DNA from: Candidatus Woesearchaeota archaeon
Lineage (GTDB): Archaea > Nanobdellota > Nanobdellia > Pacearchaeales > GW2011-AR1
Length of the DNA: 63,067 nucleotides
Direction of reading: 5' to 3'
NCBI GenBank assembly: GCA_964647695.1
Contig: CAZYIS010000003.1
Location: 24,848 to 87,914, forward strand
Positions 1 to 63,067 of the stretch are shown one piece after another (the first letter of the stretch is position 1; every line of letters starts with the position of its first letter). The notes below the pieces were generated by a model. It saw nothing but the letters and a program-made list of their open reading frames with translations. It was not told the origin of the DNA and did no database searches. Both the position numbers and the translations under genes were made by a program.

Positions 1-45
1 AAACAAAACATATAAAAAACCATTTACCCTTGCTAAATTAACAAA

Positions 46-336
46 ATGGAAGTGATGGATCCAACTGTTATTGCAGGAATTCTTGGAGGACTTGGAGGTT
101 TAACCCGAGGAGTAGTCGGTTTGCTCAAAGCCCTGTCTTTGCGTAGAAAAATAATTTGGACCTACTATGGAATTACTGTGCTCATAGCCATAATCATAGG
201 AATGTTTGCCGGAATCATATTTAATTTTGATTATCGCCTTTCTCTGCTTGCAGGCTATGCTGGAACCGACATATTAGAAGGAATCTACAAATCCTTTGCC
301 GTGCAGAAGGTCTATGTTCAAAATAATAAGAAATAA
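46..336 (+). CDS. small membrane protein, function unknown
   Basis: 96-aa ORF. Gly-rich N-terminus (GILGGLGGLTRGVVGLL) followed by a strongly hydrophobic helix (ITVLIAIIIGMFAGIIF). Its stop lies 2 nt before the ATG of the next ORF (339). Confidence 0.5.
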   Translation: MEVMDPTVIAGILGGLGGLTRGVVGLLKALSLRRKIIWTYYGITVLIAIIIGMFAGIIFNFDYRLSLLAGYAGTDILEGIYKSFAVQKVYVQNNKK

Positions 337-338
337 TC

Positions 339-554
339 ATGGCAAAAACCACCATCACCCTAACTCTAGATACAAAAGTAAAGAATAAACTCGATTCTAG
401 AGCTAAAAAAGAACTTTTGAGTGTTGAAGAACTCATTGAAGACATATTGCGAAGATCCGTTCTATCCTATAAGGGCAATTCAACAGCCGATAAAGTGGAT
501 GATAAATTTCTAACCTTCTTTTCTAGAAAACAAAGTAAAACCCTGAGAAAATAA
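339..554 (+). CDS. ribbon-helix-helix (CopG/Arc-like) DNA-binding protein
   Basis: 71 aa. N-terminal beta-strand-like TTITLTLDTKVKNKL followed by helical LSVEELIEDILRRSV, the usual RHH layout. Its last 12 codons are duplicated at 1017-1056. Confidence 0.55.
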   Translation: MAKTTITLTLDTKVKNKLDSRAKKELLSVEELIEDILRRSVLSYKGNSTADKVDDKFLTFFSRKQSKTLRK

Positions 555-908
555 TTATACTATTTCAGAAATATTGCTAGTAATCATTCCCAAGGTGTTA
601 TATTTTAATCTAGACTCTTCAGCCAAACTTAAAACCAAAGGAAGGCCTGCCTTAACTGGAAGTCCAAGTTTAATTAAAAGTTCATCATATTTTTTCTTAG
701 ATTGCGGATCAGGTACAGCTAATAAATCATCTAATAAACCTAAGTTTTCTCTATTCATCGCTACTATTATTTCAATCTTTGCGCCTTCAATGCTAGGTCT
801 TCCATGAAAATTACCACTTGAGTCGATACCATATCTAGAACCACTTTTTGTTACAAATGTTTTTCCAAAATATTGACTCAAATCTCTAGGGTTAAATGCA
901 TTATCCAT
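555..908 (-). CDS. hypothetical protein
   Basis: 117-aa ORF. Its stop abuts the stop of the convergent RHH gene (554/555). No motif recognised. Confidence 0.45.
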   Translation of the reverse strand: MDNAFNPRDLSQYFGKTFVTKSGSRYGIDSSGNFHGRPSIEGAKIEIIVAMNRENLGLLDDLLAVPDPQSKKKYDELLIKLGLPVKAGLPLVLSLAEESRLKYNTLGMITSNISEIV

Positions 909-941
909 ACCCTAAACTGTTTTTTAGAGCATATATAAACC

Positions 942-1056
942 TTATTCAAATAACCTAGTATAATTATCAAAAATCTGCTTTTTCACTTTTTCAATGCTCA
1001 ATTTCTTAATTTCGGCTATCTTTTCTAGAAAGCAAAGTAAAACTCTGAGAAAATAA
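942..1056. repeat. chimeric junction made of duplicated 3' ends of the TatD gene (minus sense) and the RHH gene (plus sense)
   Basis: In minus sense, 942-1025 re-encodes EKIAEIKKLSIEKVKKQIFDNYTRLFE*. The TatD C-terminus at 2296-2382 reads EKIAEIKKLSIEKVKKQIFENYSRLFSK*. Segments 961-1025 and 2318-2382 differ at about 4 of 65 nt. In plus sense, 1017-1056 repeats 515-554 (FSRKQSKTLRK*) with only synonymous differences. The fragments meet in a shared tcttttc string. Confidence 0.8.
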
Positions 1057-1070
1057 CAAGAAAATGGTTT

Positions 1071-1841
1071 TTATAAGCAAGGCATTAATAAAATATCACT
1101 TTTTGTTCCAGGTTTAACTTTTACAGCAAATAAGCCATATCCTCTTTTTTCGTCAGGTCCAATCATCAGTACATCGAATCCTGTATTTGTTAAAGTTCTT
1201 TTCATTTCTTTGTAAGTATATGCTGCTTGATATGACATAATCGCATTGCCTTTTGGACCCAAAGATTCTAAAAATTCTATCGCTTTTTCTCGCGATTTTC
1301 TTCTTTTCTCTTGTATTTCAGTTGCTAATTTTTCAAAATCGGGATTTTTTATACAAAGTTCATTATAGAACCTGTCTCTACCAAGATCCCAACCGATAAG
1401 ACCTCCCTCGTGTTTCAAGGACGAATTAATTTGTTTCAGGGCAGAACGCAAGTCATCAAAATGATGAAATGAATCCTTAACTACAACTCTGTCTAAATCT
1501 TTGTGTCTTTTTGAAAGAGAATAGACACTACCTACTTGATAAGTAAGATTTGGTGCTGAAAATCTTTTTTTGGCTTCACTAATTGCTATGGGATCAACAT
1601 CCTCAGCGATAACTTCTGTTTTATCTAGTCTTCTTGCCACATGATACGCTAAACCGCCATCGCCGCATCCAACTTCAACTAATTTTGAGATATTTCCATG
1701 AGAAGAAAGCATTTTTATCTCTTCAGCTCTATCTTGATAAAAAATATCAATATCTTTTGCAAGAGATAATGCTGCGTCCCTATAAATAGCATCCAATATA
1801 GGATCTGCTAATTCTGGTTGTCTCTTAGGAACATTTTTCAT
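1071..1841 (-). CDS. class I SAM-dependent methyltransferase
   Basis: Motif I VEVGCGDGGLAYHV, acidic motif II VIAEDVD, post-motif LKHEGGLI. 256 aa. A TATA-like atttaaat sits about 25 nt upstream of the ATG on the minus strand. Confidence 0.8.
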   Translation of the reverse strand: MKNVPKRQPELADPILDAIYRDAALSLAKDIDIFYQDRAEEIKMLSSHGNISKLVEVGCGDGGLAYHVARRLDKTEVIAEDVDPIAISEAKKRFSAPNLTYQVGSVYSLSKRHKDLDRVVVKDSFHHFDDLRSALKQINSSLKHEGGLIGWDLGRDRFYNELCIKNPDFEKLATEIQEKRRKSREKAIEFLESLGPKGNAIMSYQAAYTYKEMKRTLTNTGFDVLMIGPDEKRGYGLFAVKVKPGTKSDILLMPCL

Positions 1842-1900
1842 TATGAAAAAGACCTGGTTTGATATTTAAATGTATCTAAATAGTAGTAACAATGGTAATG

Positions 1901-1908
1901 TTTAAATA
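1901..1908 (+). promoter_or_regulatory. archaeal TATA-box-like element for the ORF at 1938
   Basis: tttaaata lies 30 nt upstream of the ATG, which implies a leaderless or near-leaderless transcript. The string tttaaatagttat recurs at 14082-14094. Confidence 0.4.
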
Positions 1909-1937
1909 GTTATATTTATCAAAAATAGAGAAGTAAA

Positions 1938-2264
1938 ATGGAATCAACAATCAGCACGATAGTTAAAAATTATGAGATACCTGGATTTGGAAATATTCAT
2001 ATATGTAGAACAGATGATCAAAAGAGAGGTCCATTTTATGCAAGTCATGATTATACCTCTGGCAGTATAGCTTGTTCGTATCAATTCGCCCAAAGTAAAA
2101 GTGAAGAAGAAACAATTCAACAAGCTAGTTTACAAGTTCATGAAAGTTTACAAGAAACAAAAAATAGATTAGAAACAAAACTTACAAATGTTAACTCCTC
2201 TCTAAAAAAGATGACTGAAAATGTTGGTAAGAAATTATTAAGTGACTTTGAAGTTAAAAATTAG
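1938..2264 (+). CDS. hypothetical protein
   Basis: 108-aa ORF with a TATA-like box upstream and a predicted helical C-terminal half. No motif recognised. Confidence 0.5.
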   Translation: MESTISTIVKNYEIPGFGNIHICRTDDQKRGPFYASHDYTSGSIACSYQFAQSKSEEETIQQASLQVHESLQETKNRLETKLTNVNSSLKKMTENVGKKLLSDFEVKN

Positions 2265-2295
2265 TATTCTATAAAAGTTCTAAAAAACCACTCGA

Positions 2296-3069
2296 TTATT
2301 TACTAAACAATCTACTATAATTCTCAAAAATCTGTTTTTTCACTTTTTCAATGCTCAATTTCTTAATTTCAGCAATCTTTTCATAACTTGCGATGACATT
2401 GGCAGGTTCATTGGGCCATTTCTTATCCGGATGTAAATATGGACTGTCAGTTTCACATAATAATTGTTCTATAGGATGTTCTCCGATTATTTTCTGAAAG
2501 TGTTCGCTGTTCTTAACCGATGTAGGAATGCTCAAAGACCATTTATTTTCAATTATTCTTTTTACCAAAGAAAATTTACCCGAAAAACAGTGCATTATTA
2601 CTTTCTTTGCATTATTTTTTTCCAGAATATCTATGCACTCTATTTCTGCCTTTCGAGAATGAATAATTATGGGCACATCCAACTCAATAGACAATTTAAC
2701 CAACTTATCAAATATTTTCTTTTGATATTCATGATTTTCCAAATCTTCTTTGAAATCAATTCCAACTTCCCCTATGGCTGAAACAGATTTCTTATTTTTT
2801 CTTATGAATTCAATAATATTATCAATTTCTTTTTCATCCAATTTTATGGCTTCAATAGGGTAAAGTCCTAGTGCTGCTTTAACACTCTTAAAATTTTTAG
2901 CCAATTCAAGTGCCTTTTCATTGGTTTCTTGGGTTACTCCCTGAGCCACCATTATTTTTACATCATTCTTTTCCGCATTTTCAACTATTTCATCTATATT
3001 TTCATAGCGATCTATATGACAATGTACATCAATGAAACATTCTTTATTTTTCATACTGAGAATTGACAA
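2296..3069 (-). CDS. tatD: TatD-family metal-dependent hydrolase (DNase)
   Basis: Full TatD motif set read in order: FIDVHCHID, EVGIDF, IIHSR, IMHCFSG, ETDSPYL. 257 aa. Confidence 0.9.
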   Translation of the reverse strand: MSILSMKNKECFIDVHCHIDRYENIDEIVENAEKNDVKIMVAQGVTQETNEKALELAKNFKSVKAALGLYPIEAIKLDEKEIDNIIEFIRKNKKSVSAIGEVGIDFKEDLENHEYQKKIFDKLVKLSIELDVPIIIHSRKAEIECIDILEKNNAKKVIMHCFSGKFSLVKRIIENKWSLSIPTSVKNSEHFQKIIGEHPIEQLLCETDSPYLHPDKKWPNEPANVIASYEKIAEIKKLSIEKVKKQIFENYSRLFSK

Positions 3070-3088
3070 ATAAGATATATAAGATTAA

Positions 3089-3502
3089 CTAAATTCCTAC
3101 CCTTTGTCCGTCTTCAATTATTAATCTCGTTACGCAATCAGCCCTGCCTGAATCTTCATTGAATAATCTATATTTCCCCACCCAAATTCCATTTTGATTT
3201 ACAAAATTATAATTGACTAGATCGTTTCTTTCTGCGTCCCTATATTTTTTATCGAAAACTAAACTGTTTTCATTCATTCTACCAGTAATATTTGATTCTC
3301 CCCAGGCATCAATTAATCTCCCATGAATTATATCTCCAGTTGATGGATCGTATCTAAAGAAACCTCCGAATATTGTTGATCTTATATCCGGTAGCTGAGA
3401 AAGCCAACCAGTAATTGAATGAATTTCTAACCTTCTAAGTTCAGCATCTGCTGGAGGCACAAGTAAATAACTTTCTGGAATTTCTATAAGGTGATCAAAC
3501 AT
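3089..3502 (-). CDS. hypothetical protein
   Basis: 137-aa ORF with no motif recognised. Confidence 0.5.
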   Translation of the reverse strand: MFDHLIEIPESYLLVPPADAELRRLEIHSITGWLSQLPDIRSTIFGGFFRYDPSTGDIIHGRLIDAWGESNITGRMNENSLVFDKKYRDAERNDLVNYNFVNQNGIWVGKYRLFNEDSGRADCVTRLIIEDGQRVGI

Positions 3503-3552
3503 AAAAAATCAATAAAATAACTAAATATAAACTTATTCAATCTAGAGAACTA

Positions 3553-4383
3553 TTATTTCTTAACCGGAGCTTTACCCAAAGGTGTAAATTCTTTCCAAGC
3601 AACTTCAAACATTTGTTCTAGTGCTCTTGCGAAAAATTCAGTTGAAAGCCAAACAGCTACATCATAGTTAGGATGTACAGTCTTATCATCCAATAACATG
3701 AACATTAATTCTTCAGAATCCACAACAGCAAATCTTCCACTCATATTCATTCCACTGGAATCTCTAACTTCTGCAACTCTTGAAAGATCTTTAGCAACTT
3801 TCATATTGTCAGCATTTATAGGTGCAGCAATTCTAATGGTAACTCCTCTTTTCTTAGCCTTATCCAAAGCAGAAGATAACATTTCCATCTTTCTATTAAG
3901 ACCTTCAGCAGTTGTAACGATGGTAATTGTTTTTTCTGCTCCTCTTATCATCATATCCAAATGATTGTACATATTCTGTCTTCCTCTCAATGATCCAGAA
4001 AGATCTGAAGGTTCAACAAACTTAACTCCATTAGTATACAAAGAACTTAATTCATCCATGACCTCATCTTTTCTTAATTTCTCCAACCTCTTACTTTTTT
4101 CCTGAGCATTTACCACCAAATTCTTTTTTACTCTTTCAATAACCTCTTCAGGTTTAAGAGCGACAAACTTAATTGGTTTGCCAATCTTCATAATCATAAA
4201 TCCTTTCTTTTCCAAAGATTCTAAAATATCATAGGTTCTTGATCTTGGAACATCAGAAATATTACTTAATTCTCCAGCCGTAGAAGTTCCCCTAGAAAGC
4301 AGAGCAGTCCAAACTTTTGCTTCATACAAATTCAAATCAAAGATCTTTCTTAAACGACTTAAAAATTCTTCTTTTATTATCAT
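3553..4383 (-). CDS. TrmB-family transcriptional regulator
   Basis: N-terminal winged HTH typical of TrmB (LYEAKVWTALLSRGTSTAGELSNISDVPRSRTYDILESLEKKGF), a coiled linker and a C-terminal TrmB_C-sized domain. 276 aa. Confidence 0.85.
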   Translation of the reverse strand: MIIKEEFLSRLRKIFDLNLYEAKVWTALLSRGTSTAGELSNISDVPRSRTYDILESLEKKGFMIMKIGKPIKFVALKPEEVIERVKKNLVVNAQEKSKRLEKLRKDEVMDELSSLYTNGVKFVEPSDLSGSLRGRQNMYNHLDMMIRGAEKTITIVTTAEGLNRKMEMLSSALDKAKKRGVTIRIAAPINADNMKVAKDLSRVAEVRDSSGMNMSGRFAVVDSEELMFMLLDDKTVHPNYDVAVWLSTEFFARALEQMFEVAWKEFTPLGKAPVKK

Positions 4384-4472
4384 TATGTTTTGAGTGAAGT
4401 TTTGTCTACCTCTATGATATATTCAATGAAAAAGAGTATTTAAATCTTTTTCCGATTTGTATTCCTTTATAA

Positions 4473-7274
4473 TTACAAAAATTTGACACTAAATTTGAAT
4501 TCTTTTATCTGGAATTCAGTAAAACCTTCCAAAGATTTACCATCGACAAAATCCATCTTTTTCGAATTTGTTCTCTCTCTTAAGAAGTTAATATTTCTAT
4601 TCAAAATCTTTTGCATTTCATCACTGCAGAAAACTTTTAATTCAATTAAATCTCCTTTCTGCATTTCTGCTTTCTTTCTAAGAGCCTGAATATTTCTGCT
4701 AAATTCACGAGCATAACCTTCGGCTTCCAATTCCGGAGTCATCTTAACATCGAGTTCAATTTTATTTTCATCCGATTTCTTAATAACCACAGATTTAACA
4801 TTCAACTGCCTTGCTATAATCTCTAAAATTTCTTTGTCCAATTTTTCTTTAGTGAAAATATTTGCTTCTGCCAAAGGCCACTTCAATCCGATCTTAACCT
4901 TATCTCTTTCAGATAAACCAATCTCGATCATTTTCAATGCAACCATAAATTCTTTTTCCAATTCTTCATCGATTTTCTTTTTATTTGTCTTTGGTAATAA
5001 TGACAAATGAACCGATTCTTCTTTCTGTCCAAGTTTTTGCCACAGTGTTTCAGCTAAAAATGGAGTTATGGGTGCCATTAATTTTATTAATCCGATTAAA
5101 ATTTCGCTGAGTAATTCACGAGTTTCATCAGCTCTGTCTCTTATCATTTTAATATAATCCTTGCTTAGATCATTAACCAAAAATTGTTCCAATGCCTGAA
5201 CTGCTTCTGGAAACTTATAATTATTATAACTTTCAGTCATTTTTTCAACCAATAGGTTATACTTTGAAATAATCCACTTGTCTTCAACTGCTAATTTACT
5301 TTTTACTTTATTTAATTGACCCACAAAATTATTTATGTTAAGCAATACAGTCATAACCCTCTGAATATCCTTAAATTCAGTTTCATTAAATGCGAAATCT
5401 TCTCCCTTGGATAATTTAGCAAAATAATATCTCATCAAGTCTCTACTAAATTTATCAATTACTTCGCTTGGAGCAGTAACATTACCCAAAGATTTTGACA
5501 TTTTCTTTTTACTTATATCAGTTATCATTCCATGCACCAAAATATTATCAAAAGGCTTTTTATCGAATGAAATCTCCGATAATATATACTGAGAATTCCA
5601 CCATCCTCTTACCTGATCCTTTCCTTCTATGTTCAAATCTGCAGGCCAATACTTTTTCATTAGCTTATCATCTTTAGGATACCCTAGAGCAGCCCAACTG
5701 GAAACTCCAGAATCAAACCAAACATCCAGAACTTCAGGAACTCTAGTTAATATCTTCCCAGATTTAGTTTTGATTTTAATATTATCAATTCCAGGTTTAT
5801 GTACATCTATATTCTTTACTCCGGAAAGTTTTTTCAATTCTTCAATACTTCCCACCACAACTTTTTCTCCGCTCTCAGCATCATACCAAATAGGTAATGG
5901 AGTTCCCCAATATCTTTGTCTAGAAACAGGCCAATCATTAATTCCTTCAAGCCAAGCATTCATTCTTTGTTTCATCCATTCAGGATTCCAATTGTTCTTT
6001 TGATTTTCCTTTAATAATTTCTTTTGGATATCCGATATTTTCAAAAACCATTGAGGTTGAGAAATCATAATCAGTGGAGATTTGTCTCTCCAGCATAAAG
6101 GATAATCGTGTTCATAGCTATGTTTGTAAACCAAAAATCCATCCGTATCCAAATCTTTTATAATTTCAAAATCCACTTCTCTAGCCTTCTTTCCAGCATA
6201 TTTGCCTGCTTCTTCAGTCAATATGCCGTCGATTCCTACTGGACAGGGCATATCCAATTTATATTCTCTTCCCACTTCAAAGTCTTCCTTTCCATGGCCC
6301 GGAGCACAATGTACCAATCCAGAACCATCTTCAGTGGTAACATATCTTGCAGATAATATAACTTCATATCCTTTCTTAACTTTTAATTTTAGATTTTTAG
6401 CCAAAGGAGATTCATATTTCCATCCTTCCATCTTCTTTCCTTTGAACTCATCCTTAACGGTGAAACCTCTTTCCATGGTCGCCATTAACTTTGGAACCAA
6501 ATCCTTAGCAATGATCCACTTCTCACCTTCGGCAACTTCAACCTCTTGATAATCCGCATTAGGATTTACCATAACTCCAGTGTTTGCAGGCAATGTCCAA
6601 GGCGTGGTAGTAAATATGATCAAAAAAGTATTTTTCTTGTCCTTCAAAGGAAATTTAACATAAATGGACGGATCTTTTTGTTTTGCATATTCAATTTCAT
6701 TAAATGCTACGGCAGTTCCACATCTAGTACATACATGAACTGGATATTTTCCTAGATATAGAAGATCTTTTTTATCAGCTTCTTTGAATGCATGCCAAAT
6801 TGCTTCCACATATTCATCGGCCAAAGTAATATAGGGATTATCAAAATTCATCCAGACTCCCAAATTAGAAAATTCCTTATTCATATCGCCTATGTGTTTA
6901 GTAGCAAATTCCTTACATTTTTTAATAAAATTATCCACGCCGTATTTCACAATATCTTGTTTACTCTTAGAACCAATTTCTTTCTCAACTTGGAATTCAA
7001 TTGGAACTCCATGAGTGTCATAGCCCGGTCGATCCATTACATCATAACCTTGTAGTCTTCTGGATCTCATGGCTATATCCTTCAGTATTTTATTAAGAGC
7101 AGTACCCATGTGAATATGCCCATTGGCATAAGGGGGTCCATCCATCATATAGAATTTCTTTCCCTTTTCGTTTTGCTTCTTGGATTTTTGATAAATCTTC
7201 TTATCCGTCCAGAATTTCAATATTTCATCTTCTTTTATGCTTGCTTCGCTCATATTACTATTTCTTCTCCCCAT
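4473..7274 (-). CDS. ileS: isoleucyl-tRNA synthetase
   Basis: Class I HIGH motif (PPYANGHIHMGTA), KMSKS motif, and the editing/CP1 and anticodon-binding architecture of IleRS. 933 aa. The start may instead be the ATG at 7253 (MSEAS...), which would remove the 17-nt overlap with the upstream ORF. Confidence 0.97.
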   Translation of the reverse strand: MGRRNSNMSEASIKEDEILKFWTDKKIYQKSKKQNEKGKKFYMMDGPPYANGHIHMGTALNKILKDIAMRSRRLQGYDVMDRPGYDTHGVPIEFQVEKEIGSKSKQDIVKYGVDNFIKKCKEFATKHIGDMNKEFSNLGVWMNFDNPYITLADEYVEAIWHAFKEADKKDLLYLGKYPVHVCTRCGTAVAFNEIEYAKQKDPSIYVKFPLKDKKNTFLIIFTTTPWTLPANTGVMVNPNADYQEVEVAEGEKWIIAKDLVPKLMATMERGFTVKDEFKGKKMEGWKYESPLAKNLKLKVKKGYEVILSARYVTTEDGSGLVHCAPGHGKEDFEVGREYKLDMPCPVGIDGILTEEAGKYAGKKAREVDFEIIKDLDTDGFLVYKHSYEHDYPLCWRDKSPLIMISQPQWFLKISDIQKKLLKENQKNNWNPEWMKQRMNAWLEGINDWPVSRQRYWGTPLPIWYDAESGEKVVVGSIEELKKLSGVKNIDVHKPGIDNIKIKTKSGKILTRVPEVLDVWFDSGVSSWAALGYPKDDKLMKKYWPADLNIEGKDQVRGWWNSQYILSEISFDKKPFDNILVHGMITDISKKKMSKSLGNVTAPSEVIDKFSRDLMRYYFAKLSKGEDFAFNETEFKDIQRVMTVLLNINNFVGQLNKVKSKLAVEDKWIISKYNLLVEKMTESYNNYKFPEAVQALEQFLVNDLSKDYIKMIRDRADETRELLSEILIGLIKLMAPITPFLAETLWQKLGQKEESVHLSLLPKTNKKKIDEELEKEFMVALKMIEIGLSERDKVKIGLKWPLAEANIFTKEKLDKEILEIIARQLNVKSVVIKKSDENKIELDVKMTPELEAEGYAREFSRNIQALRKKAEMQKGDLIELKVFCSDEMQKILNRNINFLRERTNSKKMDFVDGKSLEGFTEFQIKEFKFSVKFL

Positions 7275-7713
7275 CTTTTATATGTTGCGATTGAATAAAT
7301 TTTTCAAATCTCTCAGCAATAGTAACCGCAACTTTTACAGGTTCCGATGGACTAGACGCAACTCCTAATTTTTCCACAGGATTAACCTCATTAACAGGAA
7401 TAGGTCTATAAAATCCATTTCTAATAAAAGAATCTTTCCAATGAAATGGTTCTTCAGAAAATCTTTCTGCTATCTTCTTTGCTCTTTCAGTTTGTTCTTT
7501 CAAACCATAGGCAAAAGGAAAATAACTCTGTGCTGCAGCGAGGGTTAAAGCCGAATAATGAACTCCTTGCTCAATCAAACCATGCGCATAGTTAAATGTT
7601 TTATCAATATTTCCTTGCCAAAGCAATTCCACAAAATACTCTACATTTCTTCCAGGAATATCTCTAGGTCCGTATTCCGGTTCAGGAGCAGTTGGTTTTA
7701 TATTTTTAATCAT
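7258..7713 (-). CDS. hypothetical protein
   Basis: 151-aa ORF immediately upstream of ileS on the same strand. No motif recognised. Confidence 0.5.
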   Translation of the reverse strand: MIKNIKPTAPEPEYGPRDIPGRNVEYFVELLWQGNIDKTFNYAHGLIEQGVHYSALTLAAAQSYFPFAYGLKEQTERAKKIAERFSEEPFHWKDSFIRNGFYRPIPVNEVNPVEKLGVASSPSEPVKVAVTIAERFEKFIQSQHIKDGEKK

Positions 7714-7852
7714 GTTGAGAATTTACAAGTTCAGACAGAGCTAAACTTGATTTTAGATAATAATGGCTATAATAGAGTTACTTTCATTTCCTGTCATTGC
7801 ATTGTTGCCAGCCATAATAAATTCATATAATGAGATTATTTAAACTATTCGA

Positions 7853-8260
7853 CTAGATAAAATCTACTATTTTATTGGGTCTATTTGAGTATACCATTAA
7901 ATAACCTGCAGGATCAAAAAATAGTCTTCTCCGTCTATTCAATTGCAAAGCTAATTTTACCATCTCCTCTCTAGCTTCTGCATCATGAGGAATATATTTC
8001 TGTAAATTTCCATTTAATTCTGTTGCAACATATAATCCTTCTTTAACTAACTTGGTTGCAATTACATCCAACCCTCTTGCAGAAATATTTCCATCCATTT
8101 CAACAGAACACATAGGATTAAATCCAATTCTTTTGACTAGGTTTTGACTCTCTTTAAACCCAAGATCATGATAGGTATATGTTGGTTTTTGGTTTATTTC
8201 CGTATCTTCTATCAATGTTTCTGCTTCAAAACGTTCAGTAGTAACATATAAATAAGCCAT
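7853..8260 (-). CDS. hypothetical protein (downstream of radical SAM gene)
   Basis: 135-aa ORF, 36 nt downstream of the radical SAM gene on the same strand. Confidence 0.5.
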   Translation of the reverse strand: MAYLYVTTERFEAETLIEDTEINQKPTYTYHDLGFKESQNLVKRIGFNPMCSVEMDGNISARGLDVIATKLVKEGLYVATELNGNLQKYIPHDAEAREEMVKLALQLNRRRRLFFDPAGYLMVYSNRPNKIVDFI

Positions 8261-8296
8261 ATAAAATTTAGTTAGGAAAGCATATATAAAACTTTC

Positions 8297-9541
8297 CTAA
8301 GCAAATATGCTCTGTGGAATTGCTATATCTCTTGATGGATTAAATCCAGATTTACTCAAATCCACCGAATTAATAAAAGTTTTATAGCTATCAATTACTC
8401 CATTTTTTTGTAAATAATTTCCAATTTCAGATGCCCTCGATTTATTCTCCAGCAGAGCCACATACACATCACTATTTACTCTTCCTTCAACTTTGAAAGA
8501 AGGATCTATTTTCTTAGCCACGTGATATAATAAGGGTGTTCCTCCGAGTTTAAAACCCTGAAAAAGAGGATCCATTCTTATTTTATGCATTATAAATCCA
8601 AGATGTTGATCTTTAATATTTCCATAGGATCTGTTTCTTCCAACCATAGAGCAACCATGGGCAAAATGCACATCTCCATTATAAAAAACTCTAAAAGTAC
8701 TAACTGGATCAGTTTCCATAACCAAATCACCCAAATCCATAACTTTTTTGGGCATTATTTTCTGAACTAAACTCAAATCTGCTGCTCTACCTACTGGCTC
8801 CAAGACACCAACCGTAATTTTTATTGGACTTCCTTTTTCAGGATAGCAATAAACTGCATCTTCTTCACCCAACTTACCCATTCTTTCACTCCTTCTCTTC
8901 CCAAAGGACTCATTTATAGTTAAAATTATATCATTTACTCTTTTTACCGTATCCCTTATATCTCCTGTTCCAATAAACTGATAATCAAAATTGTTACCTA
9001 GGTCTGCATCAGGATAAACAACTTTCAATGCATCGTTTATATGTCTAAAATTATTCTGGGTTGTAGGATACATACTTCCGGCACTAACACACAGAGCAGG
9101 ATGTGCTTTGGATAAATCGAAACCCTTTTGTTTCAAAAAAGAAATCCATTCTATAGCATCTTCATATTTGTCTGCAAAAATCCCATTGCTAATTATGGTC
9201 GTATCTACATACTTTGAATACTCCACTGCTGCAGCAACCGCGTCCCTATTCTCTTCCCTCAAAGGTTCTCCATCGGTTAAAGCAACCTTCAACACTCCCG
9301 ATCTTACGGCCTGATTCATAGCATTATCAGTAATAGAAGGAGAAGGTAAACCAATTCTATTTGGGCCACAGTTAGCATAGCAATGAAAACATTTTAGATT
9401 ACAATTAGGACCCATCTCCAAAAGCATGGTTCGTAAATCCGTATCATCGAATAATCTAGAATGAATGAACTCATTGGTTCTCATGTGGGAAGGGTTTTTC
9501 CTTGCCTTTTCAACTGCACGTCTTGATTCACTGTCTAGCAT
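8297..9541 (-). CDS. radical SAM domain protein
   Basis: Canonical CX3CX2C cluster motif (GPNCNLKCFHCYANCG) about 45 aa from the N-terminus and a GEPL-type motif (TDGEPL). The C-terminal roughly 200 aa has no SPASM-like Cys cluster. 414 aa. Confidence 0.85.
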   Translation of the reverse strand: MLDSESRRAVEKARKNPSHMRTNEFIHSRLFDDTDLRTMLLEMGPNCNLKCFHCYANCGPNRIGLPSPSITDNAMNQAVRSGVLKVALTDGEPLREENRDAVAAAVEYSKYVDTTIISNGIFADKYEDAIEWISFLKQKGFDLSKAHPALCVSAGSMYPTTQNNFRHINDALKVVYPDADLGNNFDYQFIGTGDIRDTVKRVNDIILTINESFGKRRSERMGKLGEEDAVYCYPEKGSPIKITVGVLEPVGRAADLSLVQKIMPKKVMDLGDLVMETDPVSTFRVFYNGDVHFAHGCSMVGRNRSYGNIKDQHLGFIMHKIRMDPLFQGFKLGGTPLLYHVAKKIDPSFKVEGRVNSDVYVALLENKSRASEIGNYLQKNGVIDSYKTFINSVDLSKSGFNPSRDIAIPQSIFA

Positions 9542-9654
9542 ATATTAAATCAGAATAGGCATCTGAATAGCCATCACCTCAAAAATCCAACTTTATAACC
9601 ATATTTAACCCTTTGTAATAATCTAATTATTATTTAAAAAGAAAGAGTTTACAC

Positions 9655-9783
9655 TTATTTCGATTCACACTTGTTACAAACATTTTTCTTATTTCCAGGG
9701 CATACACCAAAAAAAGGTTTAGCAATTAACTTATATCCCAGCCCCTCAAGAGGAACTTTACAAATCTTGCATCTTTTTATCAT
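9655..9783 (-). CDS. 42-aa Cys-rich (zinc-ribbon-like) micro-ORF, not in the supplied ORF track
   Basis: Hand translation of the minus strand gives MIKRCKICKVPLEGLGYKLIAKPFFGVCPGNKKNVCNKCESK*. It has CxxC at residues 5-8 and 36-39 plus C28. It lies 113 nt upstream of the radical SAM gene on the same strand. Confidence 0.45.
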   Translation of the reverse strand: MIKRCKICKVPLEGLGYKLIAKPFFGVCPGNKKNVCNKCESK

Positions 9784-9832
9784 ATTGTGAAAAGAAGCCC
9801 ATTCTTTTTAACCCTTTCTAATAATCCAAGAA

Positions 9833-10345
9833 TTAAATATTTTTTAACCTTGAAATTATCTCGCGAGACCAACCTTGACAAGCACCAAAAGAAGGGTGTC
9901 CTAAAAAAGATAAATATTCCTTAAGAAAAATGTGATCTGTTTGGGGAGATAAAACAAGGACATCTGGTTGCTCAATTTTGGCCCCATCATTCACATAATC
10001 TAAATGAAACAGTCCATCTTCTTTTAGAGACCAAGGATACAATCCTTTCCCCAGTCCCGGGCCTCCAAGTCCAAGATTTTTAAGATTTAAATTAAACTCA
10101 TCCCTATCTACTGGGAGTTTACGACCAAATCTCACAGCTTCATCAATACATCTGGTTAAACCTGCTTCAAGAGGAATTCTATCCCTAACATTGAATTTCT
10201 TCTCTGTAAAAATATTATTTTTAGTTACCTGCCTATGATAAAGCCATATCACTGGAAAGAATTTCATAGTATAATTATAACCAAAATTATGCTGTTGTTC
10301 ACCATAGAGAACATCCACATGTGAATTAGTTGAAAACTTGAACAT
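9833..10345 (-). CDS. hypothetical protein
   Basis: 170-aa ORF with no motif recognised. Confidence 0.5.
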   Translation of the reverse strand: MFKFSTNSHVDVLYGEQQHNFGYNYTMKFFPVIWLYHRQVTKNNIFTEKKFNVRDRIPLEAGLTRCIDEAVRFGRKLPVDRDEFNLNLKNLGLGGPGLGKGLYPWSLKEDGLFHLDYVNDGAKIEQPDVLVLSPQTDHIFLKEYLSFLGHPSFGACQGWSREIISRLKNI

Positions 10346-10471
10346 TTTATTTCTGGCTTTATTAAGTTTATAAATATTATATTAGTCTAAGAGTTATTTA
10401 CTTTCTTCTTTTAACCCTTTCTAAAAAATAAACGCAAGCTATTTAAACTACAACAAAAGTAAAAAATTATT

Positions 10472-10960
10472 ATGAGCACAAATTTTTTAGTAACTAAAAT
10501 AAAGGTAAATAATCAGCCCTGGGAAAAAATAAGTAAATTAATCAAACACACACTTAGAACCATAAATACTGCAAAATTAGAAGATCAAGGATTATACTTT
10601 GGTTCAGGCGATTTAGATTTTTCACCAGGCATGGAAAGAATACTTCTAGGTATGGAAGAATTTAAAGATTTTAAATCATATCGTGCAGAAGTCAAAAAGC
10701 TGGCACCAATATTATCCTATGATTGGTTTTTTGGTGGATTTGCTAACGAAGTTCATCATACCCCTATAAATGTAACTCAACCAGGCAAAGGAATCATTAG
10801 AGTAAATACTTTTGTAAAACCGCACTCCTATCTCGCCGTATTAGAAACTGCAGGCAATTATTTCAAAACAGGCGATTTAATAAATTCAGATATTATTGAG
10901 TATCTCAATCAAAGGTACATACCATTTACACAAGAAGTTGATAGGGCCAAAACTCCTTAA
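10472..10960 (+). CDS. hypothetical protein
   Basis: 162-aa ORF with no motif recognised. Confidence 0.5.
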   Translation: MSTNFLVTKIKVNNQPWEKISKLIKHTLRTINTAKLEDQGLYFGSGDLDFSPGMERILLGMEEFKDFKSYRAEVKKLAPILSYDWFFGGFANEVHHTPINVTQPGKGIIRVNTFVKPHSYLAVLETAGNYFKTGDLINSDIIEYLNQRYIPFTQEVDRAKTP

Positions 10961-11217
10961 ATTCTTCTTTTAACCCACTTTTTATTAAAACTTTGTCTAA
11001 GAGAAATAGAAGTTACTATGAAAATAAAGATCATGGAACAAAGCAAAACCCATTGTCCGAAGAACAAGGAGACTATTCCCACCAACAATGAAACAAATAT
11101 TATTATTCTAAACCATTTTCTCCCAGAAACTAATTCATCATTGCACATCCAGGCAATAAGATAGCCTATGGGAAAGCTAAATAATAATAAAATGATGGAT
11201 AAAATTACTTCAAACAT
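10957..11217 (-). CDS. small integral membrane protein
   Basis: 86 aa, three hydrophobic segments, basic C-terminus KKWVKRRI. Confidence 0.5.
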   Translation of the reverse strand: MFEVILSIILLLFSFPIGYLIAWMCNDELVSGRKWFRIIIFVSLLVGIVSLFFGQWVLLCSMIFIFIVTSISLRQSFNKKWVKRRI

Positions 11218-11311
11218 GATATATTACAGGGTTCAATATTTTTAAACTCTTGGATATAGCTCTAAAAATCGAACACTCAATCTTTAAATAATATCTATCC
11301 GATTAAATATC

Positions 11312-12532
11312 ATGAAAACAGATTACTTTCCTTTGGCTTTTGGCAATTTAAAACATAGAGGTCTACGTTCTTATCTAACAATGCTAGGAATTTTCATAGG
11401 CATTGCTGCAGTGGTTTCACTCATATCCGTAGGCGATGGATTAAAACTTGCAGTAAATTCTCAATTTGGAGTAAGCAGCACCCAAGTATTAACGGTCCAA
11501 GCCGGAGGTTTAACGGGCTATGGTCCTCCCGGAACTGGAGTAGTTAATCCTCTTCAAAAATCCGATGTGGAAGCCATAGATAAACTGGGTAGTGTAGACA
11601 TGGCCATTCGAAGAAACATAGGCGTAGTAAAACTCGAATTCAATAAAAAATTAGTAATCGGCTATGCCGGTTCAATTCCCGATGATAAAGCAAAAAGAGA
11701 TCAGGTATACAAAGTTCTGGAAGTAAGCACCCTATCCGGAAGATTACTGGACACTGATAGAAAAAAAGTAGTCATAGGTTATGATCTATCCATTGCAGAA
11801 AAGAATGGATTCAACAAAGCATTGAAAGTTGGAGATAAAATAACCATTAATAATCGAAGCTATGAAATCGGAGGAATTCTAAATAAAAAAGGTAGTTTCA
11901 TATTTGATAAAATAATTTTAATGTTGGACTCAGAAATGCAAGACCTTACGGGCTATGGTGACAATGTAGATATTATTGCCGTGGTGGCTAAAGATCAAAA
12001 TTCTTTAACCAGAGCCCAGAATGATGTTGAAAAATTACTCCGAGATAGAAGACATGTAAAAAAAGGAAATGAAGACTTTGAAGTTTCCACTCCTGCTGCT
12101 CTTCTAGGTACCGTTAATCAAATTCTTTTTGGAGTTCAAATTTTCATCGTTATGATTGCCTCCATTTCCATAATTGTCGGAGCCGTAGGAATAGCAAACA
12201 CCATGATCACATCCATCCTTGAAAGAAAAAAAGAAATAGGAACCATGAAAGCCATCGGCGCCCGTAATTCAGACATATTTTACATATTTACTCTTGAAGC
12301 TGGAATGCTAGGGTTAGTAGGAGGCATAGTCGGAGTAATCTTTGGAGCCGCCCTCGGATATTTCGGAACTCTAGGCATAAGTAGTTTAATAGGATCCAAT
12401 ATAACTCCAAATATAAATTTCCCATTGATATTTGCTGCCTTAACAGGAAGCACATTACTAGGAATTGTATCCGGTCTCATTCCTGCTTTGAAAGCAGCCC
12501 AATTAAATCCCGTTGCCGCACTAAGAGGTTAA
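11312..12532 (+). CDS. ABC-transporter permease, FtsX/MacB family
   Basis: N-terminal TM helix, a roughly 220-aa periplasmic-type domain, then three C-terminal TM helices. Carries the family hallmark ANTMITSILERKKEIGTMKAIGA. 406 aa. Confidence 0.85.
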   Translation: MKTDYFPLAFGNLKHRGLRSYLTMLGIFIGIAAVVSLISVGDGLKLAVNSQFGVSSTQVLTVQAGGLTGYGPPGTGVVNPLQKSDVEAIDKLGSVDMAIRRNIGVVKLEFNKKLVIGYAGSIPDDKAKRDQVYKVLEVSTLSGRLLDTDRKKVVIGYDLSIAEKNGFNKALKVGDKITINNRSYEIGGILNKKGSFIFDKIILMLDSEMQDLTGYGDNVDIIAVVAKDQNSLTRAQNDVEKLLRDRRHVKKGNEDFEVSTPAALLGTVNQILFGVQIFIVMIASISIIVGAVGIANTMITSILERKKEIGTMKAIGARNSDIFYIFTLEAGMLGLVGGIVGVIFGAALGYFGTLGISSLIGSNITPNINFPLIFAALTGSTLLGIVSGLIPALKAAQLNPVAALRG

Positions 12533-12533
12533 A

Positions 12534-13742
12534 ATGTTCATTAAAAAAGAAATAGTTAATTATTCATTGAAGAGCATCGTAAAAAGAAAAACCAGAAGCA
12601 TATTAACAATTCTATCCATTCTTATAGGTATTACAGCCATATTTATTTTCATTAGTTTTGGTTTTGGTCTCTATGCTTACATAAATTCATTTTCCACTTC
12701 TACTTCAGCAGATAAAATAACCGTGATGCCCAAAGGTAACAGTGCTCCCGGATTAAATACGGCCTTTGCCCTCAATGATAGCGATATAAAAGCCGTGGAA
12801 AAATCCGCAGGCATAACCGAAGCAACCGGAGTCTATTCCCGAGCTGCAGAAGTAAAGAAAAAAGATGTTAACAAATATGTTTTTCTTGTGAGCTATGATC
12901 CAGCCAAACCTCTAGTCCTAGAACTGGCTAGTGTAGATATTGTTGAAGGAAGAAAACTACAGAGCAATGATATGGGCAAAGCAGTGGTAGGTTATAATTA
13001 TAAATTAGAAAATAAAGTATTTTCCACAGGCTATAAGCTAGGCGACAGCATAGAAATAAATGGAGTCAATGTTAGAATAATAGGTTTTGTAGGATCCATG
13101 GGCAATCCATCCGATGATTCTCAGATTTATATCACCAATGATTATTTCAAAAAACTCTATCCCAATGTAACCAGCTATGCTGAAATTATTGCTAGAGCAG
13201 ATATAAATGATATTAGCAATACCATAAAAAGAGTTGAAAAAAATCTCCGTAATTCTCGAGATCAAAAAGAAGGAGAAGAAGACTTCTTTGTATCTTCATT
13301 CCAAGATCTAATTGCCCAATTTTCTTCTGCCCTTAACATAGTCATAGGATTCGTAATTCTAATTGCACTTATATCCGTAGTAGTATCGGCCGTAAACACG
13401 GCCAACACCATGATCACTTCAGTGCTTGAAAGAACTAGAGAGATAGGAACCATGAAAGCCGTCGGAGCTAGAAATAAAGAAATATTAAAAATATTTTTAT
13501 TTGAATCCTCATTCCTAGGATTTGTAGCAGGAGTACTTGGAACTCTTCTAGGATTTGACATCTCATTCACCATTGGAACCATTCTTAAAAATCTTGGCTG
13601 GGGTTTCCTTCAACCAGGTTATCCTTGGTATCTATTTGTAGGAACCATAGCATTTGCAACTCTAACTGGAGCTCTTTCGGGAATATGGCCGGCCTATAGA
13701 GCATCAAGATTAAAGACCGTAGAAGCCCTCCGTTATGAGTAA
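12534..13742 (+). CDS. ABC-transporter permease, FtsX/MacB family (paralog)
   Basis: Same architecture and hallmark (ANTMITSVLERTREIGTMKAVGA). It starts 1 nt after the stop of the previous gene. 402 aa. Confidence 0.85.
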   Translation: MFIKKEIVNYSLKSIVKRKTRSILTILSILIGITAIFIFISFGFGLYAYINSFSTSTSADKITVMPKGNSAPGLNTAFALNDSDIKAVEKSAGITEATGVYSRAAEVKKKDVNKYVFLVSYDPAKPLVLELASVDIVEGRKLQSNDMGKAVVGYNYKLENKVFSTGYKLGDSIEINGVNVRIIGFVGSMGNPSDDSQIYITNDYFKKLYPNVTSYAEIIARADINDISNTIKRVEKNLRNSRDQKEGEEDFFVSSFQDLIAQFSSALNIVIGFVILIALISVVVSAVNTANTMITSVLERTREIGTMKAVGARNKEILKIFLFESSFLGFVAGVLGTLLGFDISFTIGTILKNLGWGFLQPGYPWYLFVGTIAFATLTGALSGIWPAYRASRLKTVEALRYE

Positions 13743-13800
13743 AATGAGTAACTCTTGATTAGACGTTATGAATAGAATTACTAATTAGAAAACAATAAAT

Positions 13801-14007
13801 TTACTCAAAATATCTTGAATTTTCATCTTCTTGAACAAATTTAGGTTCTGGAAAAGAGGTAAAAGTTCTATCATTAACTAATCTATAGCCCCTAATAGCA
13901 TTACCTTCAAATTTAGGAGTTACCGTACATCTAAGAGCAAGACTTTCAAGGAATCCTTGGGTTCTTACTGGATTGTAAATTTCAACTTTAGTTTGTTCGT
14001 TAGCCAT
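13801..14007 (-). CDS. hypothetical small protein
   Basis: 68-aa ORF with no motif recognised. Confidence 0.35.
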   Translation of the reverse strand: MANEQTKVEIYNPVRTQGFLESLALRCTVTPKFEGNAIRGYRLVNDRTFTSFPEPKFVQEDENSRYFE

Positions 14008-14081
14008 AATTTTTAATGAAAAAGATGCCTTTTAAACCTTTCTATTAAGTGTAACTATATAGTAACAACATTGTAGAAACA

Positions 14082-14089
14082 TTTAAATA
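14082..14089 (+). promoter_or_regulatory. archaeal TATA-box-like element upstream of the AbrB-like ORF/kinase pair
   Basis: tttaaata within catttaaatagttat, about 40 nt upstream of the ATG at 14130. Confidence 0.4.
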
Positions 14090-14129
14090 GTTATTATGTA
14101 TACTCTATGTATAAGATTATCACTATAAA

Positions 14130-14306
14130 ATGACACTAAATACCAAAGAAAACAAGAGGTTCACCCTAACCAAAAGAATAGCCAAACACGGCTCTCAAGC
14201 AATCATAGTAGTACCTAGAATGCTTGAACAACATCTCAAACCAGGAATGATCACTCAAATTACCATTGAAATTATTGAAAACCCTACAGGGGAGGAAAAG
14301 CTCTAA
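14130..14306 (+). CDS. 58-aa AbrB/SpoVT-like (MazE-type fold) small protein, not in the supplied ORF track
   Basis: Hand translation gives MTLNTKENKRFTLTKRIAKHGSQAIIVVPRMLEQHLKPGMITQITIEIIENPTGEEKL*. The core FTLTKRIAKHGSQAIIVVP...LKPG...I.I matches the swapped-hairpin AbrB pattern and is paralogous to the ORF at 48368-48511. Its stop overlaps the kinase ATG (TAATG). Confidence 0.6.
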   Translation: MTLNTKENKRFTLTKRIAKHGSQAIIVVPRMLEQHLKPGMITQITIEIIENPTGEEKL

Positions 14307-16048
14307 TGGAAACCTTTGAAATTAATAGATCATTAGGAAGAACCGGAAGAGAAATTAGAAAATTAAAAGATTTTAACGATCCAGCACTTGAAAGTATACT
14401 TAGTTCCAGTCAATATAAACTAGGAAGAGAAATAGGAAGAGGAACCTGGGGAAGAGTATACTCTGCAGAAGATACTTTAACTGGCCAAAATGATCTAGCC
14501 ATTAAACTCCTAGAACCAACTGCTCTGGCCAGAGAACAAATGGCCCAAAGAAATCTAACCGAATTAAAAGCAGTCACCAATGAGTCTAGAAGATTTGCTG
14601 CCTGTTCCAATGTAGTTCCTGGAGAAATAGACCTGGATGATAATGGAAAACCATTTATTATAATGCCTAGATATGATAAATTCTTATCCGATGTATTAAA
14701 TGATGAAGGAGAAAGAAAGCATTTAGGAAATGGAATAGATTTGGAGCAAGCAAATAAATATCTTCTAGGAATTGCCAAAGGACTTTCAGAAGTACATAAT
14801 AAATTAGGAAGAGTTCATGGAGATCTTAAACCAGATAACATTGCTCTAGATAACCTAGATAGAAGACCTATGATAAATGATCTAGGAACTTCAACCTGCG
14901 GATCCTACCTTGGAAGAAGCGTTTCACCAAGAGATAATATGGGTTTTATTCAAACAAGAGATCCTACATGTTTTAAAGAAGGAAGTCATCCTACAAAAGA
15001 ATCCGATAGTTATTCTTTCTTCGCACTAGCCTATAGAATACTTTCCAATGAGGGAAAATATCCTTTTGAACAAGAATTGATGAATGATCCTAATTTCTTT
15101 GATAACACTTCTCCAGAAAAATTCAAAGAAATATTAAAAGAAAAATTGAAACACGTTCCTAAATCCTATAGAAAAATATTAGAAAACTATGGAGACATTA
15201 CAACCACTTGGAGATCTGGTAACGGTTCCTATATTGTTTCAAATTTGGAAGAGGTAATTGAAAATCAAAACACTTGGAAAGTATTAAAGGATAGAGTAAA
15301 AAAAGTAATACTCCCTGTAGCAGTAGGTTCAGCAATTCTAGGAGGAATGTTATATGCCTCAGTGAGATACGAACCCAATGACATAAAAATACCTAACATT
15401 CAAATAAACGGACCAATCACTCTAGAAGATAAAACAAAAGGCAATATAGTATTTGATAAAGAAGATCCAAATTTATTACAATTACCTCAACCTTCACCTG
15501 GAATACTGTTAGATGGGGATTTTTCCGCAAGAATAGGAAAATATGTCTCAGATAACAGAATAGTTGTAGCTCTGCTAGATTCCTATCAATCAACCATAAT
15601 GGCTGGAAGAGCCTGGCCCGATGCCGATAAAGAAAGTAATAATGGATACTATACTCCTGCCCAATGGAATATATTTCAAGAGCTAAAAATAAAAGAAAAT
15701 ATGGGTTCCAGTGGTTTGAGTAGTCCTAGTAAAGCCTATAGGGGAGAAATACATCATCAAGTGGTAGCCAGATCTCTAGAATATGCTTTAAGAGCAGCCG
15801 TTAGACCTGATGGAAAGGTAGATCTAGAAGATACGCTAGCAATTTCCCTAGAAGGAGAAAGAAAAATAAATATGGCCAAAAGAGCAGCCAATAGTTTTGA
15901 CTTTAGAAAATATATAAGCGCCAAAGATGAAAGTGGAAAATATATTATTTCTGAAAAAGATCAAAAATTCCTTAAAACCTGGCTTATACAAACCTATTAC
16001 AAAGAAGATCCAAGAGCATTCTCAAAGGGTAAATATCCTTACGAGTAA
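14306..16048 (+). CDS. Hanks-type Ser/Thr protein kinase with a TM helix and a C-terminal extracytoplasmic domain
   Basis: Gly-rich loop IGRGTWGRVY, AIKLL lysine, catalytic loop HGDLKPDNIAL, DFG-like INDLGTS. TM helix VILPVAVGSAILGGMLYASV near residue 335, followed by about 230 aa of unknown domain. Confidence 0.85.
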   Translation: METFEINRSLGRTGREIRKLKDFNDPALESILSSSQYKLGREIGRGTWGRVYSAEDTLTGQNDLAIKLLEPTALAREQMAQRNLTELKAVTNESRRFAACSNVVPGEIDLDDNGKPFIIMPRYDKFLSDVLNDEGERKHLGNGIDLEQANKYLLGIAKGLSEVHNKLGRVHGDLKPDNIALDNLDRRPMINDLGTSTCGSYLGRSVSPRDNMGFIQTRDPTCFKEGSHPTKESDSYSFFALAYRILSNEGKYPFEQELMNDPNFFDNTSPEKFKEILKEKLKHVPKSYRKILENYGDITTTWRSGNGSYIVSNLEEVIENQNTWKVLKDRVKKVILPVAVGSAILGGMLYASVRYEPNDIKIPNIQINGPITLEDKTKGNIVFDKEDPNLLQLPQPSPGILLDGDFSARIGKYVSDNRIVVALLDSYQSTIMAGRAWPDADKESNNGYYTPAQWNIFQELKIKENMGSSGLSSPSKAYRGEIHHQVVARSLEYALRAAVRPDGKVDLEDTLAISLEGERKINMAKRAANSFDFRKYISAKDESGKYIISEKDQKFLKTWLIQTYYKEDPRAFSKGKYPYE

Positions 16049-16053
16049 TTATT

Positions 16054-16971
16054 TTAATTCTTCTTGTCTACGATCGTGCTTAGGATAGGACTAGTACTGA
16101 TTTGAATCAGTCTAAATATTTCTCTCAAATATGAAAGAACAACTGTTTCTTTTCCCTTGGAACTTTCCAACTGCTTTAGAATCACATCAAAATTGTATTT
16201 TCTAGCTTCATTATGTAGCCTATGCACCTTTTCCAAATCTTTTTCTTCGAATGATTCCGACAATAGAGAGAAATATTTATTTAACTCCAACATTAGTTTT
16301 ATAGTCCTATCTCCAAGTTTAGGTTTTTTTTCATTCAAATAAACATAAAGATAGTATAGACCATGTTCTATATGCTGTAGAAATGTTAAAAACTCCCAAA
16401 GCAGAACTGGATTTCCTTGCACACTACCTTTAGTAATTAATCTTCTACAGAACAATAAAAATCTATCATGATTAGCTCTTATATCATTCATTTCATTAAT
16501 ATTCGAGAATTTTCCTTTTTTGCATTCTTCATTCACAAAATTAATTGTTTCTGAAGTTAACAATAGCAATCTTTTCATGATAACATCGAACTTTTGATCA
16601 GTAGGTTCAGATATATTTTCTATAACTGCTGATTTTTCATCTTTCTTTGTTATTTCGAAACCCAAAAGCAATGAACTAACTATCTTTTTCAATTCATTTG
16701 AAGAATTATTATCTAAATTAGTTATATTTATCTTATCAATGCCTCTCCTGTAGCCATGGGTTAAAATTATTCTTAAGTCAGTCCTATTATTTTCATTTAT
16801 CTCTAAATTCAACTCAGATTTGGTATTAGTCCCTGCTCTGATTATTAATAAATTGTCCTCTTCCTGCACATCTATGCTTTCTCCACCCTTCAATCCCTTT
16901 TCATCAATCCACTTCTTAGGCAAATAGATGGTATAGCCTCCTCCGCCTTGTTTAATGAGCTTTCTTTCCAT
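16054..16971 (-). CDS. AbrB/SpoVT-domain plus PhoU-like-domain regulator
   Basis: N-terminus MERKLIKQGGGGYTIYLPKKWIDEKGLKGGESIDV is a typical AbrB/SpoVT domain. The remaining roughly 240 aa is all-helical and the size of the archaeal PhoU-like phosphate-uptake-regulator family. It is divergent from the large operon. Confidence 0.65.
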   Translation of the reverse strand: MERKLIKQGGGGYTIYLPKKWIDEKGLKGGESIDVQEEDNLLIIRAGTNTKSELNLEINENNRTDLRIILTHGYRRGIDKINITNLDNNSSNELKKIVSSLLLGFEITKKDEKSAVIENISEPTDQKFDVIMKRLLLLTSETINFVNEECKKGKFSNINEMNDIRANHDRFLLFCRRLITKGSVQGNPVLLWEFLTFLQHIEHGLYYLYVYLNEKKPKLGDRTIKLMLELNKYFSLLSESFEEKDLEKVHRLHNEARKYNFDVILKQLESSKGKETVVLSYLREIFRLIQISTSPILSTIVDKKN

Positions 16972-17013
16972 GAATATATCAAATTCTCGTGGTATTTAAG
17001 CCTTTTGATATGA

Positions 17014-17032
17014 CTGATATCAATAATATCAG
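17014..17032. promoter_or_regulatory. perfect palindrome CTGATAT-N5-ATATCAG (candidate operator) between the AbrB-PhoU gene and the operon
   Basis: Read directly. It is embedded in four GATAT/ATATC motifs spaced 9-10 bp apart (17007, 17016, 17026, 17036). Confidence 0.4.
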
Positions 17033-17067
17033 AAAGATATTAAAGTCTAATTATTGGTTAATACATT

Positions 17068-17089
17068 GTAACTACATAGTAGCTACATA
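17068..17089 (+). repeat. tandem 11-bp direct repeat GTA(A/G)CTACATA x2 in the operon leader/promoter region
   Basis: gtaactacata followed by gtagctacata, 28 nt upstream of the first ATG (17117). Confidence 0.5.
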
Positions 17090-17116
17090 AAACAAACACA
17101 CGGAGAAAAGAAAAAA

Positions 17117-17779
17117 ATGAAAAACACAATAAAAAACATCGCAATGTCAACACTAGCAGCAGTCACCTTGGTAACCCCAAGCGCATCTGCCCTAGACATG
17201 ACTCCTCATGGAAGAGCAGAAGTAATGATTGGAGATGAAACTTCACTTCTAGACCTAAAGGTAAGTCAAAATGTGACTGAAAAGCTAAACCTATTTGGAA
17301 GAGCAAAACTAACCAGAGATAATCTAAAGCACACTGACACTCCATTCGCATTCATTGACGTAAACTATTCTCTAGGCCATGGAATAAACGCAGTCTATGA
17401 AACCCAATTCATAGATCTAAAGGATTCTACTTTAATCCAACCTAGATTTGGACTTAGCTATGCTGGAAAACTTGCAAAGGATCTATCCTTCTTTACCCAA
17501 ACCAGCGTAAACATCACTCAAGATAAGGATCCTAAGAGAAATGGAGAAAACATTACTAATCTTAGATATGCTCCTAAAATTGGAAACTCAGATTACTATG
17601 GTCTAGCCCAGGTTGAAACCTGCACCAACTTTGGAAGCGATGGACTTAATTTCGCAACCCAAAACTTCAGATTTGGAGTTGGAAAAAGCAAACTAGAAGC
17701 AGGTCTTGCCCTAAATCTAAAGGAAACTGACAAAACATTCAGCAGCACAATTGGAGGATTTGTAGCCTACAAATTTTAA
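17117..17779 (+). CDS. operon gene 1: secreted beta-rich protein with OMP-like C-terminus
   Basis: Sec-type signal peptide MKNTIKNIAMSTLAAVTLVTPSASA|LD. Alternating hydrophobic/polar pattern throughout. It ends ...IGGFVAYKF, an aromatic terminal residue like a bacterial beta-signal. 220 aa. Confidence 0.65.
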   Translation: MKNTIKNIAMSTLAAVTLVTPSASALDMTPHGRAEVMIGDETSLLDLKVSQNVTEKLNLFGRAKLTRDNLKHTDTPFAFIDVNYSLGHGINAVYETQFIDLKDSTLIQPRFGLSYAGKLAKDLSFFTQTSVNITQDKDPKRNGENITNLRYAPKIGNSDYYGLAQVETCTNFGSDGLNFATQNFRFGVGKSKLEAGLALNLKETDKTFSSTIGGFVAYKF

Positions 17780-17783
17780 CACA

Positions 17784-18170
17784 ATGACATCACCACAGTC
17801 AATAGAAGATAGAACACTTGAATATGCATCAAGGATAGAACAAAGAATAGAAAAACTTCAAACTGCTTACAATGCAGCTTCAAAAATTTTAGATAGTCAT
17901 GATGAACCAGCTCATGAAAGACTTGAAAATGCAAACTTAAAACTAGAATCTATAGTACAAAGTGATCCTGTTTTTTTGAAATTACTTGAATGTTGGAATA
18001 ACACCTACGCTTTCTATCCTGCAAATGAAAGCTCAAAGATAACAAAGAAAATTAATGATGAAAGTTATAAAATAAGATCTAGAACCATGGATGAAAAAAC
18101 CTACATGGTCTATCTTGAAACTCCACAATTTGAATTACATGACTTATTATTGGGAGGAGATTCAAAATGA
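17784..18170 (+). CDS. operon gene 2: hypothetical protein
   Basis: 128 aa, helical/acidic. It starts 4 nt after the gene 1 stop. Confidence 0.6.
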   Translation: MTSPQSIEDRTLEYASRIEQRIEKLQTAYNAASKILDSHDEPAHERLENANLKLESIVQSDPVFLKLLECWNNTYAFYPANESSKITKKINDESYKIRSRTMDEKTYMVYLETPQFELHDLLLGGDSK

Positions 18171-18739
18171 CATCCGATAAAAGCAATGTTTTAACCAAAT
18201 ATCACATACTGATGACTCAGAGTAAAACCACTAAAGTAACTAATGAACCTTTAACTAAAAAAACAGCGGATGAAAGAATTGAAAAGCTAAGAAATAATAG
18301 TTTCAATCCCCCCTATAAGATATCTTATGAAATAGTTCCAGTAGAAATCAAATTACCAAAAGCAGGTCTACCTATTGTAGGAGATAGCCTATACGTTCCA
18401 GGAGGATTAGAAAACACATTAATTAGTTCAGGACTAGATAAGGTTTTTATAAAAAGAATTATAGGTGGTCTAGCCACAGTCAATTCACTTAGATGTGTGA
18501 ATGATGAATTCTGGGTTGTAGATTTCAAAGAATTGACCTATCCAAATACCCATACTGGATGTGCTGACTTATCCGAAGATCGTGTTCCTTATCTATTAGA
18601 ATCACTTCAGAAGAATCAATCAAGATACGAAAGACTTTACGGAAAAAGAGAAGCTAGAATTATATGTGATAGAGACAGCGCAAGAGGAGCAGTTGCAGGA
18701 CAAGACTTTCGTGATTCAAACGAAGGAGATTGGAAATGA
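18167..18739 (+). CDS. operon gene 3: hypothetical protein
   Basis: 190 aa. ATGA overlap with gene 2, with GGAGGAG 8 nt upstream of the ATG. Confidence 0.6.
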   Translation: MTSDKSNVLTKYHILMTQSKTTKVTNEPLTKKTADERIEKLRNNSFNPPYKISYEIVPVEIKLPKAGLPIVGDSLYVPGGLENTLISSGLDKVFIKRIIGGLATVNSLRCVNDEFWVVDFKELTYPNTHTGCADLSEDRVPYLLESLQKNQSRYERLYGKREARIICDRDSARGAVAGQDFRDSNEGDWK

Positions 18740-19488
18740 ACGCTCTATCTAAAAATATAGTTATTGGAGCAACAGGACTAGCATCATTAGTTGCCCCTAT
18801 GCAAACAAATGCTCAAACCCTCGAAGTAGCAGATCAAAAGCCATTGATAAATAGCCCATACATAAGTTCAACCATTAAAAGTGAATATGGTGGATCAAGA
18901 GGGTTCACATCTTCAACCGGTGGAGCCTGGCAAAATGATTTTGGATTTAACATTGGCAAGGTTACATTCGATTGCTGGTCTAACTTTGATGTTCAAAAAA
19001 ACAAGCTAAACGAAATAGACTATGGTCTTTCCTATGGATTCAATTTTAAGGGTAACAATATTAGCATTAGTGCTACTGATTTCACATCTCCAACCAGTGA
19101 TTTCAAAAACTGTGTTGAAATTGGAGTTAATGTATCAAGAAATCTAACCTCAGGTAAATATCCTCTATCAGTCAATGCCTATGCAGGAGAATTATTTGGA
19201 GTAAAAGAATATGAAGGACAATTCTTCAGTCTTGGACTTAATCAATCAGTTCCAATTGTAAAGAATGTAAAACTAGATCTTTCAACCATGGTTGCCTATG
19301 ATAATCATTACTTTGGAGTTCAAGGTTCTGGATTTTCTCACGCCCAGGTAGGAGCAGGCCTAGATGTCAAACTAATGAAAGATATTCATGTAAAACCTTT
19401 TGTCTCAGTTCAAAAAGCTGTTGAAAGTTTAGGGGGAACTTTCAAAGACAATTTAGTTTACGGACTAACTGTCAGCAAGTCTTGGTAA
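18736..19488 (+). CDS. operon gene 4: secreted beta-rich protein with OMP-like C-terminus
   Basis: I place the start at the ATG at 18736 (ATGA overlap, GGAG upstream) rather than the TTG at 18730. Signal peptide MNALSKNIVIGATGLASLVAPMQTNA|QT. Alternating pattern throughout. It ends ...LVYGLTVSKSW. 250 aa. Confidence 0.65.
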   Translation: MNALSKNIVIGATGLASLVAPMQTNAQTLEVADQKPLINSPYISSTIKSEYGGSRGFTSSTGGAWQNDFGFNIGKVTFDCWSNFDVQKNKLNEIDYGLSYGFNFKGNNISISATDFTSPTSDFKNCVEIGVNVSRNLTSGKYPLSVNAYAGELFGVKEYEGQFFSLGLNQSVPIVKNVKLDLSTMVAYDNHYFGVQGSGFSHAQVGAGLDVKLMKDIHVKPFVSVQKAVESLGGTFKDNLVYGLTVSKSW

Positions 19489-19489
19489 A

Positions 19490-19963
19490 ATGGCAACCGA
19501 CTATGGACTTACTGCAAAAATATTAGAACAAAATAATCCTAAAAATCTATTTGAGCTCATTAAGGGAGATTATAAACCATTTTCAAATTTCAAAATAAAA
19601 GTAGATAATAAAAACTTTGAAGAAATTAATCATAAAGGAACTGTAAAAGCAATAAGAGATAGACTAAAAGGCCTACATTTAACTCTAAGAAGAACCTCTA
19701 ATGAAAGAATACCCTATTTAGAAATAAATCCTTCCAGAGCAGGACAGATTATCCTAAATCCATATAATGCAGAGGTTATACAAACACACCAGGAATCAAA
19801 AAATGCTAGTATCACTTATGAAAATGACTCTTTAATGCATGGAAGAAGCCTAAGGGTATATGAAGAAGGTAATTCATCTTTGGAAATTAAACTAGATGAC
19901 CAATTTCCCTACATGCTAAAATCCATGGATCCAGACAAAACTGGACTGGGAGCAAGAAAATGA
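19490..19963 (+). CDS. operon gene 5: hypothetical protein
   Basis: 157 aa. It starts 1 nt after the gene 4 stop. Confidence 0.6.
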   Translation: MATDYGLTAKILEQNNPKNLFELIKGDYKPFSNFKIKVDNKNFEEINHKGTVKAIRDRLKGLHLTLRRTSNERIPYLEINPSRAGQIILNPYNAEVIQTHQESKNASITYENDSLMHGRSLRVYEEGNSSLEIKLDDQFPYMLKSMDPDKTGLGARK

Positions 19964-20208
19964 GTAAAGAAGACATTGCTTTTGCGATAGGTGCCACATT
20001 TCTAGTTGTTTCTGCATGCACTATTGCATACAGAGGATTTGAAAGAAAATTAGAAAAAGTAGTATCACAGTCTAATCCTGCTCTAGTAACTGCTAACACT
20101 ATAGGCAATTCAACTCCTGATAAATTCTATCAAATAGGGACCAACAGAGCCTATGTTGAAATTGACGGCCGTTCTATTGAAAGTTATAATTTCGGAGGCA
20201 TGAAATAA
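19960..20208 (+). CDS. operon gene 6: small single-pass membrane protein
   Basis: 82 aa with one TM helix (IAFAIGATFLVVSACTIAY). ATGA overlap with gene 5. Confidence 0.55.
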   Translation: MSKEDIAFAIGATFLVVSACTIAYRGFERKLEKVVSQSNPALVTANTIGNSTPDKFYQIGTNRAYVEIDGRSIESYNFGGMK

Positions 20209-21011
20209 TGACTGCCATAAAAACCAATGGATATTCACGTTCTTCTGAACAAAGAGTATTTAGCGGTGGAAAAAATCATGATTGGATTTTTGACTATCCT
20301 GGAGTTTTTTACGATAAAGGATACAAATTAGAAGATGTTTCTTTCAAAGAAGAAAATGCAGGTATAATAAACCTGGGTCTACTTTCAGTAACTGGAAATG
20401 TTAGTTATTTTAATCAAAACCTAGGTAGACTTAAACTTGGTTCAACCACAAGTTCTTTTTTTTGGTTAACTCTAACTGATTTAAAAAATTCAATCAAAGA
20501 AAAAAATCTTCCAGCAATCTCTAATGAAGATGAAAAAGTTCTAGAAGAAAAACTAGCCTATTCATTAGGTAACTGGGCCAATCTAAGAAGAACCTATAAT
20601 CGTGAGAATACTGGAATTCCAGCAGAAATATATATGGAATTTGAAAATGAGGGCAGTCCAACACCCATAATAAGAGTCGGACTGGAAAACCTTGCCTATT
20701 TACCTATGCATCAAGATAAACCAGCAGTCTTTGCAACACCCTATTTTATAACCGGAAGAGCTAATTTACTAGATAAGGTAAAAGCAGTCTGTAATATATT
20801 CAAAACTAATGATAGTGTTAAACTAGGCAAATCTAGTCTGACTAAAACCTATCTACCAAGACTTAATTTTACAAAAAGTGAACTTAAAGGCACAGGACCT
20901 GCCGAGTATGAAGTTAAACTTACCTATTCTTTTAAAGAATTAAGAGAATATGCCTTAACCTGTCCAACAGTTCCAAGAGACGGCATTTCTCCAGGAGGAA
21001 ATGCAAAATGA
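20208..21011 (+). CDS. operon gene 7: hypothetical protein
   Basis: 267 aa. TAATG overlap with gene 6, with GGAGG upstream. Confidence 0.6.
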   Translation: MTAIKTNGYSRSSEQRVFSGGKNHDWIFDYPGVFYDKGYKLEDVSFKEENAGIINLGLLSVTGNVSYFNQNLGRLKLGSTTSSFFWLTLTDLKNSIKEKNLPAISNEDEKVLEEKLAYSLGNWANLRRTYNRENTGIPAEIYMEFENEGSPTPIIRVGLENLAYLPMHQDKPAVFATPYFITGRANLLDKVKAVCNIFKTNDSVKLGKSSLTKTYLPRLNFTKSELKGTGPAEYEVKLTYSFKELREYALTCPTVPRDGISPGGNAK

Positions 21012-21787
21012 AAGACTTTAAGATGGATTGGCTGCCTTTAATCGAAATACCTAAAACTATTCCAGGTGTTAGTTTTATTTATGATGCCACATTACTAAAG
21101 GAATATGATGACCGAGTAGAAGCCGATTTCGATAATAATCCTGCTTTAAAAATTCTAGATTATAGTCAAGGAGTTGTAAGAGGATCTAATCCTTTTGCCG
21201 TTGCACTAATTAATTCTATCGTTTCTCCCCTAGGATATAGAGTTGCAAATCAAGCAGACCTAGAAAAGACATTAAAAATGAGTGATCTTCCATTATCAGG
21301 TCGCTATGAAGATACTGCTTTAGTTCTAAGAAATAGAGAGAATCCAAATTCATATTTAGCTGGAAATCTTGCAGACCAAGTTGAAAAGAGAGTATATAAT
21401 ATAAATAATCTAAAAAAACCTTTAGTTATTCCACTCTCGGGATTAGAAGTTGTAAAAGATAATAATTCTGAATATGGACTTGCTTTCAAATTAACTGACA
21501 AAGCACAAATAATTGTAGCTCCAATATTATCAAAAAATAATGGAAGCTATATTGATTCATCTGAAATGAACTCAGAAACTGGACTTCCAAATTGCATATT
21601 TACTAATGCTAAACCTGGAAATAGACAATTATGGACTAGAGGTTCTGGACTTTCAAGATTGTTGATTAATGGTGATCTAGATCTTGACTCAAAGGACACT
21701 AATCTGTTTAACTCTGGCTCCTATGGTAGAATAGTTTTGGTAAATGATAAATTAGATTCAAGAATATTATTCGGAGGAAGAAAATGA
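21008..21787 (+). CDS. operon gene 8: hypothetical protein
   Basis: 259 aa. ATGA overlap, with CCAGGAGGA upstream. Confidence 0.6.
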   Translation: MKDFKMDWLPLIEIPKTIPGVSFIYDATLLKEYDDRVEADFDNNPALKILDYSQGVVRGSNPFAVALINSIVSPLGYRVANQADLEKTLKMSDLPLSGRYEDTALVLRNRENPNSYLAGNLADQVEKRVYNINNLKKPLVIPLSGLEVVKDNNSEYGLAFKLTDKAQIIVAPILSKNNGSYIDSSEMNSETGLPNCIFTNAKPGNRQLWTRGSGLSRLLINGDLDLDSKDTNLFNSGSYGRIVLVNDKLDSRILFGGRK

Positions 21788-22278
21788 ATTCTACTAAAAA
21801 AAGAATAATATCTTTAATGACTGCAGGAATGTTAACTGGAGTTCTAGGGATGTATGATGGAATAAATACCATATTTGATTATCAAGAAACAAAAGAAGTC
21901 TCCTCTCTTAAAGAAAAAGGGATCTCAGCAGTAAAAACATTAGAAACTCTTGAAAGAGAAAGAAATTGGATTACACCCCTTCCAAAAATAGATTATTCAT
22001 CTGAAAAATTAAAACCCTATTTAGATTCACTCACTAACTTTTATGCTCATAATGATGAGAAAATAAAAACATTGGATGATGCAATTACCATTGTTAAATC
22101 CGACCTAGAAACAATAACAAATAATCCAGTCTATCTGAGAGATAGATCTGAAGTAAAACAAATGGAAAGAAATGCAGAGATGCATTTCTTTGGAGGATTT
22201 GGTTTAATATTAGTTTCATTATGTTATGGAATAGAGTCACTAGTATCAAATAAATCTAAGGATGAGGGTAAAAAATGA
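21784..22278 (+). CDS. operon gene 9: two-pass membrane protein
   Basis: 164 aa. TM helices IISLMTAGMLTGVLGMY and FFGGFGLILVSLCYGI flank a roughly 110-aa loop. ATGA overlap, with GGAGG at 21773-21777. Confidence 0.6.
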   Translation: MNSTKKRIISLMTAGMLTGVLGMYDGINTIFDYQETKEVSSLKEKGISAVKTLETLERERNWITPLPKIDYSSEKLKPYLDSLTNFYAHNDEKIKTLDDAITIVKSDLETITNNPVYLRDRSEVKQMERNAEMHFFGGFGLILVSLCYGIESLVSNKSKDEGKK

Positions 22279-22532
22279 CTGCCTATGAATTAAGCGAAGT
22301 TGTAAAAATAGCAAGAGTATACTGTGAATTAGAAGCCCAAACCATAAATTTTTATGCAGAAAGTTTTTCGGGTAAGAAAGAAGTATTAGAAACTGCTAAA
22401 TCATGTATTAAAGCAATAAAAGAATATAGATTAATTCCCGAAGAAATAAGAAAAGAGTTTAATCATGGAAATTTAGAGTATAATGAATTAGAAAAATTAT
22501 GTAATGATACTATATTAGGAGGAAAGAAATGA
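22275..22532 (+). CDS. operon gene 10: hypothetical small protein
   Basis: 85 aa with ATGA overlap. It shares its first 13 nt (ATGACTGCCTATG) with gene 11. Confidence 0.55.
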   Translation: MTAYELSEVVKIARVYCELEAQTINFYAESFSGKKEVLETAKSCIKAIKEYRLIPEEIRKEFNHGNLEYNELEKLCNDTILGGKK

Positions 22533-22774
22533 CTGCCTATGTAGCCGTATTCAAAGACCTAAAGGGCAAATATCTTCCTAACTTTTGTTCCGATGAAAGT
22601 GCTCACGAGGCAAATCTAGCTCTAGGAAAAGAATTAAACTATGAACTAGTCTATCAAAACAATTTCAGAAGCTATGAACCCTGCCTAGTTGTAGAAAAAT
22701 TCATTAGAGATGCCAATGAAAAAGGTAAATTTGATGCTAAAGATCTAGAATCTAGATTGGGAGTAAAGAAATGA
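22529..22774 (+). CDS. operon gene 11: hypothetical small protein
   Basis: 81 aa. ATGA overlap, with GGAGGA upstream. Confidence 0.55.
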   Translation: MTAYVAVFKDLKGKYLPNFCSDESAHEANLALGKELNYELVYQNNFRSYEPCLVVEKFIRDANEKGKFDAKDLESRLGVKK

Positions 22775-23796
22775 AATCTCAAATATCATTAGATAATCGA
22801 CTTTTTGGAATCCCTTGTAGAGAAGTTGTAACCTACACAGTTCATTCACTAATAAAGCATTTTGATTTTTTCAATAAACTTGGAAAAAATGAATGGACTT
22901 TTGAAAAAATAACAAAAGAATTTGGTTTCGATGGAAGAGTATTTGATGCAACCTTAAACTATCTAAGAAAAGAAGGATTATTAGAAAAATCAGGTATAGA
23001 CTCAACAAAATATGTTTTAACAAAAGACGCGTTAAGATTTTTAACAAGAGAGGGTAAAAATGATTTAAGCTCATTCGTAACTATTTTGGAAGGTTGTGTT
23101 CCAAATAAAGCAGCTGATGCAATTGCTTTTGCTTTAACAACAGGCACCTCTGCAAAGTGGAATGAAACAGAAAGTTGGAGTGCGGCTATGAAAAGTGGAG
23201 CAATATCTCAAAGATTTTCAGAAGGAATGATGGCTAGAGGAAAATATCTTTCAGAAACATTAGTTACTTCATTAAAAGATGTTCTTTCTGATAGAAGAAG
23301 TTTACTCGACATCGGAGGATCTTTAGGAGATTATTCTGGAGTCTTCGCTAGAAACAATCCAAATTTACAATGCGCTGTTTTTGATTTACCTAAAGTAATT
23401 GAAGGCACTAAAAGAAATATATCTCAGAGAGGATATGAAAGAGTAATTACTGTGGACGGGGATTTTTTCTCAGATAATTTACCAAAAGGATATGATGCAC
23501 ACTTCTATTCTAACGTTTTACATGATTGGACCCAAGAGAAAGTTAAGGTGTTGCTCAAAAAGTCCCATGAGGCATTAAATCCATCAGGTAAAATTATAAT
23601 TCATGGAATGCACCTAAACTCAGATAAAACTGGACCAGAACTAGCCATAGATCATTCTCTTTATCTTTCAGTATTTACTGAAGGTAGAAACTATTCAACA
23701 AAAGAAATTAGTGAAATGCTTAAAGGTGTAGGTTTCAAGAGATCACAGAAATATCATTCAGCAGGAGGCTATAGTGCTATAGTTGCAACAAAATGA
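22771..23796 (+). CDS. operon gene 12: O-methyltransferase, family 2 (COMT/natural-product type) with N-terminal winged-helix dimerisation domain
   Basis: Motif I LLDIGGSLGDYSG, the family-2 hallmark SNVLHDWTQEK (catalytic His in LHDW) and LNPSGKIIIHG. The N-terminal roughly 100 aa is winged-helix-like (LNYLRKEGLLEK). 341 aa. Confidence 0.8.
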   Translation: MKSQISLDNRLFGIPCREVVTYTVHSLIKHFDFFNKLGKNEWTFEKITKEFGFDGRVFDATLNYLRKEGLLEKSGIDSTKYVLTKDALRFLTREGKNDLSSFVTILEGCVPNKAADAIAFALTTGTSAKWNETESWSAAMKSGAISQRFSEGMMARGKYLSETLVTSLKDVLSDRRSLLDIGGSLGDYSGVFARNNPNLQCAVFDLPKVIEGTKRNISQRGYERVITVDGDFFSDNLPKGYDAHFYSNVLHDWTQEKVKVLLKKSHEALNPSGKIIIHGMHLNSDKTGPELAIDHSLYLSVFTEGRNYSTKEISEMLKGVGFKRSQKYHSAGGYSAIVATK

Positions 23797-24464
23797 AAGA
23801 ATTTAAAGTGAAACATCAGGGAGAGAACCTATTTTTTTATTTTCCCTATGCAGGTAGTGCAGATTTACAAAGTCTAGCAAAGCAAATGAATCTATCAGCA
23901 GTGACATTTCCAACATTCTCTCAAACAGTTTCTCTTATTTATGAGGCCCATAATCAACCAGATCATCCCATTGCTAAAAGCATTTTAGAATCTTTAAGTC
24001 ATGCTGGGGAGGGATTAACTTCCATGACTCTTGTACGTGGAATGAAAGATTATATTCAGATAATTGAAGGCAAAGATTTACAATATGAATTTAAGATTCA
24101 TTCACTTCAAGAACTTGCAGAGAAAGGTATACTTGAACATAAAAACAACACAATAAGAACCTCGAGTTATGGGAGGAATGATAATAATTTAGGTCCTTTA
24201 GAATTAGAAAGAAATGAATATATTAATAAAATCGCAGGAGATGAAGGAGCTAAAAAGATTGCCGAACTTGTAGCCTATAGTAATAAACCTGCAGAGATAA
24301 CACAACCATATCAAGATCAAGTAGGTGCGGCGATTATAAGAAAATATGATGGAAAATTCGAGATAAGCTTTGGAGCAGCAGATCATAGAGTATTTGGCTA
24401 CATGCCCTGGAGATCTAATAAACAAAAAAGTTTAGTTTCTAGACTTATTAGAGGTAAAAAATGA
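23793..24464 (+). CDS. operon gene 13: hypothetical protein
   Basis: 223 aa with ATGA overlap. Confidence 0.6.
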   Translation: MKEFKVKHQGENLFFYFPYAGSADLQSLAKQMNLSAVTFPTFSQTVSLIYEAHNQPDHPIAKSILESLSHAGEGLTSMTLVRGMKDYIQIIEGKDLQYEFKIHSLQELAEKGILEHKNNTIRTSSYGRNDNNLGPLELERNEYINKIAGDEGAKKIAELVAYSNKPAEITQPYQDQVGAAIIRKYDGKFEISFGAADHRVFGYMPWRSNKQKSLVSRLIRGKK

Positions 24465-24895
24465 CTACTAAATTATCTCAAAGACAATATAATGGATTTG
24501 TAGATACATTACTAGAAAGACCTGCAAAAGGCTGGAAGAATGATTTTTCAGAAACTCGAAATGTTTTTTATCCTGACATGTCCCATAGAGGTGAATCTAA
24601 ATATAAACAATACTCTACAGTTGTAAGAAATGGAAAGTTAAAAGGACACAGATTAGAGTTATATTTTAGCTGGACTGAAGTATCCGCCCATAACGTATCC
24701 TCCGATGAAAACATACGTGAAGATAGAGTGACTATATCTAACGAAAGAATCCCCGAACCCTATTACGCATTAACAATTAAGAAAGGTAGAAAAACAGTTT
24801 ATGAATCAGAAAGCCGAAACCTTGAGGGCACTTATTGGGATCATAGATTGAAAGATCTACATGAAAATATTAAAAAGAATAGGAGCAGTCCATGA
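24461..24895 (+). CDS. operon gene 14: hypothetical protein
   Basis: 144 aa with ATGA overlap. Confidence 0.6.
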   Translation: MTTKLSQRQYNGFVDTLLERPAKGWKNDFSETRNVFYPDMSHRGESKYKQYSTVVRNGKLKGHRLELYFSWTEVSAHNVSSDENIREDRVTISNERIPEPYYALTIKKGRKTVYESESRNLEGTYWDHRLKDLHENIKKNRSSP

Positions 24896-25590
24896 CCTAT
24901 CAAGTTAATTTCACTCAAGAACAAATAGAAAGAATAAAAGAAGCAAGAAAGGGATTAGTAGCAAAAACACTGGAAGTGCCGGCCCATGGAAAAATTGTTG
25001 AACATGAAGGAAAACCTGGAAATTATTATTTTGTTCTTCCAACAGTTTTTCAACCAAACGCAGGTTGCATTCCATTAATTGAAAATTATAAAATAAATAA
25101 AGGCGAAAGAGTTCTAGATTTTGGAACTGGATGTGGAGTAATAGCCATAGATTCTGCAAAAAGAGGAGCCCATGTGGCTGTTGGAATAGATATAAATAAA
25201 GAAGCCGTAAGAAGTGGTAAAATAAATGCTATTTTACATAAAGTTAATGATAATTGTCTAATTTACGATGGTGAAATTGTTAAGAATGGTAAAAAAGATT
25301 TTAATGTTATAACTGCAAACCTTCCTTTCACCAATGAAATTTGCTCAAAAATAGAAGAAAAAGCAGCCTATGATCAAGGATTAACTGCCCATAGAGAATT
25401 ATTCCAACTAGCAGAAAACAGATTAACTAAATTTGGAAGAGTATATTTAGCCCAAGCAAACTTCGGTGCAGTAGATGAAGTTTTAGATTTAGCAAAAGAA
25501 CATGGATTTTCTCACAGATTAATTGGTCAAAAAGAAGCCTGGGAACCTTCAGCAGTCTTCTATGCTTTTGAACTTTGGAGGAAAAAATGA
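24892..25590 (+). CDS. operon gene 15: SAM-dependent methyltransferase, small-domain (HemK/PrmC/RsmC-like) N-methyltransferase type
   Basis: Motif I VLDFGTGCGVIAI, motif II GIDINKEAV, motif IV ITANLPF (NPPY-class variant). 232 aa. Confidence 0.75.
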   Translation: MTYQVNFTQEQIERIKEARKGLVAKTLEVPAHGKIVEHEGKPGNYYFVLPTVFQPNAGCIPLIENYKINKGERVLDFGTGCGVIAIDSAKRGAHVAVGIDINKEAVRSGKINAILHKVNDNCLIYDGEIVKNGKKDFNVITANLPFTNEICSKIEEKAAYDQGLTAHRELFQLAENRLTKFGRVYLAQANFGAVDEVLDLAKEHGFSHRLIGQKEAWEPSAVFYAFELWRKK

Positions 25591-26189
25591 CTTCATTTAT
25601 AATCAACCCCAATTCAATTAAATGGTATGTTGCTAATGTCCAAGAAGCCACTAAACCAAGTCATGAATGGAATGGCATAACTGATTATGACTCACATTTA
25701 AATGATATTAGAGCAAAGAATAAAGAAGAATATGAATCTGCATTAAAAGACGCCTGGAACCAAACCAATCCTTTAGTGAAAGCCTATCTAAAATTCAGAG
25801 GAAAAAATCCAAGTATCGATTCTAGAATTATGGAACCTGCAATGCTAGAGTTTCTAATAGGATTAGAATCGCAGACCATGAAAAATCTAGAACTAAGATA
25901 TGCTTTAAAACCCGATACGGACAAAGCAGTAGATATTTCTTCCCTAACTCCTGACGTTCATCCTAAAACCTATCAATGCAGCGACCTAGAAATTAATAAA
26001 GAAGGTTTTGGAAATGAAAGATATAAATTACTATTGGAAAATGCATTTTCCGATGCACAAAAAAGTAGATTTGATTTCGTTTCGGTTTCAGAACCAAGAT
26101 TTATTTCCTATAGACATTCAGATTTTGCTTCCTGGTCTGGAAAAATTCCAATTTACCAAATGAACGCAACATTCTGGAGGAAAAGATGA
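25587..26189 (+). CDS. operon gene 16: hypothetical protein
   Basis: I place the start at the ATG at 25587 (ATGA overlap, TGGAGGA upstream) rather than the TTG at 25575. 200 aa. Confidence 0.6.
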   Translation: MTSFIINPNSIKWYVANVQEATKPSHEWNGITDYDSHLNDIRAKNKEEYESALKDAWNQTNPLVKAYLKFRGKNPSIDSRIMEPAMLEFLIGLESQTMKNLELRYALKPDTDKAVDISSLTPDVHPKTYQCSDLEINKEGFGNERYKLLLENAFSDAQKSRFDFVSVSEPRFISYRHSDFASWSGKIPIYQMNATFWRKR

Positions 26190-26887
26190 CATCTGACATA
26201 AATCAAAACAAACTCTCCACCCAATATGATGAAATAGGCAAAGAATATCTTTCCGCACGAGAAGCATTCTATCAAAACGTAGCCGATGGAGCTAAATTAT
26301 TCATTGATTCCCAATTAACAAGAGTAAAACCTACAAGAGGGCGTTTCTTACTTGATATAGGATGCGGAGATTGTAGCGATACTGAAAAATACAAAAAATT
26401 AGGTTTCAAAACATTTGGTTTAGACTCATCAAGAGTTATGCTAGATAAAGCTATAGAAAAAGGATTTGATCCAGAACATCTAATTCATTCAAGTATGGAT
26501 AATATTCCTGCAAGCGAGAAATCATTTGATGTCCTAACCTCTCGTTACGCATTACATTACCTTGAAAATTTAGATCCTGCATTTGAAGAATTTGCAAGAA
26601 TTATAAAACCAGAAGGATTATTAGTATTCATTGTAGGTCATCCATTAAACAATTTACTAAGACAACAAAATAAAGTCTATGGAGAAAAAGAAGTAATAGA
26701 AGTTCCACTTTATGGAGATAAAACCACTGTAAAGAGTGTAAGCCATACCTTCTCAGATTACATTTCTCCTACTTTCCTAAATAATTTTGATCTTCTTCAT
26801 TTAGAAGAAGGCAAACAAAAAAATGAAAAAGAAATCGAAGGATTCCAAACACCTGGATTTCTGGGTTTTGTAGGGAGGAAAAGATGA
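26186..26887 (+). CDS. operon gene 17: class I SAM-dependent methyltransferase
   Basis: Motif I LLDIGCGDCSD, GLDSSRVML, FDVLTSRYALHYL, IKPEGLLVF. 233 aa. Confidence 0.8.
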   Translation: MTSDINQNKLSTQYDEIGKEYLSAREAFYQNVADGAKLFIDSQLTRVKPTRGRFLLDIGCGDCSDTEKYKKLGFKTFGLDSSRVMLDKAIEKGFDPEHLIHSSMDNIPASEKSFDVLTSRYALHYLENLDPAFEEFARIIKPEGLLVFIVGHPLNNLLRQQNKVYGEKEVIEVPLYGDKTTVKSVSHTFSDYISPTFLNNFDLLHLEEGKQKNEKEIEGFQTPGFLGFVGRKR

Positions 26888-27585
26888 CAGACCTATTTAA
26901 ATTAGTTAAAGAAACTAATCCTGCCTGGCTTCAAGAGTCTCTAGATAAAGAAGCTAAGTTCATACTAGAACAAGCAGCCGAATCAAGAATTAGTAAAATA
27001 TTAGCTAATGAACTAGGAACTAAAGAATCTAAAATACGTAAAATAAGAGAATTTGTAGATAATTCTGAAAAAATGTTAGTACACATTGTCTACCTAGGAC
27101 CCCGAGATAGAAAAGATATCGGCGATGCAATAGCAAAAGCAAATTCTAGATTGGATTATGAATTAAGCTATAGAGATAGTTTAGATGGACTAAATATAAA
27201 AGGAAATTGGGATCATGTCTATTGTTCAACCGCATTATTCGGAGAGTTTTCTAGAACAGAATTATATGACAAGATTAAACAATTGGCTGGAAATCTCGAA
27301 CCTAATGGGCGAGTTTCTTTTGCCTATAGACCCCAAAGAAATGGTCCATTGTCACAGGATATTGAAATAATGTTGAAAAAAGAATCCAGAGTAGACTCCT
27401 TTTCAGATATGATATTATCCTGCTCTAGAAATAGAAGAATAAGGAGATACGATAAATTAGAAGAGACAGAATTATATGATATATTTACTAGACATAACTT
27501 GTTTACCAATGGCGAACCGTATAAAATAGGAGCTTGGGATGTTATGACTGGAATTAAAATTAAAACACCCGAGGTTAAACAATGA
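26884..27585 (+). CDS. operon gene 18: methyltransferase-fold-like protein with degenerate SAM motif
   Basis: WDHVYCSTALFGEFS...LEPNGRVSFAY lines up with FDVLTSRYALHYL...IKPEGLLVFIV of gene 17, but the GxGxG position reads IVYLGPRD. 233 aa. This is a weak call made by eye. Confidence 0.4.
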   Translation: MTDLFKLVKETNPAWLQESLDKEAKFILEQAAESRISKILANELGTKESKIRKIREFVDNSEKMLVHIVYLGPRDRKDIGDAIAKANSRLDYELSYRDSLDGLNIKGNWDHVYCSTALFGEFSRTELYDKIKQLAGNLEPNGRVSFAYRPQRNGPLSQDIEIMLKKESRVDSFSDMILSCSRNRRIRRYDKLEETELYDIFTRHNLFTNGEPYKIGAWDVMTGIKIKTPEVKQ

Positions 27586-28337
27586 ACTCTGATCTTTCTA
27601 ATTTAACTGAACCACAAAAAACTCAAGTGATAATGCAATGGCAGAAACAGCAACATCTGACCCATGAAAGAGATATTGAATTAACTGCCCTGGGAGATAA
27701 ACTAAAAGACTTTGTTATTTATCATCAGGTTTGGAACCCAGCCATAACTTCCGCCCGATATCACGCATCCTATTTATTAATGAACAATGAAAGACTCTAT
27801 TCTGGTAAAAGAGTTCTTGACATGGGCTGCGGAACAGGATTAATGGGAGTAATAATGGGACTAAATGGCGCTAATTCAGTTACTTTTAGTGATATTTCGG
27901 AAACAGCCGTTGCAAATGCAAAAGAAAATGTTGAAAGATTCGACCTAAAAGGAAAATCCTACTTCAGCACAGGAGACCTATTCCAAAATTTGAATCTACC
28001 TGATGATATGTTTGATTTTATAGTTTTTAATCATCCTTTCTTTTCAGCTACTCCTTCAGAAAAAGGTGAAAAAGACCTAATAGCCCAAAGCATGCTTGCA
28101 GATAGAAAATTAATTGAAAGATTCTTAAAAAATGCGAAAGAAAGAATAGATGATAAATCAAGAATAATGATGCCTTTCTTTAGTTTAGCAGAAAATGATT
28201 CTAACTCTAATAGCCCATTGATATTGGGTGAAAAACTAGGCTACAATGTAGAACCTACCTTCTGTTTAGAATCTAATTTTGGATTACAGAAAGGAACCCA
28301 TACTATCTATGAATTAACATTGAGAGGTAAAAGATGA
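27582..28337 (+). CDS. operon gene 19: SAM-dependent methyltransferase, small-domain N-methyltransferase type
   Basis: Motif I VLDMGCGTGLMGV, FSDISETAV, motif IV IVFNHPFF (NPPY-class variant). 251 aa. Confidence 0.75.
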   Translation: MNSDLSNLTEPQKTQVIMQWQKQQHLTHERDIELTALGDKLKDFVIYHQVWNPAITSARYHASYLLMNNERLYSGKRVLDMGCGTGLMGVIMGLNGANSVTFSDISETAVANAKENVERFDLKGKSYFSTGDLFQNLNLPDDMFDFIVFNHPFFSATPSEKGEKDLIAQSMLADRKLIERFLKNAKERIDDKSRIMMPFFSLAENDSNSNSPLILGEKLGYNVEPTFCLESNFGLQKGTHTIYELTLRGKR

Positions 28338-28798
28338 CGCGTAAAATGGCCTTTGGAGAAAAAGTTTGGCTAAGAGAATCAAAAATTGCGAGAATGTTAG
28401 TTGATCAATTTGGAAGTAACTTTCCATGGTATATGCCCAATGGATTAACACCTCAAATAGGAATTCAAATAGCAGCAGATTATGCCCTACATACTGGAGA
28501 ATCATTTCTGAATATAAAAGAAGTAGAAGATAAAACAAAAGTAATTAAAGTATTTTCTAGGATGCCTGTCATTGATGACCTAGGTCATGCTGATGGTTTT
28601 GGAAATGAATTTGGAATGATTGCCTACACTCAACATGACAATCTCTGCTTGACAAGAAACAAACTAGATGAATATCTTAATAATCAAAATATCCGTTCAA
28701 GAAGATTACTTCATTTCGATAAAAATGACGAATTATTCTTTTGTAATGGTGTTAAAACCTATTATTCTGATTTATATCAATTATGGGGTAAAAAATGA
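28334..28798 (+). CDS. operon gene 20: hypothetical protein
   Basis: 154 aa with ATGA overlap. Confidence 0.6.
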   Translation: MTRKMAFGEKVWLRESKIARMLVDQFGSNFPWYMPNGLTPQIGIQIAADYALHTGESFLNIKEVEDKTKVIKVFSRMPVIDDLGHADGFGNEFGMIAYTQHDNLCLTRNKLDEYLNNQNIRSRRLLHFDKNDELFFCNGVKTYYSDLYQLWGKK

Positions 28799-29496
28799 AT
28801 CCTCTTCCTTCTCCCGAAACCTATGAAAGAGAATTGCAATTTATGCCCTATAAAGAATCATTAGACGCCGTAGCTAATATAGTTTATCATGAAGCACCAC
28901 AAAATGGAAGAGTTCTGGATTTAATGTGCGGACCAGGTTACTTAATTGGAAGATTAAGTAAGGCAAGAAGCGATTTATCATTTTTAGGAGTAGATATTGA
29001 TAGAAACTATATAGCCTATGCAAATTCGAAAGGATATCAGAATTCTAAATTTGTTGAAGCCGATGTTTTAACATCGAATGCAATACATAAATATGATACC
29101 GTTCTATGTACTGGAGCATTGCATCATATTCCCTATGAAAGACAAGAAGAAGTCGTTAAACATATGGCCAAGATTATAAAACCTGAAGGTTTAGCAATTG
29201 TTTCTGATTGCCATATTGATAAGTATTCAAATGAAAAAGGAAGAAAACTTGCAGCAGCAAAGCTAGGCTATGAATATTTAGCAGCAACAATTGCAAATGG
29301 TGCTCCAGATGATGTAATAAAAGCAACTGCAGATATTATTGCCAATGATGTCCTTATGGCCGAGTTCAAGACTTCAATAAGAGATAGATTAGATTTGGTA
29401 GAAAAATACTTTAAAGATGTTAGAGTAACAAAAACTTGGCCAAACAACAGAGTAGATTATGGGGACTACATTATAACTTTGAGAGGAGTAAAATGA
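28795..29496 (+). CDS. operon gene 21: class I SAM-dependent methyltransferase
   Basis: Motif I VLDLMCGPGYLIG, GVDIDRNYI, YDTVLCTGALHHI, IKPEGLAIV. 233 aa. Confidence 0.8.
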   Translation: MNPLPSPETYERELQFMPYKESLDAVANIVYHEAPQNGRVLDLMCGPGYLIGRLSKARSDLSFLGVDIDRNYIAYANSKGYQNSKFVEADVLTSNAIHKYDTVLCTGALHHIPYERQEEVVKHMAKIIKPEGLAIVSDCHIDKYSNEKGRKLAAAKLGYEYLAATIANGAPDDVIKATADIIANDVLMAEFKTSIRDRLDLVEKYFKDVRVTKTWPNNRVDYGDYIITLRGVK

Positions 29497-30209
29497 CACA
29501 ACAAAGATATTCTACCCATTTAACCCAAGATTATCCTCTTTTACTAAATGCATTTCCCCATAGCGAAGAAATGCATGCAGAAATAGGGAAAAGTTTAGAA
29601 AGATATTTTGGACCTAAATCAGGATTAATAGGTTTAGATATAGGCTCTGGTGGTGGAGAATCTACTAAATACATTATGGAATATTCTTCTCCAAGTATTA
29701 TTGATCTAGTTGATCCAGACAATATACAAATGACTAGACTTCTCACTGATTTAGGAGCTGTGGCTAAAAAAAGAGGAATATTACTAAGACCTCATGAAGA
29801 AGATATTTTTGACTTTATGCCCAAGGTTAAAGATAACAGTTATGATTTTATTGCTTCCGCCTGGACCATTCATAATTTTGAGAAGGATAAAAGAGAAAAA
29901 ATACTAAGAGAGGTATATAGAACTCTAACTCCTGGAGGAATATTTGTTAACATGGATAAATATGTTCCCGATGATGCTAAAGAAGAAGAAAGATTACATA
30001 GCCGACAAGTAAAAAGGTATCATTGCTTAGCAGAAATGGGCCGACCCGATTTAGAAATAAAAATGATTGCTCACGATGAAGAAGATAGAAAACCAGAATT
30101 AATGATGAAAGAAGGAGAATCCATAGTTCAATTGAAAAAAATAGGTTTCAGAGATGTACGATTAACAAAAAGAATGGAAAAAGAAGCAATAATTATTGCT
30201 ATAAAATAA
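29493..30209 (+). CDS. operon gene 22: class I SAM-dependent methyltransferase
   Basis: I place the start at the ATG at 29493 (ATGA overlap, GAGAGGAG upstream) rather than the in-frame TTG at 29436. Motif I GLDIGSGGGEST, FDFIASAWTIHNF, LTPGGIFVNMD. 238 aa. Confidence 0.8.
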   Translation: MTQQRYSTHLTQDYPLLLNAFPHSEEMHAEIGKSLERYFGPKSGLIGLDIGSGGGESTKYIMEYSSPSIIDLVDPDNIQMTRLLTDLGAVAKKRGILLRPHEEDIFDFMPKVKDNSYDFIASAWTIHNFEKDKREKILREVYRTLTPGGIFVNMDKYVPDDAKEEERLHSRQVKRYHCLAEMGRPDLEIKMIAHDEEDRKPELMMKEGESIVQLKKIGFRDVRLTKRMEKEAIIIAIK

Positions 30210-30229
30210 GTCTAATGAGCAGCAACCAA

Positions 30230-30655
30230 TTATAACAATTTTCTTGAGTTTAATATGTGCCAAGTGGTACAAGTGACTCCAGATTTAGCACGAAGAATAT
30301 CTTTTAAAGGGATAAAATAAAAGGGCGCACCTAAAGGAGTGTGACCATGACTATCATTTCCAAAAGGATTATTCTCAAAGTCAATAAGATAAGCCCAATT
30401 CTTATGAATATGCTGATTCTTTACATATTCATGATGATGAAATGGTGTTTCATGTAATATAACTGGAGCAAAACCTATCTCTTCCAATACTTTCCTTTTC
30501 AGACCATCCAGATGAGTTTCACCACGAGCGATATTCCCTCCCGGAAGAGTTAATTTGCCCACAGCCTTACTTTTTTCAGATTCAAATAAAAATATGCCCT
30601 TATTTCTATCAAAATACAATCCCTTAACTCCATAAACTTCAGGTAAATTTTCCAT
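30230..30655 (-). CDS. Nudix hydrolase
   Basis: Nudix box GGNIARGETHLDGLKRKVLEEIGF (Gx5Ex7R-UxEExGU). 141 aa. Convergent with the end of the operon. Confidence 0.85.
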   Translation of the reverse strand: MENLPEVYGVKGLYFDRNKGIFLFESEKSKAVGKLTLPGGNIARGETHLDGLKRKVLEEIGFAPVILHETPFHHHEYVKNQHIHKNWAYLIDFENNPFGNDSHGHTPLGAPFYFIPLKDILRAKSGVTCTTWHILNSRKLL

Positions 30656-30743
30656 ATTTTTCTCATCAAAGAGGGATTTTTAATTATTCCTATATTAAAT
30701 ATTAATAGGATAGTTTTATAATATTGAAAGTACTAGATTGCTT

Positions 30744-31523
30744 ATGGTGATAAAATTTGGTCCAGCAGGTCTAGGTCCAGTTAAATCTGCTCTGCAAGTA
30801 CTAGAACAATATGCTAAACTAGGTTTGAAAGCCTGTGAAATTGCTTTTACCTATTCTGTTTACATTAAACCTGAAGATGCTAAGATTATTGGTGCAAAAG
30901 CAAAAGAACTAGGCATTGATCTTTCCATCCATGCCCAATATTTTGTAAATCTCGCTTCCACTGAAAAAGCAAAACAAGAAGCCACAAAGAAAAGAATCCT
31001 TGACTGCTGTAAAATTGGAGAATTATTAGGAGTTAAAGTAGTAGTCTTCCATCCTGGTTATTACATTAACAAAGGAAAAACTGAAAAGGATAAACAAGAC
31101 ACTTACAACCTAATAAAGAAAGGAATAGAAGAGATAATGAAAGTTGTAAAAGCTAATGGATGGAAAATTCAAATCGCCCCCGAAACCATGGGAAAGGTTA
31201 ATGTCTTTGGTTCCATTGAAGAAATCTCCTCATTGGTAAAAGAAACCGGCTGTGCTTTCTGCATAGACTTTGCCCATATCCTTGCAAGAGATAAAAAAAT
31301 AGATTATGCTAAAGTAATCTCTCTTTTTCCAGGAAAAGAATGGCATGTGCACTTCTCAGGCATAGTCTATGGCGAACTAGGTGAAAAACATCACATTCCT
31401 ACCCCTACTGCGGGTTGGAAAGAATTACTAAAACATCTCCCAAAAGATAAAGAAATAAGAATTATCAATGAATCGCCAGAAATGGTTGAAGATGCTGTTA
31501 AAGGTTTAAAGTTATATAATTAA
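30744..31523 (+). CDS. nfo: endonuclease IV-family (xylose-isomerase-like TIM barrel) protein
   Basis: Motifs in order: IHAQYFVNLAS, VVFHPGYY, IAPETMGK, CIDFAHILA, VHFSG. I use the ATG at 30744 rather than the TTG at 30738. Confidence 0.65.
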   Translation: MVIKFGPAGLGPVKSALQVLEQYAKLGLKACEIAFTYSVYIKPEDAKIIGAKAKELGIDLSIHAQYFVNLASTEKAKQEATKKRILDCCKIGELLGVKVVVFHPGYYINKGKTEKDKQDTYNLIKKGIEEIMKVVKANGWKIQIAPETMGKVNVFGSIEEISSLVKETGCAFCIDFAHILARDKKIDYAKVISLFPGKEWHVHFSGIVYGELGEKHHIPTPTAGWKELLKHLPKDKEIRIINESPEMVEDAVKGLKLYN

Positions 31524-31524
31524 A

Positions 31525-32061
31525 CTATTTTAAAATTACGTGGCCAACTCCCGTTAGCATTCTATTTATTTTTTTAGAATTCCAAAATGTATATTGTCCG
31601 CTTCCCTTTAGATATCTCTGCACATAACCATGTTCATGACCTATCATTCTCGATATATCGCCAGTACTTAATCCGCTTCTGATTCCACTGTCAATTTCAG
31701 GAATTCCATCCAGAGTTAAAGAATCCAATAGCTCAATTACCATAAATCCTCTAATATGTTTCTCTTTCCTAAACACATCTAGATAATCAAGTTTTTCAAT
31801 TGCTCCAAAAAATCCAAACGGTGTATAATTAAACTGTTTTCTAACCTGAAAAAGATATTTTGTACCTCTTAGTACTTCATTTAATGCATCCTTAAGACCT
31901 TGTTTTCTAATATCATTAAAATAATCTCCCGTAGAAGAATGAATGAATTTGCTAAATTCTGCTGAAGAACACTTCAAATCAAGTTTTTTAATAATTTCCT
32001 GTTCATGCATTCCAGATTTAATCAATTCTATTATCGATTCAAGGTGACCGAGGGTTTTCAT
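31525..32061 (-). CDS. minus-operon gene 8: HTH-containing hypothetical protein
   Basis: I place the start at the ATG at 32061 (MKTLGH...), 1 nt after the upstream stop. Two HTH-like segments (IIELIKSGMHEQEIIKKL; GLSTGDISRMIGHEHGYVQRYLK). 178 aa. Confidence 0.55.
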   Translation of the reverse strand: MKTLGHLESIIELIKSGMHEQEIIKKLDLKCSSAEFSKFIHSSTGDYFNDIRKQGLKDALNEVLRGTKYLFQVRKQFNYTPFGFFGAIEKLDYLDVFRKEKHIRGFMVIELLDSLTLDGIPEIDSGIRSGLSTGDISRMIGHEHGYVQRYLKGSGQYTFWNSKKINRMLTGVGHVILK

Positions 32062-32062
32062 T

Positions 32063-32464
32063 TTATTTTTTCTTTCTAAAAGGTTTAATTTTTTTATTTG
32101 GAGAAACATAGGAAGAATAGGTGCATACTTCATGAATAGACTCAAACATTTTCTTTGATTCAGCTTCAGAATAGCCTAAAAAGTTAAGATAGTCGGACAT
32201 TCTTTGGGCCGCAACTTCTGCACTACTATAGGGCGAATCTTTCTTTTTTATATTTCCTCTTATTCCTTGTCTTACCCAATAATAAGCATTTTCAAGTTCC
32301 GATCTAATGGTATTAGCTAATGTAGGTGATTGGACTCCCCAGCAGGATGAAAAAGTCGTTATGTTAGCTATATCTTTAATATTAATCATACTTTCCCTTC
32401 TAGCGCTAACTTCGCCAAGTATCTTCTCCAAATTAATAACTTTCGGATTAGTTTCATCTTCCAT
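32063..32464 (-). CDS. minus-operon gene 7: hypothetical protein
   Basis: 133 aa. Its C-terminal half resembles that of gene 3 of the same operon (QRMSDYLNFLGYSEAESKKMFESI vs RRLDDYLVITHASEADRVELYEKL). Confidence 0.55.
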   Translation of the reverse strand: MEDETNPKVINLEKILGEVSARRESMINIKDIANITTFSSCWGVQSPTLANTIRSELENAYYWVRQGIRGNIKKKDSPYSSAEVAAQRMSDYLNFLGYSEAESKKMFESIHEVCTYSSYVSPNKKIKPFRKKK

Positions 32465-32465
32465 A

Positions 32466-33176
32466 TTAATATCTCACCGAGCCACCATATTTAATTCCTT
32501 GTTTAGCCCAATAGTCCTCAGAATAATCTAACTCTCTTTTACTAGGGACTTGAACACTAGAAAAATTAGTCAAATAATTTACCATAGTTTTCAAAGGCTG
32601 AGAGACTGCAGAAAGGGGTGCAAAAAAGTTATATCCCCTAGATTGAATATGGTCTGGATCTGCCAAACATAAATGATTCCATCGAATATCTGCTAAACCC
32701 AGTTGAGTAACTTTATCCAGATCACATACCGAAGGAAATACATCTAATCCGAAAAACTCAGCAATGCCCTCATCTATTACCTTTGGAACAACTAAATTTC
32801 TTTGAACTATTACCTTAGATAAACCAATTATTTTTCCAACCCTGTTTGTTTTTTTGTAAAATGAGTCACCTAGTCCTGAAAGAGATTTGATAACTACTTC
32901 CTGCCTATTAGGAGATAAAACATCTCCAGATCTATGACCTAATTCATGTAAGACAAATCTATCTAAAGAAACACTTAAATCATGATTCCTTTTAGGATCA
33001 AAAGAGATTTTGCCGGGAGAGGTAGTCATAACCACATAATATCCGTGTCTCTGGGCCATATAATTAAAAGACTCTTCCACTACTTCTATTTCTTCTATAG
33101 GAATTCCAGTTCTTTGTATTATTTGTTCTCTGAAAGTGCCCACCCTATCTTCCACCAGGGCTTTTGTGAATTTCAT
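32466..33176 (-). CDS. minus-operon gene 6: putative zinc metallopeptidase (HExxH)
   Basis: FVLHELGHRSGD contains HExxH in a metallopeptidase-like context. 236 aa. ATGA overlap with the upstream gene. Confidence 0.5.
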   Translation of the reverse strand: MKFTKALVEDRVGTFREQIIQRTGIPIEEIEVVEESFNYMAQRHGYYVVMTTSPGKISFDPKRNHDLSVSLDRFVLHELGHRSGDVLSPNRQEVVIKSLSGLGDSFYKKTNRVGKIIGLSKVIVQRNLVVPKVIDEGIAEFFGLDVFPSVCDLDKVTQLGLADIRWNHLCLADPDHIQSRGYNFFAPLSAVSQPLKTMVNYLTNFSSVQVPSKRELDYSEDYWAKQGIKYGGSVRY

Positions 33177-34714
33177 TTTCCAACTCCTTCATAAGTTCCC
33201 ATAGTTATATGTGCCTTATATGAATTTAGCTGCCCAACCGTAAAAGAACCTGGCCAAGCTTCAACTATTTCCTTAGTAGGAATTCCAGAAGACAATAGAT
33301 CTAATGCATCTTCCTTCGTTAATTTTTCCAAACTAGATTCTTCGATTTCAACAGATCTATTATTTCCAGTATAAGTCCCCATAGTATAATGAGCTTTCCA
33401 TTGAGAAAGAGGTTTATTCTGCCAGCCTCTATAAATTTGTTGAATTTCTTCTACAGATTTACCTTTTTCAAATTCTTCAATTGCTCTACCCTTAGTCAAT
33501 ATAGGCTTTGATGAATTTCCTAAAAATGATCTGTTATCTATCTTTTGAGAAATTAATTTCAAAGATTCAGTTGGGCAAAACTTATTTGATGCACGAGAAT
33601 ATTGTCTTAAAGCAGAAACTAACTTAATTGGATTAGTTAAAGAACGAGTAATATCTTCTGAAGCCATGTCTAAATACTGAGGATATCTTAAAAACATGAT
33701 ATCTCCTATCATGGGAGCACCACTCTCAGAAATATAAGAATAACCTTCAAAGTCAACTAATTTAAAATAAGGTTTGTTTTTTACATAATCTGCAAGAGCC
33801 ATAGTTGCAACTAATGATTCTTTGGAACCCAAGCCCATATTTGACATCATTCCTTCTATATTAAGTGAAATTAAATATTCTACAAGTTTAGACATGGCTG
33901 GATTTCCTCCAGATAAATTTATTAAAGAACCAGTAACATCATTAGGATCTATTTTTACTTCTTTCTTCCAATCTTCTGAAGCAATTTTTTCTAAGTTGCG
34001 TATATTGAAAAGAAAATCATTGCCTGAACTAAATCTGAATAATTTATTTAAACTACCAATTGTAGTTCTTGAAAGTAATGCTCTTAAAACAGGAGTATAA
34101 CCTAATGATTTTATATCTTTTATTCCATCTCCTTCTAAAGCAGAATCGAATTCGCGCCTCATTTCCTGCATTTTTTCAAAACCTTTACGAATATGATGGG
34201 ATGGCTTAAACCCTGGATCGGAATCAAATTTATGCGCATCTCTAAATGAGTATCCAGTCATGTATACTCTTTCGGAATCACCATCCCTCCTTAATAAATT
34301 TGCATGATGTAATAAAAATTGGTTATTCTTTTGTTTATCAGATAACATCGCTAAAATATCCAATGTTTTAGTTGTAATTGGACCAATATAATCTAAACTT
34401 ATTACATCGAAGTTTATATCTTCAGATTTTGCATAATCGACTATATCTTGATTGACTACTTGAACTCCTAATCCTAATTTTCTTTGTGCTTCAGCACTTG
34501 CTCTGTCTCTCTCAATACTTACTATATTTTCAGGTTTTATTCCTCTAGGAAGATAAACTTGCTTAGCTTCAGCAAGATCTACACCTCCGAAGTGCAAAAC
34601 TTTAACATCTTTTGGTTTTCTAAAGGTCAATATGGTTTTATCCAACATTTTTCCAACCAAATCTCTAGATTTAGCTTTAGCCCAATCAGAATCATAATGT
34701 TTAACCAGTTCCAT
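33173..34714 (-). CDS. minus-operon gene 5: large protein with a Rossmann/methyltransferase-like N-terminal region and two C-terminal repeat modules
   Basis: I place the start at the ATG at 34714 (MELVKHYDSDW...), 1 nt after the upstream stop. The 575-aa track version overlaps the upstream gene. VKVLHFGGVDLAEA...IVSIERD...FDVISLDYIGP loosely resembles MTase motifs I/II/IV. The C-terminus carries two modules ending WKAHYTMGTYTG and YKAHITMGTYEG. 513 aa. Confidence 0.55.
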   Translation of the reverse strand: MELVKHYDSDWAKAKSRDLVGKMLDKTILTFRKPKDVKVLHFGGVDLAEAKQVYLPRGIKPENIVSIERDRASAEAQRKLGLGVQVVNQDIVDYAKSEDINFDVISLDYIGPITTKTLDILAMLSDKQKNNQFLLHHANLLRRDGDSERVYMTGYSFRDAHKFDSDPGFKPSHHIRKGFEKMQEMRREFDSALEGDGIKDIKSLGYTPVLRALLSRTTIGSLNKLFRFSSGNDFLFNIRNLEKIASEDWKKEVKIDPNDVTGSLINLSGGNPAMSKLVEYLISLNIEGMMSNMGLGSKESLVATMALADYVKNKPYFKLVDFEGYSYISESGAPMIGDIMFLRYPQYLDMASEDITRSLTNPIKLVSALRQYSRASNKFCPTESLKLISQKIDNRSFLGNSSKPILTKGRAIEEFEKGKSVEEIQQIYRGWQNKPLSQWKAHYTMGTYTGNNRSVEIEESSLEKLTKEDALDLLSSGIPTKEIVEAWPGSFTVGQLNSYKAHITMGTYEGVGK

Positions 34715-34715
34715 T

Positions 34716-35312
34716 TTACTTAAATCTCCGCAATTCTCTTTCCAATTGCAACATGGAACCAGAATAGGTGACTGCAGTCTTTCCAGGAACATAAGCATAC
34801 ACCAGCTCAACCAATTCAAACAAATCTTGTTCTTGAGTTTTAATATTCTTAACATAGCCCAGTAAAGGAAGAGAAGCCCAATTAACAACAGCTCCAGCAA
34901 TAGAAGCTCTATTTGAATCTTGATCTTTAATACTAGGTAATATTCTGTTTAATCTATCGGTTCTAACATCTATTTCTTCTATTAACTTGCCTAATCTTTT
35001 AGTTCTAGGTATCCTTCTTGATTCTGAATATCTTAATGAAAATCCTGAAATTATTTTATATTCTCTATTATCTTCCACCAAATCATCCTTAGAAACATGA
35101 GGAATCATAGTTGGTTCGATAAATCTAGGATCCTGCTGCAGACCAATAAAAGAAGAAACCTGAGTAAATTCATTAGTATAATCAGATAAATAATTAGCGA
35201 GAGTAGACTCATTCAAAGTTTCCAGTTTAGATAATTCAGAAGGTTTAATCCAATTGAATCTCTTTCTTTCTTCTCTCAATATTTTTCTAAAGTCGATCAT
35301 TTGTTCTACCAT
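34716..35312 (-). CDS. minus-operon gene 4: hypothetical protein
   Basis: 198 aa with no motif recognised. Confidence 0.55.
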   Translation of the reverse strand: MVEQMIDFRKILREERKRFNWIKPSELSKLETLNESTLANYLSDYTNEFTQVSSFIGLQQDPRFIEPTMIPHVSKDDLVEDNREYKIISGFSLRYSESRRIPRTKRLGKLIEEIDVRTDRLNRILPSIKDQDSNRASIAGAVVNWASLPLLGYVKNIKTQEQDLFELVELVYAYVPGKTAVTYSGSMLQLERELRRFK

Positions 35313-35686
35313 GCAAAATCTCCTAAACCTTCCATTGAGTCTAAACTCTGAACATATTTCAAAGGTTTAATATCCCCGAATAACCCACTCAATTTTTCAT
35401 ATAGTTCTACTCTATCGGCTTCTGAAGCATGGGTAATCACTAAGTAATCATCTAATCGTCTAACCAAAGTATCTCTACAATTCCTATGATTTTCCTCTGC
35501 TTTTGTTAGCCCTAGTTTTCCAAGAAAGTTATCTCGGATATATAGTCTAGCATTGGAATTTGAAGTACTCCATTTATGAGCACACTTTTCAGCTATAGTT
35601 CTCAGATCTAAACCAGAACTCTGAGTAATTTGCGTAAGCTGCAATACTATGCATTCCATTTTCCTAAATTCATAAGATGTGCTCAT
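35306..35686 (-). CDS. minus-operon gene 3: hypothetical (HTH-like) protein
   Basis: 126 aa with ATGA overlap with the upstream gene. Confidence 0.55.
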   Translation of the reverse strand: MSTSYEFRKMECIVLQLTQITQSSGLDLRTIAEKCAHKWSTSNSNARLYIRDNFLGKLGLTKAEENHRNCRDTLVRRLDDYLVITHASEADRVELYEKLSGLFGDIKPLKYVQSLDSMEGLGDFAW

Positions 35687-36144
35687 TTGCTCCCATCTCC
35701 AAAAGGATCTTTAACATCCAATTCCAACGAAACGTTTTCCAAATTTGAAAGAGCAATTCTAGTAAAATGAGAAAGAACACTTGCAACTTTAATAAAATAT
35801 GGTGCTTCTAGAACGTAAGTTGGTGCATTTGGATTAAACTCTAGGGAAGTATTAATTGATTCCCTGTTTTTATTTCTATACCTTACTTTTTTAGGAGTTG
35901 CTTCTACGACTAATCCTCTAGAAGTTCTCAGAACAATATTTCTTGGGCTATGACCATTTACCATATGATATGCAAATTCCCTATATGGATCACCCGAATC
36001 ATAGATTAAACCTTCACTCATTGTTTCTCTATAAAGAGGATTTATTTTCAATCCTTCCCTATTTCTGGCTATATCTTTATCTCTTAACTTTCTCTTTACT
36101 TCGCCTTTTCTTATTTCTAGTTCAGCATTGGATACTCTGCTCAT
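35683..36144 (-). CDS. minus-operon gene 2: hypothetical protein
   Basis: 153 aa with a basic N-terminus. ATGA overlap with the RHH gene. Confidence 0.55.
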   Translation of the reverse strand: MSRVSNAELEIRKGEVKRKLRDKDIARNREGLKINPLYRETMSEGLIYDSGDPYREFAYHMVNGHSPRNIVLRTSRGLVVEATPKKVRYRNKNRESINTSLEFNPNAPTYVLEAPYFIKVASVLSHFTRIALSNLENVSLELDVKDPFGDGSK

Positions 36145-36386
36145 TTTCCATTCTCCTTAAGATTTCTCTTTCTTTCCTTATCAATTAGAATCAATCGGCT
36201 TCTTGCTCTTTCCGGATTCACTCTGCAAATGTTAAGCACTTCCAGTATGTTTTGCATGATTTCGTCGTAGCTTTCCCTTCTATAGGTTCTTAGAAATTCA
36301 ATCCTATGTTTAGTAGATTCATCCACTTTTATCGTCGTGACTTTGCTTTTCTTCGGCTTTGCTTGATTTTCAAAGATTTCTTCCAT
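36141..36386 (-). CDS. minus-operon gene 1: ribbon-helix-helix (CopG-like) protein
   Basis: TTIKVDESTKHRIEFLR...ESYDEIMQNILEVL gives a strand-helix-helix layout. 81 aa. It is the first gene of the operon. Confidence 0.55.
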   Translation of the reverse strand: MEEIFENQAKPKKSKVTTIKVDESTKHRIEFLRTYRRESYDEIMQNILEVLNICRVNPERARSRLILIDKERKRNLKENGK

Positions 36387-36389
36387 TTT

Positions 36390-36417
36390 GGTATACCTGG
36401 GTAGAACCTTGTATACC
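36390..36417. promoter_or_regulatory. two GTATACC motifs (first within palindromic GGTATACC) 20 bp apart, just upstream of the RHH gene ATG
   Basis: ggtatacc at 36390-36397 and gtatacc at 36411-36417. An A/T-rich TATA-like tttttaaatattt follows at about 36418-36430. Confidence 0.35.
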
Positions 36418-36510
36418 TTTTTAAATATTTCGTCACTATATAATTACACCATACCAAAAAGCTTATATAGCCAAATTGATTATTATAATTAACTAAATTT
36501 TAACACAACC

Positions 36511-37728
36511 ATGACAAACAAAACAATTTTGGTTTCGCTTGTGGCAATATTTGCTCTTACCTTTTTGGTATTAGCTAATGTTAGCGCACTTACCAACATC
36601 AATAGCGTTGAAGTAAATGGTGTTGAAGCTCTTAACGGAGCTGCAACTATCGGTGTAACAGGCGGAGAGACTCTAGCAGTCAAAGTCGTCTTTTACGCAA
36701 CTGACAATGCATCTGATGTTAGATTGAAACTTTGGGTTAGTGGTGGTAAAGACTTATCAGCAACTTCTGATAGTTTCGATGTTATCGCAGGAAGAACCTA
36801 CAGCAAAATATTTGCCGTAACTGTTCCTAGTAACATTGATCCAAGTGAAGATACTTCACTGTTCGTTGATCTTGAATCAAAGAGCGGTTTATTATCTGAC
36901 CTTGAAACTATTAGTTTAACTGCACAAAGAGAATCCTACAATGTAGAAATTCTTAGTGCAAATGTTGAGAACACTGTCTCAGCTGGAAAATCTCTAGCTC
37001 TTGACGTTGTTCTTAAGAACGCTGGAAGTCATAAAGCTGACAATACCTTTGTAACTGTAAAAATTACAGCCCTAGGTCTTGAACAAACAGCTTACTTCGG
37101 AGATATGTCCGCAGTAGACCAATCCAACCCAGATATGCAAGATGCAGCAGAAAGAAGAATGTTAATTAACATTCCAAACTCTGCCAAGGCTGGAGTATAC
37201 CTTCTAGAAATAGATGCATACAACAGTGATTCTTCAAGTGTGGTAACTAAAAAGATTGCAATCGGAAGTTCTGGTGCTGATAGTAGTGTTGTTTCTTCAA
37301 CCCAAAGTAAATCCTTTGGCGTTGGTCAAAAAGCAACCTATACTTTCACACTAGTTAATTCTGGTGACAAAATACAGAGCTATGAATTGTCTTCTGACAG
37401 TGCTGATTCAGCATTGAATGTAGCAATTGATGATTCTGTTGTCGTTGTTCCAGCTGGATCTAGCAAGACAGTGCAAGTTGTCGCTTCTGCCTCAAAAACA
37501 GGAAGATATGACTTCGCAGTTAATGTATTATCCAATGGCGCAATTGTTCAATCCCAAAGCTTTATAGCAAATGTTGATGGAAGTTCTTCAAGTGCATTCG
37601 CTGGAAGCGCTGCAGTCGTATTGACCGTAGTTCTAGCAATAATCTTTGTAGTTCTTCTTGTAGTGCTTATTGTACTACTAACAAGAAAACCTGAAAAAAC
37701 ACAAGAAATCGGAGAAAGTTATTACTAA
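36511..37728 (+). CDS. cell-surface protein with CARDB-like beta-sandwich repeats and a C-terminal TM anchor
   Basis: N-terminal signal/anchor ILVSLVAIFALTFLVLANVSA. Segments such as VSAGKSLALDVVLKNAGSHKADNTFVTVKI are typical of CARDB-type domains. Thr/Ser/Val-rich. C-terminal TM AAVVLTVVLAIIFVVLLVVLIVLL followed by TRKPEK. 405 aa. Confidence 0.7.
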   Translation: MTNKTILVSLVAIFALTFLVLANVSALTNINSVEVNGVEALNGAATIGVTGGETLAVKVVFYATDNASDVRLKLWVSGGKDLSATSDSFDVIAGRTYSKIFAVTVPSNIDPSEDTSLFVDLESKSGLLSDLETISLTAQRESYNVEILSANVENTVSAGKSLALDVVLKNAGSHKADNTFVTVKITALGLEQTAYFGDMSAVDQSNPDMQDAAERRMLINIPNSAKAGVYLLEIDAYNSDSSSVVTKKIAIGSSGADSSVVSSTQSKSFGVGQKATYTFTLVNSGDKIQSYELSSDSADSALNVAIDDSVVVVPAGSSKTVQVVASASKTGRYDFAVNVLSNGAIVQSQSFIANVDGSSSSAFAGSAAVVLTVVLAIIFVVLLVVLIVLLTRKPEKTQEIGESYY

Positions 37729-37734
37729 ATAAAC

Positions 37735-37783
37735 TTTTTTATTTTTTTACTTTTATTTTTAACTTTTTCTTTTTTTATTTTAT
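37735..37783 (+). terminator. cluster of oligo-T tracts (archaeal-type terminator) after the surface-protein gene
   Basis: Six runs of 4-7 T within 50 nt, immediately after the TAA at 37726-37728. Confidence 0.45.
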
Positions 37784-37827
37784 TAATGTTTATACTTTCA
37801 TGCAAAAAGTAACCTTTAACAAACAAA

Positions 37828-38394
37828 ATGACCAGAGACCATTACGAAACAAGAGAAGCAAGAAGAAAGATCACTAATTCCTATCTTAAAAGAACTGCAA
37901 TAACTGCAGCATTAGCTGGAATTTTACCTGCGAGTATTGGAATATTTAATTTATATAATGACAGCAAATCGCTAGCTAGAATAAATGAAAGAGATGCAAA
38001 GCCAATAATGATCCAATACGAAAAAGCATGGAAATCCTTCTGTACTGTTGGACAAGAATTACATGATAGCTATAATACGTTTACACTACCCTATGTTCCA
38101 GAATCAGCAAAAAAAGATCTAAATACACTAACTAATGACTCGTCTCCAGTACTCATTGAAAAAAGAAGAGCATTAAGTAATATTGAAAAAGCGCTTCAAT
38201 CAGATCTAGACAATATCAAATCCGATGAAGAATTTAAACGCCTTTCCACTGAAAATTCAAAAGATTACTATAATGTTAAATTATATGGTAATTTATTCGT
38301 TGGCTCTTTCGTAGTTAGTATGTTGGGCTTTTTCGGAGCAGATTTAATCTCACGTAAAAAAAGAAACAGAGCCTACGAAGAATTAAAGAAATAA
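37828..38394 (+). CDS. membrane protein, function unknown
   Basis: 188 aa. TM helices near the N-terminus (ITAALAGILPASIGIF) and the C-terminus (LFVGSFVVSMLGFFGADLI). Confidence 0.55.
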   Translation: MTRDHYETREARRKITNSYLKRTAITAALAGILPASIGIFNLYNDSKSLARINERDAKPIMIQYEKAWKSFCTVGQELHDSYNTFTLPYVPESAKKDLNTLTNDSSPVLIEKRRALSNIEKALQSDLDNIKSDEEFKRLSTENSKDYYNVKLYGNLFVGSFVVSMLGFFGADLISRKKRNRAYEELKK

Positions 38395-38395
38395 A

Positions 38396-38932
38396 ATGAC
38401 TCAAACAAACAACGAATCAGCATTAATTGAAAAATTAATAATATATGAAGGATTTCTAATAAGACAATTCTTAGATGCAGAAGAAATAGCCAAACCTATC
38501 AAAGAAAAAAGAAGATTATTTGAAGATCTAGTTACTGAACAAGAAGTATTAAAACAAGAAATGGCCGAAAATCAAGCCCAAACCTATATATCGGCTTTAA
38601 AACAATTTAGATCAAAATTCCCTGAGATAAATAGACTAGAAATAAATGTAATAGGAAATATTGTTGATAGAAGAATGCCTATCGGTATGAGAACATTAGA
38701 TTATTCTGCACATCCATATATAGATGGACCTAATGGATTAGGTAGCGGAATGTTTAGAGCAAATAGCAAAGATACAATAGAAATATTTGGAAAAGCAAAA
38801 TCCAAAGGATATATTCTTTATTTCCCATCTACCCATCTATTGAAAGCCAGACATGGTGATAAGTCTATGGGTTGGGAATTACGAGAAGACGAAAGAGAAT
38901 TGATGCAAAAAATCTGGGAAGAAGTTAAATAA
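38396..38932 (+). CDS. hypothetical protein
   Basis: 178 aa. It starts 1 nt after the upstream stop. Confidence 0.55.
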   Translation: MTQTNNESALIEKLIIYEGFLIRQFLDAEEIAKPIKEKRRLFEDLVTEQEVLKQEMAENQAQTYISALKQFRSKFPEINRLEINVIGNIVDRRMPIGMRTLDYSAHPYIDGPNGLGSGMFRANSKDTIEIFGKAKSKGYILYFPSTHLLKARHGDKSMGWELREDERELMQKIWEEVK

Positions 38933-39001
38933 TTAATAATCAGTATATCACTATCTGAGCATTGAAAATCCTTAAATATCCTTAATATCTCTCTTTAGAG
39001 T

Positions 39002-42000
39002 ATGGTTCATGTAAAAAAGATGGTGATGACAGGATTCAAATCCTTTGCTAGAAGAACTGAAATAGTCTTTGACCAGGGAGTTAACGTCATTCTAGGTCCC
39101 AATGGTTCCGGTAAATCTAATGTGGCCGATGCCATATGTTTTGTTCTAGGTCGTTTATCCATCAAATCCATGAGAGCTGCAAAGGCAAAAAACCTTCTTT
39201 TCATGGGTTCCAAATATATTAAACCTGGCCGTGAGGCAAGCGTAGAAATAGTTTTTGATAACACTGATAAGACATTCCCATTGGATAAAGAAGAAATATC
39301 TCTTATGAGAATTGTGCGTCATAATGGAGTTAGTATCTATAAGATAAATGATGAAGTTAAAACTAGAACTGAAGTAGTGGAAATGCTTACCCTTGCCGGA
39401 ATTAATCCCTATGGATTTAATATCATTCTCCAGGGTCAAATACAGTATATTGTTAGAATGCAATCCGAAGAGCGGCGAAAGATCATTGAAGAAGTTGCAG
39501 GAATTTCCATCTATGAATCCAAGAAAGAAAAATCCCTCAAAGAACTGGAAAAAACCGAAGAAAGACTAAAGGAAATAGCAGCCATTCTACGTGAAAGAAG
39601 TATCTACATGAAGAACCTTGAAAAAGAGCGTGCACAGGCTTTAAGATTCCAGGAACTCCAAGGTATGCAAAAGCGACTCAAAGCATCCATTCTCTCTAGA
39701 AAAATAGAAGATAAGGTCAAGGAACTGGAAAAAATAAACAAATCCATTGCTGAAAGGCTAGAACAAAGAGAAAAGGAAAAAGCCGAAGCAGACACCAATC
39801 AAAAACAAATAGAATCTTTACAAGAACAAATAAATCAAATAAACAAAAGCATCCAACAGGCCACAGGAATAGAACAGGAAACATTGAATGATAATTTATC
39901 CAATCTGAAAGCCGAACTTGAAGGTCTAAAGGTAAGAAGAGAAAACTATGAAAATAAGAAGATAGAAATTGAAAGAAGAATTGAAGGAATGCAGAAATCA
40001 ATTCCTTCTCTGGAACAGGAAATAGCCGAAGCAAGAAAACAATCTCCTATTATGGCCATGAAAGCTGCCGAGCTTAAGAAAAAGAAAGAAGAACTACTTA
40101 AAATAGAAGAAGAAAGAAATAAACTCTACAATTTCAAAACCGAATTATTCTCATCCCGAGAGATTGCAAAAGATAAAGAACGCCAGTTAACCAGAGCGCA
40201 AACAGATTCTGAAAATATTCTAAAGCAAATTGAAGATATTTCCCTTAGACTAAAAATGCAAAGCGAAGAAGAGTGCACCAAGTCCATAGGTTCCATGAAA
40301 CAATCCCTCATAGAAAAAGAAAAGACCATATCCGACTTCTATCAAACCGAATTATCCAATGAAAAACTGATATCCATAGCCGAAGTCGAGATTGCCAGAG
40401 CAGAGAAAATAAAATCCCAGGTAGATAAGATAGACACCTGCCCCCTATGCCAAAGTAAAATAACTCCAGAACACATAAACCACGTATTTTTAGATTCAAA
40501 TAACAAAATATCCGAATTCAACAAACAATTGGACAATTCCAGAATAGAACTGAGTAAAATTAAAGACCAAAAGGCAATTCTGAACAATGAAATTCGTGAA
40601 CTGAAAGGAAAAATTGCCGATCTTGAACTCGATTTGATGAAACATAAAGCATTGAAAGATAAAAAGGAACAACTAAAGAATTTAGTTAATTCTGAAAAGA
40701 ATATTAGAGATGAAATTGTTAAGATTGAAGAGCGTAGAAAAAACCTGGAAGTTAAAGTAATTGATCTTCCAAAAATCCAAGAAAAATATGACTCCATTCT
40801 ATTGGAAATAGAAGAAATATCGTCGAGAACCAAGGGAGATTCGGATACTTCCCTATTGTACAAAGAAAGAGAAGTTGAAAACATGAGAAATGTTATCAAA
40901 CACAGCACCAATGACCTAAATGAGGTTAAGAATGAAATACTAAATATTGAACAAACTCTAAAGAACAAAAATAAACTTCTGGAAGAAAAAGAAAAACAAT
41001 CCGAAGAACTTAATACCAAATTCAAGAAAATGTTTGAATCCAGAGACCAGATGCAAACCCAAATCCAAGAGAAAAGCATCAATCTTACTGAACTTCAAAG
41101 CAACATAAGACAAATAGAAGATCAAACCAACTATCTTAAAATAGGAAAAGCAAAGTTTGATGCAGAAAAAGAATCCTTTGAAATGGAACTAAAAGAATTC
41201 CCTGTTCCAGTTGAAGAAATAATAAAAGCCACCATTGAAAATCTAAATGAGAGATTAACCAAAAACAATGAAGCATTATTATTAATAGGAAGCATTAACA
41301 TGAGAGCTCTAGAAGTCTATGATGAAATAAAAACCGAATACGATGCAGTGCAAATAAAAGTAAATACTCTAGAGAAAGAAAAACTAGATATCCTAACCAT
41401 CATAGAAGAAATTGATAAAAAGAAACTAAGAACATTCATGAAAACATTCAATGCCATGAATGAACTATTCACCCAAAATTTCGCCAAGCTATACACCAAA
41501 GGAGTAGCCTATCTAGAAATAGAAAACCATGAAGACGTATTCGCCGGAGGAGTTAATATTGTGGTCAGATTAGCCAAAGGAAAGTACTTCGATATCACCT
41601 CATTGTCTGGAGGAGAACAAACCCTCGTTGCCCTTTCATTACTATTTGCCATACAGCAGTATAAACCATACCACTTCTACATATTTGACGAAATTGACGC
41701 AGCCCTAGATAAAAGAAACTCCGAGAGATTAGCTGCACTGCTAAGCCAATACATGAAATCCGGTCAATACATAGTCATCACCCACAATGATTCCATCATA
41801 ATGTCTTCAAACCTATTATATGGAGTATCCATGCACGATGGAGTTTCAAAAGTTCTAAGTCTTAAGATTAACGATCAACCCGTTAGCCATGTGGATAATA
41901 ACGACGCCACTAGAAATTCAGAGAACTCTGAAACCCCTGAAACTGCCCCTATTTTAGAAGAAGAAAAAGGTTTAAATACGGAAAATTCTGCCCAGGAAAA

Positions 42001-42037
42001 TGAGCAAAATGAAGAAGACAAACAAGAAATCAGCTAA
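39002..42037 (+). CDS. SMC-family ATPase with a central CxxC (zinc-hook-like) motif and no recognisable hinge
   Basis: SMC-type N-terminal head (GFKSFARRTEIVFDQGVNVILGPNGSGKSNVADAICFVLG; QGQIQYIVRMQSEERRKIIEEVAGI). SMC-type C-terminal head (LSGGEQTLVALSLLFAIQQYKPYHFYIFDEIDAALD). The roughly 700 aa between them is heptad-like K/E-rich sequence with CPLC at codons 480-483 (40439-40450). Acidic C-terminal tail. 1011 aa. Confidence 0.85.
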   Translation: MVHVKKMVMTGFKSFARRTEIVFDQGVNVILGPNGSGKSNVADAICFVLGRLSIKSMRAAKAKNLLFMGSKYIKPGREASVEIVFDNTDKTFPLDKEEISLMRIVRHNGVSIYKINDEVKTRTEVVEMLTLAGINPYGFNIILQGQIQYIVRMQSEERRKIIEEVAGISIYESKKEKSLKELEKTEERLKEIAAILRERSIYMKNLEKERAQALRFQELQGMQKRLKASILSRKIEDKVKELEKINKSIAERLEQREKEKAEADTNQKQIESLQEQINQINKSIQQATGIEQETLNDNLSNLKAELEGLKVRRENYENKKIEIERRIEGMQKSIPSLEQEIAEARKQSPIMAMKAAELKKKKEELLKIEEERNKLYNFKTELFSSREIAKDKERQLTRAQTDSENILKQIEDISLRLKMQSEEECTKSIGSMKQSLIEKEKTISDFYQTELSNEKLISIAEVEIARAEKIKSQVDKIDTCPLCQSKITPEHINHVFLDSNNKISEFNKQLDNSRIELSKIKDQKAILNNEIRELKGKIADLELDLMKHKALKDKKEQLKNLVNSEKNIRDEIVKIEERRKNLEVKVIDLPKIQEKYDSILLEIEEISSRTKGDSDTSLLYKEREVENMRNVIKHSTNDLNEVKNEILNIEQTLKNKNKLLEEKEKQSEELNTKFKKMFESRDQMQTQIQEKSINLTELQSNIRQIEDQTNYLKIGKAKFDAEKESFEMELKEFPVPVEEIIKATIENLNERLTKNNEALLLIGSINMRALEVYDEIKTEYDAVQIKVNTLEKEKLDILTIIEEIDKKKLRTFMKTFNAMNELFTQNFAKLYTKGVAYLEIENHEDVFAGGVNIVVRLAKGKYFDITSLSGGEQTLVALSLLFAIQQYKPYHFYIFDEIDAALDKRNSERLAALLSQYMKSGQYIVITHNDSIIMSSNLLYGVSMHDGVSKVLSLKINDQPVSHVDNNDATRNSENSETPETAPILEEEKGLNTENSAQENEQNEEDKQEIS

Positions 42038-42221
42038 GCTAAAGCCAATTGTAGTTGAACATCCAGATCAAATAGAGGATGCTCTCGAAGGCCTAGATGA
42101 TGAAGATAAACATGAAGACTCAGAAAATTTGGATGAAACCGAAGAAGAAAGGCAGGAAAGAGAATACATGGAAAAACACGGTATAAAAAGAAAGAATCTT
42201 ATTGATGACGAAGAGGATTAA
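42000..42221 (+). CDS. possible small acidic protein overlapping the SMC 3' end
   Basis: 73-aa ORF, basic N-terminus then D/E-rich. It overlaps the SMC gene by 38 nt in another frame. Coding status is uncertain. Confidence 0.3.
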   Translation: MSKMKKTNKKSAKLKPIVVEHPDQIEDALEGLDDEDKHEDSENLDETEEERQEREYMEKHGIKRKNLIDDEED

Positions 42222-42266
42222 TTTCATTACCTATATATTTTTAAATCCTGGACAATTTTCGAAAAT

Positions 42267-42851
42267 ATGCAAAATCTAAGGCGTTTAACTAATTTTGACA
42301 TATCTGCAGTTATTGCACCACATTATGATTGGAGAGCAAGTGCCAGATATAAATCACTAGGAAGATTTAAAGAAGAACTTACAAAAAACCACTTTTTTAT
42401 ACACTATACCGAAAAAGCATGGATGGAAGCAAATAAATCTAAATCTTTAATGACCGTTAGACTTTGCAGAAAAGAAGATATGCGCGATCCTCATGAAGTT
42501 TATGAATCCCAATTACCCATCGATTTTCCAATAGATGATAAATTCCATTATAGAATTATAGGCCTGACCTTAGTAAATAGTAGAATAAAAATAAATCTTC
42601 ATGAATATCCTTCAAGAGAAGAGAGTTTAAGATTTGAAGGAGAAAGAGTAGCGATAGATCAATACCAAAAAACAACCAATGGCAGAAAATTTGGAATTGG
42701 AGGAGAAGTTTTTGGTAGAAAAGATAGTAAAACCATTGAAACTGCATTAAACGCACTTAGAACACTCAACATATTCCATAGCGGAATTGTTTGTGATTCG
42801 CCAAGATTTCCATCCGAACTAATATTAGATAATAAAGATAACGAGGATTAA
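42267..42851 (+). CDS. hypothetical protein
   Basis: 194-aa ORF with no motif recognised. Confidence 0.5.
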   Translation: MQNLRRLTNFDISAVIAPHYDWRASARYKSLGRFKEELTKNHFFIHYTEKAWMEANKSKSLMTVRLCRKEDMRDPHEVYESQLPIDFPIDDKFHYRIIGLTLVNSRIKINLHEYPSREESLRFEGERVAIDQYQKTTNGRKFGIGGEVFGRKDSKTIETALNALRTLNIFHSGIVCDSPRFPSELILDNKDNED

Positions 42852-43117
42852 TCCTTTTCCTGAATATTTCTAGAAACACTGATTATTGAATTATATATTT
42901 CCTTTACTTCCTGAATATCTCTCATTCCCTGTTGCTTGGTCTTTTCCACAATTTTATCCATAACTTCTTTTTCCCTTGCTGCGTCTTTTATGGCAATTCC
43001 ATTTTTCTTCTTATGAATTCCTATTTCTTTAACAATATCAAATCTTTCTCTTAGCAATTCAATTATCCTTGAATCGATTTCATTTATTTTTTGCCTTAGT
43101 TTGTTTATTTCTTCCAT
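42848..43117 (-). CDS. chorismate mutase type II (AroQ)-like protein
   Basis: MEEINKLRQKINEIDSRIIELLRERFDIVKEIGIHKKKNGIAIKDAAREKEVMDKI follows the AroQ helix pattern (LR..I..iD..i..Ll.eR......ig..K......i.D..RE..v). I use the ATG at 43117, 1 nt after the RNase HII stop. 89 aa. Confidence 0.65.
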   Translation of the reverse strand: MEEINKLRQKINEIDSRIIELLRERFDIVKEIGIHKKKNGIAIKDAAREKEVMDKIVEKTKQQGMRDIQEVKEIYNSIISVSRNIQEKD

Positions 43118-43118
43118 T

Positions 43119-43796
43119 TTAAAATAAAGTCTTTTGATCATTATCTCCAGGAAAAAGAGTTTTCCAGGTGGCCCAGGTTTTTCTAAATAATCCCGAGTCT
43201 TTTAATTGCTCTCCATGCTTTTTCAAAAATTCCTTGGTGTAAGGATCACTAGGATAACCACTGCCGATATCACCATATTCACTAAATTCTTTTTTGAGTT
43301 CAGCCACCGACTCTTCCCTAGCACACTTAGCAAGAATACTTGCCGCACTTACCGAAATATGATTCGCATCAGCCTTATGTTCACAACTTATATCCAAATT
43401 TTCATTATTTTTCACATAACCTATCAGAGTTTTTCTCCAGGCAACCGTATTTACCGAAGGGCAGTCCACAATAACCTTTATTTTCTCATTTCCATTGTTT
43501 AAACTATTAATAATCTCAGCACATTTTATTGCTTCAAGCGTATTCAAATTAACTCCAGAATTTATTGACTTATCAATATCCTCTGCTTCCGTTTTAACCA
43601 CTTTAAAACCTTCAACTATACCCTCAATTACATCCTTTAGCTCAAATCTCTTATTATCCGTCAATTTCTTGGAATCATTTACTCCTCTTTTTTGCAAAAA
43701 AGATTCATTCTCCTTTTTAATCAAAACCCCCGCAAGAATCATAGGCCCGATCAAAGGACCTCGACCAGCATCATCTATTCCTAGTATTAATGTCAT
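43119..43796 (-). CDS. rnhB: ribonuclease HII
   Basis: N-terminal ILGIDDAGRGPLIGPMILAGV (DEDD-type catalytic D/E) and later SAASILAK and GSGYPSD motifs. 225 aa. Confidence 0.9.
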   Translation of the reverse strand: MTLILGIDDAGRGPLIGPMILAGVLIKKENESFLQKRGVNDSKKLTDNKRFELKDVIEGIVEGFKVVKTEAEDIDKSINSGVNLNTLEAIKCAEIINSLNNGNEKIKVIVDCPSVNTVAWRKTLIGYVKNNENLDISCEHKADANHISVSAASILAKCAREESVAELKKEFSEYGDIGSGYPSDPYTKEFLKKHGEQLKDSGLFRKTWATWKTLFPGDNDQKTLF

Positions 43797-43902
43797 GCCA
43801 CTAAATAAAAAGTTATATTTATATAGGCTTTCCTTTCGATATTTTTATGAATTCAGGAAAAACAAGAATATTTCTACAAAAGAATTAATCCTAGATTGTA
43901 TT

Positions 43903-45111
43903 TTAATCAGAAGAAAGTATTACCTGCCCAAAATATGGAACTTCTGCAGCTCTTCTAAATTCTGGAAGAGTAATCCTATTTACCATATCTGCATAATTAT
44001 AATGACTGTCCATACCCTTGCCTCCAAGTTCTAAACAAGCTAATTTATCACTAAGTTCTATACTATCATACTCTCTACCTTCAAAAGCACCAATGGATCT
44101 TTCTTTTAATAATTTAAATTCCGAATTACCCATTTTACTAGCCTGACTAAAACCTTTCCTTATTAATTTTATAACTCTATCAACTTCTCTAGGATGCGTA
44201 CCTAAATCAATATAATATAATTTTTCATCCAAAGTTCCATTTATCCTATAGGCAAGTTCACTATTGCCCCTTATTAACTCATACAGCCTACTTTGTTCAA
44301 GTTCGGTTAGAAAGTCCGTAAGAAGTTCAAAAGCAGGATAATTTTTAGAATTATTTCCCGAATGAGGAACAGCCACAGCCAAATAGGTTTGATCCAACCC
44401 CTTACGTTTTTCTTTTATAACTTTTGGTCTTCCAGAAAAAGGCAAGATACTAGGATTAGCTAAACTATTATTCTTTTGCACATCCAATAATTTATCCAAA
44501 TTTAAACTCAATTCATCAATGGATACAGGGCCACCAACGTAACCCATTACTAATCTAGACGGAGCATATCCTTCCCTCCAAAATCGTTGAATATCCGAAG
44601 GAGTAAAATTATTAATTGTTCTTTTAGTTCCAAAAATTGAACTAGGAGGAATATCTGAAAATATGCTATGCAAAGTTAATTCGTGAACATATTCTTCAGG
44701 ATGATCATGATTTCTAGCCATTTCTATATTAATAACTTCTAATTCTTTTTTTAATTCTCTAGCATTAGGCTCTGGCTTTTTCAAAAGAAGACCCAGATAA
44801 TTAAAAGCAACATCCAGGTTTCTCAATGGAACTCTAACATGGAAATCAGTTTCCGTAAATGTTGTACCTGCATTAGATAAACCGCCAATATTAATAAAAT
44901 CCTTGTAGGCAAGTTTTCTATTTTCCGATTCTCGTTCCTTGAAAGCCATGTGTTCTAAAACATGGGCACCACCTAAATTTGGTCCTGTAGTGTTTAAACC
45001 ACCATAAGCATATTTGAAATAAACCGTTCCTCCTCGATCGTTTTCTCTTATTTCTCCAACTAATCTTGCTCCAGACTTAAGAGTTCTTTTAAAAAAAGGA
45101 AGAGTTTTCAT
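43903..45111 (-). CDS. M16-family (pitrilysin/insulinase-like) zinc peptidase
   Basis: Inverted zinc motif HxxEH in GGAHVLEHMAFKE, with downstream NAGTTFTETDFHV. 402 aa. Confidence 0.8.
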   Translation of the reverse strand: MKTLPFFKRTLKSGARLVGEIRENDRGGTVYFKYAYGGLNTTGPNLGGAHVLEHMAFKERESENRKLAYKDFINIGGLSNAGTTFTETDFHVRVPLRNLDVAFNYLGLLLKKPEPNARELKKELEVINIEMARNHDHPEEYVHELTLHSIFSDIPPSSIFGTKRTINNFTPSDIQRFWREGYAPSRLVMGYVGGPVSIDELSLNLDKLLDVQKNNSLANPSILPFSGRPKVIKEKRKGLDQTYLAVAVPHSGNNSKNYPAFELLTDFLTELEQSRLYELIRGNSELAYRINGTLDEKLYYIDLGTHPREVDRVIKLIRKGFSQASKMGNSEFKLLKERSIGAFEGREYDSIELSDKLACLELGGKGMDSHYNYADMVNRITLPEFRRAAEVPYFGQVILSSD

Positions 45112-45155
45112 AAAAAAACAAGCAATAATGAGGTTAATAAATATTATTGCACAAA

Positions 45156-46028
45156 TTAGCCAATGCTATAGGCTAAATATATTGCAGAGATTATTGCTAT
45201 GACTAACCCAACTATCTGATGTTTCTTTAGCTTTTCTTTGTTAACATAAACTCCCAATAGCACGGCTAGAATTATATAACTTTCAGAAAATGAAGTGGCA
45301 ATGGATATGGGTATCAAAGCCATGGACATAGAATAGAAAGTCCAGGCAATATTATCAAATATGCACATGGAAAGAACCATTTTCTTATTTTTCATAAATT
45401 CTTTTTTCAATAATCTGAATTCTTTTCTCTTTAGTATTATTATAAGTGATAGAATAACAAGAACACAATCAAAAAACCACTTGGCAAACAATGGATCCGT
45501 CTCTCTAGCCATCCAACCCATGAAGAAATTAGCCGTGCCCATCATGGAAGCCGATAGAATTCCAATGAAAACTCCTCTTTCAAAGAAAAACTTCTTGAAA
45601 ACATCAGGATTTCTTAGAGAAACCAAAATTAAACCTATGAACAGAGATAAAATGGAAACCAACTGATTACTTTCCAAAACTTCTCCCAGAACTATGAATG
45701 ATAACAAAGACGCAAATACAATCTCCAGAGACCACAAGGGTTCAATCACCGAAAGCTTTCCCACCTTCAGTGCTTCAAAATCCAACACTGCTGCTAAAAA
45801 TAATATGGCACTTCCAAAAAACAATAAAAAGAAATTAAAATAGGAATCAAACATGAAATGCATATCTTGGTAAACAAAAGGAATCAAAGATATGGCTCCT
45901 GCGAGAGTTATGAAAAACAAAGAACTCATATCCCCTATTTTTCTAACACTTTTTTGAATAAAGAAATCTCCAAATCCCCAGCCCAGCATGGCAATTACCG
46001 CAAATAAAATTCCTAATGTTTGACCCAT
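45156..46028 (-). CDS. EamA/DMT-superfamily transporter
   Basis: About 10 hydrophobic helices arranged as two similar halves. 290 aa. Confidence 0.7.
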   Translation of the reverse strand: MGQTLGILFAVIAMLGWGFGDFFIQKSVRKIGDMSSLFFITLAGAISLIPFVYQDMHFMFDSYFNFFLLFFGSAILFLAAVLDFEALKVGKLSVIEPLWSLEIVFASLLSFIVLGEVLESNQLVSILSLFIGLILVSLRNPDVFKKFFFERGVFIGILSASMMGTANFFMGWMARETDPLFAKWFFDCVLVILSLIIILKRKEFRLLKKEFMKNKKMVLSMCIFDNIAWTFYSMSMALIPISIATSFSESYIILAVLLGVYVNKEKLKKHQIVGLVIAIISAIYLAYSIG

Positions 46029-46043
46029 CTTTTTATTTAAACA

Positions 46044-46119
46044 TAGCGAGGGTGGGATTTGAACCGCACGACCTCCAGGTTATGGGCCTGGCGAGCACTC
46101 CAGGCTGCTCTACCTCGCT
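46044..46119 (-). tRNA. tRNA-Met (anticodon CAU), initiator-like A1:U72
   Basis: The reverse complement folds as AGCGAGG-TA-GAGC-AGCCTGGAGT-GCTC-G-CCAGG-CCCATAA-CCTGG-AGGTC-GTG(C)GG-TTCAAAT-CCCAC-CCTCGCT-A. CAT is at positions 34-36 and there is no encoded CCA. The T stem needs one bulged C, and position 33 reads C. Confidence 0.8.
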
Positions 46120-46171
46120 ATGAAACTAACAAAGGCGAAGGACTTTTAAACCTTCTTATCCTCGTTAAAAC

Positions 46172-46765
46172 ATGAAGGCCCAAACCAAGAAAGAATTGAG
46201 TATTTTCAGACATATTCCTAATCTTCTTACCATTAGTAGAATAATTTTGACCTTTGTGGTAGTCTATTTCATATTTACCCGAAAACATATTTACACCATA
46301 GTTGCCGTTTTTGCAATAGCTGCACTTACCGATTTCTTTGATGGTTATTTATCTAGAAAATTTTCATGGCAATCCGAATTTGGAAGACAAGCAGATATGA
46401 TTGCTGATCGTTTTCTTTGGATAGGAACTGCACTGGCTTTCTTTGTGTCCTATGGAATATTTGAGAAATTAGATTGGGAACATGGACTCCAATTACTATT
46501 CATAATGTCTAGAGAAATAATATCCGCACCTTTTGCCCTAATTTCATTCTTCGCAGGAAAACCAATTCCCCACGCAAGAAATATAGCAAAATGGACCACA
46601 TTCCTACAAGGTTTTGCAATTCCAGCACTGATTCTTAGCACAATTTATCCTGTCTGGAGCTATTTATCCTGGCCTCTTTCACTGGTAATTGCCGTAACCG
46701 GATTCATTTCAGCCATGCATTACATGAATGACATTAGCGTACCAACTAATAAGAAAAAGAATTAA
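46172..46765 (+). CDS. CDP-alcohol phosphatidyltransferase
   Basis: Signature D-x2-DG-x2-(A/S)R...G-x3-D-x3-D in DFFDGYLSRKFSWQSEFGRQADMIADR. Multi-pass membrane protein. 197 aa. Confidence 0.85.
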   Translation: MKAQTKKELSIFRHIPNLLTISRIILTFVVVYFIFTRKHIYTIVAVFAIAALTDFFDGYLSRKFSWQSEFGRQADMIADRFLWIGTALAFFVSYGIFEKLDWEHGLQLLFIMSREIISAPFALISFFAGKPIPHARNIAKWTTFLQGFAIPALILSTIYPVWSYLSWPLSLVIAVTGFISAMHYMNDISVPTNKKKN

Positions 46766-47202
46766 TTCTTAGCTAACAATCTAGAAAAAGCATTTAAAAT
46801 TAATCCAGCATCATAACTTACATTGCGAGATTTAAAGATTACATTGCTCGGATCAAATATGCTCAATGCTTTTTCCTGAGGAGCAGCACCCGTATAGATA
46901 ACCACTGGGAGATTAGGCAATCTTTCTTTTAATTCCATCATATTTGCAATGGCACCTCTATAGGAATAACTTCGTCCGAGATCCACATAGGGAAAATGAG
47001 TTAACAGCGCATCAAATTTTCCTTTTTCTCTTGCTAATTTATCCACAATTTGCATATCAAAATCAAAAGCTCTATGAACTTCGAATCTAGATCTCAGATG
47101 ACTCATCAATTCGGCCCTGACCGGTTCAACTCGCTCCATCATTTCAAGACCTCCAGAGCCACCATAATACTTATCCACATAGAGTAGCTTTTCCATAAGC
47201 AA
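46762..47202 (-). CDS. hypothetical protein (possible degenerate receiver-like fold)
   Basis: 146 aa. KLLYVDK ... FDALLTHFPY ... PVVIYTGA ... VIFKS loosely follows the receiver beta1/3/4/5 pattern but lacks a clear phospho-acceptor Asp. Confidence 0.4.
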   Translation of the reverse strand: MLMEKLLYVDKYYGGSGGLEMMERVEPVRAELMSHLRSRFEVHRAFDFDMQIVDKLAREKGKFDALLTHFPYVDLGRSYSYRGAIANMMELKERLPNLPVVIYTGAAPQEKALSIFDPSNVIFKSRNVSYDAGLILNAFSRLLAKN

Positions 47203-47252
47203 TAAAACTAGTTTAGATTTAAAGTCCTATGCTATATACAATATATAGTACA

Positions 47253-48299
47253 TTATTCAAACTTTCTAATTCCATGGGCCACACTTTCTCTATAGCCTGC
47301 AGCACTAATTTCAATGAAATCTGCTTTGCCCCTTATTCTATCAATTTGATTTGCTCCCAGATAGGTCATTCCCGATGCAAGACCTCCAAGGAATTTTTCA
47401 ACTATGGGTTTAACACTTCCCTTAAACTCAACAAATGTTTTTTCTCCCTCCACACTTATGACTTCCTCTTCCTTCTTTCCTTCAAGATTTAATTTCTTCA
47501 ATGTAGCATCGTAACTTGCCATGCCCATATATTGTTTGAATTTTTTATCTCCCTTTTCAATTATCTCTCCTGGAGTTTCAGTGGTCCCTGAAAAAACATT
47601 ACCCATCATTACCGTATCTGCTCCAGCACCAATTGCTTTAACCACATCTCCTGGATATCTAATACCTCCATCGGCACAAATAGGAATTCTTCCTTGAGTA
47701 GCTTCATAGGCATCCATTATTGCCGTAACCTGAGGAACTCCGGCTCCAGCCATTATTCTTGTGGTACACATGCTTCCAGGACCGATACCTACTTTTATTG
47801 CATCTGCTCCTTTAGAAAAGAAATATTCTGCTGCATCTTTAGTAGCAATATTTCCCACCATGACATCAATTTGAGGATAATTTTGTTTTATCCAATCCAA
47901 AGTTTTGCCAGCATACTTAGAATGTCCATGGGCTATGTCCAATACTATAATATTTACTCCCGCTCCAACCAATGCCAGAACTCTCAGTTCAAAATCTTTT
48001 ATTCCTATGGCTGCGGCGGCAATTAATCCTACCTCTTTTACTTTTCTTACTTCTTTTGTCTGCTCGGGAATAGTTAGAAATCTATGAATTACTCCTAAAC
48101 CTCCAAGTCTTCCAATGGCTATGGCCATTTCACTTTCACAAACCGTATCCATGTTAGCAGCCACAAAGGGAATATCGATATAATAATTTCTAGTTACTTT
48201 AGTTTTGAACATAACCTCTTTTCTAGATCTAATTTTATTATATTTAGGAATAATCAGAATGTCATCATAGGAATAACCTCGCCCAATGATTCTCGCCAT
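47253..48299 (-). CDS. IMP dehydrogenase/GMP reductase-family enzyme lacking the CBS subdomain
   Basis: Catalytic loop [35 protein letters not shown]-terminal YDDILIIP. 348 aa, so there is no room for a CBS pair. Confidence 0.85.
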
Positions 48300-48367
48300 T
48301 TTTCTCTTTGACCCTATTTAGTTGCTTAATTTTAGCTTAAATACATTGTGTCAAATTAAAATATGTT

Positions 48368-48511
48368 TTAATTATTATCTAAAACTTCAATCCTCAGCTC
48401 AACTATAGTTCCTGGTTTCAAACTCTGCTCAATTATCTTAGGTATGACTATAATTGCTTGATTGCCATGTTTGGCTATTCTTTTTGTTAGTGTGTAGGTT
48501 TTATTTTCCAT
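48368..48511 (-). CDS. 47-aa AbrB/SpoVT-like small protein
   Basis: MENKTYTLTKRIAKHGNQAIIVIPKIIEQSLKPGTIVELRIEVLDNN is paralogous to the ORF at 14130-14306. I use the ATG at 48511, 1 nt after the upstream stop, rather than the longer track ORF. Confidence 0.55.
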   Translation of the reverse strand: MENKTYTLTKRIAKHGNQAIIVIPKIIEQSLKPGTIVELRIEVLDNN

Positions 48512-48512
48512 T

Positions 48513-49076
48513 TTATTGCTTTGCAAGTTTATTATATAAATCATCAGCCTCATAAATTTCATTCCTCTTTAGAACACGTTTTAACACTGATCTAAACAAT
48601 CTCAATTCAGTTTTAGATAATTTTTCTATATTTTCTTCTTGTCCATACGTATTTTTGATTAGTCCATTGAAAATTTTATAATTGCTTACATTTTTTCTAA
48701 CTAAACTATTTGCTAAACTTAAAGCAGCACTAGCTATTGAATTAAATGTTGCTCTTTGATTTTTCTTTCTTTCCGCAGAATTAACATTTGTTGAGCAATG
48801 AGCTTGACCCTTGCCCACTGGACCAATAAAGTAATCTCCCCTAAAAAATCTTTCAATACCTTCTTTATCTAAAGCATGAAAATGGTAAGATCTTGTAGCA
48901 TAATCAAAAGCCGTACCTCCCCATTCATTTCCTTGATATCTACGAATACTTTCTCTTCCAACTAGTATATTTGATTTTTTTGTCAATAATCTATCAACAA
49001 TATAATCTAATCTAAATTGTCCATGCCCCTCATTTGCTTCTTTTTTTTGATTTGTCATATTAACATGGAGCCCCAT
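48513..49076 (-). CDS. hypothetical protein
   Basis: 187 aa, the middle gene of a three-gene minus-strand unit. Confidence 0.55.
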   Translation of the reverse strand: MGLHVNMTNQKKEANEGHGQFRLDYIVDRLLTKKSNILVGRESIRRYQGNEWGGTAFDYATRSYHFHALDKEGIERFFRGDYFIGPVGKGQAHCSTNVNSAERKKNQRATFNSIASAALSLANSLVRKNVSNYKIFNGLIKNTYGQEENIEKLSKTELRLFRSVLKRVLKRNEIYEADDLYNKLAKQ

Positions 49077-49542
49077 CCATACTTCTATCCCTAAAATTGT
49101 TATAATCGTAAGTTAATTTAGTCATATCAATTTTTTTACTTCCTTTTAACTTAGCTTCAAGATTACTTAGAAAGTCTTTTTTTGCATCATCAGACATATT
49201 ACCAACAGAAATACTCGCATAATTTGGATGAAAAAAGTCAAAGCCCCAACCATTAACTAATTGATAATTTTTTACACCCTTCATTTCTTTAGCAAATTTA
49301 GTTGTTTCTTCTTCAATCATCTTTACGTAACTCTCTCTAATATAATCTGCATTTGATCTTCCCCGAGTGCAGGGTAGACCATGATGACCTCCAGCCCTAA
49401 ATTCTCCATCAATTATCAAACCAAAAAAATATTCATTACATCTTTGCTCATGTGAACCATTCCAAGGTAATGTTTCGCCTTGGTGACCTAGTCTTATTTC
49501 TACAATTTTGTCTTTGTTTGTTTTTTGTTTTTTGTTTATCAT
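49060..49542 (-). CDS. hypothetical protein
   Basis: 160 aa, the first gene of the three-gene unit. It overlaps the next gene by 17 nt. Confidence 0.55.
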   Translation of the reverse strand: MINKKQKTNKDKIVEIRLGHQGETLPWNGSHEQRCNEYFFGLIIDGEFRAGGHHGLPCTRGRSNADYIRESYVKMIEEETTKFAKEMKGVKNYQLVNGWGFDFFHPNYASISVGNMSDDAKKDFLSNLEAKLKGSKKIDMTKLTYDYNNFRDRSMDGAPC

Positions 49543-49643
49543 TTTGTTTGTTTAAACAGCTCTTATGTTGCTGTTCTATGAAAATTATGTATTTCGACTG
49601 TATTTAGATATAATCTCCCCCTTAGGATGGGATAATAACAAGA

Positions 49644-49651
49644 TTTAAATA
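49644..49651 (+). promoter_or_regulatory. TATA-box-like element for the TrmB-family gene at 49673
   Basis: tttaaata ends 22 nt upstream of the ATG, which implies a leaderless transcript. Confidence 0.4.
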
Positions 49652-49672
49652 ACTCCCTAACTTAAGATATTA

Positions 49673-50431
49673 ATGCAAGAAATACTTGAAAACCTAGGTT
49701 TAACCAAATCCGAAGCCAAGGTTTACTTTGCCCTATTCGATCTAAAGAATACCACCATAGGGCCATTGGCCAAAAAATCCGAAGTATCCTATTCCAAGAT
49801 TCAAATCCTTCTGGATAAACTAATAGAAAAAGGACTTGCCAGTTATATCATCAAAAACAAGGTAAAATATTTCTCACCCACTAATCCCATTAAAATATTT
49901 GATTATCTTGAAAGAAAGAAAGAAGAAATTAAGCAACAAGAACTGCAGGCAAAAACTTTGATAGAAAGTTTAGCTAAAAAGATGGGATCTCCCCAGGAAG
50001 AAAAGGTTGAAATCCTAGAAGACTATGAAGGTCTAAAATCAGCCTATGATGATGGACTTAATTTACTAAAAAAAGGAGATGAAGTGTTGGTTCTTGGGGC
50101 AAGTCTAGGAATTTACACCGATAGTGTGAAATATAAGAGATTCTTTGAAAGAGTTAACCTCCTTAGACAAGAAAAAGGAGTGAAATATAAAATAATATAC
50201 AATGAGAATCTAAGAGATCAGGAAGGAGTAAAGTTTTGGAAAAAACAGAAGAACACGGAAATAAGATTTTTAATGCAGAACACTCCAGCAAGCATTAACA
50301 TCCACGCCAATAGAACTATGATAATCTATTGGTCTAAGGACATTCCCAAGGTTTTTCTTATGACCAGCGAAGTGGTTACCGATTCATTTAGAAAATACTT
50401 TGATGAACTTTGGAAAATAGCTAAAAAATAA
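49673..50431 (+). CDS. TrmB-family transcriptional regulator
   Basis: LGLTKSEAKVYFALFDLKNTTIGPLAKKSEVSYSKIQILLDKLIEKGL is a TrmB-type wHTH. 252 aa. It is a paralog of 61734-62492. Confidence 0.8.
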   Translation: MQEILENLGLTKSEAKVYFALFDLKNTTIGPLAKKSEVSYSKIQILLDKLIEKGLASYIIKNKVKYFSPTNPIKIFDYLERKKEEIKQQELQAKTLIESLAKKMGSPQEEKVEILEDYEGLKSAYDDGLNLLKKGDEVLVLGASLGIYTDSVKYKRFFERVNLLRQEKGVKYKIIYNENLRDQEGVKFWKKQKNTEIRFLMQNTPASINIHANRTMIIYWSKDIPKVFLMTSEVVTDSFRKYFDELWKIAKK

Positions 50432-50519
50432 TTAAATCAAAAGCCTTAAAAACCATCATGCCTTTAACCTATTGTAATAAATAACAGGAAAAAGTAATTT
50501 TTTCTATAATTAACGAAAG

Positions 50520-52166
50520 ATGAACAAGAATTTCAAAAAAAAGTCATTTAGCAGAGGAAACGATAGACCAAAGTTCGGAGGAGCACCTAAACCTAGTTCT
50601 TTTGCCAAATTCATTTCCTACGATAAATCTACCATAGATCAAATTTCTACTGCCAATGAAGGATCTAACCTAGAATTAACCGGAACCATAGATCAAATAA
50701 CCCAAACCGGGGGACCAACCATATTCACTCTTACCGATGGAACCGGAAGTTTAGCACTAAAAGCATTCGATGGAGCAGGAGTTAGAGCCTATCCTGAATT
50801 GAACATTGGAGATGCAGTCGAAGTTCAAGTAACCATCCAAGATTACCAAGGCGAACTAGAAGGAGAACTACAAAAAGTAAAGAGACTAGATGCAACTCAA
50901 AAAGAATATATGCTAAAGAAGATTGCCGAATTGCAGCGTGAAAAAGCAAAGGTTCCAGAAATGGACTTTTTAGTTAGTGATCCTATATTGAATAAATTAA
51001 AAGATAGATTCATCAAAGCAGCCACGGAAATTAGACTTGCAATTATACAAAATAGACCTATAGTAATTAGACATCACAATGATGCTGACGGTTATTCATC
51101 TGGTTATTCTCTAGAAAGAGCAATCCTTCCTCTTGTTTCAAAGCAACATAGTTCCATAAAGGCCGCCTGGGAATTTTACACTCGATCACCTATCGCTGCC
51201 CCAATGTATGAACTAGAAGATTCCATTAGAGATTCATCTAAATCTCTTTCCAATGCGGCAAAATTCTCAAATAAAATGCCCCTTGTACTTATTGTAGACA
51301 CTGGATCTGGCGAAAAAGATCTTCTAGGAATTCAACAAGGCCGAGTTCACGGAATTGATTTCATAGTTGTAGATCATCATGGATTTGATAAAGACCTAAT
51401 CTCTGCCGAAACTCTTGTTCATATAAATCCATTTCTAGTAAATGAAACCGGAGATAAATTCTCAGCCGGAATGCTTTGTACTGAATTGGCTAGATTCATT
51501 AATCAGGATCCTAATCTTAACATAACTCAAATTCCAGCCATGGCCGGAATAGCCGACAGAACTGAAAATCCGGAAACCATGAAAGCATACCTTAAACTAG
51601 CCGAAACCAAAGGTTACACCAAATCAATGCTAGGGGACATTGCCGGAGTTATTGATTTCATATCTGCAAAATTAAGATTCATGGAAGCTCGTGAATATAT
51701 CGAAGTTCTTTTCGGAGAACCTATGAAGAAACAAAAAGCTCTTGTGGAATTATTATCACCTTATATTAAGAAACTAGATGAAAAAGGTCTTGAAATTGCA
51801 AAATCCGCTTCAAAGATTGAAAAAGTAAAAGATCATTCTCTTCAAATACTTCCTATTGAAACAACCTTTGCTCGTGGTTTCTACCCTAAACCAGGAAGAT
51901 GTATTTCATTATTACATGATTATCAACTTGAACAAAAGAAAATGAACAAATTAATTAGCATTGGTCTAATGAATGACGCCATCACCATAAGAGTTTCAGA
52001 AGATTCCCCATTCTCAGTAAATGAATTTGTAGACTTCCTAGAAACTGAACTAAGTGAATCATTCCCTGAAGGCGGAGGCCACAAACACGCAGGTTCCATT
52101 AGATTCCTACCAAGTAAGCAAGCAGATGTATTGAATGTTCTAAGAGATTATATAAAGAAATTATAA
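50520..52166 (+). CDS. RecJ-like DHH/DHHA1 phosphoesterase with N-terminal OB-fold
   Basis: OB-fold-like N-terminus (GPTIFTLTDGTGSLALKAF...VEVQVTIQDYQGELE). DHH motifs HHNDADG, IVDTGSG, VVDHHG. DHHA1 motif EGGGHKHAGS. 548 aa. Confidence 0.75.
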   Translation: MNKNFKKKSFSRGNDRPKFGGAPKPSSFAKFISYDKSTIDQISTANEGSNLELTGTIDQITQTGGPTIFTLTDGTGSLALKAFDGAGVRAYPELNIGDAVEVQVTIQDYQGELEGELQKVKRLDATQKEYMLKKIAELQREKAKVPEMDFLVSDPILNKLKDRFIKAATEIRLAIIQNRPIVIRHHNDADGYSSGYSLERAILPLVSKQHSSIKAAWEFYTRSPIAAPMYELEDSIRDSSKSLSNAAKFSNKMPLVLIVDTGSGEKDLLGIQQGRVHGIDFIVVDHHGFDKDLISAETLVHINPFLVNETGDKFSAGMLCTELARFINQDPNLNITQIPAMAGIADRTENPETMKAYLKLAETKGYTKSMLGDIAGVIDFISAKLRFMEAREYIEVLFGEPMKKQKALVELLSPYIKKLDEKGLEIAKSASKIEKVKDHSLQILPIETTFARGFYPKPGRCISLLHDYQLEQKKMNKLISIGLMNDAITIRVSEDSPFSVNEFVDFLETELSESFPEGGGHKHAGSIRFLPSKQADVLNVLRDYIKKL

Positions 52167-52169
52167 AAA

Positions 52170-52778
52170 TTATATTTTATTAATTTTATTATTTCTAATA
52201 ACTATTGCTTCTGTATCTTTTATTCTTGCAACTTTAACATCTTTTAATTTTTCAAATTCATCAACTTCTCTTTTCAATTTATTATTGTAATGTGGAAAAA
52301 CAGATACATCAGTAAAACCTAATCCAGTTAAATCTCTTAAATCTATTTCATTAACATCTCCTTCACTTCCCCAACCAGCAATAGAAATTTCATCTCCTGC
52401 AATAATACTACCTGCACTAACTCCAATATACAATCCACCAGATTTAACATATTTTTTGAGAGAATCTACTAAACCTGTTTTTCTCATTCGATCTAATATA
52501 AAATAAGTATTACCTCCACAAATATAAACTGCATCATATTCTAGTAGTTTGGGATAAGAATTCTTTTTTGCAATATTTAAGTAATCAATATTCGGTAAAA
52601 GTATCCCCGTCCTTGATATTTCTTTACCAGTAATATCTATGTAAGTCATATGTTCTGGTTTTTGTGCTGTGTGAACTACAAGAATCTTACTTTCTTCTAC
52701 TTTTCTTTCTAACATTTCTACAAAAGTCTTTCCAAGTTTCTTAGATGTTAAACCACTTGATGTCAATAGTAATTTCAT
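52170..52778 (-). CDS. peptidase S51 (dipeptidase E-like)
   Basis: ICGGNTYFILDRM and GVSAGSIIAG (Ser nucleophile context). 202 aa. Confidence 0.7.
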   Translation of the reverse strand: MKLLLTSSGLTSKKLGKTFVEMLERKVEESKILVVHTAQKPEHMTYIDITGKEISRTGILLPNIDYLNIAKKNSYPKLLEYDAVYICGGNTYFILDRMRKTGLVDSLKKYVKSGGLYIGVSAGSIIAGDEISIAGWGSEGDVNEIDLRDLTGLGFTDVSVFPHYNNKLKREVDEFEKLKDVKVARIKDTEAIVIRNNKINKI

Positions 52779-52826
52779 ATATAAGAATTAATGAATTTCT
52801 ACTTAAAAACTTTTAGTTTTAAAAAA

Positions 52827-53465
52827 TTATCTGAAATCAAAAAGCTTTTCTTTAGCAAATCTAACTTTCTTTGCAGAAGCATACTTATCTTCCTTTGCTC
52901 TATAGCCCAAAGCACAAAATGCCACAGAACCATATTCAGTATCCGTTAGATTAAGAATTTCATCAACCTTCTTTGCATCAAATCCTTCCATTGGACAAGC
53001 ATCAATCTTCTTTGAAGCAGCAGATAATAATACAAATCCTAGAGTAATGTAGGCTTGTCTCTTATTCCATTCATGAATTTGTTCCTTATTTCTTGATTTT
53101 ACTGATCTCAGCAACATATCATGTAATCCCTTAAGACTTTCCACCGAAACTCCTCTTGTGTTAGCAACTTCAGCCACAAAATCATTAATATATTCTACAC
53201 TCAAATCTTTTCTTGCACAAAGCACAATTAAATTAGAAGCATCCGTTACCTGCGATTGACCCCAAGCAGCATTCTTTATTGATTCTCTCAGCTTCATATC
53301 CTTAACCACCACAAACTTGTAGGGTTGTAGTCCAAATGAAGAGGGTGCTAATCTAAGACTTTCAAGCAATTCATCAAAATCCTTTGCAGGGATCTTCTTT
53401 TTTGCATCGAATGACTTGGTTGCATATCTCCAGTTTAACACTTCTTTTAAGTTTTCCATAATCAA
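52827..53465 (-). CDS. NAD(P)H nitroreductase-family flavoprotein
   Basis: RYATKSFD...LESLRLAPSSFGLQPYKFVVV plus C-terminal ...CPMEGF. 212 aa. Confidence 0.85.
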   Translation of the reverse strand: MIMENLKEVLNWRYATKSFDAKKKIPAKDFDELLESLRLAPSSFGLQPYKFVVVKDMKLRESIKNAAWGQSQVTDASNLIVLCARKDLSVEYINDFVAEVANTRGVSVESLKGLHDMLLRSVKSRNKEQIHEWNKRQAYITLGFVLLSAASKKIDACPMEGFDAKKVDEILNLTDTEYGSVAFCALGYRAKEDKYASAKKVRFAKEKLFDFR

Positions 53466-53515
53466 TAGTTAATATTAATCCTTTTAAACATTATGCATCT
53501 AAATTCTAGAAGATT

Positions 53516-54865
53516 CTATTTACCGACGCTATTTAGTCTAAAACAAGCTTCGCATATTTTCTTAGGACCAAACATTTTGAGTTTCTTATTATCAAACCAA
53601 CCATTACATTTGCAACAATTTCTTCCACAATTATTACATATTACCTTATTACTCATTTTTTCCAGAGAAGAATGATTAGTGCAAACTGATTTATAACAAA
53701 CACTACATTGCTTATCACACTTCCTACATATTTTATTTCTGCAGATATTACATTCTTTCTTTGTACAGGCCTTGCAAATAATCAATGAACATTCATTGCA
53801 TCTATCCTTAGGACAATTATTACAGGATATGTGCCCCGAACTGCAAAGATGCATTTCCGAAAGAGGCATTTTACAAGAATCACAATGTATGGTTGAAAAC
53901 TTATTATGGAATGGATCAAAGGAGATCTCTATGGCCCTCATGGACTTTTTATTCTTCAGATGAATATTAAATTTATAGTTGGGATAATAAAGGATGGTGC
54001 TATTAACAAGTTTAGTGCTAAGATTAAGAGAATGCTTATTTATTTCATCCTGAATAAAGAAGTTCTTTTCCATTTCCTTAACCTTGTCCATTAGTTTTTC
54101 TTTTAGTTGTTTTATTTCATTTTCTATTCTCTCTAGCTTTTTAGAATCGCTTTCCTTGGTTGCTTCCACCATCTGATTTTCCAATTTCTTCAGCTTTTCA
54201 TTAATTTCCTCATCCTGTCTACCATAGTGATTGTTTATTCTTTCCAATTCCTTATCCAATTTTTCCGAAAGGGTTTTGGATAACTTCTCTATACTCGGCT
54301 TTAGCTTATGTTTTATAGAATTCTTAGCCAAAGTATAACTAGAATTAACATCCTTATAATTAATTTCTTTAGGATCTCCATCCATTAATCTTAAACCATT
54401 CAAATCAATATCCAATATATCATCACCCTTAACATAGATATCATTCAAGACCTGCTCTTTATCGTTTAGATATTGAAAGTCTGTAGCAAACGTAAATCTA
54501 TTGATATAATCCATTATTTCCTTCTTTTCCTGGCTATAGATTTCCCCTTCCTTTAGCACAATGGGAATTTTCAGATTTTCTATGTTTTTAGAAAAATCTA
54601 TTTTTAGAATAGTGGTCTGCCCCTTATTTTTTATGTAATCATTCATTGACTTAATCAAAAAACTACCTTTAGTCAATAATTCCACATCGCTTCTTCCCGT
54701 ATCAATGACTGAAAAAAGATAATCTCCCTGTTTACCCAATGAATCCTGGATATTTTTAGGAACATTCATAACTTTCATCAAATCTCCTTCATAATCTACC
54801 TTTGCCCCTACACTAACAAAAAAATCCTCCATGAAACCAAAAATATCATTATCAATTTCACTCAT
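53516..54865 (-). CDS. coiled-coil protein with a very Cys-rich (multi-CxxC) C-terminal domain
   Basis: 449 aa. The central region is K/E-rich and heptad-like. The last roughly 120 aa carries about two dozen Cys, mostly as CxxC pairs (HCDSC...CNNC...CNEC...CKAC...CNIC...CRKC...CSVC...CNNC...CEAC). It overlaps the SNF2 gene by 8 nt. Confidence 0.65.
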   Translation of the reverse strand: MSEIDNDIFGFMEDFFVSVGAKVDYEGDLMKVMNVPKNIQDSLGKQGDYLFSVIDTGRSDVELLTKGSFLIKSMNDYIKNKGQTTILKIDFSKNIENLKIPIVLKEGEIYSQEKKEIMDYINRFTFATDFQYLNDKEQVLNDIYVKGDDILDIDLNGLRLMDGDPKEINYKDVNSSYTLAKNSIKHKLKPSIEKLSKTLSEKLDKELERINNHYGRQDEEINEKLKKLENQMVEATKESDSKKLERIENEIKQLKEKLMDKVKEMEKNFFIQDEINKHSLNLSTKLVNSTILYYPNYKFNIHLKNKKSMRAIEISFDPFHNKFSTIHCDSCKMPLSEMHLCSSGHISCNNCPKDRCNECSLIICKACTKKECNICRNKICRKCDKQCSVCYKSVCTNHSSLEKMSNKVICNNCGRNCCKCNGWFDNKKLKMFGPKKICEACFRLNSVGK

Positions 54866-56666
54866 GTTTATCCAGTACCTCGCTGGTATTTTCCTTAGCC
54901 TTGGAATATTCTTCCATTCCCTTTAATACCATATCGCCCAGCTTATCCACATCCTTGGCAAACACATCCAAATTATTTTTAGAATCTATGAAAGAATTCA
55001 TCAACATCTCTTCTATCTTTACCAATCCAGAAGAACATTTTTCATCCAACCCTAGATTAAACAAGATAATGGGCAATTCTCCAATAACCAATCCTATGCA
55101 ACACATCTTATTTATTATAAGGTCCACAACTTTTTCTTCCATGGTTCCTTTTGTAGCCAAACTATATATGTTCATATCCTTCTTCTGTCCAATTCTATCC
55201 AATCTACCTATTCTCTGTTCCACGGCCATAGGATTCCAAGGCAAATCGTAATTAATCAAATTATTACAGAACTGGAAATTCAATCCCTCTGCCCCAGTCT
55301 CAGTACTTATCAAAATATCTGCTCCAGCTCTAAATCTTTTAACTATGGCTGTCTTTTCTTCTCTATCCAGACCGCCCGCATATTCCAATATGTCCAAATT
55401 AAGTGGTGCAAGTTTTTCCACAATATATTTCAGAGTTGAAGGGTGCTTTGTATAAATTAAAATCTGCGAATCCTTATCCTCCGCATATATTTTATTTACC
55501 AATTCAACTAATTTTTCTATCTTAGAGTCTTTCTTTAGTGCTTTACTCTTTTCAAGTAATTTAATTGCCACTTCCTTAGTTTTATTATGATATTTTATAT
55601 CATCAATTATTTTTTGTAGAGATTCCTGTGCCGATCTGGTTGAACTTGTTACCTTTGGCAATAGCGCATAGATTATCAACTTCCCAAATATTTCATTTCC
55701 AGTGGCAGCAAAATACTTTGTCTTAAGCAAATCAAATATTCCATCATAAACCTCTTTTTCTTCCGGAGTTTGTTCAACTGCAATTATCTGAGGTATTCTA
55801 TTCATGTAATTAACTCCCTTTGCTTCATCCCTTCTTCTTCTAACCATCACCTCACTTAGTTTACGTCTCAATTCTAGAGGATTTATGGGATGTCTCTTAT
55901 TTCCCTTATGAAAAAATTGTTTCTTGAAATCATTCAATGTTCCCAGATGACCTCTCTTCAATAGATGCAGCAAATTATAAAGTTCCAGCAAATCATTCTG
56001 AAATGGAGTTGCAGTTAAAATGAAAAATCTTTTTTTCTGTAGCTTATCCACAAACTGCCATCGTCTAGAATTCTTATCCTTTAGCTTATGAGCTTCATCC
56101 ACTATCAATAGATCCCATAATATTTCATGGGCCTGGGAATGTTTAAACTTTCCACTTTTCTGATCAAAACCCTTTACCCTATCCAGAGAAGCAATGATGA
56201 GAGGATTATTCCAATCTTTTTCATCTTCAATAATTACCGGATCCAAATCAAATTTCTCTTTCAATTCCGATACCCACTGATCCACCAGAGAAGGAGGAGT
56301 TAATATCAAAGCTTTTTTTATGAACCCTCGAGCAATGCATTCTTTTATTATTATCCCTGCAGTGATGGTTTTTCCCAATCCTACTTCATCGGCCAACAAT
56401 CCAGTACCATTCAAATCCCTAAGTAACTTCAATGCTCCATCCCTTTGATGAGGCAAATCATACTCCAGATTATTCTTAAACAAAGGATAGGATATCAACT
56501 CATTTATCTGCGTATCCTTGCTAACCTTAGCCGAGCTTACCTTCAAATCAAATGCTTCTTTTTTTTCAAATTGTTTTTTTTGAATCTTCTGGATAATGTC
56601 TCCATCATCCCCGAAAGACTCATTTATAATTATATGAGCCATTCTCACCTCTTTTATTATTGGCAA
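54858..56666 (-). CDS. SNF2/SWI2-family helicase-like ATPase
   Basis: Motif I ADEVGLGKTITAG, motif II LIVDEAHKLK, motif III LTATPFQN, motif VI QRIGRLDRIGQ. 602 aa with a short N-terminus. Confidence 0.9.
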   Translation of the reverse strand: MPIIKEVRMAHIIINESFGDDGDIIQKIQKKQFEKKEAFDLKVSSAKVSKDTQINELISYPLFKNNLEYDLPHQRDGALKLLRDLNGTGLLADEVGLGKTITAGIIIKECIARGFIKKALILTPPSLVDQWVSELKEKFDLDPVIIEDEKDWNNPLIIASLDRVKGFDQKSGKFKHSQAHEILWDLLIVDEAHKLKDKNSRRWQFVDKLQKKRFFILTATPFQNDLLELYNLLHLLKRGHLGTLNDFKKQFFHKGNKRHPINPLELRRKLSEVMVRRRRDEAKGVNYMNRIPQIIAVEQTPEEKEVYDGIFDLLKTKYFAATGNEIFGKLIIYALLPKVTSSTRSAQESLQKIIDDIKYHNKTKEVAIKLLEKSKALKKDSKIEKLVELVNKIYAEDKDSQILIYTKHPSTLKYIVEKLAPLNLDILEYAGGLDREEKTAIVKRFRAGADILISTETGAEGLNFQFCNNLINYDLPWNPMAVEQRIGRLDRIGQKKDMNIYSLATKGTMEEKVVDLIINKMCCIGLVIGELPIILFNLGLDEKCSSGLVKIEEMLMNSFIDSKNNLDVFAKDVDKLGDMVLKGMEEYSKAKENTSEVLDKHE

Positions 56667-56707
56667 TCAATTCTCATTCATCTTTTTTGTTTTTAAACAT
56701 TTAGCAA

Positions 56708-57685
56708 TTAATATAATAGGTTTGTTCTACACCTCAATCCGCCACCACCATTATCCAGATTATCCTCTCTTCTAAATAATTCAATAGGATGAACCCTATC
56801 TTTTCCCAGTCTATCAACCAAATATCTTACCGTTTCCTCATTTTTCTCTGAAGCAATGATACTACCATCCGGAAGAGTTATGTAATTTAGAGCTTTTCCC
56901 ATTATATCCATTGACTTTGTAATCACATGTATATCTGCTCCTATTTGACTTGCCAAAACTTCAACCTCTGATTGAAATACATTATAATATTCCAAATTAA
57001 CCATCAATGTTCTTTCTCTAGAATTTTTTTCCAATATATTCAGTTCCGTATCCAAATGACCATTTCCATTCATTCTTCTAAATAATAGGTGGGAATCATC
57101 ATGGGAGGGTTTAATCGCTAAATTATCCATAACCGGCATAACAAAAACCCTATAGCCCATATTTTTTAACATTTCCTTATCCAACTCCCTGACCGGATAT
57201 CTTTCTCTAGCGGATAAAATTAAAGTATGATCGAAACCTATGCTAAGTCCTCCTTCACCAATTGTTGAATAAGTCAGAGGCTTACCTACATTTAAATTAG
57301 TCATCATTAAATTAATATCGCCCGTATCCGAGTCAGAACTGAAGATTTGAGATTTTAGATCTAAGAAAGAATCTCTGGGCCAATTTAATTGTTGATCATA
57401 AATTTCCGCGAGATGATTTCTTCTACTTCCAGGCAATGAAACAAGCATATCCGGAGATTTTTCTGCAAAATGTTCTATTACTGGAAGTTCTGGAAGATCC
57501 CCACTCATTCTTATGGATCGCCTAGGCACAAGTAATTTTAATTCTATACCCTTAGATTCAAGTAATTTTCTTCTTCCTTCCCAAACCTCTATACATTGAC
57601 CCACATCTTCGTAAAGAGTATCATTTCCAGCGCCATTTATTCCAGACCAAATTAGTATAGGTTTCTTCATATTGTTATTTCCCAA
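56708..57685 (-). CDS. possible guanidino-group-modifying-enzyme superfamily protein (deiminase/amidinotransferase fold)
   Basis: The C-terminal ...NGGGGLRCRTNLLY resembles the GGGxxxCxT catalytic-Cys motif that ends agmatine/arginine deiminase-type enzymes. 325 aa. The rest was not recognised. Confidence 0.4.
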   Translation of the reverse strand: MGNNNMKKPILIWSGINGAGNDTLYEDVGQCIEVWEGRRKLLESKGIELKLLVPRRSIRMSGDLPELPVIEHFAEKSPDMLVSLPGSRRNHLAEIYDQQLNWPRDSFLDLKSQIFSSDSDTGDINLMMTNLNVGKPLTYSTIGEGGLSIGFDHTLILSARERYPVRELDKEMLKNMGYRVFVMPVMDNLAIKPSHDDSHLLFRRMNGNGHLDTELNILEKNSRERTLMVNLEYYNVFQSEVEVLASQIGADIHVITKSMDIMGKALNYITLPDGSIIASEKNEETVRYLVDRLGKDRVHPIELFRREDNLDNGGGGLRCRTNLLY

Positions 57686-57743
57686 AAATCGTTTGGGCTA
57701 CGAATCAACCTCTCAAAAAATGTATAATTAGGGATTTAAAAAC

Positions 57744-59465
57744 TTACCTTTGTTTCTTCACAAAATCAAACAAATGATTATAATAATCGCTCTTGTATCT
57801 ACTAGCCATCTTTTCTATTATCAGCTCAGGGGTTGAATTTGCCAATCTTCCTAGAACTGGATTATGATCCACTATTAAATCATAATTTTCATCCAATCCC
57901 TTTGCCTCAATACCATCCACTCTTGCTCCTTTAGGAAGAGTTTTCTGTATTTCTTTGCCCAGGTGTGTAGCAATTACTAGAAAACATCCTTTTCCTATAA
58001 AAAACTCTGCACTGGCAGAAATTATGGCTCCTGCAACTCCTGGTTCAGTAACCGATTCTATTTCATCGGCCAAAATAAGAGTTTTATTTCCAGGATTTAT
58101 CTTTGACATTTGTGTAAGCAGAGTTTCAAATGCTCCCTTGCTAACCGAACCCTTATTCTTAGCAAAATAATATATTTCTTCAAATATGGGCATTTTAACT
58201 TCCCCTGGAGAAGGCAATCCCAATTGGAATAAGGAATATATCTGTATGATGTGTTCAATGAGTGTAGTCTTTCCTCCCGAATTTGCCCCGGTTAATATGG
58301 AACACTTATGTTCATTGCTCAAATTGAAAGAAATTGCTTGAGAATTATCTAAAAATAGATTATTAGATTCATTTATCTGTAGCACATCAGAAAACTGGGG
58401 GAAATTCCTAGTTTTTTCTATATATTCAGATATTCCAGATGTGAAATCATATAATATGAGCAGATCACCCAATCTACTCAACAAAGAAGGCAACTTTCTT
58501 AGTTTATCCGAATTCTTTTTTATCTTAACTGCTATGCTCGTATGTTCCAGCGTATCCTGTTTCTTAATTAAATTACTCAATTCCTGCTCTTCTATCTCAA
58601 CCGGAATAGTTTTACTAAATAGATTAGAATTCATTCCCGAAAGTCTAATGGAATCATGCATTATTTTTGATAACTCATCCGGAATAATATTTCTACTCAA
58701 CATACTATACAATGAATCTCCCGATAGAGTCATATTCTTTATTTTATCCGAAATATTTTTATTAATAGAAAGCAATGCTGCTTCCACATCTTCTCTTTTC
58801 AATTTTTCCTTCTTCCCATTGTCCAATAACTCTAGTAAAGGTTTTATTTCATCTATTACCGTTCTTATTTCCCCTTCTTTTATGTTTACATCAAGAATAT
58901 TAATATTCTCACTCCATCCCGATAGCATCTGCACATATCTTTCCAGATAAACATCATCTATGGAATCAAGAAAAACCGTCTGAGGAAGATTTTCCAATGC
59001 TCTGGAGAAATTATCTGCTTCTATTACCTGAACTATATCATATTCTTCCAGAGATTGCAGATCACTCTGGGTAATAAGAAACTTAACTGGACATCCCAAC
59101 TTCTGCAGATCATTATAGGTTCTATCATCCTCAGTCACCACCATTATTCCATAGTTAGGATGCCACCATTGTTTAGGTTTCCTAATGCCTTTGAGAAACT
59201 TATTATTCTCCAATTTAATGGTTCTAAAGAATTCCTGCCTTTCCATTATCTTTTTAGCATCAGCGGTAAACTCAAAGAAATTAAATAGATTAGAACTATC
59301 GGAAAAGTTAAAATTATTTGAAATTCTACTAATCAACTTATTATGAATGAGCTTTGCATCCTTGGTTTTATAGAATGACTCTTCCTTCAATACAATAGAA
59401 GTCTTATTCCCATTAAACGGAGACAAATTATTCTTTTTTACAAATTCAATCAGCTCTTTTTGCAT
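57744..59465 (-). CDS. MutS-family (MutS2/archaeal MutS-like) ATPase without an obvious mismatch-binding or Smr domain
   Basis: Walker A LTGANSGGKTTLIEHI, Walker B/MutS motif LILADEIESVTEPGVAGAI, and ATHL. 573 aa. Confidence 0.75.
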   Translation of the reverse strand: MQKELIEFVKKNNLSPFNGNKTSIVLKEESFYKTKDAKLIHNKLISRISNNFNFSDSSNLFNFFEFTADAKKIMERQEFFRTIKLENNKFLKGIRKPKQWWHPNYGIMVVTEDDRTYNDLQKLGCPVKFLITQSDLQSLEEYDIVQVIEADNFSRALENLPQTVFLDSIDDVYLERYVQMLSGWSENINILDVNIKEGEIRTVIDEIKPLLELLDNGKKEKLKREDVEAALLSINKNISDKIKNMTLSGDSLYSMLSRNIIPDELSKIMHDSIRLSGMNSNLFSKTIPVEIEEQELSNLIKKQDTLEHTSIAVKIKKNSDKLRKLPSLLSRLGDLLILYDFTSGISEYIEKTRNFPQFSDVLQINESNNLFLDNSQAISFNLSNEHKCSILTGANSGGKTTLIEHIIQIYSLFQLGLPSPGEVKMPIFEEIYYFAKNKGSVSKGAFETLLTQMSKINPGNKTLILADEIESVTEPGVAGAIISASAEFFIGKGCFLVIATHLGKEIQKTLPKGARVDGIEAKGLDENYDLIVDHNPVLGRLANSTPELIIEKMASRYKSDYYNHLFDFVKKQR

Positions 59466-59562
59466 AAAATCTAAGAATAAACCAGTATTTTAAATATTTA
59501 GTAACTGAAATATAGACAAAAAATTAAAAATTACTTCAGCTTACCCTGTGCTTCGAAATAAA

Positions 59563-59769
59563 TTACTTTCTTCTCTTAGCCTTTTTAACAGATTTAATAG
59601 TATTTACTCCCAATAGATCATACAATCCACACCAACTAGTTAGTGCAGTTATAATTGCCACAGCAGTTATAATATAGAACCATGGACTTGCCACATAACC
59701 AAAGTAGGCTGCAATAATTGCAATTACCCATCTTACTATTTTATCAGTTTTTCCGATATTTTTAGTCAT
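59563..59769 (-). CDS. DUF2892 (YgaP-like) small membrane protein
   Basis: DKIVRWVIAIIAAYFGY...TSWCGLYDLLGVNT matches the family pattern ending CxxYxxxG. 68 aa. Confidence 0.65.
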   Translation of the reverse strand: MTKNIGKTDKIVRWVIAIIAAYFGYVASPWFYIITAVAIITALTSWCGLYDLLGVNTIKSVKKAKRRK

Positions 59770-59888
59770 TTTTACCTCCTTATAAGATAAAATAAGGATG
59801 AATGAACAAACTTTTAAACCCTTCCAATAGAAGTTAGTTCTAGAAAGTTACAACTTAAGTATTTATTATCTAAAACATATAATATAGT

Positions 59889-60548
59889 ATGAATGGAAAA
59901 GAAGCAGAACTTTTAGGAATGCATGTTGGAGACGGCACATTGTATAAAACTAAGAGAAATAGCTTAGTTTGGGAACTTCGTGGAAGTGTTAATGAAAAAG
60001 AGTACTATAAATATGTTAGACAATTAATAAAAGAAATATTTAACATTGAAGTTAAACCTAAATATCGAGGTATCAATAGTTATGGTATTCAAACAACAAA
60101 TAAAATAATTACTCAATTTTTTATTGATTCTGGTTTCAAACCAGGCCCCAAAACTCTTACAGTTTCTATTCCAGAAGAAATTAAGAAAGCAAAGGAAAAT
60201 ATTCAATTAAGTTTTCTTAGAGGTTTATTTGATACTGATGGTTGCATAAGATTTGACAAGAATCGAACCGATTTTTATTATTATCCGAAAATTGAATTTA
60301 GCTTGGCCTCTAAACAATTAATAGAAGACCTAGAGATACTATTTAAAGAATTAAAGTTTAGAGCACATAAATGGCAATATAAACGAAAAGATGGAATGAC
60401 CTTTAGTATATGTCTAGCAGGATTTGATAATTTAGATAAATGGTTGAAAGAGGTTAAACCTGCAAACCCCAAGCATCAAAATAGGGTTAAAATTGGTCTA
60501 TTAAACAAGAATAAAATAAAGCTAAAAAAGGTAAGTACAAATCTTTAA
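59889..60548 (+). CDS. free-standing double-motif LAGLIDADG homing-endonuclease-like protein
   Basis: Two LAGLIDADG-type motifs, ELLGMHVGDGTL and FLRGLFDTDGCI, about 100 aa apart. 219 aa. It ends 26 nt before tRNA-Ser. Confidence 0.75.
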   Translation: MNGKEAELLGMHVGDGTLYKTKRNSLVWELRGSVNEKEYYKYVRQLIKEIFNIEVKPKYRGINSYGIQTTNKIITQFFIDSGFKPGPKTLTVSIPEEIKKAKENIQLSFLRGLFDTDGCIRFDKNRTDFYYYPKIEFSLASKQLIEDLEILFKELKFRAHKWQYKRKDGMTFSICLAGFDNLDKWLKEVKPANPKHQNRVKIGLLNKNKIKLKKVSTNL

Positions 60549-60574
60549 AAGACTCTAATTATATGTTAAATTAA

Positions 60575-60659
60575 GCCCGGATGGCGCAGCGGTTACCGCG
60601 ACGGATTGCTAATCCGTTTTCCAGCAATGGATCCCCAGGTTCAAATCCTGGTCCGGGCG
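60575..60659 (+). tRNA. tRNA-Ser (anticodon GCU), type II with long variable arm
   Basis: GCCCGGA-TG-GCGC-AGCGGTTA-CCGC-G-ACGGA-TTGCTAA-TCCGT-variable arm TTTCCAGCAATGGATC(C)-CCAGG-TTCAAAT-CCTGG-TCCGGGC-G. Discriminator G73 and no encoded CCA. Confidence 0.9.
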
Positions 60660-60790
60660 TTTAACCTTTTTATGATTTCTCAAAGACTCCAAAGTAAATT
60701 TAGAGAATAAAATATATAGATCGAACTTTAGAAGTTCAACGCGCTGTTCTTGGACAGAATGAACTGTAAATTGGTCCATCATAGATCCTT

Positions 60791-61231
60791 TTAAGGTTCA
60801 ACTAGGAATGAAGTTCTGTCAAAAACATTTGGAACATACCAAAGAGGGTTTGAATATTTATCTTTTTTTGAAGCAGATTCATATTCTAGAAAACCCTTGA
60901 AAGCATCTTTTAATACTTTCGAAGCAGCATATGCTTTTACATTATCTTTATATGAAGCTTCCATATCTTCAAATTTCACGCTATAGGGTAAACCTTTTGT
61001 GCTGATTCTGTCTCCTTCTTCGTAAGAAAAGCCCCCATTAAACACTATATTGTAGGCAAGAGTTTCAAGATCTCTAGAATGTATTCTATCGCTAGAATAT
61101 CTAAGTGCTCTAGAAAAAGATCCTTTCTTCTTTTTATTTTCAAATATTTCTATTTCTAAGTTCTTACTTCCGCTATCAAAGTGCCAATTCCCTCCCCAAT
61201 ATACTCTAGTTATAATAAAATTTTTACTCAT
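60791..61231 (-). CDS. hypothetical protein coupled to the receiver-domain gene
   Basis: 146 aa with ATGA overlap with the upstream receiver gene. Confidence 0.55.
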   Translation of the reverse strand: MSKNFIITRVYWGGNWHFDSGSKNLEIEIFENKKKKGSFSRALRYSSDRIHSRDLETLAYNIVFNGGFSYEEGDRISTKGLPYSVKFEDMEASYKDNVKAYAASKVLKDAFKGFLEYESASKKDKYSNPLWYVPNVFDRTSFLVEP

Positions 61232-61638
61232 ATTTTTACACCTCCATTCAACTTTTGAGCGAGATAATCTTTAGAACGGTGTTTTTCAGCAAAATCTGTA
61301 GCACCATATTTTAAACCATATTTAATGTATTTTTCATCTGATGTATGAAGAATTCTTATTGGAGAATAAGATTTAACTGACTCTAGAACTCTAAAACCTG
61401 TTTTGTCCTCTCTTGAATTATCTTCTTCACTCCAATTTAAGTCTATTAAGAGAGAATCATACCTTCCGTTCTTTGCCCTTTGGATAAAATCGCATTCTTC
61501 TGAAGCAAAATCAAAATCTGCTATATTAGAATAGTTTCTAAGGAAAGCCTTATTTTCTATACTTCCAACTACTCCGATTTGATCATCTCCAACCAAAACT
61601 TTTTTCTTTTCTTGGGTATTGTTGTTTTTATTTACCAT
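61228..61638 (-). CDS. stand-alone CheY-like receiver-domain protein
   Basis: beta1 KKVLVGDD, beta3 YDSLLIDLNW (phospho-acceptor Asp position), beta4 IRILHTSD, beta5 GATDFAEK. 136 aa. Confidence 0.6.
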   Translation of the reverse strand: MVNKNNNTQEKKKVLVGDDQIGVVGSIENKAFLRNYSNIADFDFASEECDFIQRAKNGRYDSLLIDLNWSEEDNSREDKTGFRVLESVKSYSPIRILHTSDEKYIKYGLKYGATDFAEKHRSKDYLAQKLNGGVKI

Positions 61639-61733
61639 GATTAAGTAATAACCACAACCTACTTAAGTAAAGGTGTTCTCCTACAGGACTACTCTATAGA
61701 AAGAATTAAAAACTAGGAATTGCTTAATTATTC

Positions 61734-62492
61734 ATGAATTTGAGTCAATTAAAGGAAATAGGCCTCACGGATGGTGAGATTAAGGTATATGAAGCATTAT
61801 TGGACCTGGGGGAATCAACCAAAACTGCTCTAGCAAAAAAGTCCGGTGTGGCTCCATCAAATATTTATGATATTACCAATAGACTCATTGAAAAGGGAAT
61901 AATTTCGAAAGTGGATAAAAATGGTATAGCTAATTTTAGTCCAGCTAACCCTTCTAGAATATTGGATTTTCTAGATAATAAAAAAAGAGAAATTGATAAG
62001 GAGAAAGATGGCCTCTCTTCCATACTGCCCCTATTACTATCAAAATTCTCAAAAACAAAAGAAAAAGTCAATGTGGAAGTCTTTCAGAATTGGAATGGAC
62101 TTAAAACCATATTTGAAGATTTATTAGAAGAATGTGATAAGAGATCTGAGAACTATGTTTTTGGAGCAACAAAAGGAGAAAAAGAAGAGCTAACAGATAA
62201 CTTCTTTCTTAAATATTCAAAAGCTAGAGCAGACAAAGGAATAATAACAAATATTATCTTCAATGAAGAACTTAGAAATAGAAAGGAAAGAATAGCCTTC
62301 TTTCTAAAATCTAGTAAATATAAAGTGAGATTTTTACAGCAAACAACACCTTCAGAAATTATGATTTATAAAAATAAAACATGTATAATTATTTTGTCAG
62401 GTGCGCCTCTGGTAATCCGCATTACGTCAAAAGAAGTTGCGGATAGCTTCAAACAATATTTTGATTTAATGTGGAAAATAGCTAAGAAATGA
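61734..62492 (+). CDS. TrmB-family transcriptional regulator
   Basis: IGLTDGEIKVYEALLDLGESTKTALAKKSGVAPSNIYDITNRLIEKGI. 252 aa, colinear with 49673-50431 and ending in the same ...WKIAKK. Confidence 0.8.
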   Translation: MNLSQLKEIGLTDGEIKVYEALLDLGESTKTALAKKSGVAPSNIYDITNRLIEKGIISKVDKNGIANFSPANPSRILDFLDNKKREIDKEKDGLSSILPLLLSKFSKTKEKVNVEVFQNWNGLKTIFEDLLEECDKRSENYVFGATKGEKEELTDNFFLKYSKARADKGIITNIIFNEELRNRKERIAFFLKSSKYKVRFLQQTTPSEIMIYKNKTCIIILSGAPLVIRITSKEVADSFKQYFDLMWKIAKK

Positions 62493-62649
62493 TTGCACCT
62501 ACTTTTTCGTTGTTACTAGAGTTTAACTTTAAGTTCAAATTATGACCTATGTGAAGCATAGTTCTGAAAAGGCCCAGTGATAAAATTTGTTACTATTATA
62601 TATAAAATATAACCAGTTAATTTATATATGACTATTAGTAGGAAAATTT

Positions 62650-63067
62650 ATGTGGGGACCTCATGTTAAACTTTGGAGCAACATTGAAAGACTTAAAGAG
62701 TACACTGCTTTTGACGGATTATTTGTTTCTAGAAATCACCGTGGCGAATTAGTATTGCCAAAAGAGAGCTATTTGGACTATTTTCTATTTGACCAAGAGA
62801 GTGAAAAAGATCTAATGATAGGTTTTGGTAGGGATCGAAGAAGAGAACATTTTTATTCCAAAGAAAGATATGATGGCAAAGAAAGAATGCTATTTCAAAA
62901 TAATGGACTAATGGACCTAGCCCATAAATCATTAGATAATCCTTCTTCTCAATCATGGGTACTACTACAGCAAGCATTTGCCATACCCGAAAGAACCACT
63001 GAGGGAATAAATGAAAGACAACAGATATTTAGAGCATTAGAAAGTTCAGATTTAGAAAAGTTAGAAA
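62650..63067 (+). CDS. 5'-partial view of an ORF running off the window end; possibly a second MutS-like protein
   Basis: The frame is open from the ATG at 62650 to the window end (139 codons) and is absent from the ORF track. ...PERTTEGINERQQIFRALESSD resembles ...TADAKKIMERQEFFRTIKLEN in the N-terminal region of the MutS-like protein at 57744-59465. Confidence 0.5.
   Translation, partial: MWGPHVKLWSNIERLKEYTAFDGLFVSRNHRGELVLPKESYLDYFLFDQESEKDLMIGFGRDRRREHFYSKERYDGKERMLFQNNGLMDLAHKSLDNPSSQSWVLLQQAFAIPERTTEGINERQQIFRALESSDLEKLE

Follow-up and report, generated by a model that had tools for sequence, protein, structure and literature searches.

Two predicted 12-stranded outer-membrane-type beta-barrels encoded by a probable DPANN archaeon

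Introduction

Transmembrane beta-barrels that carry a signal peptide and a C-terminal beta-signal are taken to mark bacterial outer membranes and the organelles that descend from bacteria, and, to our knowledge, archaea are not expected to possess this class of outer-membrane pore proteins. The locus studied here raises the question of whether an archaeon encodes such proteins and, if so, in which membrane they would act. It lies in a window of 63,067 nucleotides (the whole stretch of DNA analysed), where two genes, separated by ~950 bp within one co-directional gene string, had attracted attention in an initial inspection of the sequence, hereafter the original prediction. The searchable literature yielded no description of a family of 12-stranded barrels exported via Sec in archaea of the Nanoarchaeia type. 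The features of the two genes are as follows:

17117-17779, + strand: gene 1, 220-aa precursor, predicted 12-stranded outer-membrane-protein (OMP)-type beta-barrel, family 1 (open reading frame and AlphaFold2 model)
17117-17191, + strand: Sec-type signal peptide of gene 1, residues 1-25, predicted cleavage between ASA and LD
17753-17776, + strand: beta-signal-like C-terminus of gene 1, GGFVAYKF, a motif kept across family 1
18736-19488, + strand: gene 4, 250-aa precursor, predicted 12-stranded OMP-type beta-barrel, family 4 (open reading frame and AlphaFold2 model)
18736-18813, + strand: Sec-type signal peptide of gene 4, residues 1-26, predicted cleavage between TNA and QT
19456-19485, + strand: beta-signal-like C-terminus of gene 4, VYGLTVSKSW, matching the profile of family 4 relatives

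Archaeal origin of the locus

The rest of the window had been described as archaeal, and its gene content agrees, with an RNase HII scoring above the TIGR00729 cut-off (archaeal type), a HAN-like nuclease (match to the HAN-nuclease model, E = 6.6e-108), three TrmB regulators and a tRNA-Met with an A1-U72 pair. The window also contains a CDP-alcohol transferase of bacterial-like appearance. A trivial explanation for the two barrel genes would be that they are bacterial DNA misjoined to an archaeal contig or bin, or that the whole contig is bacterial: their predicted fold and the sequence link of gene 4 to the bacterial Gcw_chp family (see below) are bacterial hallmarks, and metagenome bins can carry contamination. 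Several observations argue against this. The GC content is uniform across the window (~33%), read depth is even (8-12x), contigs from three independent runs bridge the barrel genes to their neighbours (16747-20362 being spanned) and a contig of a separate NCBI assembly covers 14.1-20.7 kb of the locus. Moreover, at least six further contigs, drawn from various samples and assemblers, carry the barrel gene families beside clearly archaeal genes, and both synteny and intergenic DNA are conserved among these related loci. Relatives of gene 4 adjoin SecY, the ribosomal proteins L5e and S4e and STT3 (AglB/STT3) in locus L013, TBP, an intein-bearing MCM, an ATP-dependent DNA ligase and GatD in L015, and a wyosine radical-SAM enzyme together with TrmB in L016. 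One gene 4 relative is annotated as Candidatus Nanoarchaeia archaeon, and the contig of L003, titled 'uncultured archaeon', carries members of both families. The source organism is an uncultured lake archaeon of low GC content, most likely Nanoarchaeia-like and a member of the DPANN group. The contig is thus archaeal and not chimeric, which settles the concern about chimeric assembly raised by the original prediction; a misjoin is largely refuted and we consider it extremely improbable.

Two putatively exported proteins with a predicted barrel fold

Both open reading frames are present as described, gene 1 encoding 220 aa and gene 4 encoding 250 aa from its ATG. Starting instead at the in-frame TTG at 18730, gene 4 would reach 252 aa, but public gene calls give 250 aa. 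The Sec-type signal peptides that had been proposed hold up well: the quoted N-termini, MKNTIKNIAMSTLAAVTLVTPSASA followed by LD in gene 1 (25 residues) and MNALSKNIVIGATGLASLVAPMQTNA followed by QT in gene 4 (26 residues), are correct and satisfy the A-x-A rule as read from the sequence. A basic n-region (K-rich in gene 1), a hydrophobic core and an A-x-A-type site occur in both proteins and in their relatives, with equivalent N-termini in the family 1 homologues and comparable signal peptides in family 4. Signal peptides were judged by this rule together with the low-confidence helical N-terminus of the AlphaFold2 models. In the mature chains of both proteins the highest 19-residue hydropathy mean is ~0.6, indicating that they contain no transmembrane helix. 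When all open reading frames of at least 100 aa in the window were scanned for a signal-peptide-like N-terminus and no transmembrane helix in the mature part, only genes 1 and 4 and obvious false positives were retrieved. The pairing of these two barrel-like genes exceeds chance.

The C-termini, described by the original prediction as aromatic and beta-signal-like, were also quoted correctly and are conserved to different extents in the two families. Gene 1 ends in ...IGGFVAYKF, and the motif G-G-F-[VLFI]-[GAS]-[YLWF]-[KN]-[FY] is found in 8/8 family 1 members, all of which keep both signal peptide and aromatic terminus; we take it to resemble the ...G-h-x-Y-x-F end of enterobacterial porins such as PhoE and OmpF. 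Gene 4 ends in ...LVYGLTVSKSW. An aromatic last residue (F/Y/W) is present in 68 of the 93 family 4 sequences, in 61 of these as F, and the 68 relatives with such an end define the profile Y-G-G-[IVL]-x-[LVA]-x-[KYVL]-x-F.

AlphaFold2 predicted 12 long antiparallel strands in each protein, forming OMP-type barrels and no beta-sandwich or jelly-roll, the folds that would have refuted the original prediction, for gene 1 with pLDDT 87.5 and pTM 0.77 (8 family 1 sequences standing behind the model) and for gene 4 with pLDDT 89.6 and pTM 0.81. In the gene 4 model, long connections (15, 8, 7 and 10 residues) lie on one side and mostly 2-4-residue turns on the opposite one, as in bacterial OMPs. The alternation of hydrophobic and polar residues reported along both chains is recovered strand by strand: the two faces of most of the 12 strands predicted per protein differ in their Kyte-Doolittle mean, at about +1 to +2.5 against about -0.4 to -2.4. 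A 12-stranded barrel is too wide to hold a hydrophobic core, so that, by geometry, the hydrophobic face should point outward to lipid or detergent. Both models align over their full length with solved 12-stranded barrels, and each chain is predicted to be a complete closed barrel with an even number of strands and no extra soluble domain, closure being judged from strand count and structural alignments.

Among the PDB matches listed for genes 1 and 4 at E <= 1e-3, we found transmembrane beta-barrels, almost all of them bacterial outer-membrane proteins, and neither soluble barrels nor toxins. Among those listed by Foldseek, the best for gene 1 are PcoB, NanC, KdgM and VhGalP (with PcoB 7pge, TM 0.61/0.67, rmsd 4.3 over 204 columns), and those for gene 4 include FapF, Tsx, NanC, PcoB, OmpG and KdgM (TM 0.57/0.68 with NanC; TMt 0.73 with KdgM). 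The closest structures are the 12-stranded channels KdgM/NanC, Tsx and PcoB, whose best matches reach TM-scores of 0.5-0.73, with FapF as a further close match. These proteins likewise have ~200-250 mature residues, 12 antiparallel strands, a signal peptide and an aromatic C-terminus. By contrast, they belong to Gram-negative bacteria and share only 10-13% identity with the archaeal proteins in structural alignments, without detectable sequence similarity. By analogy with them, the products of genes 1 and 4 probably work as monomeric passive channels.

The comparison with OmpW and MipA made by the original prediction was apt as regards small exported OMP-type barrels with an aromatic end, but not as regards the families themselves. 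OmpW is an eight-stranded barrel whereas our models have 12 strands, and it is absent among the listed PDB matches, a phage OmpW-like protein giving only a marginal match in the viral fold library; MipA is hit by a single one of 50 family 4 relatives, weakly (E = 0.0031). The class of beta-pore-forming toxins was also rejected: in these, the barrel is built by an oligomer of soluble monomers that supply one or two hairpins apiece, whereas genes 1 and 4 are predicted by AlphaFold2 to encode a complete barrel per chain with no additional soluble domain.

The structural matches bear as well on whether these barrels are channels at all. They could be exported to a periplasm-like or S-layer-associated compartment to bind or carry hydrophobic ligands such as scavenged lipids, or to serve as structural anchors of the envelope. 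Not all OMP-fold proteins are open pores: some are lipid-handling enzymes or transporters of hydrophobic substrates, and the structural matches of genes 1 and 4 include LpxR, FadL and a COG4313 channel. The bacterial-like look of the window's CDP-alcohol transferase is also in keeping with this reading. Nevertheless, all strong matches are integral-membrane proteins, with no soluble barrel among those listed, and the outward hydrophobic face expected from the geometry of a 12-stranded barrel suits a lipid environment, so we find this possibility quite unlikely.

Relationships to known protein families

No homology between the two proteins emerged from BLASTP (best E = 0.4) or from profile-profile comparison (12 columns, 35% probability), and we therefore regard them as two distinct families that share a fold. 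Neither has a match in NCBIfam; sequence-profile searches of all PDB sequences with both families returned nothing at E <= 10, and no sequence-level match to the KdgM/NanC family was found in Pfam or among PDB sequences. Family 1 comprises 8 database relatives (41-100% identity) and one further metagenome locus, about nine sequences in all. Judged by these sequence comparisons, it is a small lineage-restricted family without recognisable relatives outside. Membership of gene 1 in DUF481 (PF04338, the family of YdiY-like bacterial OMPs) was rejected: the match covers only residues 85-133 (49 residues, E = 0.0074), scores 16.8 bits against a cut-off of 21.1 bits and is shared by one of the eight family members. 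In the viral library, a phage DUF481 protein is a structural neighbour of gene 4. A viral or mobile origin of the barrel genes was likewise discarded, as no family 1 member was found in IMG/VR, the viral fold library yielded only phage-borne bacterial-type OMPs and the surroundings of the locus lack phage and integrase genes.

Family 4 is larger. A word-indexed search recovered a single homologue, and three with a profile, while an exhaustive HMMER search with gene 4 recovered the family, with 92 cluster representatives. Its context-verified members are archaeal and fall into at least four deep branches. Gene 4 itself has no Pfam match even at E <= 1. The closest sequence family is Gcw_chp (PF09694), which groups TorF-like putative porins of bacteria and has similar lengths; gene 4 lies below its gathering score, with no match at E <= 1, and 3/50 family 4 relatives match it (best E = 4.6e-6). 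DUF5777, MipA, DUF2490 and Phage_OMP, all of them beta-barrel OMP families, are each matched by single relatives among the 50. The N-terminal motif region of family 4 (...S-K-Y-x-x-x-G-F...P-V-x-Q...W-x-N-Y-D...E-x-D) resembles that of Gcw_chp, a family for which we found neither a solved structure nor a tested function. A distant member, P0065, retrieved directly by phmmer (E = 7.7e-6, a whole-library E-value) and with its own Gcw_chp match on record as 'weak', is encoded on a bacterial contig of 57% GC, flanked by a sigma-54 activator on one side and an Amt transporter on the other. These data support family 4 being an archaeal branch distantly related to the bacterial Gcw_chp/TorF-like porins, that is, homology at the superfamily level and not membership. 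A bacterial origin is accordingly supported for gene 4 only, through these distant relatives.

A conserved control region preceding variable barrel genes

The barrel genes are accompanied by the following features:

16054-16971, - strand: regulator candidate, 305 aa, with an AbrB/MazE-type (SpoVT-AbrB) N-terminal DNA-binding domain (Pfam)
16972-17116, between the divergent genes: control region from the regulator gene to the first OMP-like gene, with conserved palindromes and TATA-like A/T boxes
17784-18739, + strand: genes 2 and 3 (128 and 190 aa), between the barrel genes, with no significant Pfam match

The regulator candidate, which matches Pfam MazE_antitoxin over residues 6-46 (E = 4.1e-5), is transcribed divergently from the OMP-like genes, and its orthologues (30-52% identity) directly adjoin OMP-like genes in the related loci L006, L004 and L003. 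The control region is conserved at the DNA level with the same three loci (alignment A3, 60% mean column identity, with long invariant blocks) and carries inverted repeats; we detected in it neither a sigma-70-type promoter nor, with Rfam, any riboswitch or known RNA. The gene downstream belongs to a different family in each of these three loci, and across the relatives, what follows regulator and control region is a member of family 1, of family 4 or of a third OMP-like family (~390 aa), the site holding differing combinations of OMP-like genes. Genes 2 and 3 have no BLASTP match in L003, L004, L006, L011, L013, L015 or L016. None of genes 2, 3 and 5-9 is conserved beside barrel genes elsewhere and, for that reason, we do not count them as parts of a system. 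A strain-variant breakpoint lies inside gene 4, where two runs have a loose end at 19023. Genes of the Omp85/BamA, POTRA, Skp/SurA or Lol type were not found in the ~63 kb window or in the 20-kb flanks of the relatives, which represent a small part of any genome.

This organisation is relevant to a different destination for the barrels. An episymbiont could export them through Sec for insertion into the membrane of its host, either a bacterial outer membrane or an archaeal membrane, where they would serve as a channel for the uptake of metabolites or lipids. DPANN archaea are generally host-dependent; the island is hypervariable among close relatives, with different OMP-like families behind the same control region, and this variability, together with the breakpoint within gene 4, fits the pattern of surface or host-interaction genes. 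The lack of assembly machinery in the DNA examined also agrees with such a scenario. However, the proteins look like complete monomeric barrels with an OMP-type C-terminal signal, unlike beta-pore-forming toxins, which oligomerise from amphipathic hairpins. Neither a soluble pre-pore or receptor-binding domain nor a gene for a secretion system is found nearby, a hydrophobic barrel surface would be hard to keep soluble outside the cell, and known OMPs do not enter membranes from outside. We hence regard delivery to a host as unlikely. The more specific idea that the delivered barrels form a conduit for nucleotides, amino acids or lipids, with the variable OMP-like cassette acting as a host-range module, seems quite unlikely.

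Proposed function

Taken together, the models hint that this archaeal lineage follows a bacterial plan in its outer membrane or else in a pore directed at a host. The best reading, to which we assign a probability of roughly 0.5, is that genes 1 and 4 encode passive solute channels in an outer membrane of a DPANN archaeon. Under this reading, both genes would be expressed from the conserved control region under the divergently encoded AbrB-like regulator, and the precursors would leave the cytoplasm via Sec and be cleaved by signal peptidase I. The mature chains (~195 and ~224 aa) would fold as monomeric closed 12-stranded antiparallel beta-barrels, with a hydrophobic outside, a polar lumen and a conserved last strand that ends in an aromatic residue, and would be inserted in the archaeon's own second, outer lipid membrane, where they may allow the passive passage of solutes in the manner of NanC/KdgM, Tsx or PcoB. 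As for their history, gene 4 may go back to a bacterial Gcw_chp/TorF-like porin that was transferred long ago and has since diversified among archaea, and gene 1 would represent a lineage-specific family with the same fold.

We know of no precedent for the insertion of beta-barrels into isoprenoid ether-lipid membranes, and the known outer-membrane pore protein of Ignicoccus (Ihomp1/Imp1227) is small and alpha-helical rather than a beta-barrel. A second archaeal membrane itself has precedents in Ignicoccus, ARMAN and Candidatus Altiarchaeum, DPANN-affiliated lineages included, ARMAN and Altiarchaeum being the diderms reported in DPANN-related groups (PMC8871954). One possible OMP-like protein, of the PopA superfamily, has been mentioned in passing for an Altiarchaeales metagenome-assembled genome (PMC12228718).

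Implications

Genuine archaeal genomes of the DPANN type encode at least two barrel families, or three with the neighbour family found in the relatives, and these have been kept across several deep branches and under a conserved regulator. This makes several questions testable: whether a genuine outer membrane exists in some DPANN archaea and what its contents are, whether and by which machinery beta-barrels are assembled into archaeal lipid membranes, and how solutes move across the envelope of these auxotrophic nano-sized archaea or from their hosts. Since the proteins are small and easily expressed, refolding, conductance and structural tests are feasible without cultivating the organism. 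The answers would bear on how often diderm envelopes arose and on the extent to which envelope modules of bacteria have passed into other domains.

Two putatively exported proteins with a predicted barrel fold

A co-directional string of genes with overlapping stops and starts (17117-30209) contains, as its first and fourth members, two ORFs for predicted exported beta-barrel proteins:

17117-17779, plus strand: gene 1, 220 aa
18736-19488, plus strand: gene 4, 250 aa

For gene 4, an in-frame TTG at 18730 is a possible alternative start; the 250-aa version is the one found in public gene calls. Both N-termini carry a short basic stretch and a hydrophobic core followed by an A-x-A-type site (ASA before LD, after residue 25, in gene 1; TNA before QT, after residue 26, in gene 4), and the proteins end in ...GGFVAYKF and ...VYGLTVSKSW, respectively, which matches exactly the original prediction of two ORFs with signal peptides and aromatic C-termini. 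Neither mature chain contains a hydrophobic segment of membrane-helix grade. Most predicted strands of both proteins have one hydrophobic face (mean Kyte-Doolittle value of ~+1 to +2.5) and an opposite polar one, bearing out the dyad alternation noticed earlier. Obvious false positives aside, these were the only exported helix-free proteins retrieved by a rule-based scan of all ORFs in the window.

The model of gene 1 (8-sequence alignment; pLDDT 87.5, pTM 0.77) has 12 antiparallel strands with very short connections, and that of gene 4 (50-sequence alignment; pLDDT 89.6, pTM 0.81) has 12 long strands whose connections are long on one side (15, 8, 7, and 10 residues) and on the other consist largely of turns of 2-4 residues, an asymmetry typical of bacterial outer-membrane proteins (OMPs). 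When both models were run through Foldseek against the PDB, the matches listed were transmembrane barrels and, with few exceptions, bacterial OMPs. Gene 1 matched PcoB (TM 0.61/0.67, rmsd 4.3 Å over 204 columns), NanC, KdgM, VhGalP, and the beta-domains of intimin/invasin and autotransporters; gene 4 matched FapF, Tsx, NanC, PcoB, OmpG, and KdgM (TM ≤0.73 on the target). In a viral fold library the matches were phage-borne OMP-like proteins only. Given the 12-strand models and these PDB matches, the structure test yielded neither a soluble sandwich nor a jelly roll, in agreement with the OMP-type fold proposed originally, and a 12-stranded barrel is very likely for both modelled proteins. Barrel closure and lumen size are predicted from the number of strands and from how the models superpose, over their full length, on solved barrels of 12 strands. 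Judging from the models, small 12-stranded bacterial channels would be the closest known analogues in function as well as in structure; the initial comparison with OmpW (8 strands) and MipA finds no support.

Two families with no detectable relationship

We found no detectable relationship between gene 1 and gene 4. The homologues of gene 1 (family 1) amount to eight sequences (41-100% identity) in a collection of 5.8 billion proteins; 185,579 species genomes contained a single locus and JGI metagenomes one more, and none was found in IMG/VR. A sub-threshold match to DUF481, the sole Pfam signal of gene 1, was rejected as not common to its relatives. Gene 1, which failed every family test, is a new family of known fold.

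Gene 4 seemed an orphan in a word-indexed search, and an exhaustive HMMER search of 1.84 billion representatives yielded 92 relatives (family 4), 20 of them at E ≤ 1e-10. Pfam Gcw_chp, which comprises TorF-like putative porins of bacteria, is matched by three of the 50 aligned members, and single members match DUF5777, MipA, DUF2490, and Phage_OMP, each a beta-barrel OMP family. A distant member with a weak Gcw_chp match on record (P0065, E = 7.7e-6) is considered bacterial because its gene (L017:650-1411), on a contig of 57% GC, is flanked by the C-terminus of a sigma-54-type enhancer-binding activator and by an Amt ammonium transporter. These two neighbours also hint that the porin family may serve nitrogen/ammonium uptake in bacteria. 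The sequence places gene 4 in the Gcw_chp/TorF-like superfamily as a remote archaeal branch, with a negative Pfam membership test.

Profile searches of all PDB sequences with either family gave no match. Signal peptides are present in nearly all members of both. The C-terminus reads G-G-F-h-x-[YLWF]-x-[FY] in 8/8 family-1 proteins; in family 4, where the profile is Y-G-G-[IVL]-x-[LVA]-x-x-x-F, the last residue is F, Y, or W in 68 of 93 (F in 61). We take both termini to be close to the bacterial beta-signal of PhoE/OmpF-type proteins.

An archaeal origin

The window has a uniform GC content (~33%) and encodes an RNase HII scoring above the cut-off of TIGR00729 (archaeal/eukaryotic type), a match to the Hef-associated nuclease model (E = 6.6e-108), three TrmB-family regulators, an SMC protein scoring best on the SMC_prok_A model, and a tRNA-Met with an A1-U72 pair; a LAGLIDADG protein and an Ig-like surface protein were also counted among its archaeal markers. 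No sigma-70-type promoter was found upstream of gene 1. A JGI lake metagenome contains the locus as well, and so does another NCBI assembly (GCA_037135175.1), on a contig of 7.4 kb that extends from the kinase gene to within gene 7. Across 14-31 kb of the window, read depth is even in each of three independent lake-water runs, and single contigs from independent lake-water runs bridge the junctions (16747-20362 and 16860-18938).

Contexts of relatives of the two barrel genes
L013 (86-kb contig), family 4: TrmB upstream, then an HD-domain gene, SecY, and an archaeal ribosomal-protein operon (L5e, S4e, L30, S5)
L015 (59-kb contig), family 4: FtsZ, GatD, ATP-dependent DNA ligase, TBP, and an intein-containing MCM
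L016 (NCBI GCA_042584385.1), family 4: TrmB and a wyosine-forming radical-SAM enzyme
P0031 (protein), family 4: annotated as Candidatus Nanoarchaeia archaeon
L003 (labelled 'uncultured archaeon'), families 1 and 4: both genes beside the same kinase and regulator as in the window
L011, family 1: HTH_10 regulator and HerA-like ATPase

The readable contexts of the gene-4 relatives L013 (with an STT3/AglB gene at greater distance), L015, L016, P0031, and L003 are archaeal, that of the distant P0065 being bacterial, and a rough neighbour-joining tree spreads the verified archaeal members over at least four deep branches. Together with the markers, the even depth, and the spanning contigs, these contexts show that the window is neither bacterial nor chimeric, so that we regard an archaeal origin as very likely and an assembly or binning artefact as extremely improbable.

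A variable island behind a conserved, presumed control region

BLASTP comparisons revealed a frame common to the window and related loci: a protein kinase, a divergent 305-aa protein with an AbrB/MazE-type N-terminal domain, a variable island, methyltransferases, a NUDIX protein, and a TIM-barrel protein (xylose-isomerase-like, AP_endonuc_2, with weak similarity to endonuclease IV).

16054-16971, minus strand: candidate AbrB-like regulator
16972-17116: presumed control region, 145 bp
17784-18739 and 19490-22278: genes 2, 3, and 5-9
L004:992-2176, plus strand: third exported OMP-like family, 394 aa, signal peptide, ending ...GGVWTW
L006:2679-3833, plus strand: third exported OMP-like family, 384 aa, signal peptide, ending ...QFTYRF

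The first gene past the regulator varies, belonging to family 1 in the window, to family 4 in L006, and to the third family in L004. The two third-family proteins are 27% identical and have a weak Porin_4 match (E = 0.0019); their gene directly adjoins a family-4 gene in both loci, and the family is absent from the window. Although the downstream gene families differ, the control region is conserved at the DNA level across four loci, with long invariant blocks including TTGATATGACTnATATCAATAATATCAG and GATATTAAAGTCT and palindromes such as TGTAACTA-N5-TAGTTACA; it has no Rfam match. In two more distant archaeal lineages, a TrmB regulator lies divergently upstream of the gene-4 homologue (L013:9115-9900 and L016:6765-7907, both on the minus strand).

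Genes 2, 3, and 5-9, of which 6 and 9 encode hydrophobic segments, have no Pfam match and no homologue in the related loci examined; they look like lineage-specific insertions in the island and we do not assign them to the barrel system. The second part of the gene string is a methyltransferase run (22771-30209, plus strand), partly conserved in L006, with at least seven SAM-dependent genes (O-MTase, PrmA/MTS-like, and Methyltransf_11/25 types) among small unannotated ORFs, again with overlapping stops and starts.

At 19023, inside gene 4, contigs in two independent lake metagenome runs match the window and then continue with ~200 unrelated bases, which suggests that another strain co-exists, differing either in the 3' half of gene 4 or in its neighbour. 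This breakpoint and the cassette-like variability of the island would fit barrels delivered into the membrane of a host cell, but their complete monomeric OMP architecture speaks against such delivery, which we consider unlikely.

Elsewhere in the window, a seven-gene block (31525-36144, minus strand) including a 575-aa protein has no Pfam/NCBIfam match, and paralogous proteins of 206, 210, and 423 aa occur in L004. A SNF2-family helicase, for which the DISARM DrmD and DpdE models score best in NCBIfam with no match reaching its cut-off, has a MutS2/KamC-like ATPase nearby (54858-56666 and 57744-59465, both minus strand); the contig with both barrel families encodes, at L003:2237-3973, a 578-aa protein that shares the MutS domain V match. 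The LAGLIDADG homing-endonuclease-like gene (59889-60548, plus strand) is free-standing, directly upstream of tRNA-Ser (60575-60659).

Possible role in the cell envelope

We favour, at a probability of about 0.5, a reading in which the barrels insert into an outer membrane of the archaeon itself and pass small solutes passively. The precursors would be exported by Sec and cleaved by signal peptidase, each chain folding into a barrel with its hydrophobic surface facing the lipid and inserting into a second, outer membrane; small solutes would then pass as in NanC/KdgM, Tsx, and PcoB, and the divergent AbrB-like regulator would control the barrel genes. Less probable even than delivery to a host would be a role of the exported barrels in ligand binding or envelope anchoring, with no conduction of solutes. 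For barrels in the archaeon's own outer membrane, a second membrane is plausible: there are reports of diderm archaea in ARMAN and Altiarchaeum (PMC8871954). Against this, no outer membrane is documented for the lineage of the window archaeon, and the limited stretches of DNA examined (the window and the flanks of the relatives) showed no Omp85-type insertase.

In the window, two tandem MacB/FtsX-type ABC permease genes (11312-13742, plus strand) encode large extracytoplasmic MacB_PCD domains, with no adjoining ATPase or adaptor gene identified; diderm bacteria use this architecture for export across the envelope or for the release of lipoproteins. A 405-aa protein (36511-37728, plus strand) with a signal peptide, Ig-like (FixG_C/HYDIN-type) domains, a Ser-rich stalk, and a C-terminal membrane anchor is a candidate archaeal-type surface (S-layer-like) protein. 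A CDP-alcohol phosphatidyltransferase (46172-46765, plus strand) scores higher, though below cut-off, on the bacterial PgsA model (E = 4.7e-20), versus 1.9e-8 and 4.9e-7 on the archaetidylinositol-phosphate and archaetidylserine synthase models, respectively, and this leaning may bear on the lipids of the archaeon.

We found no description of such barrel families in archaea in the searchable literature, where the closest statement is a single line on a PopA-superfamily relative that may be present in an Altiarchaeales MAG (PMC12228718). We class these proteins, as modelled, as bacterial-type OMP barrels that have become established and have diversified in DPANN-type archaea. Predicted as they are, and directly testable, such barrels in archaea would come as a surprise to envelope biologists.
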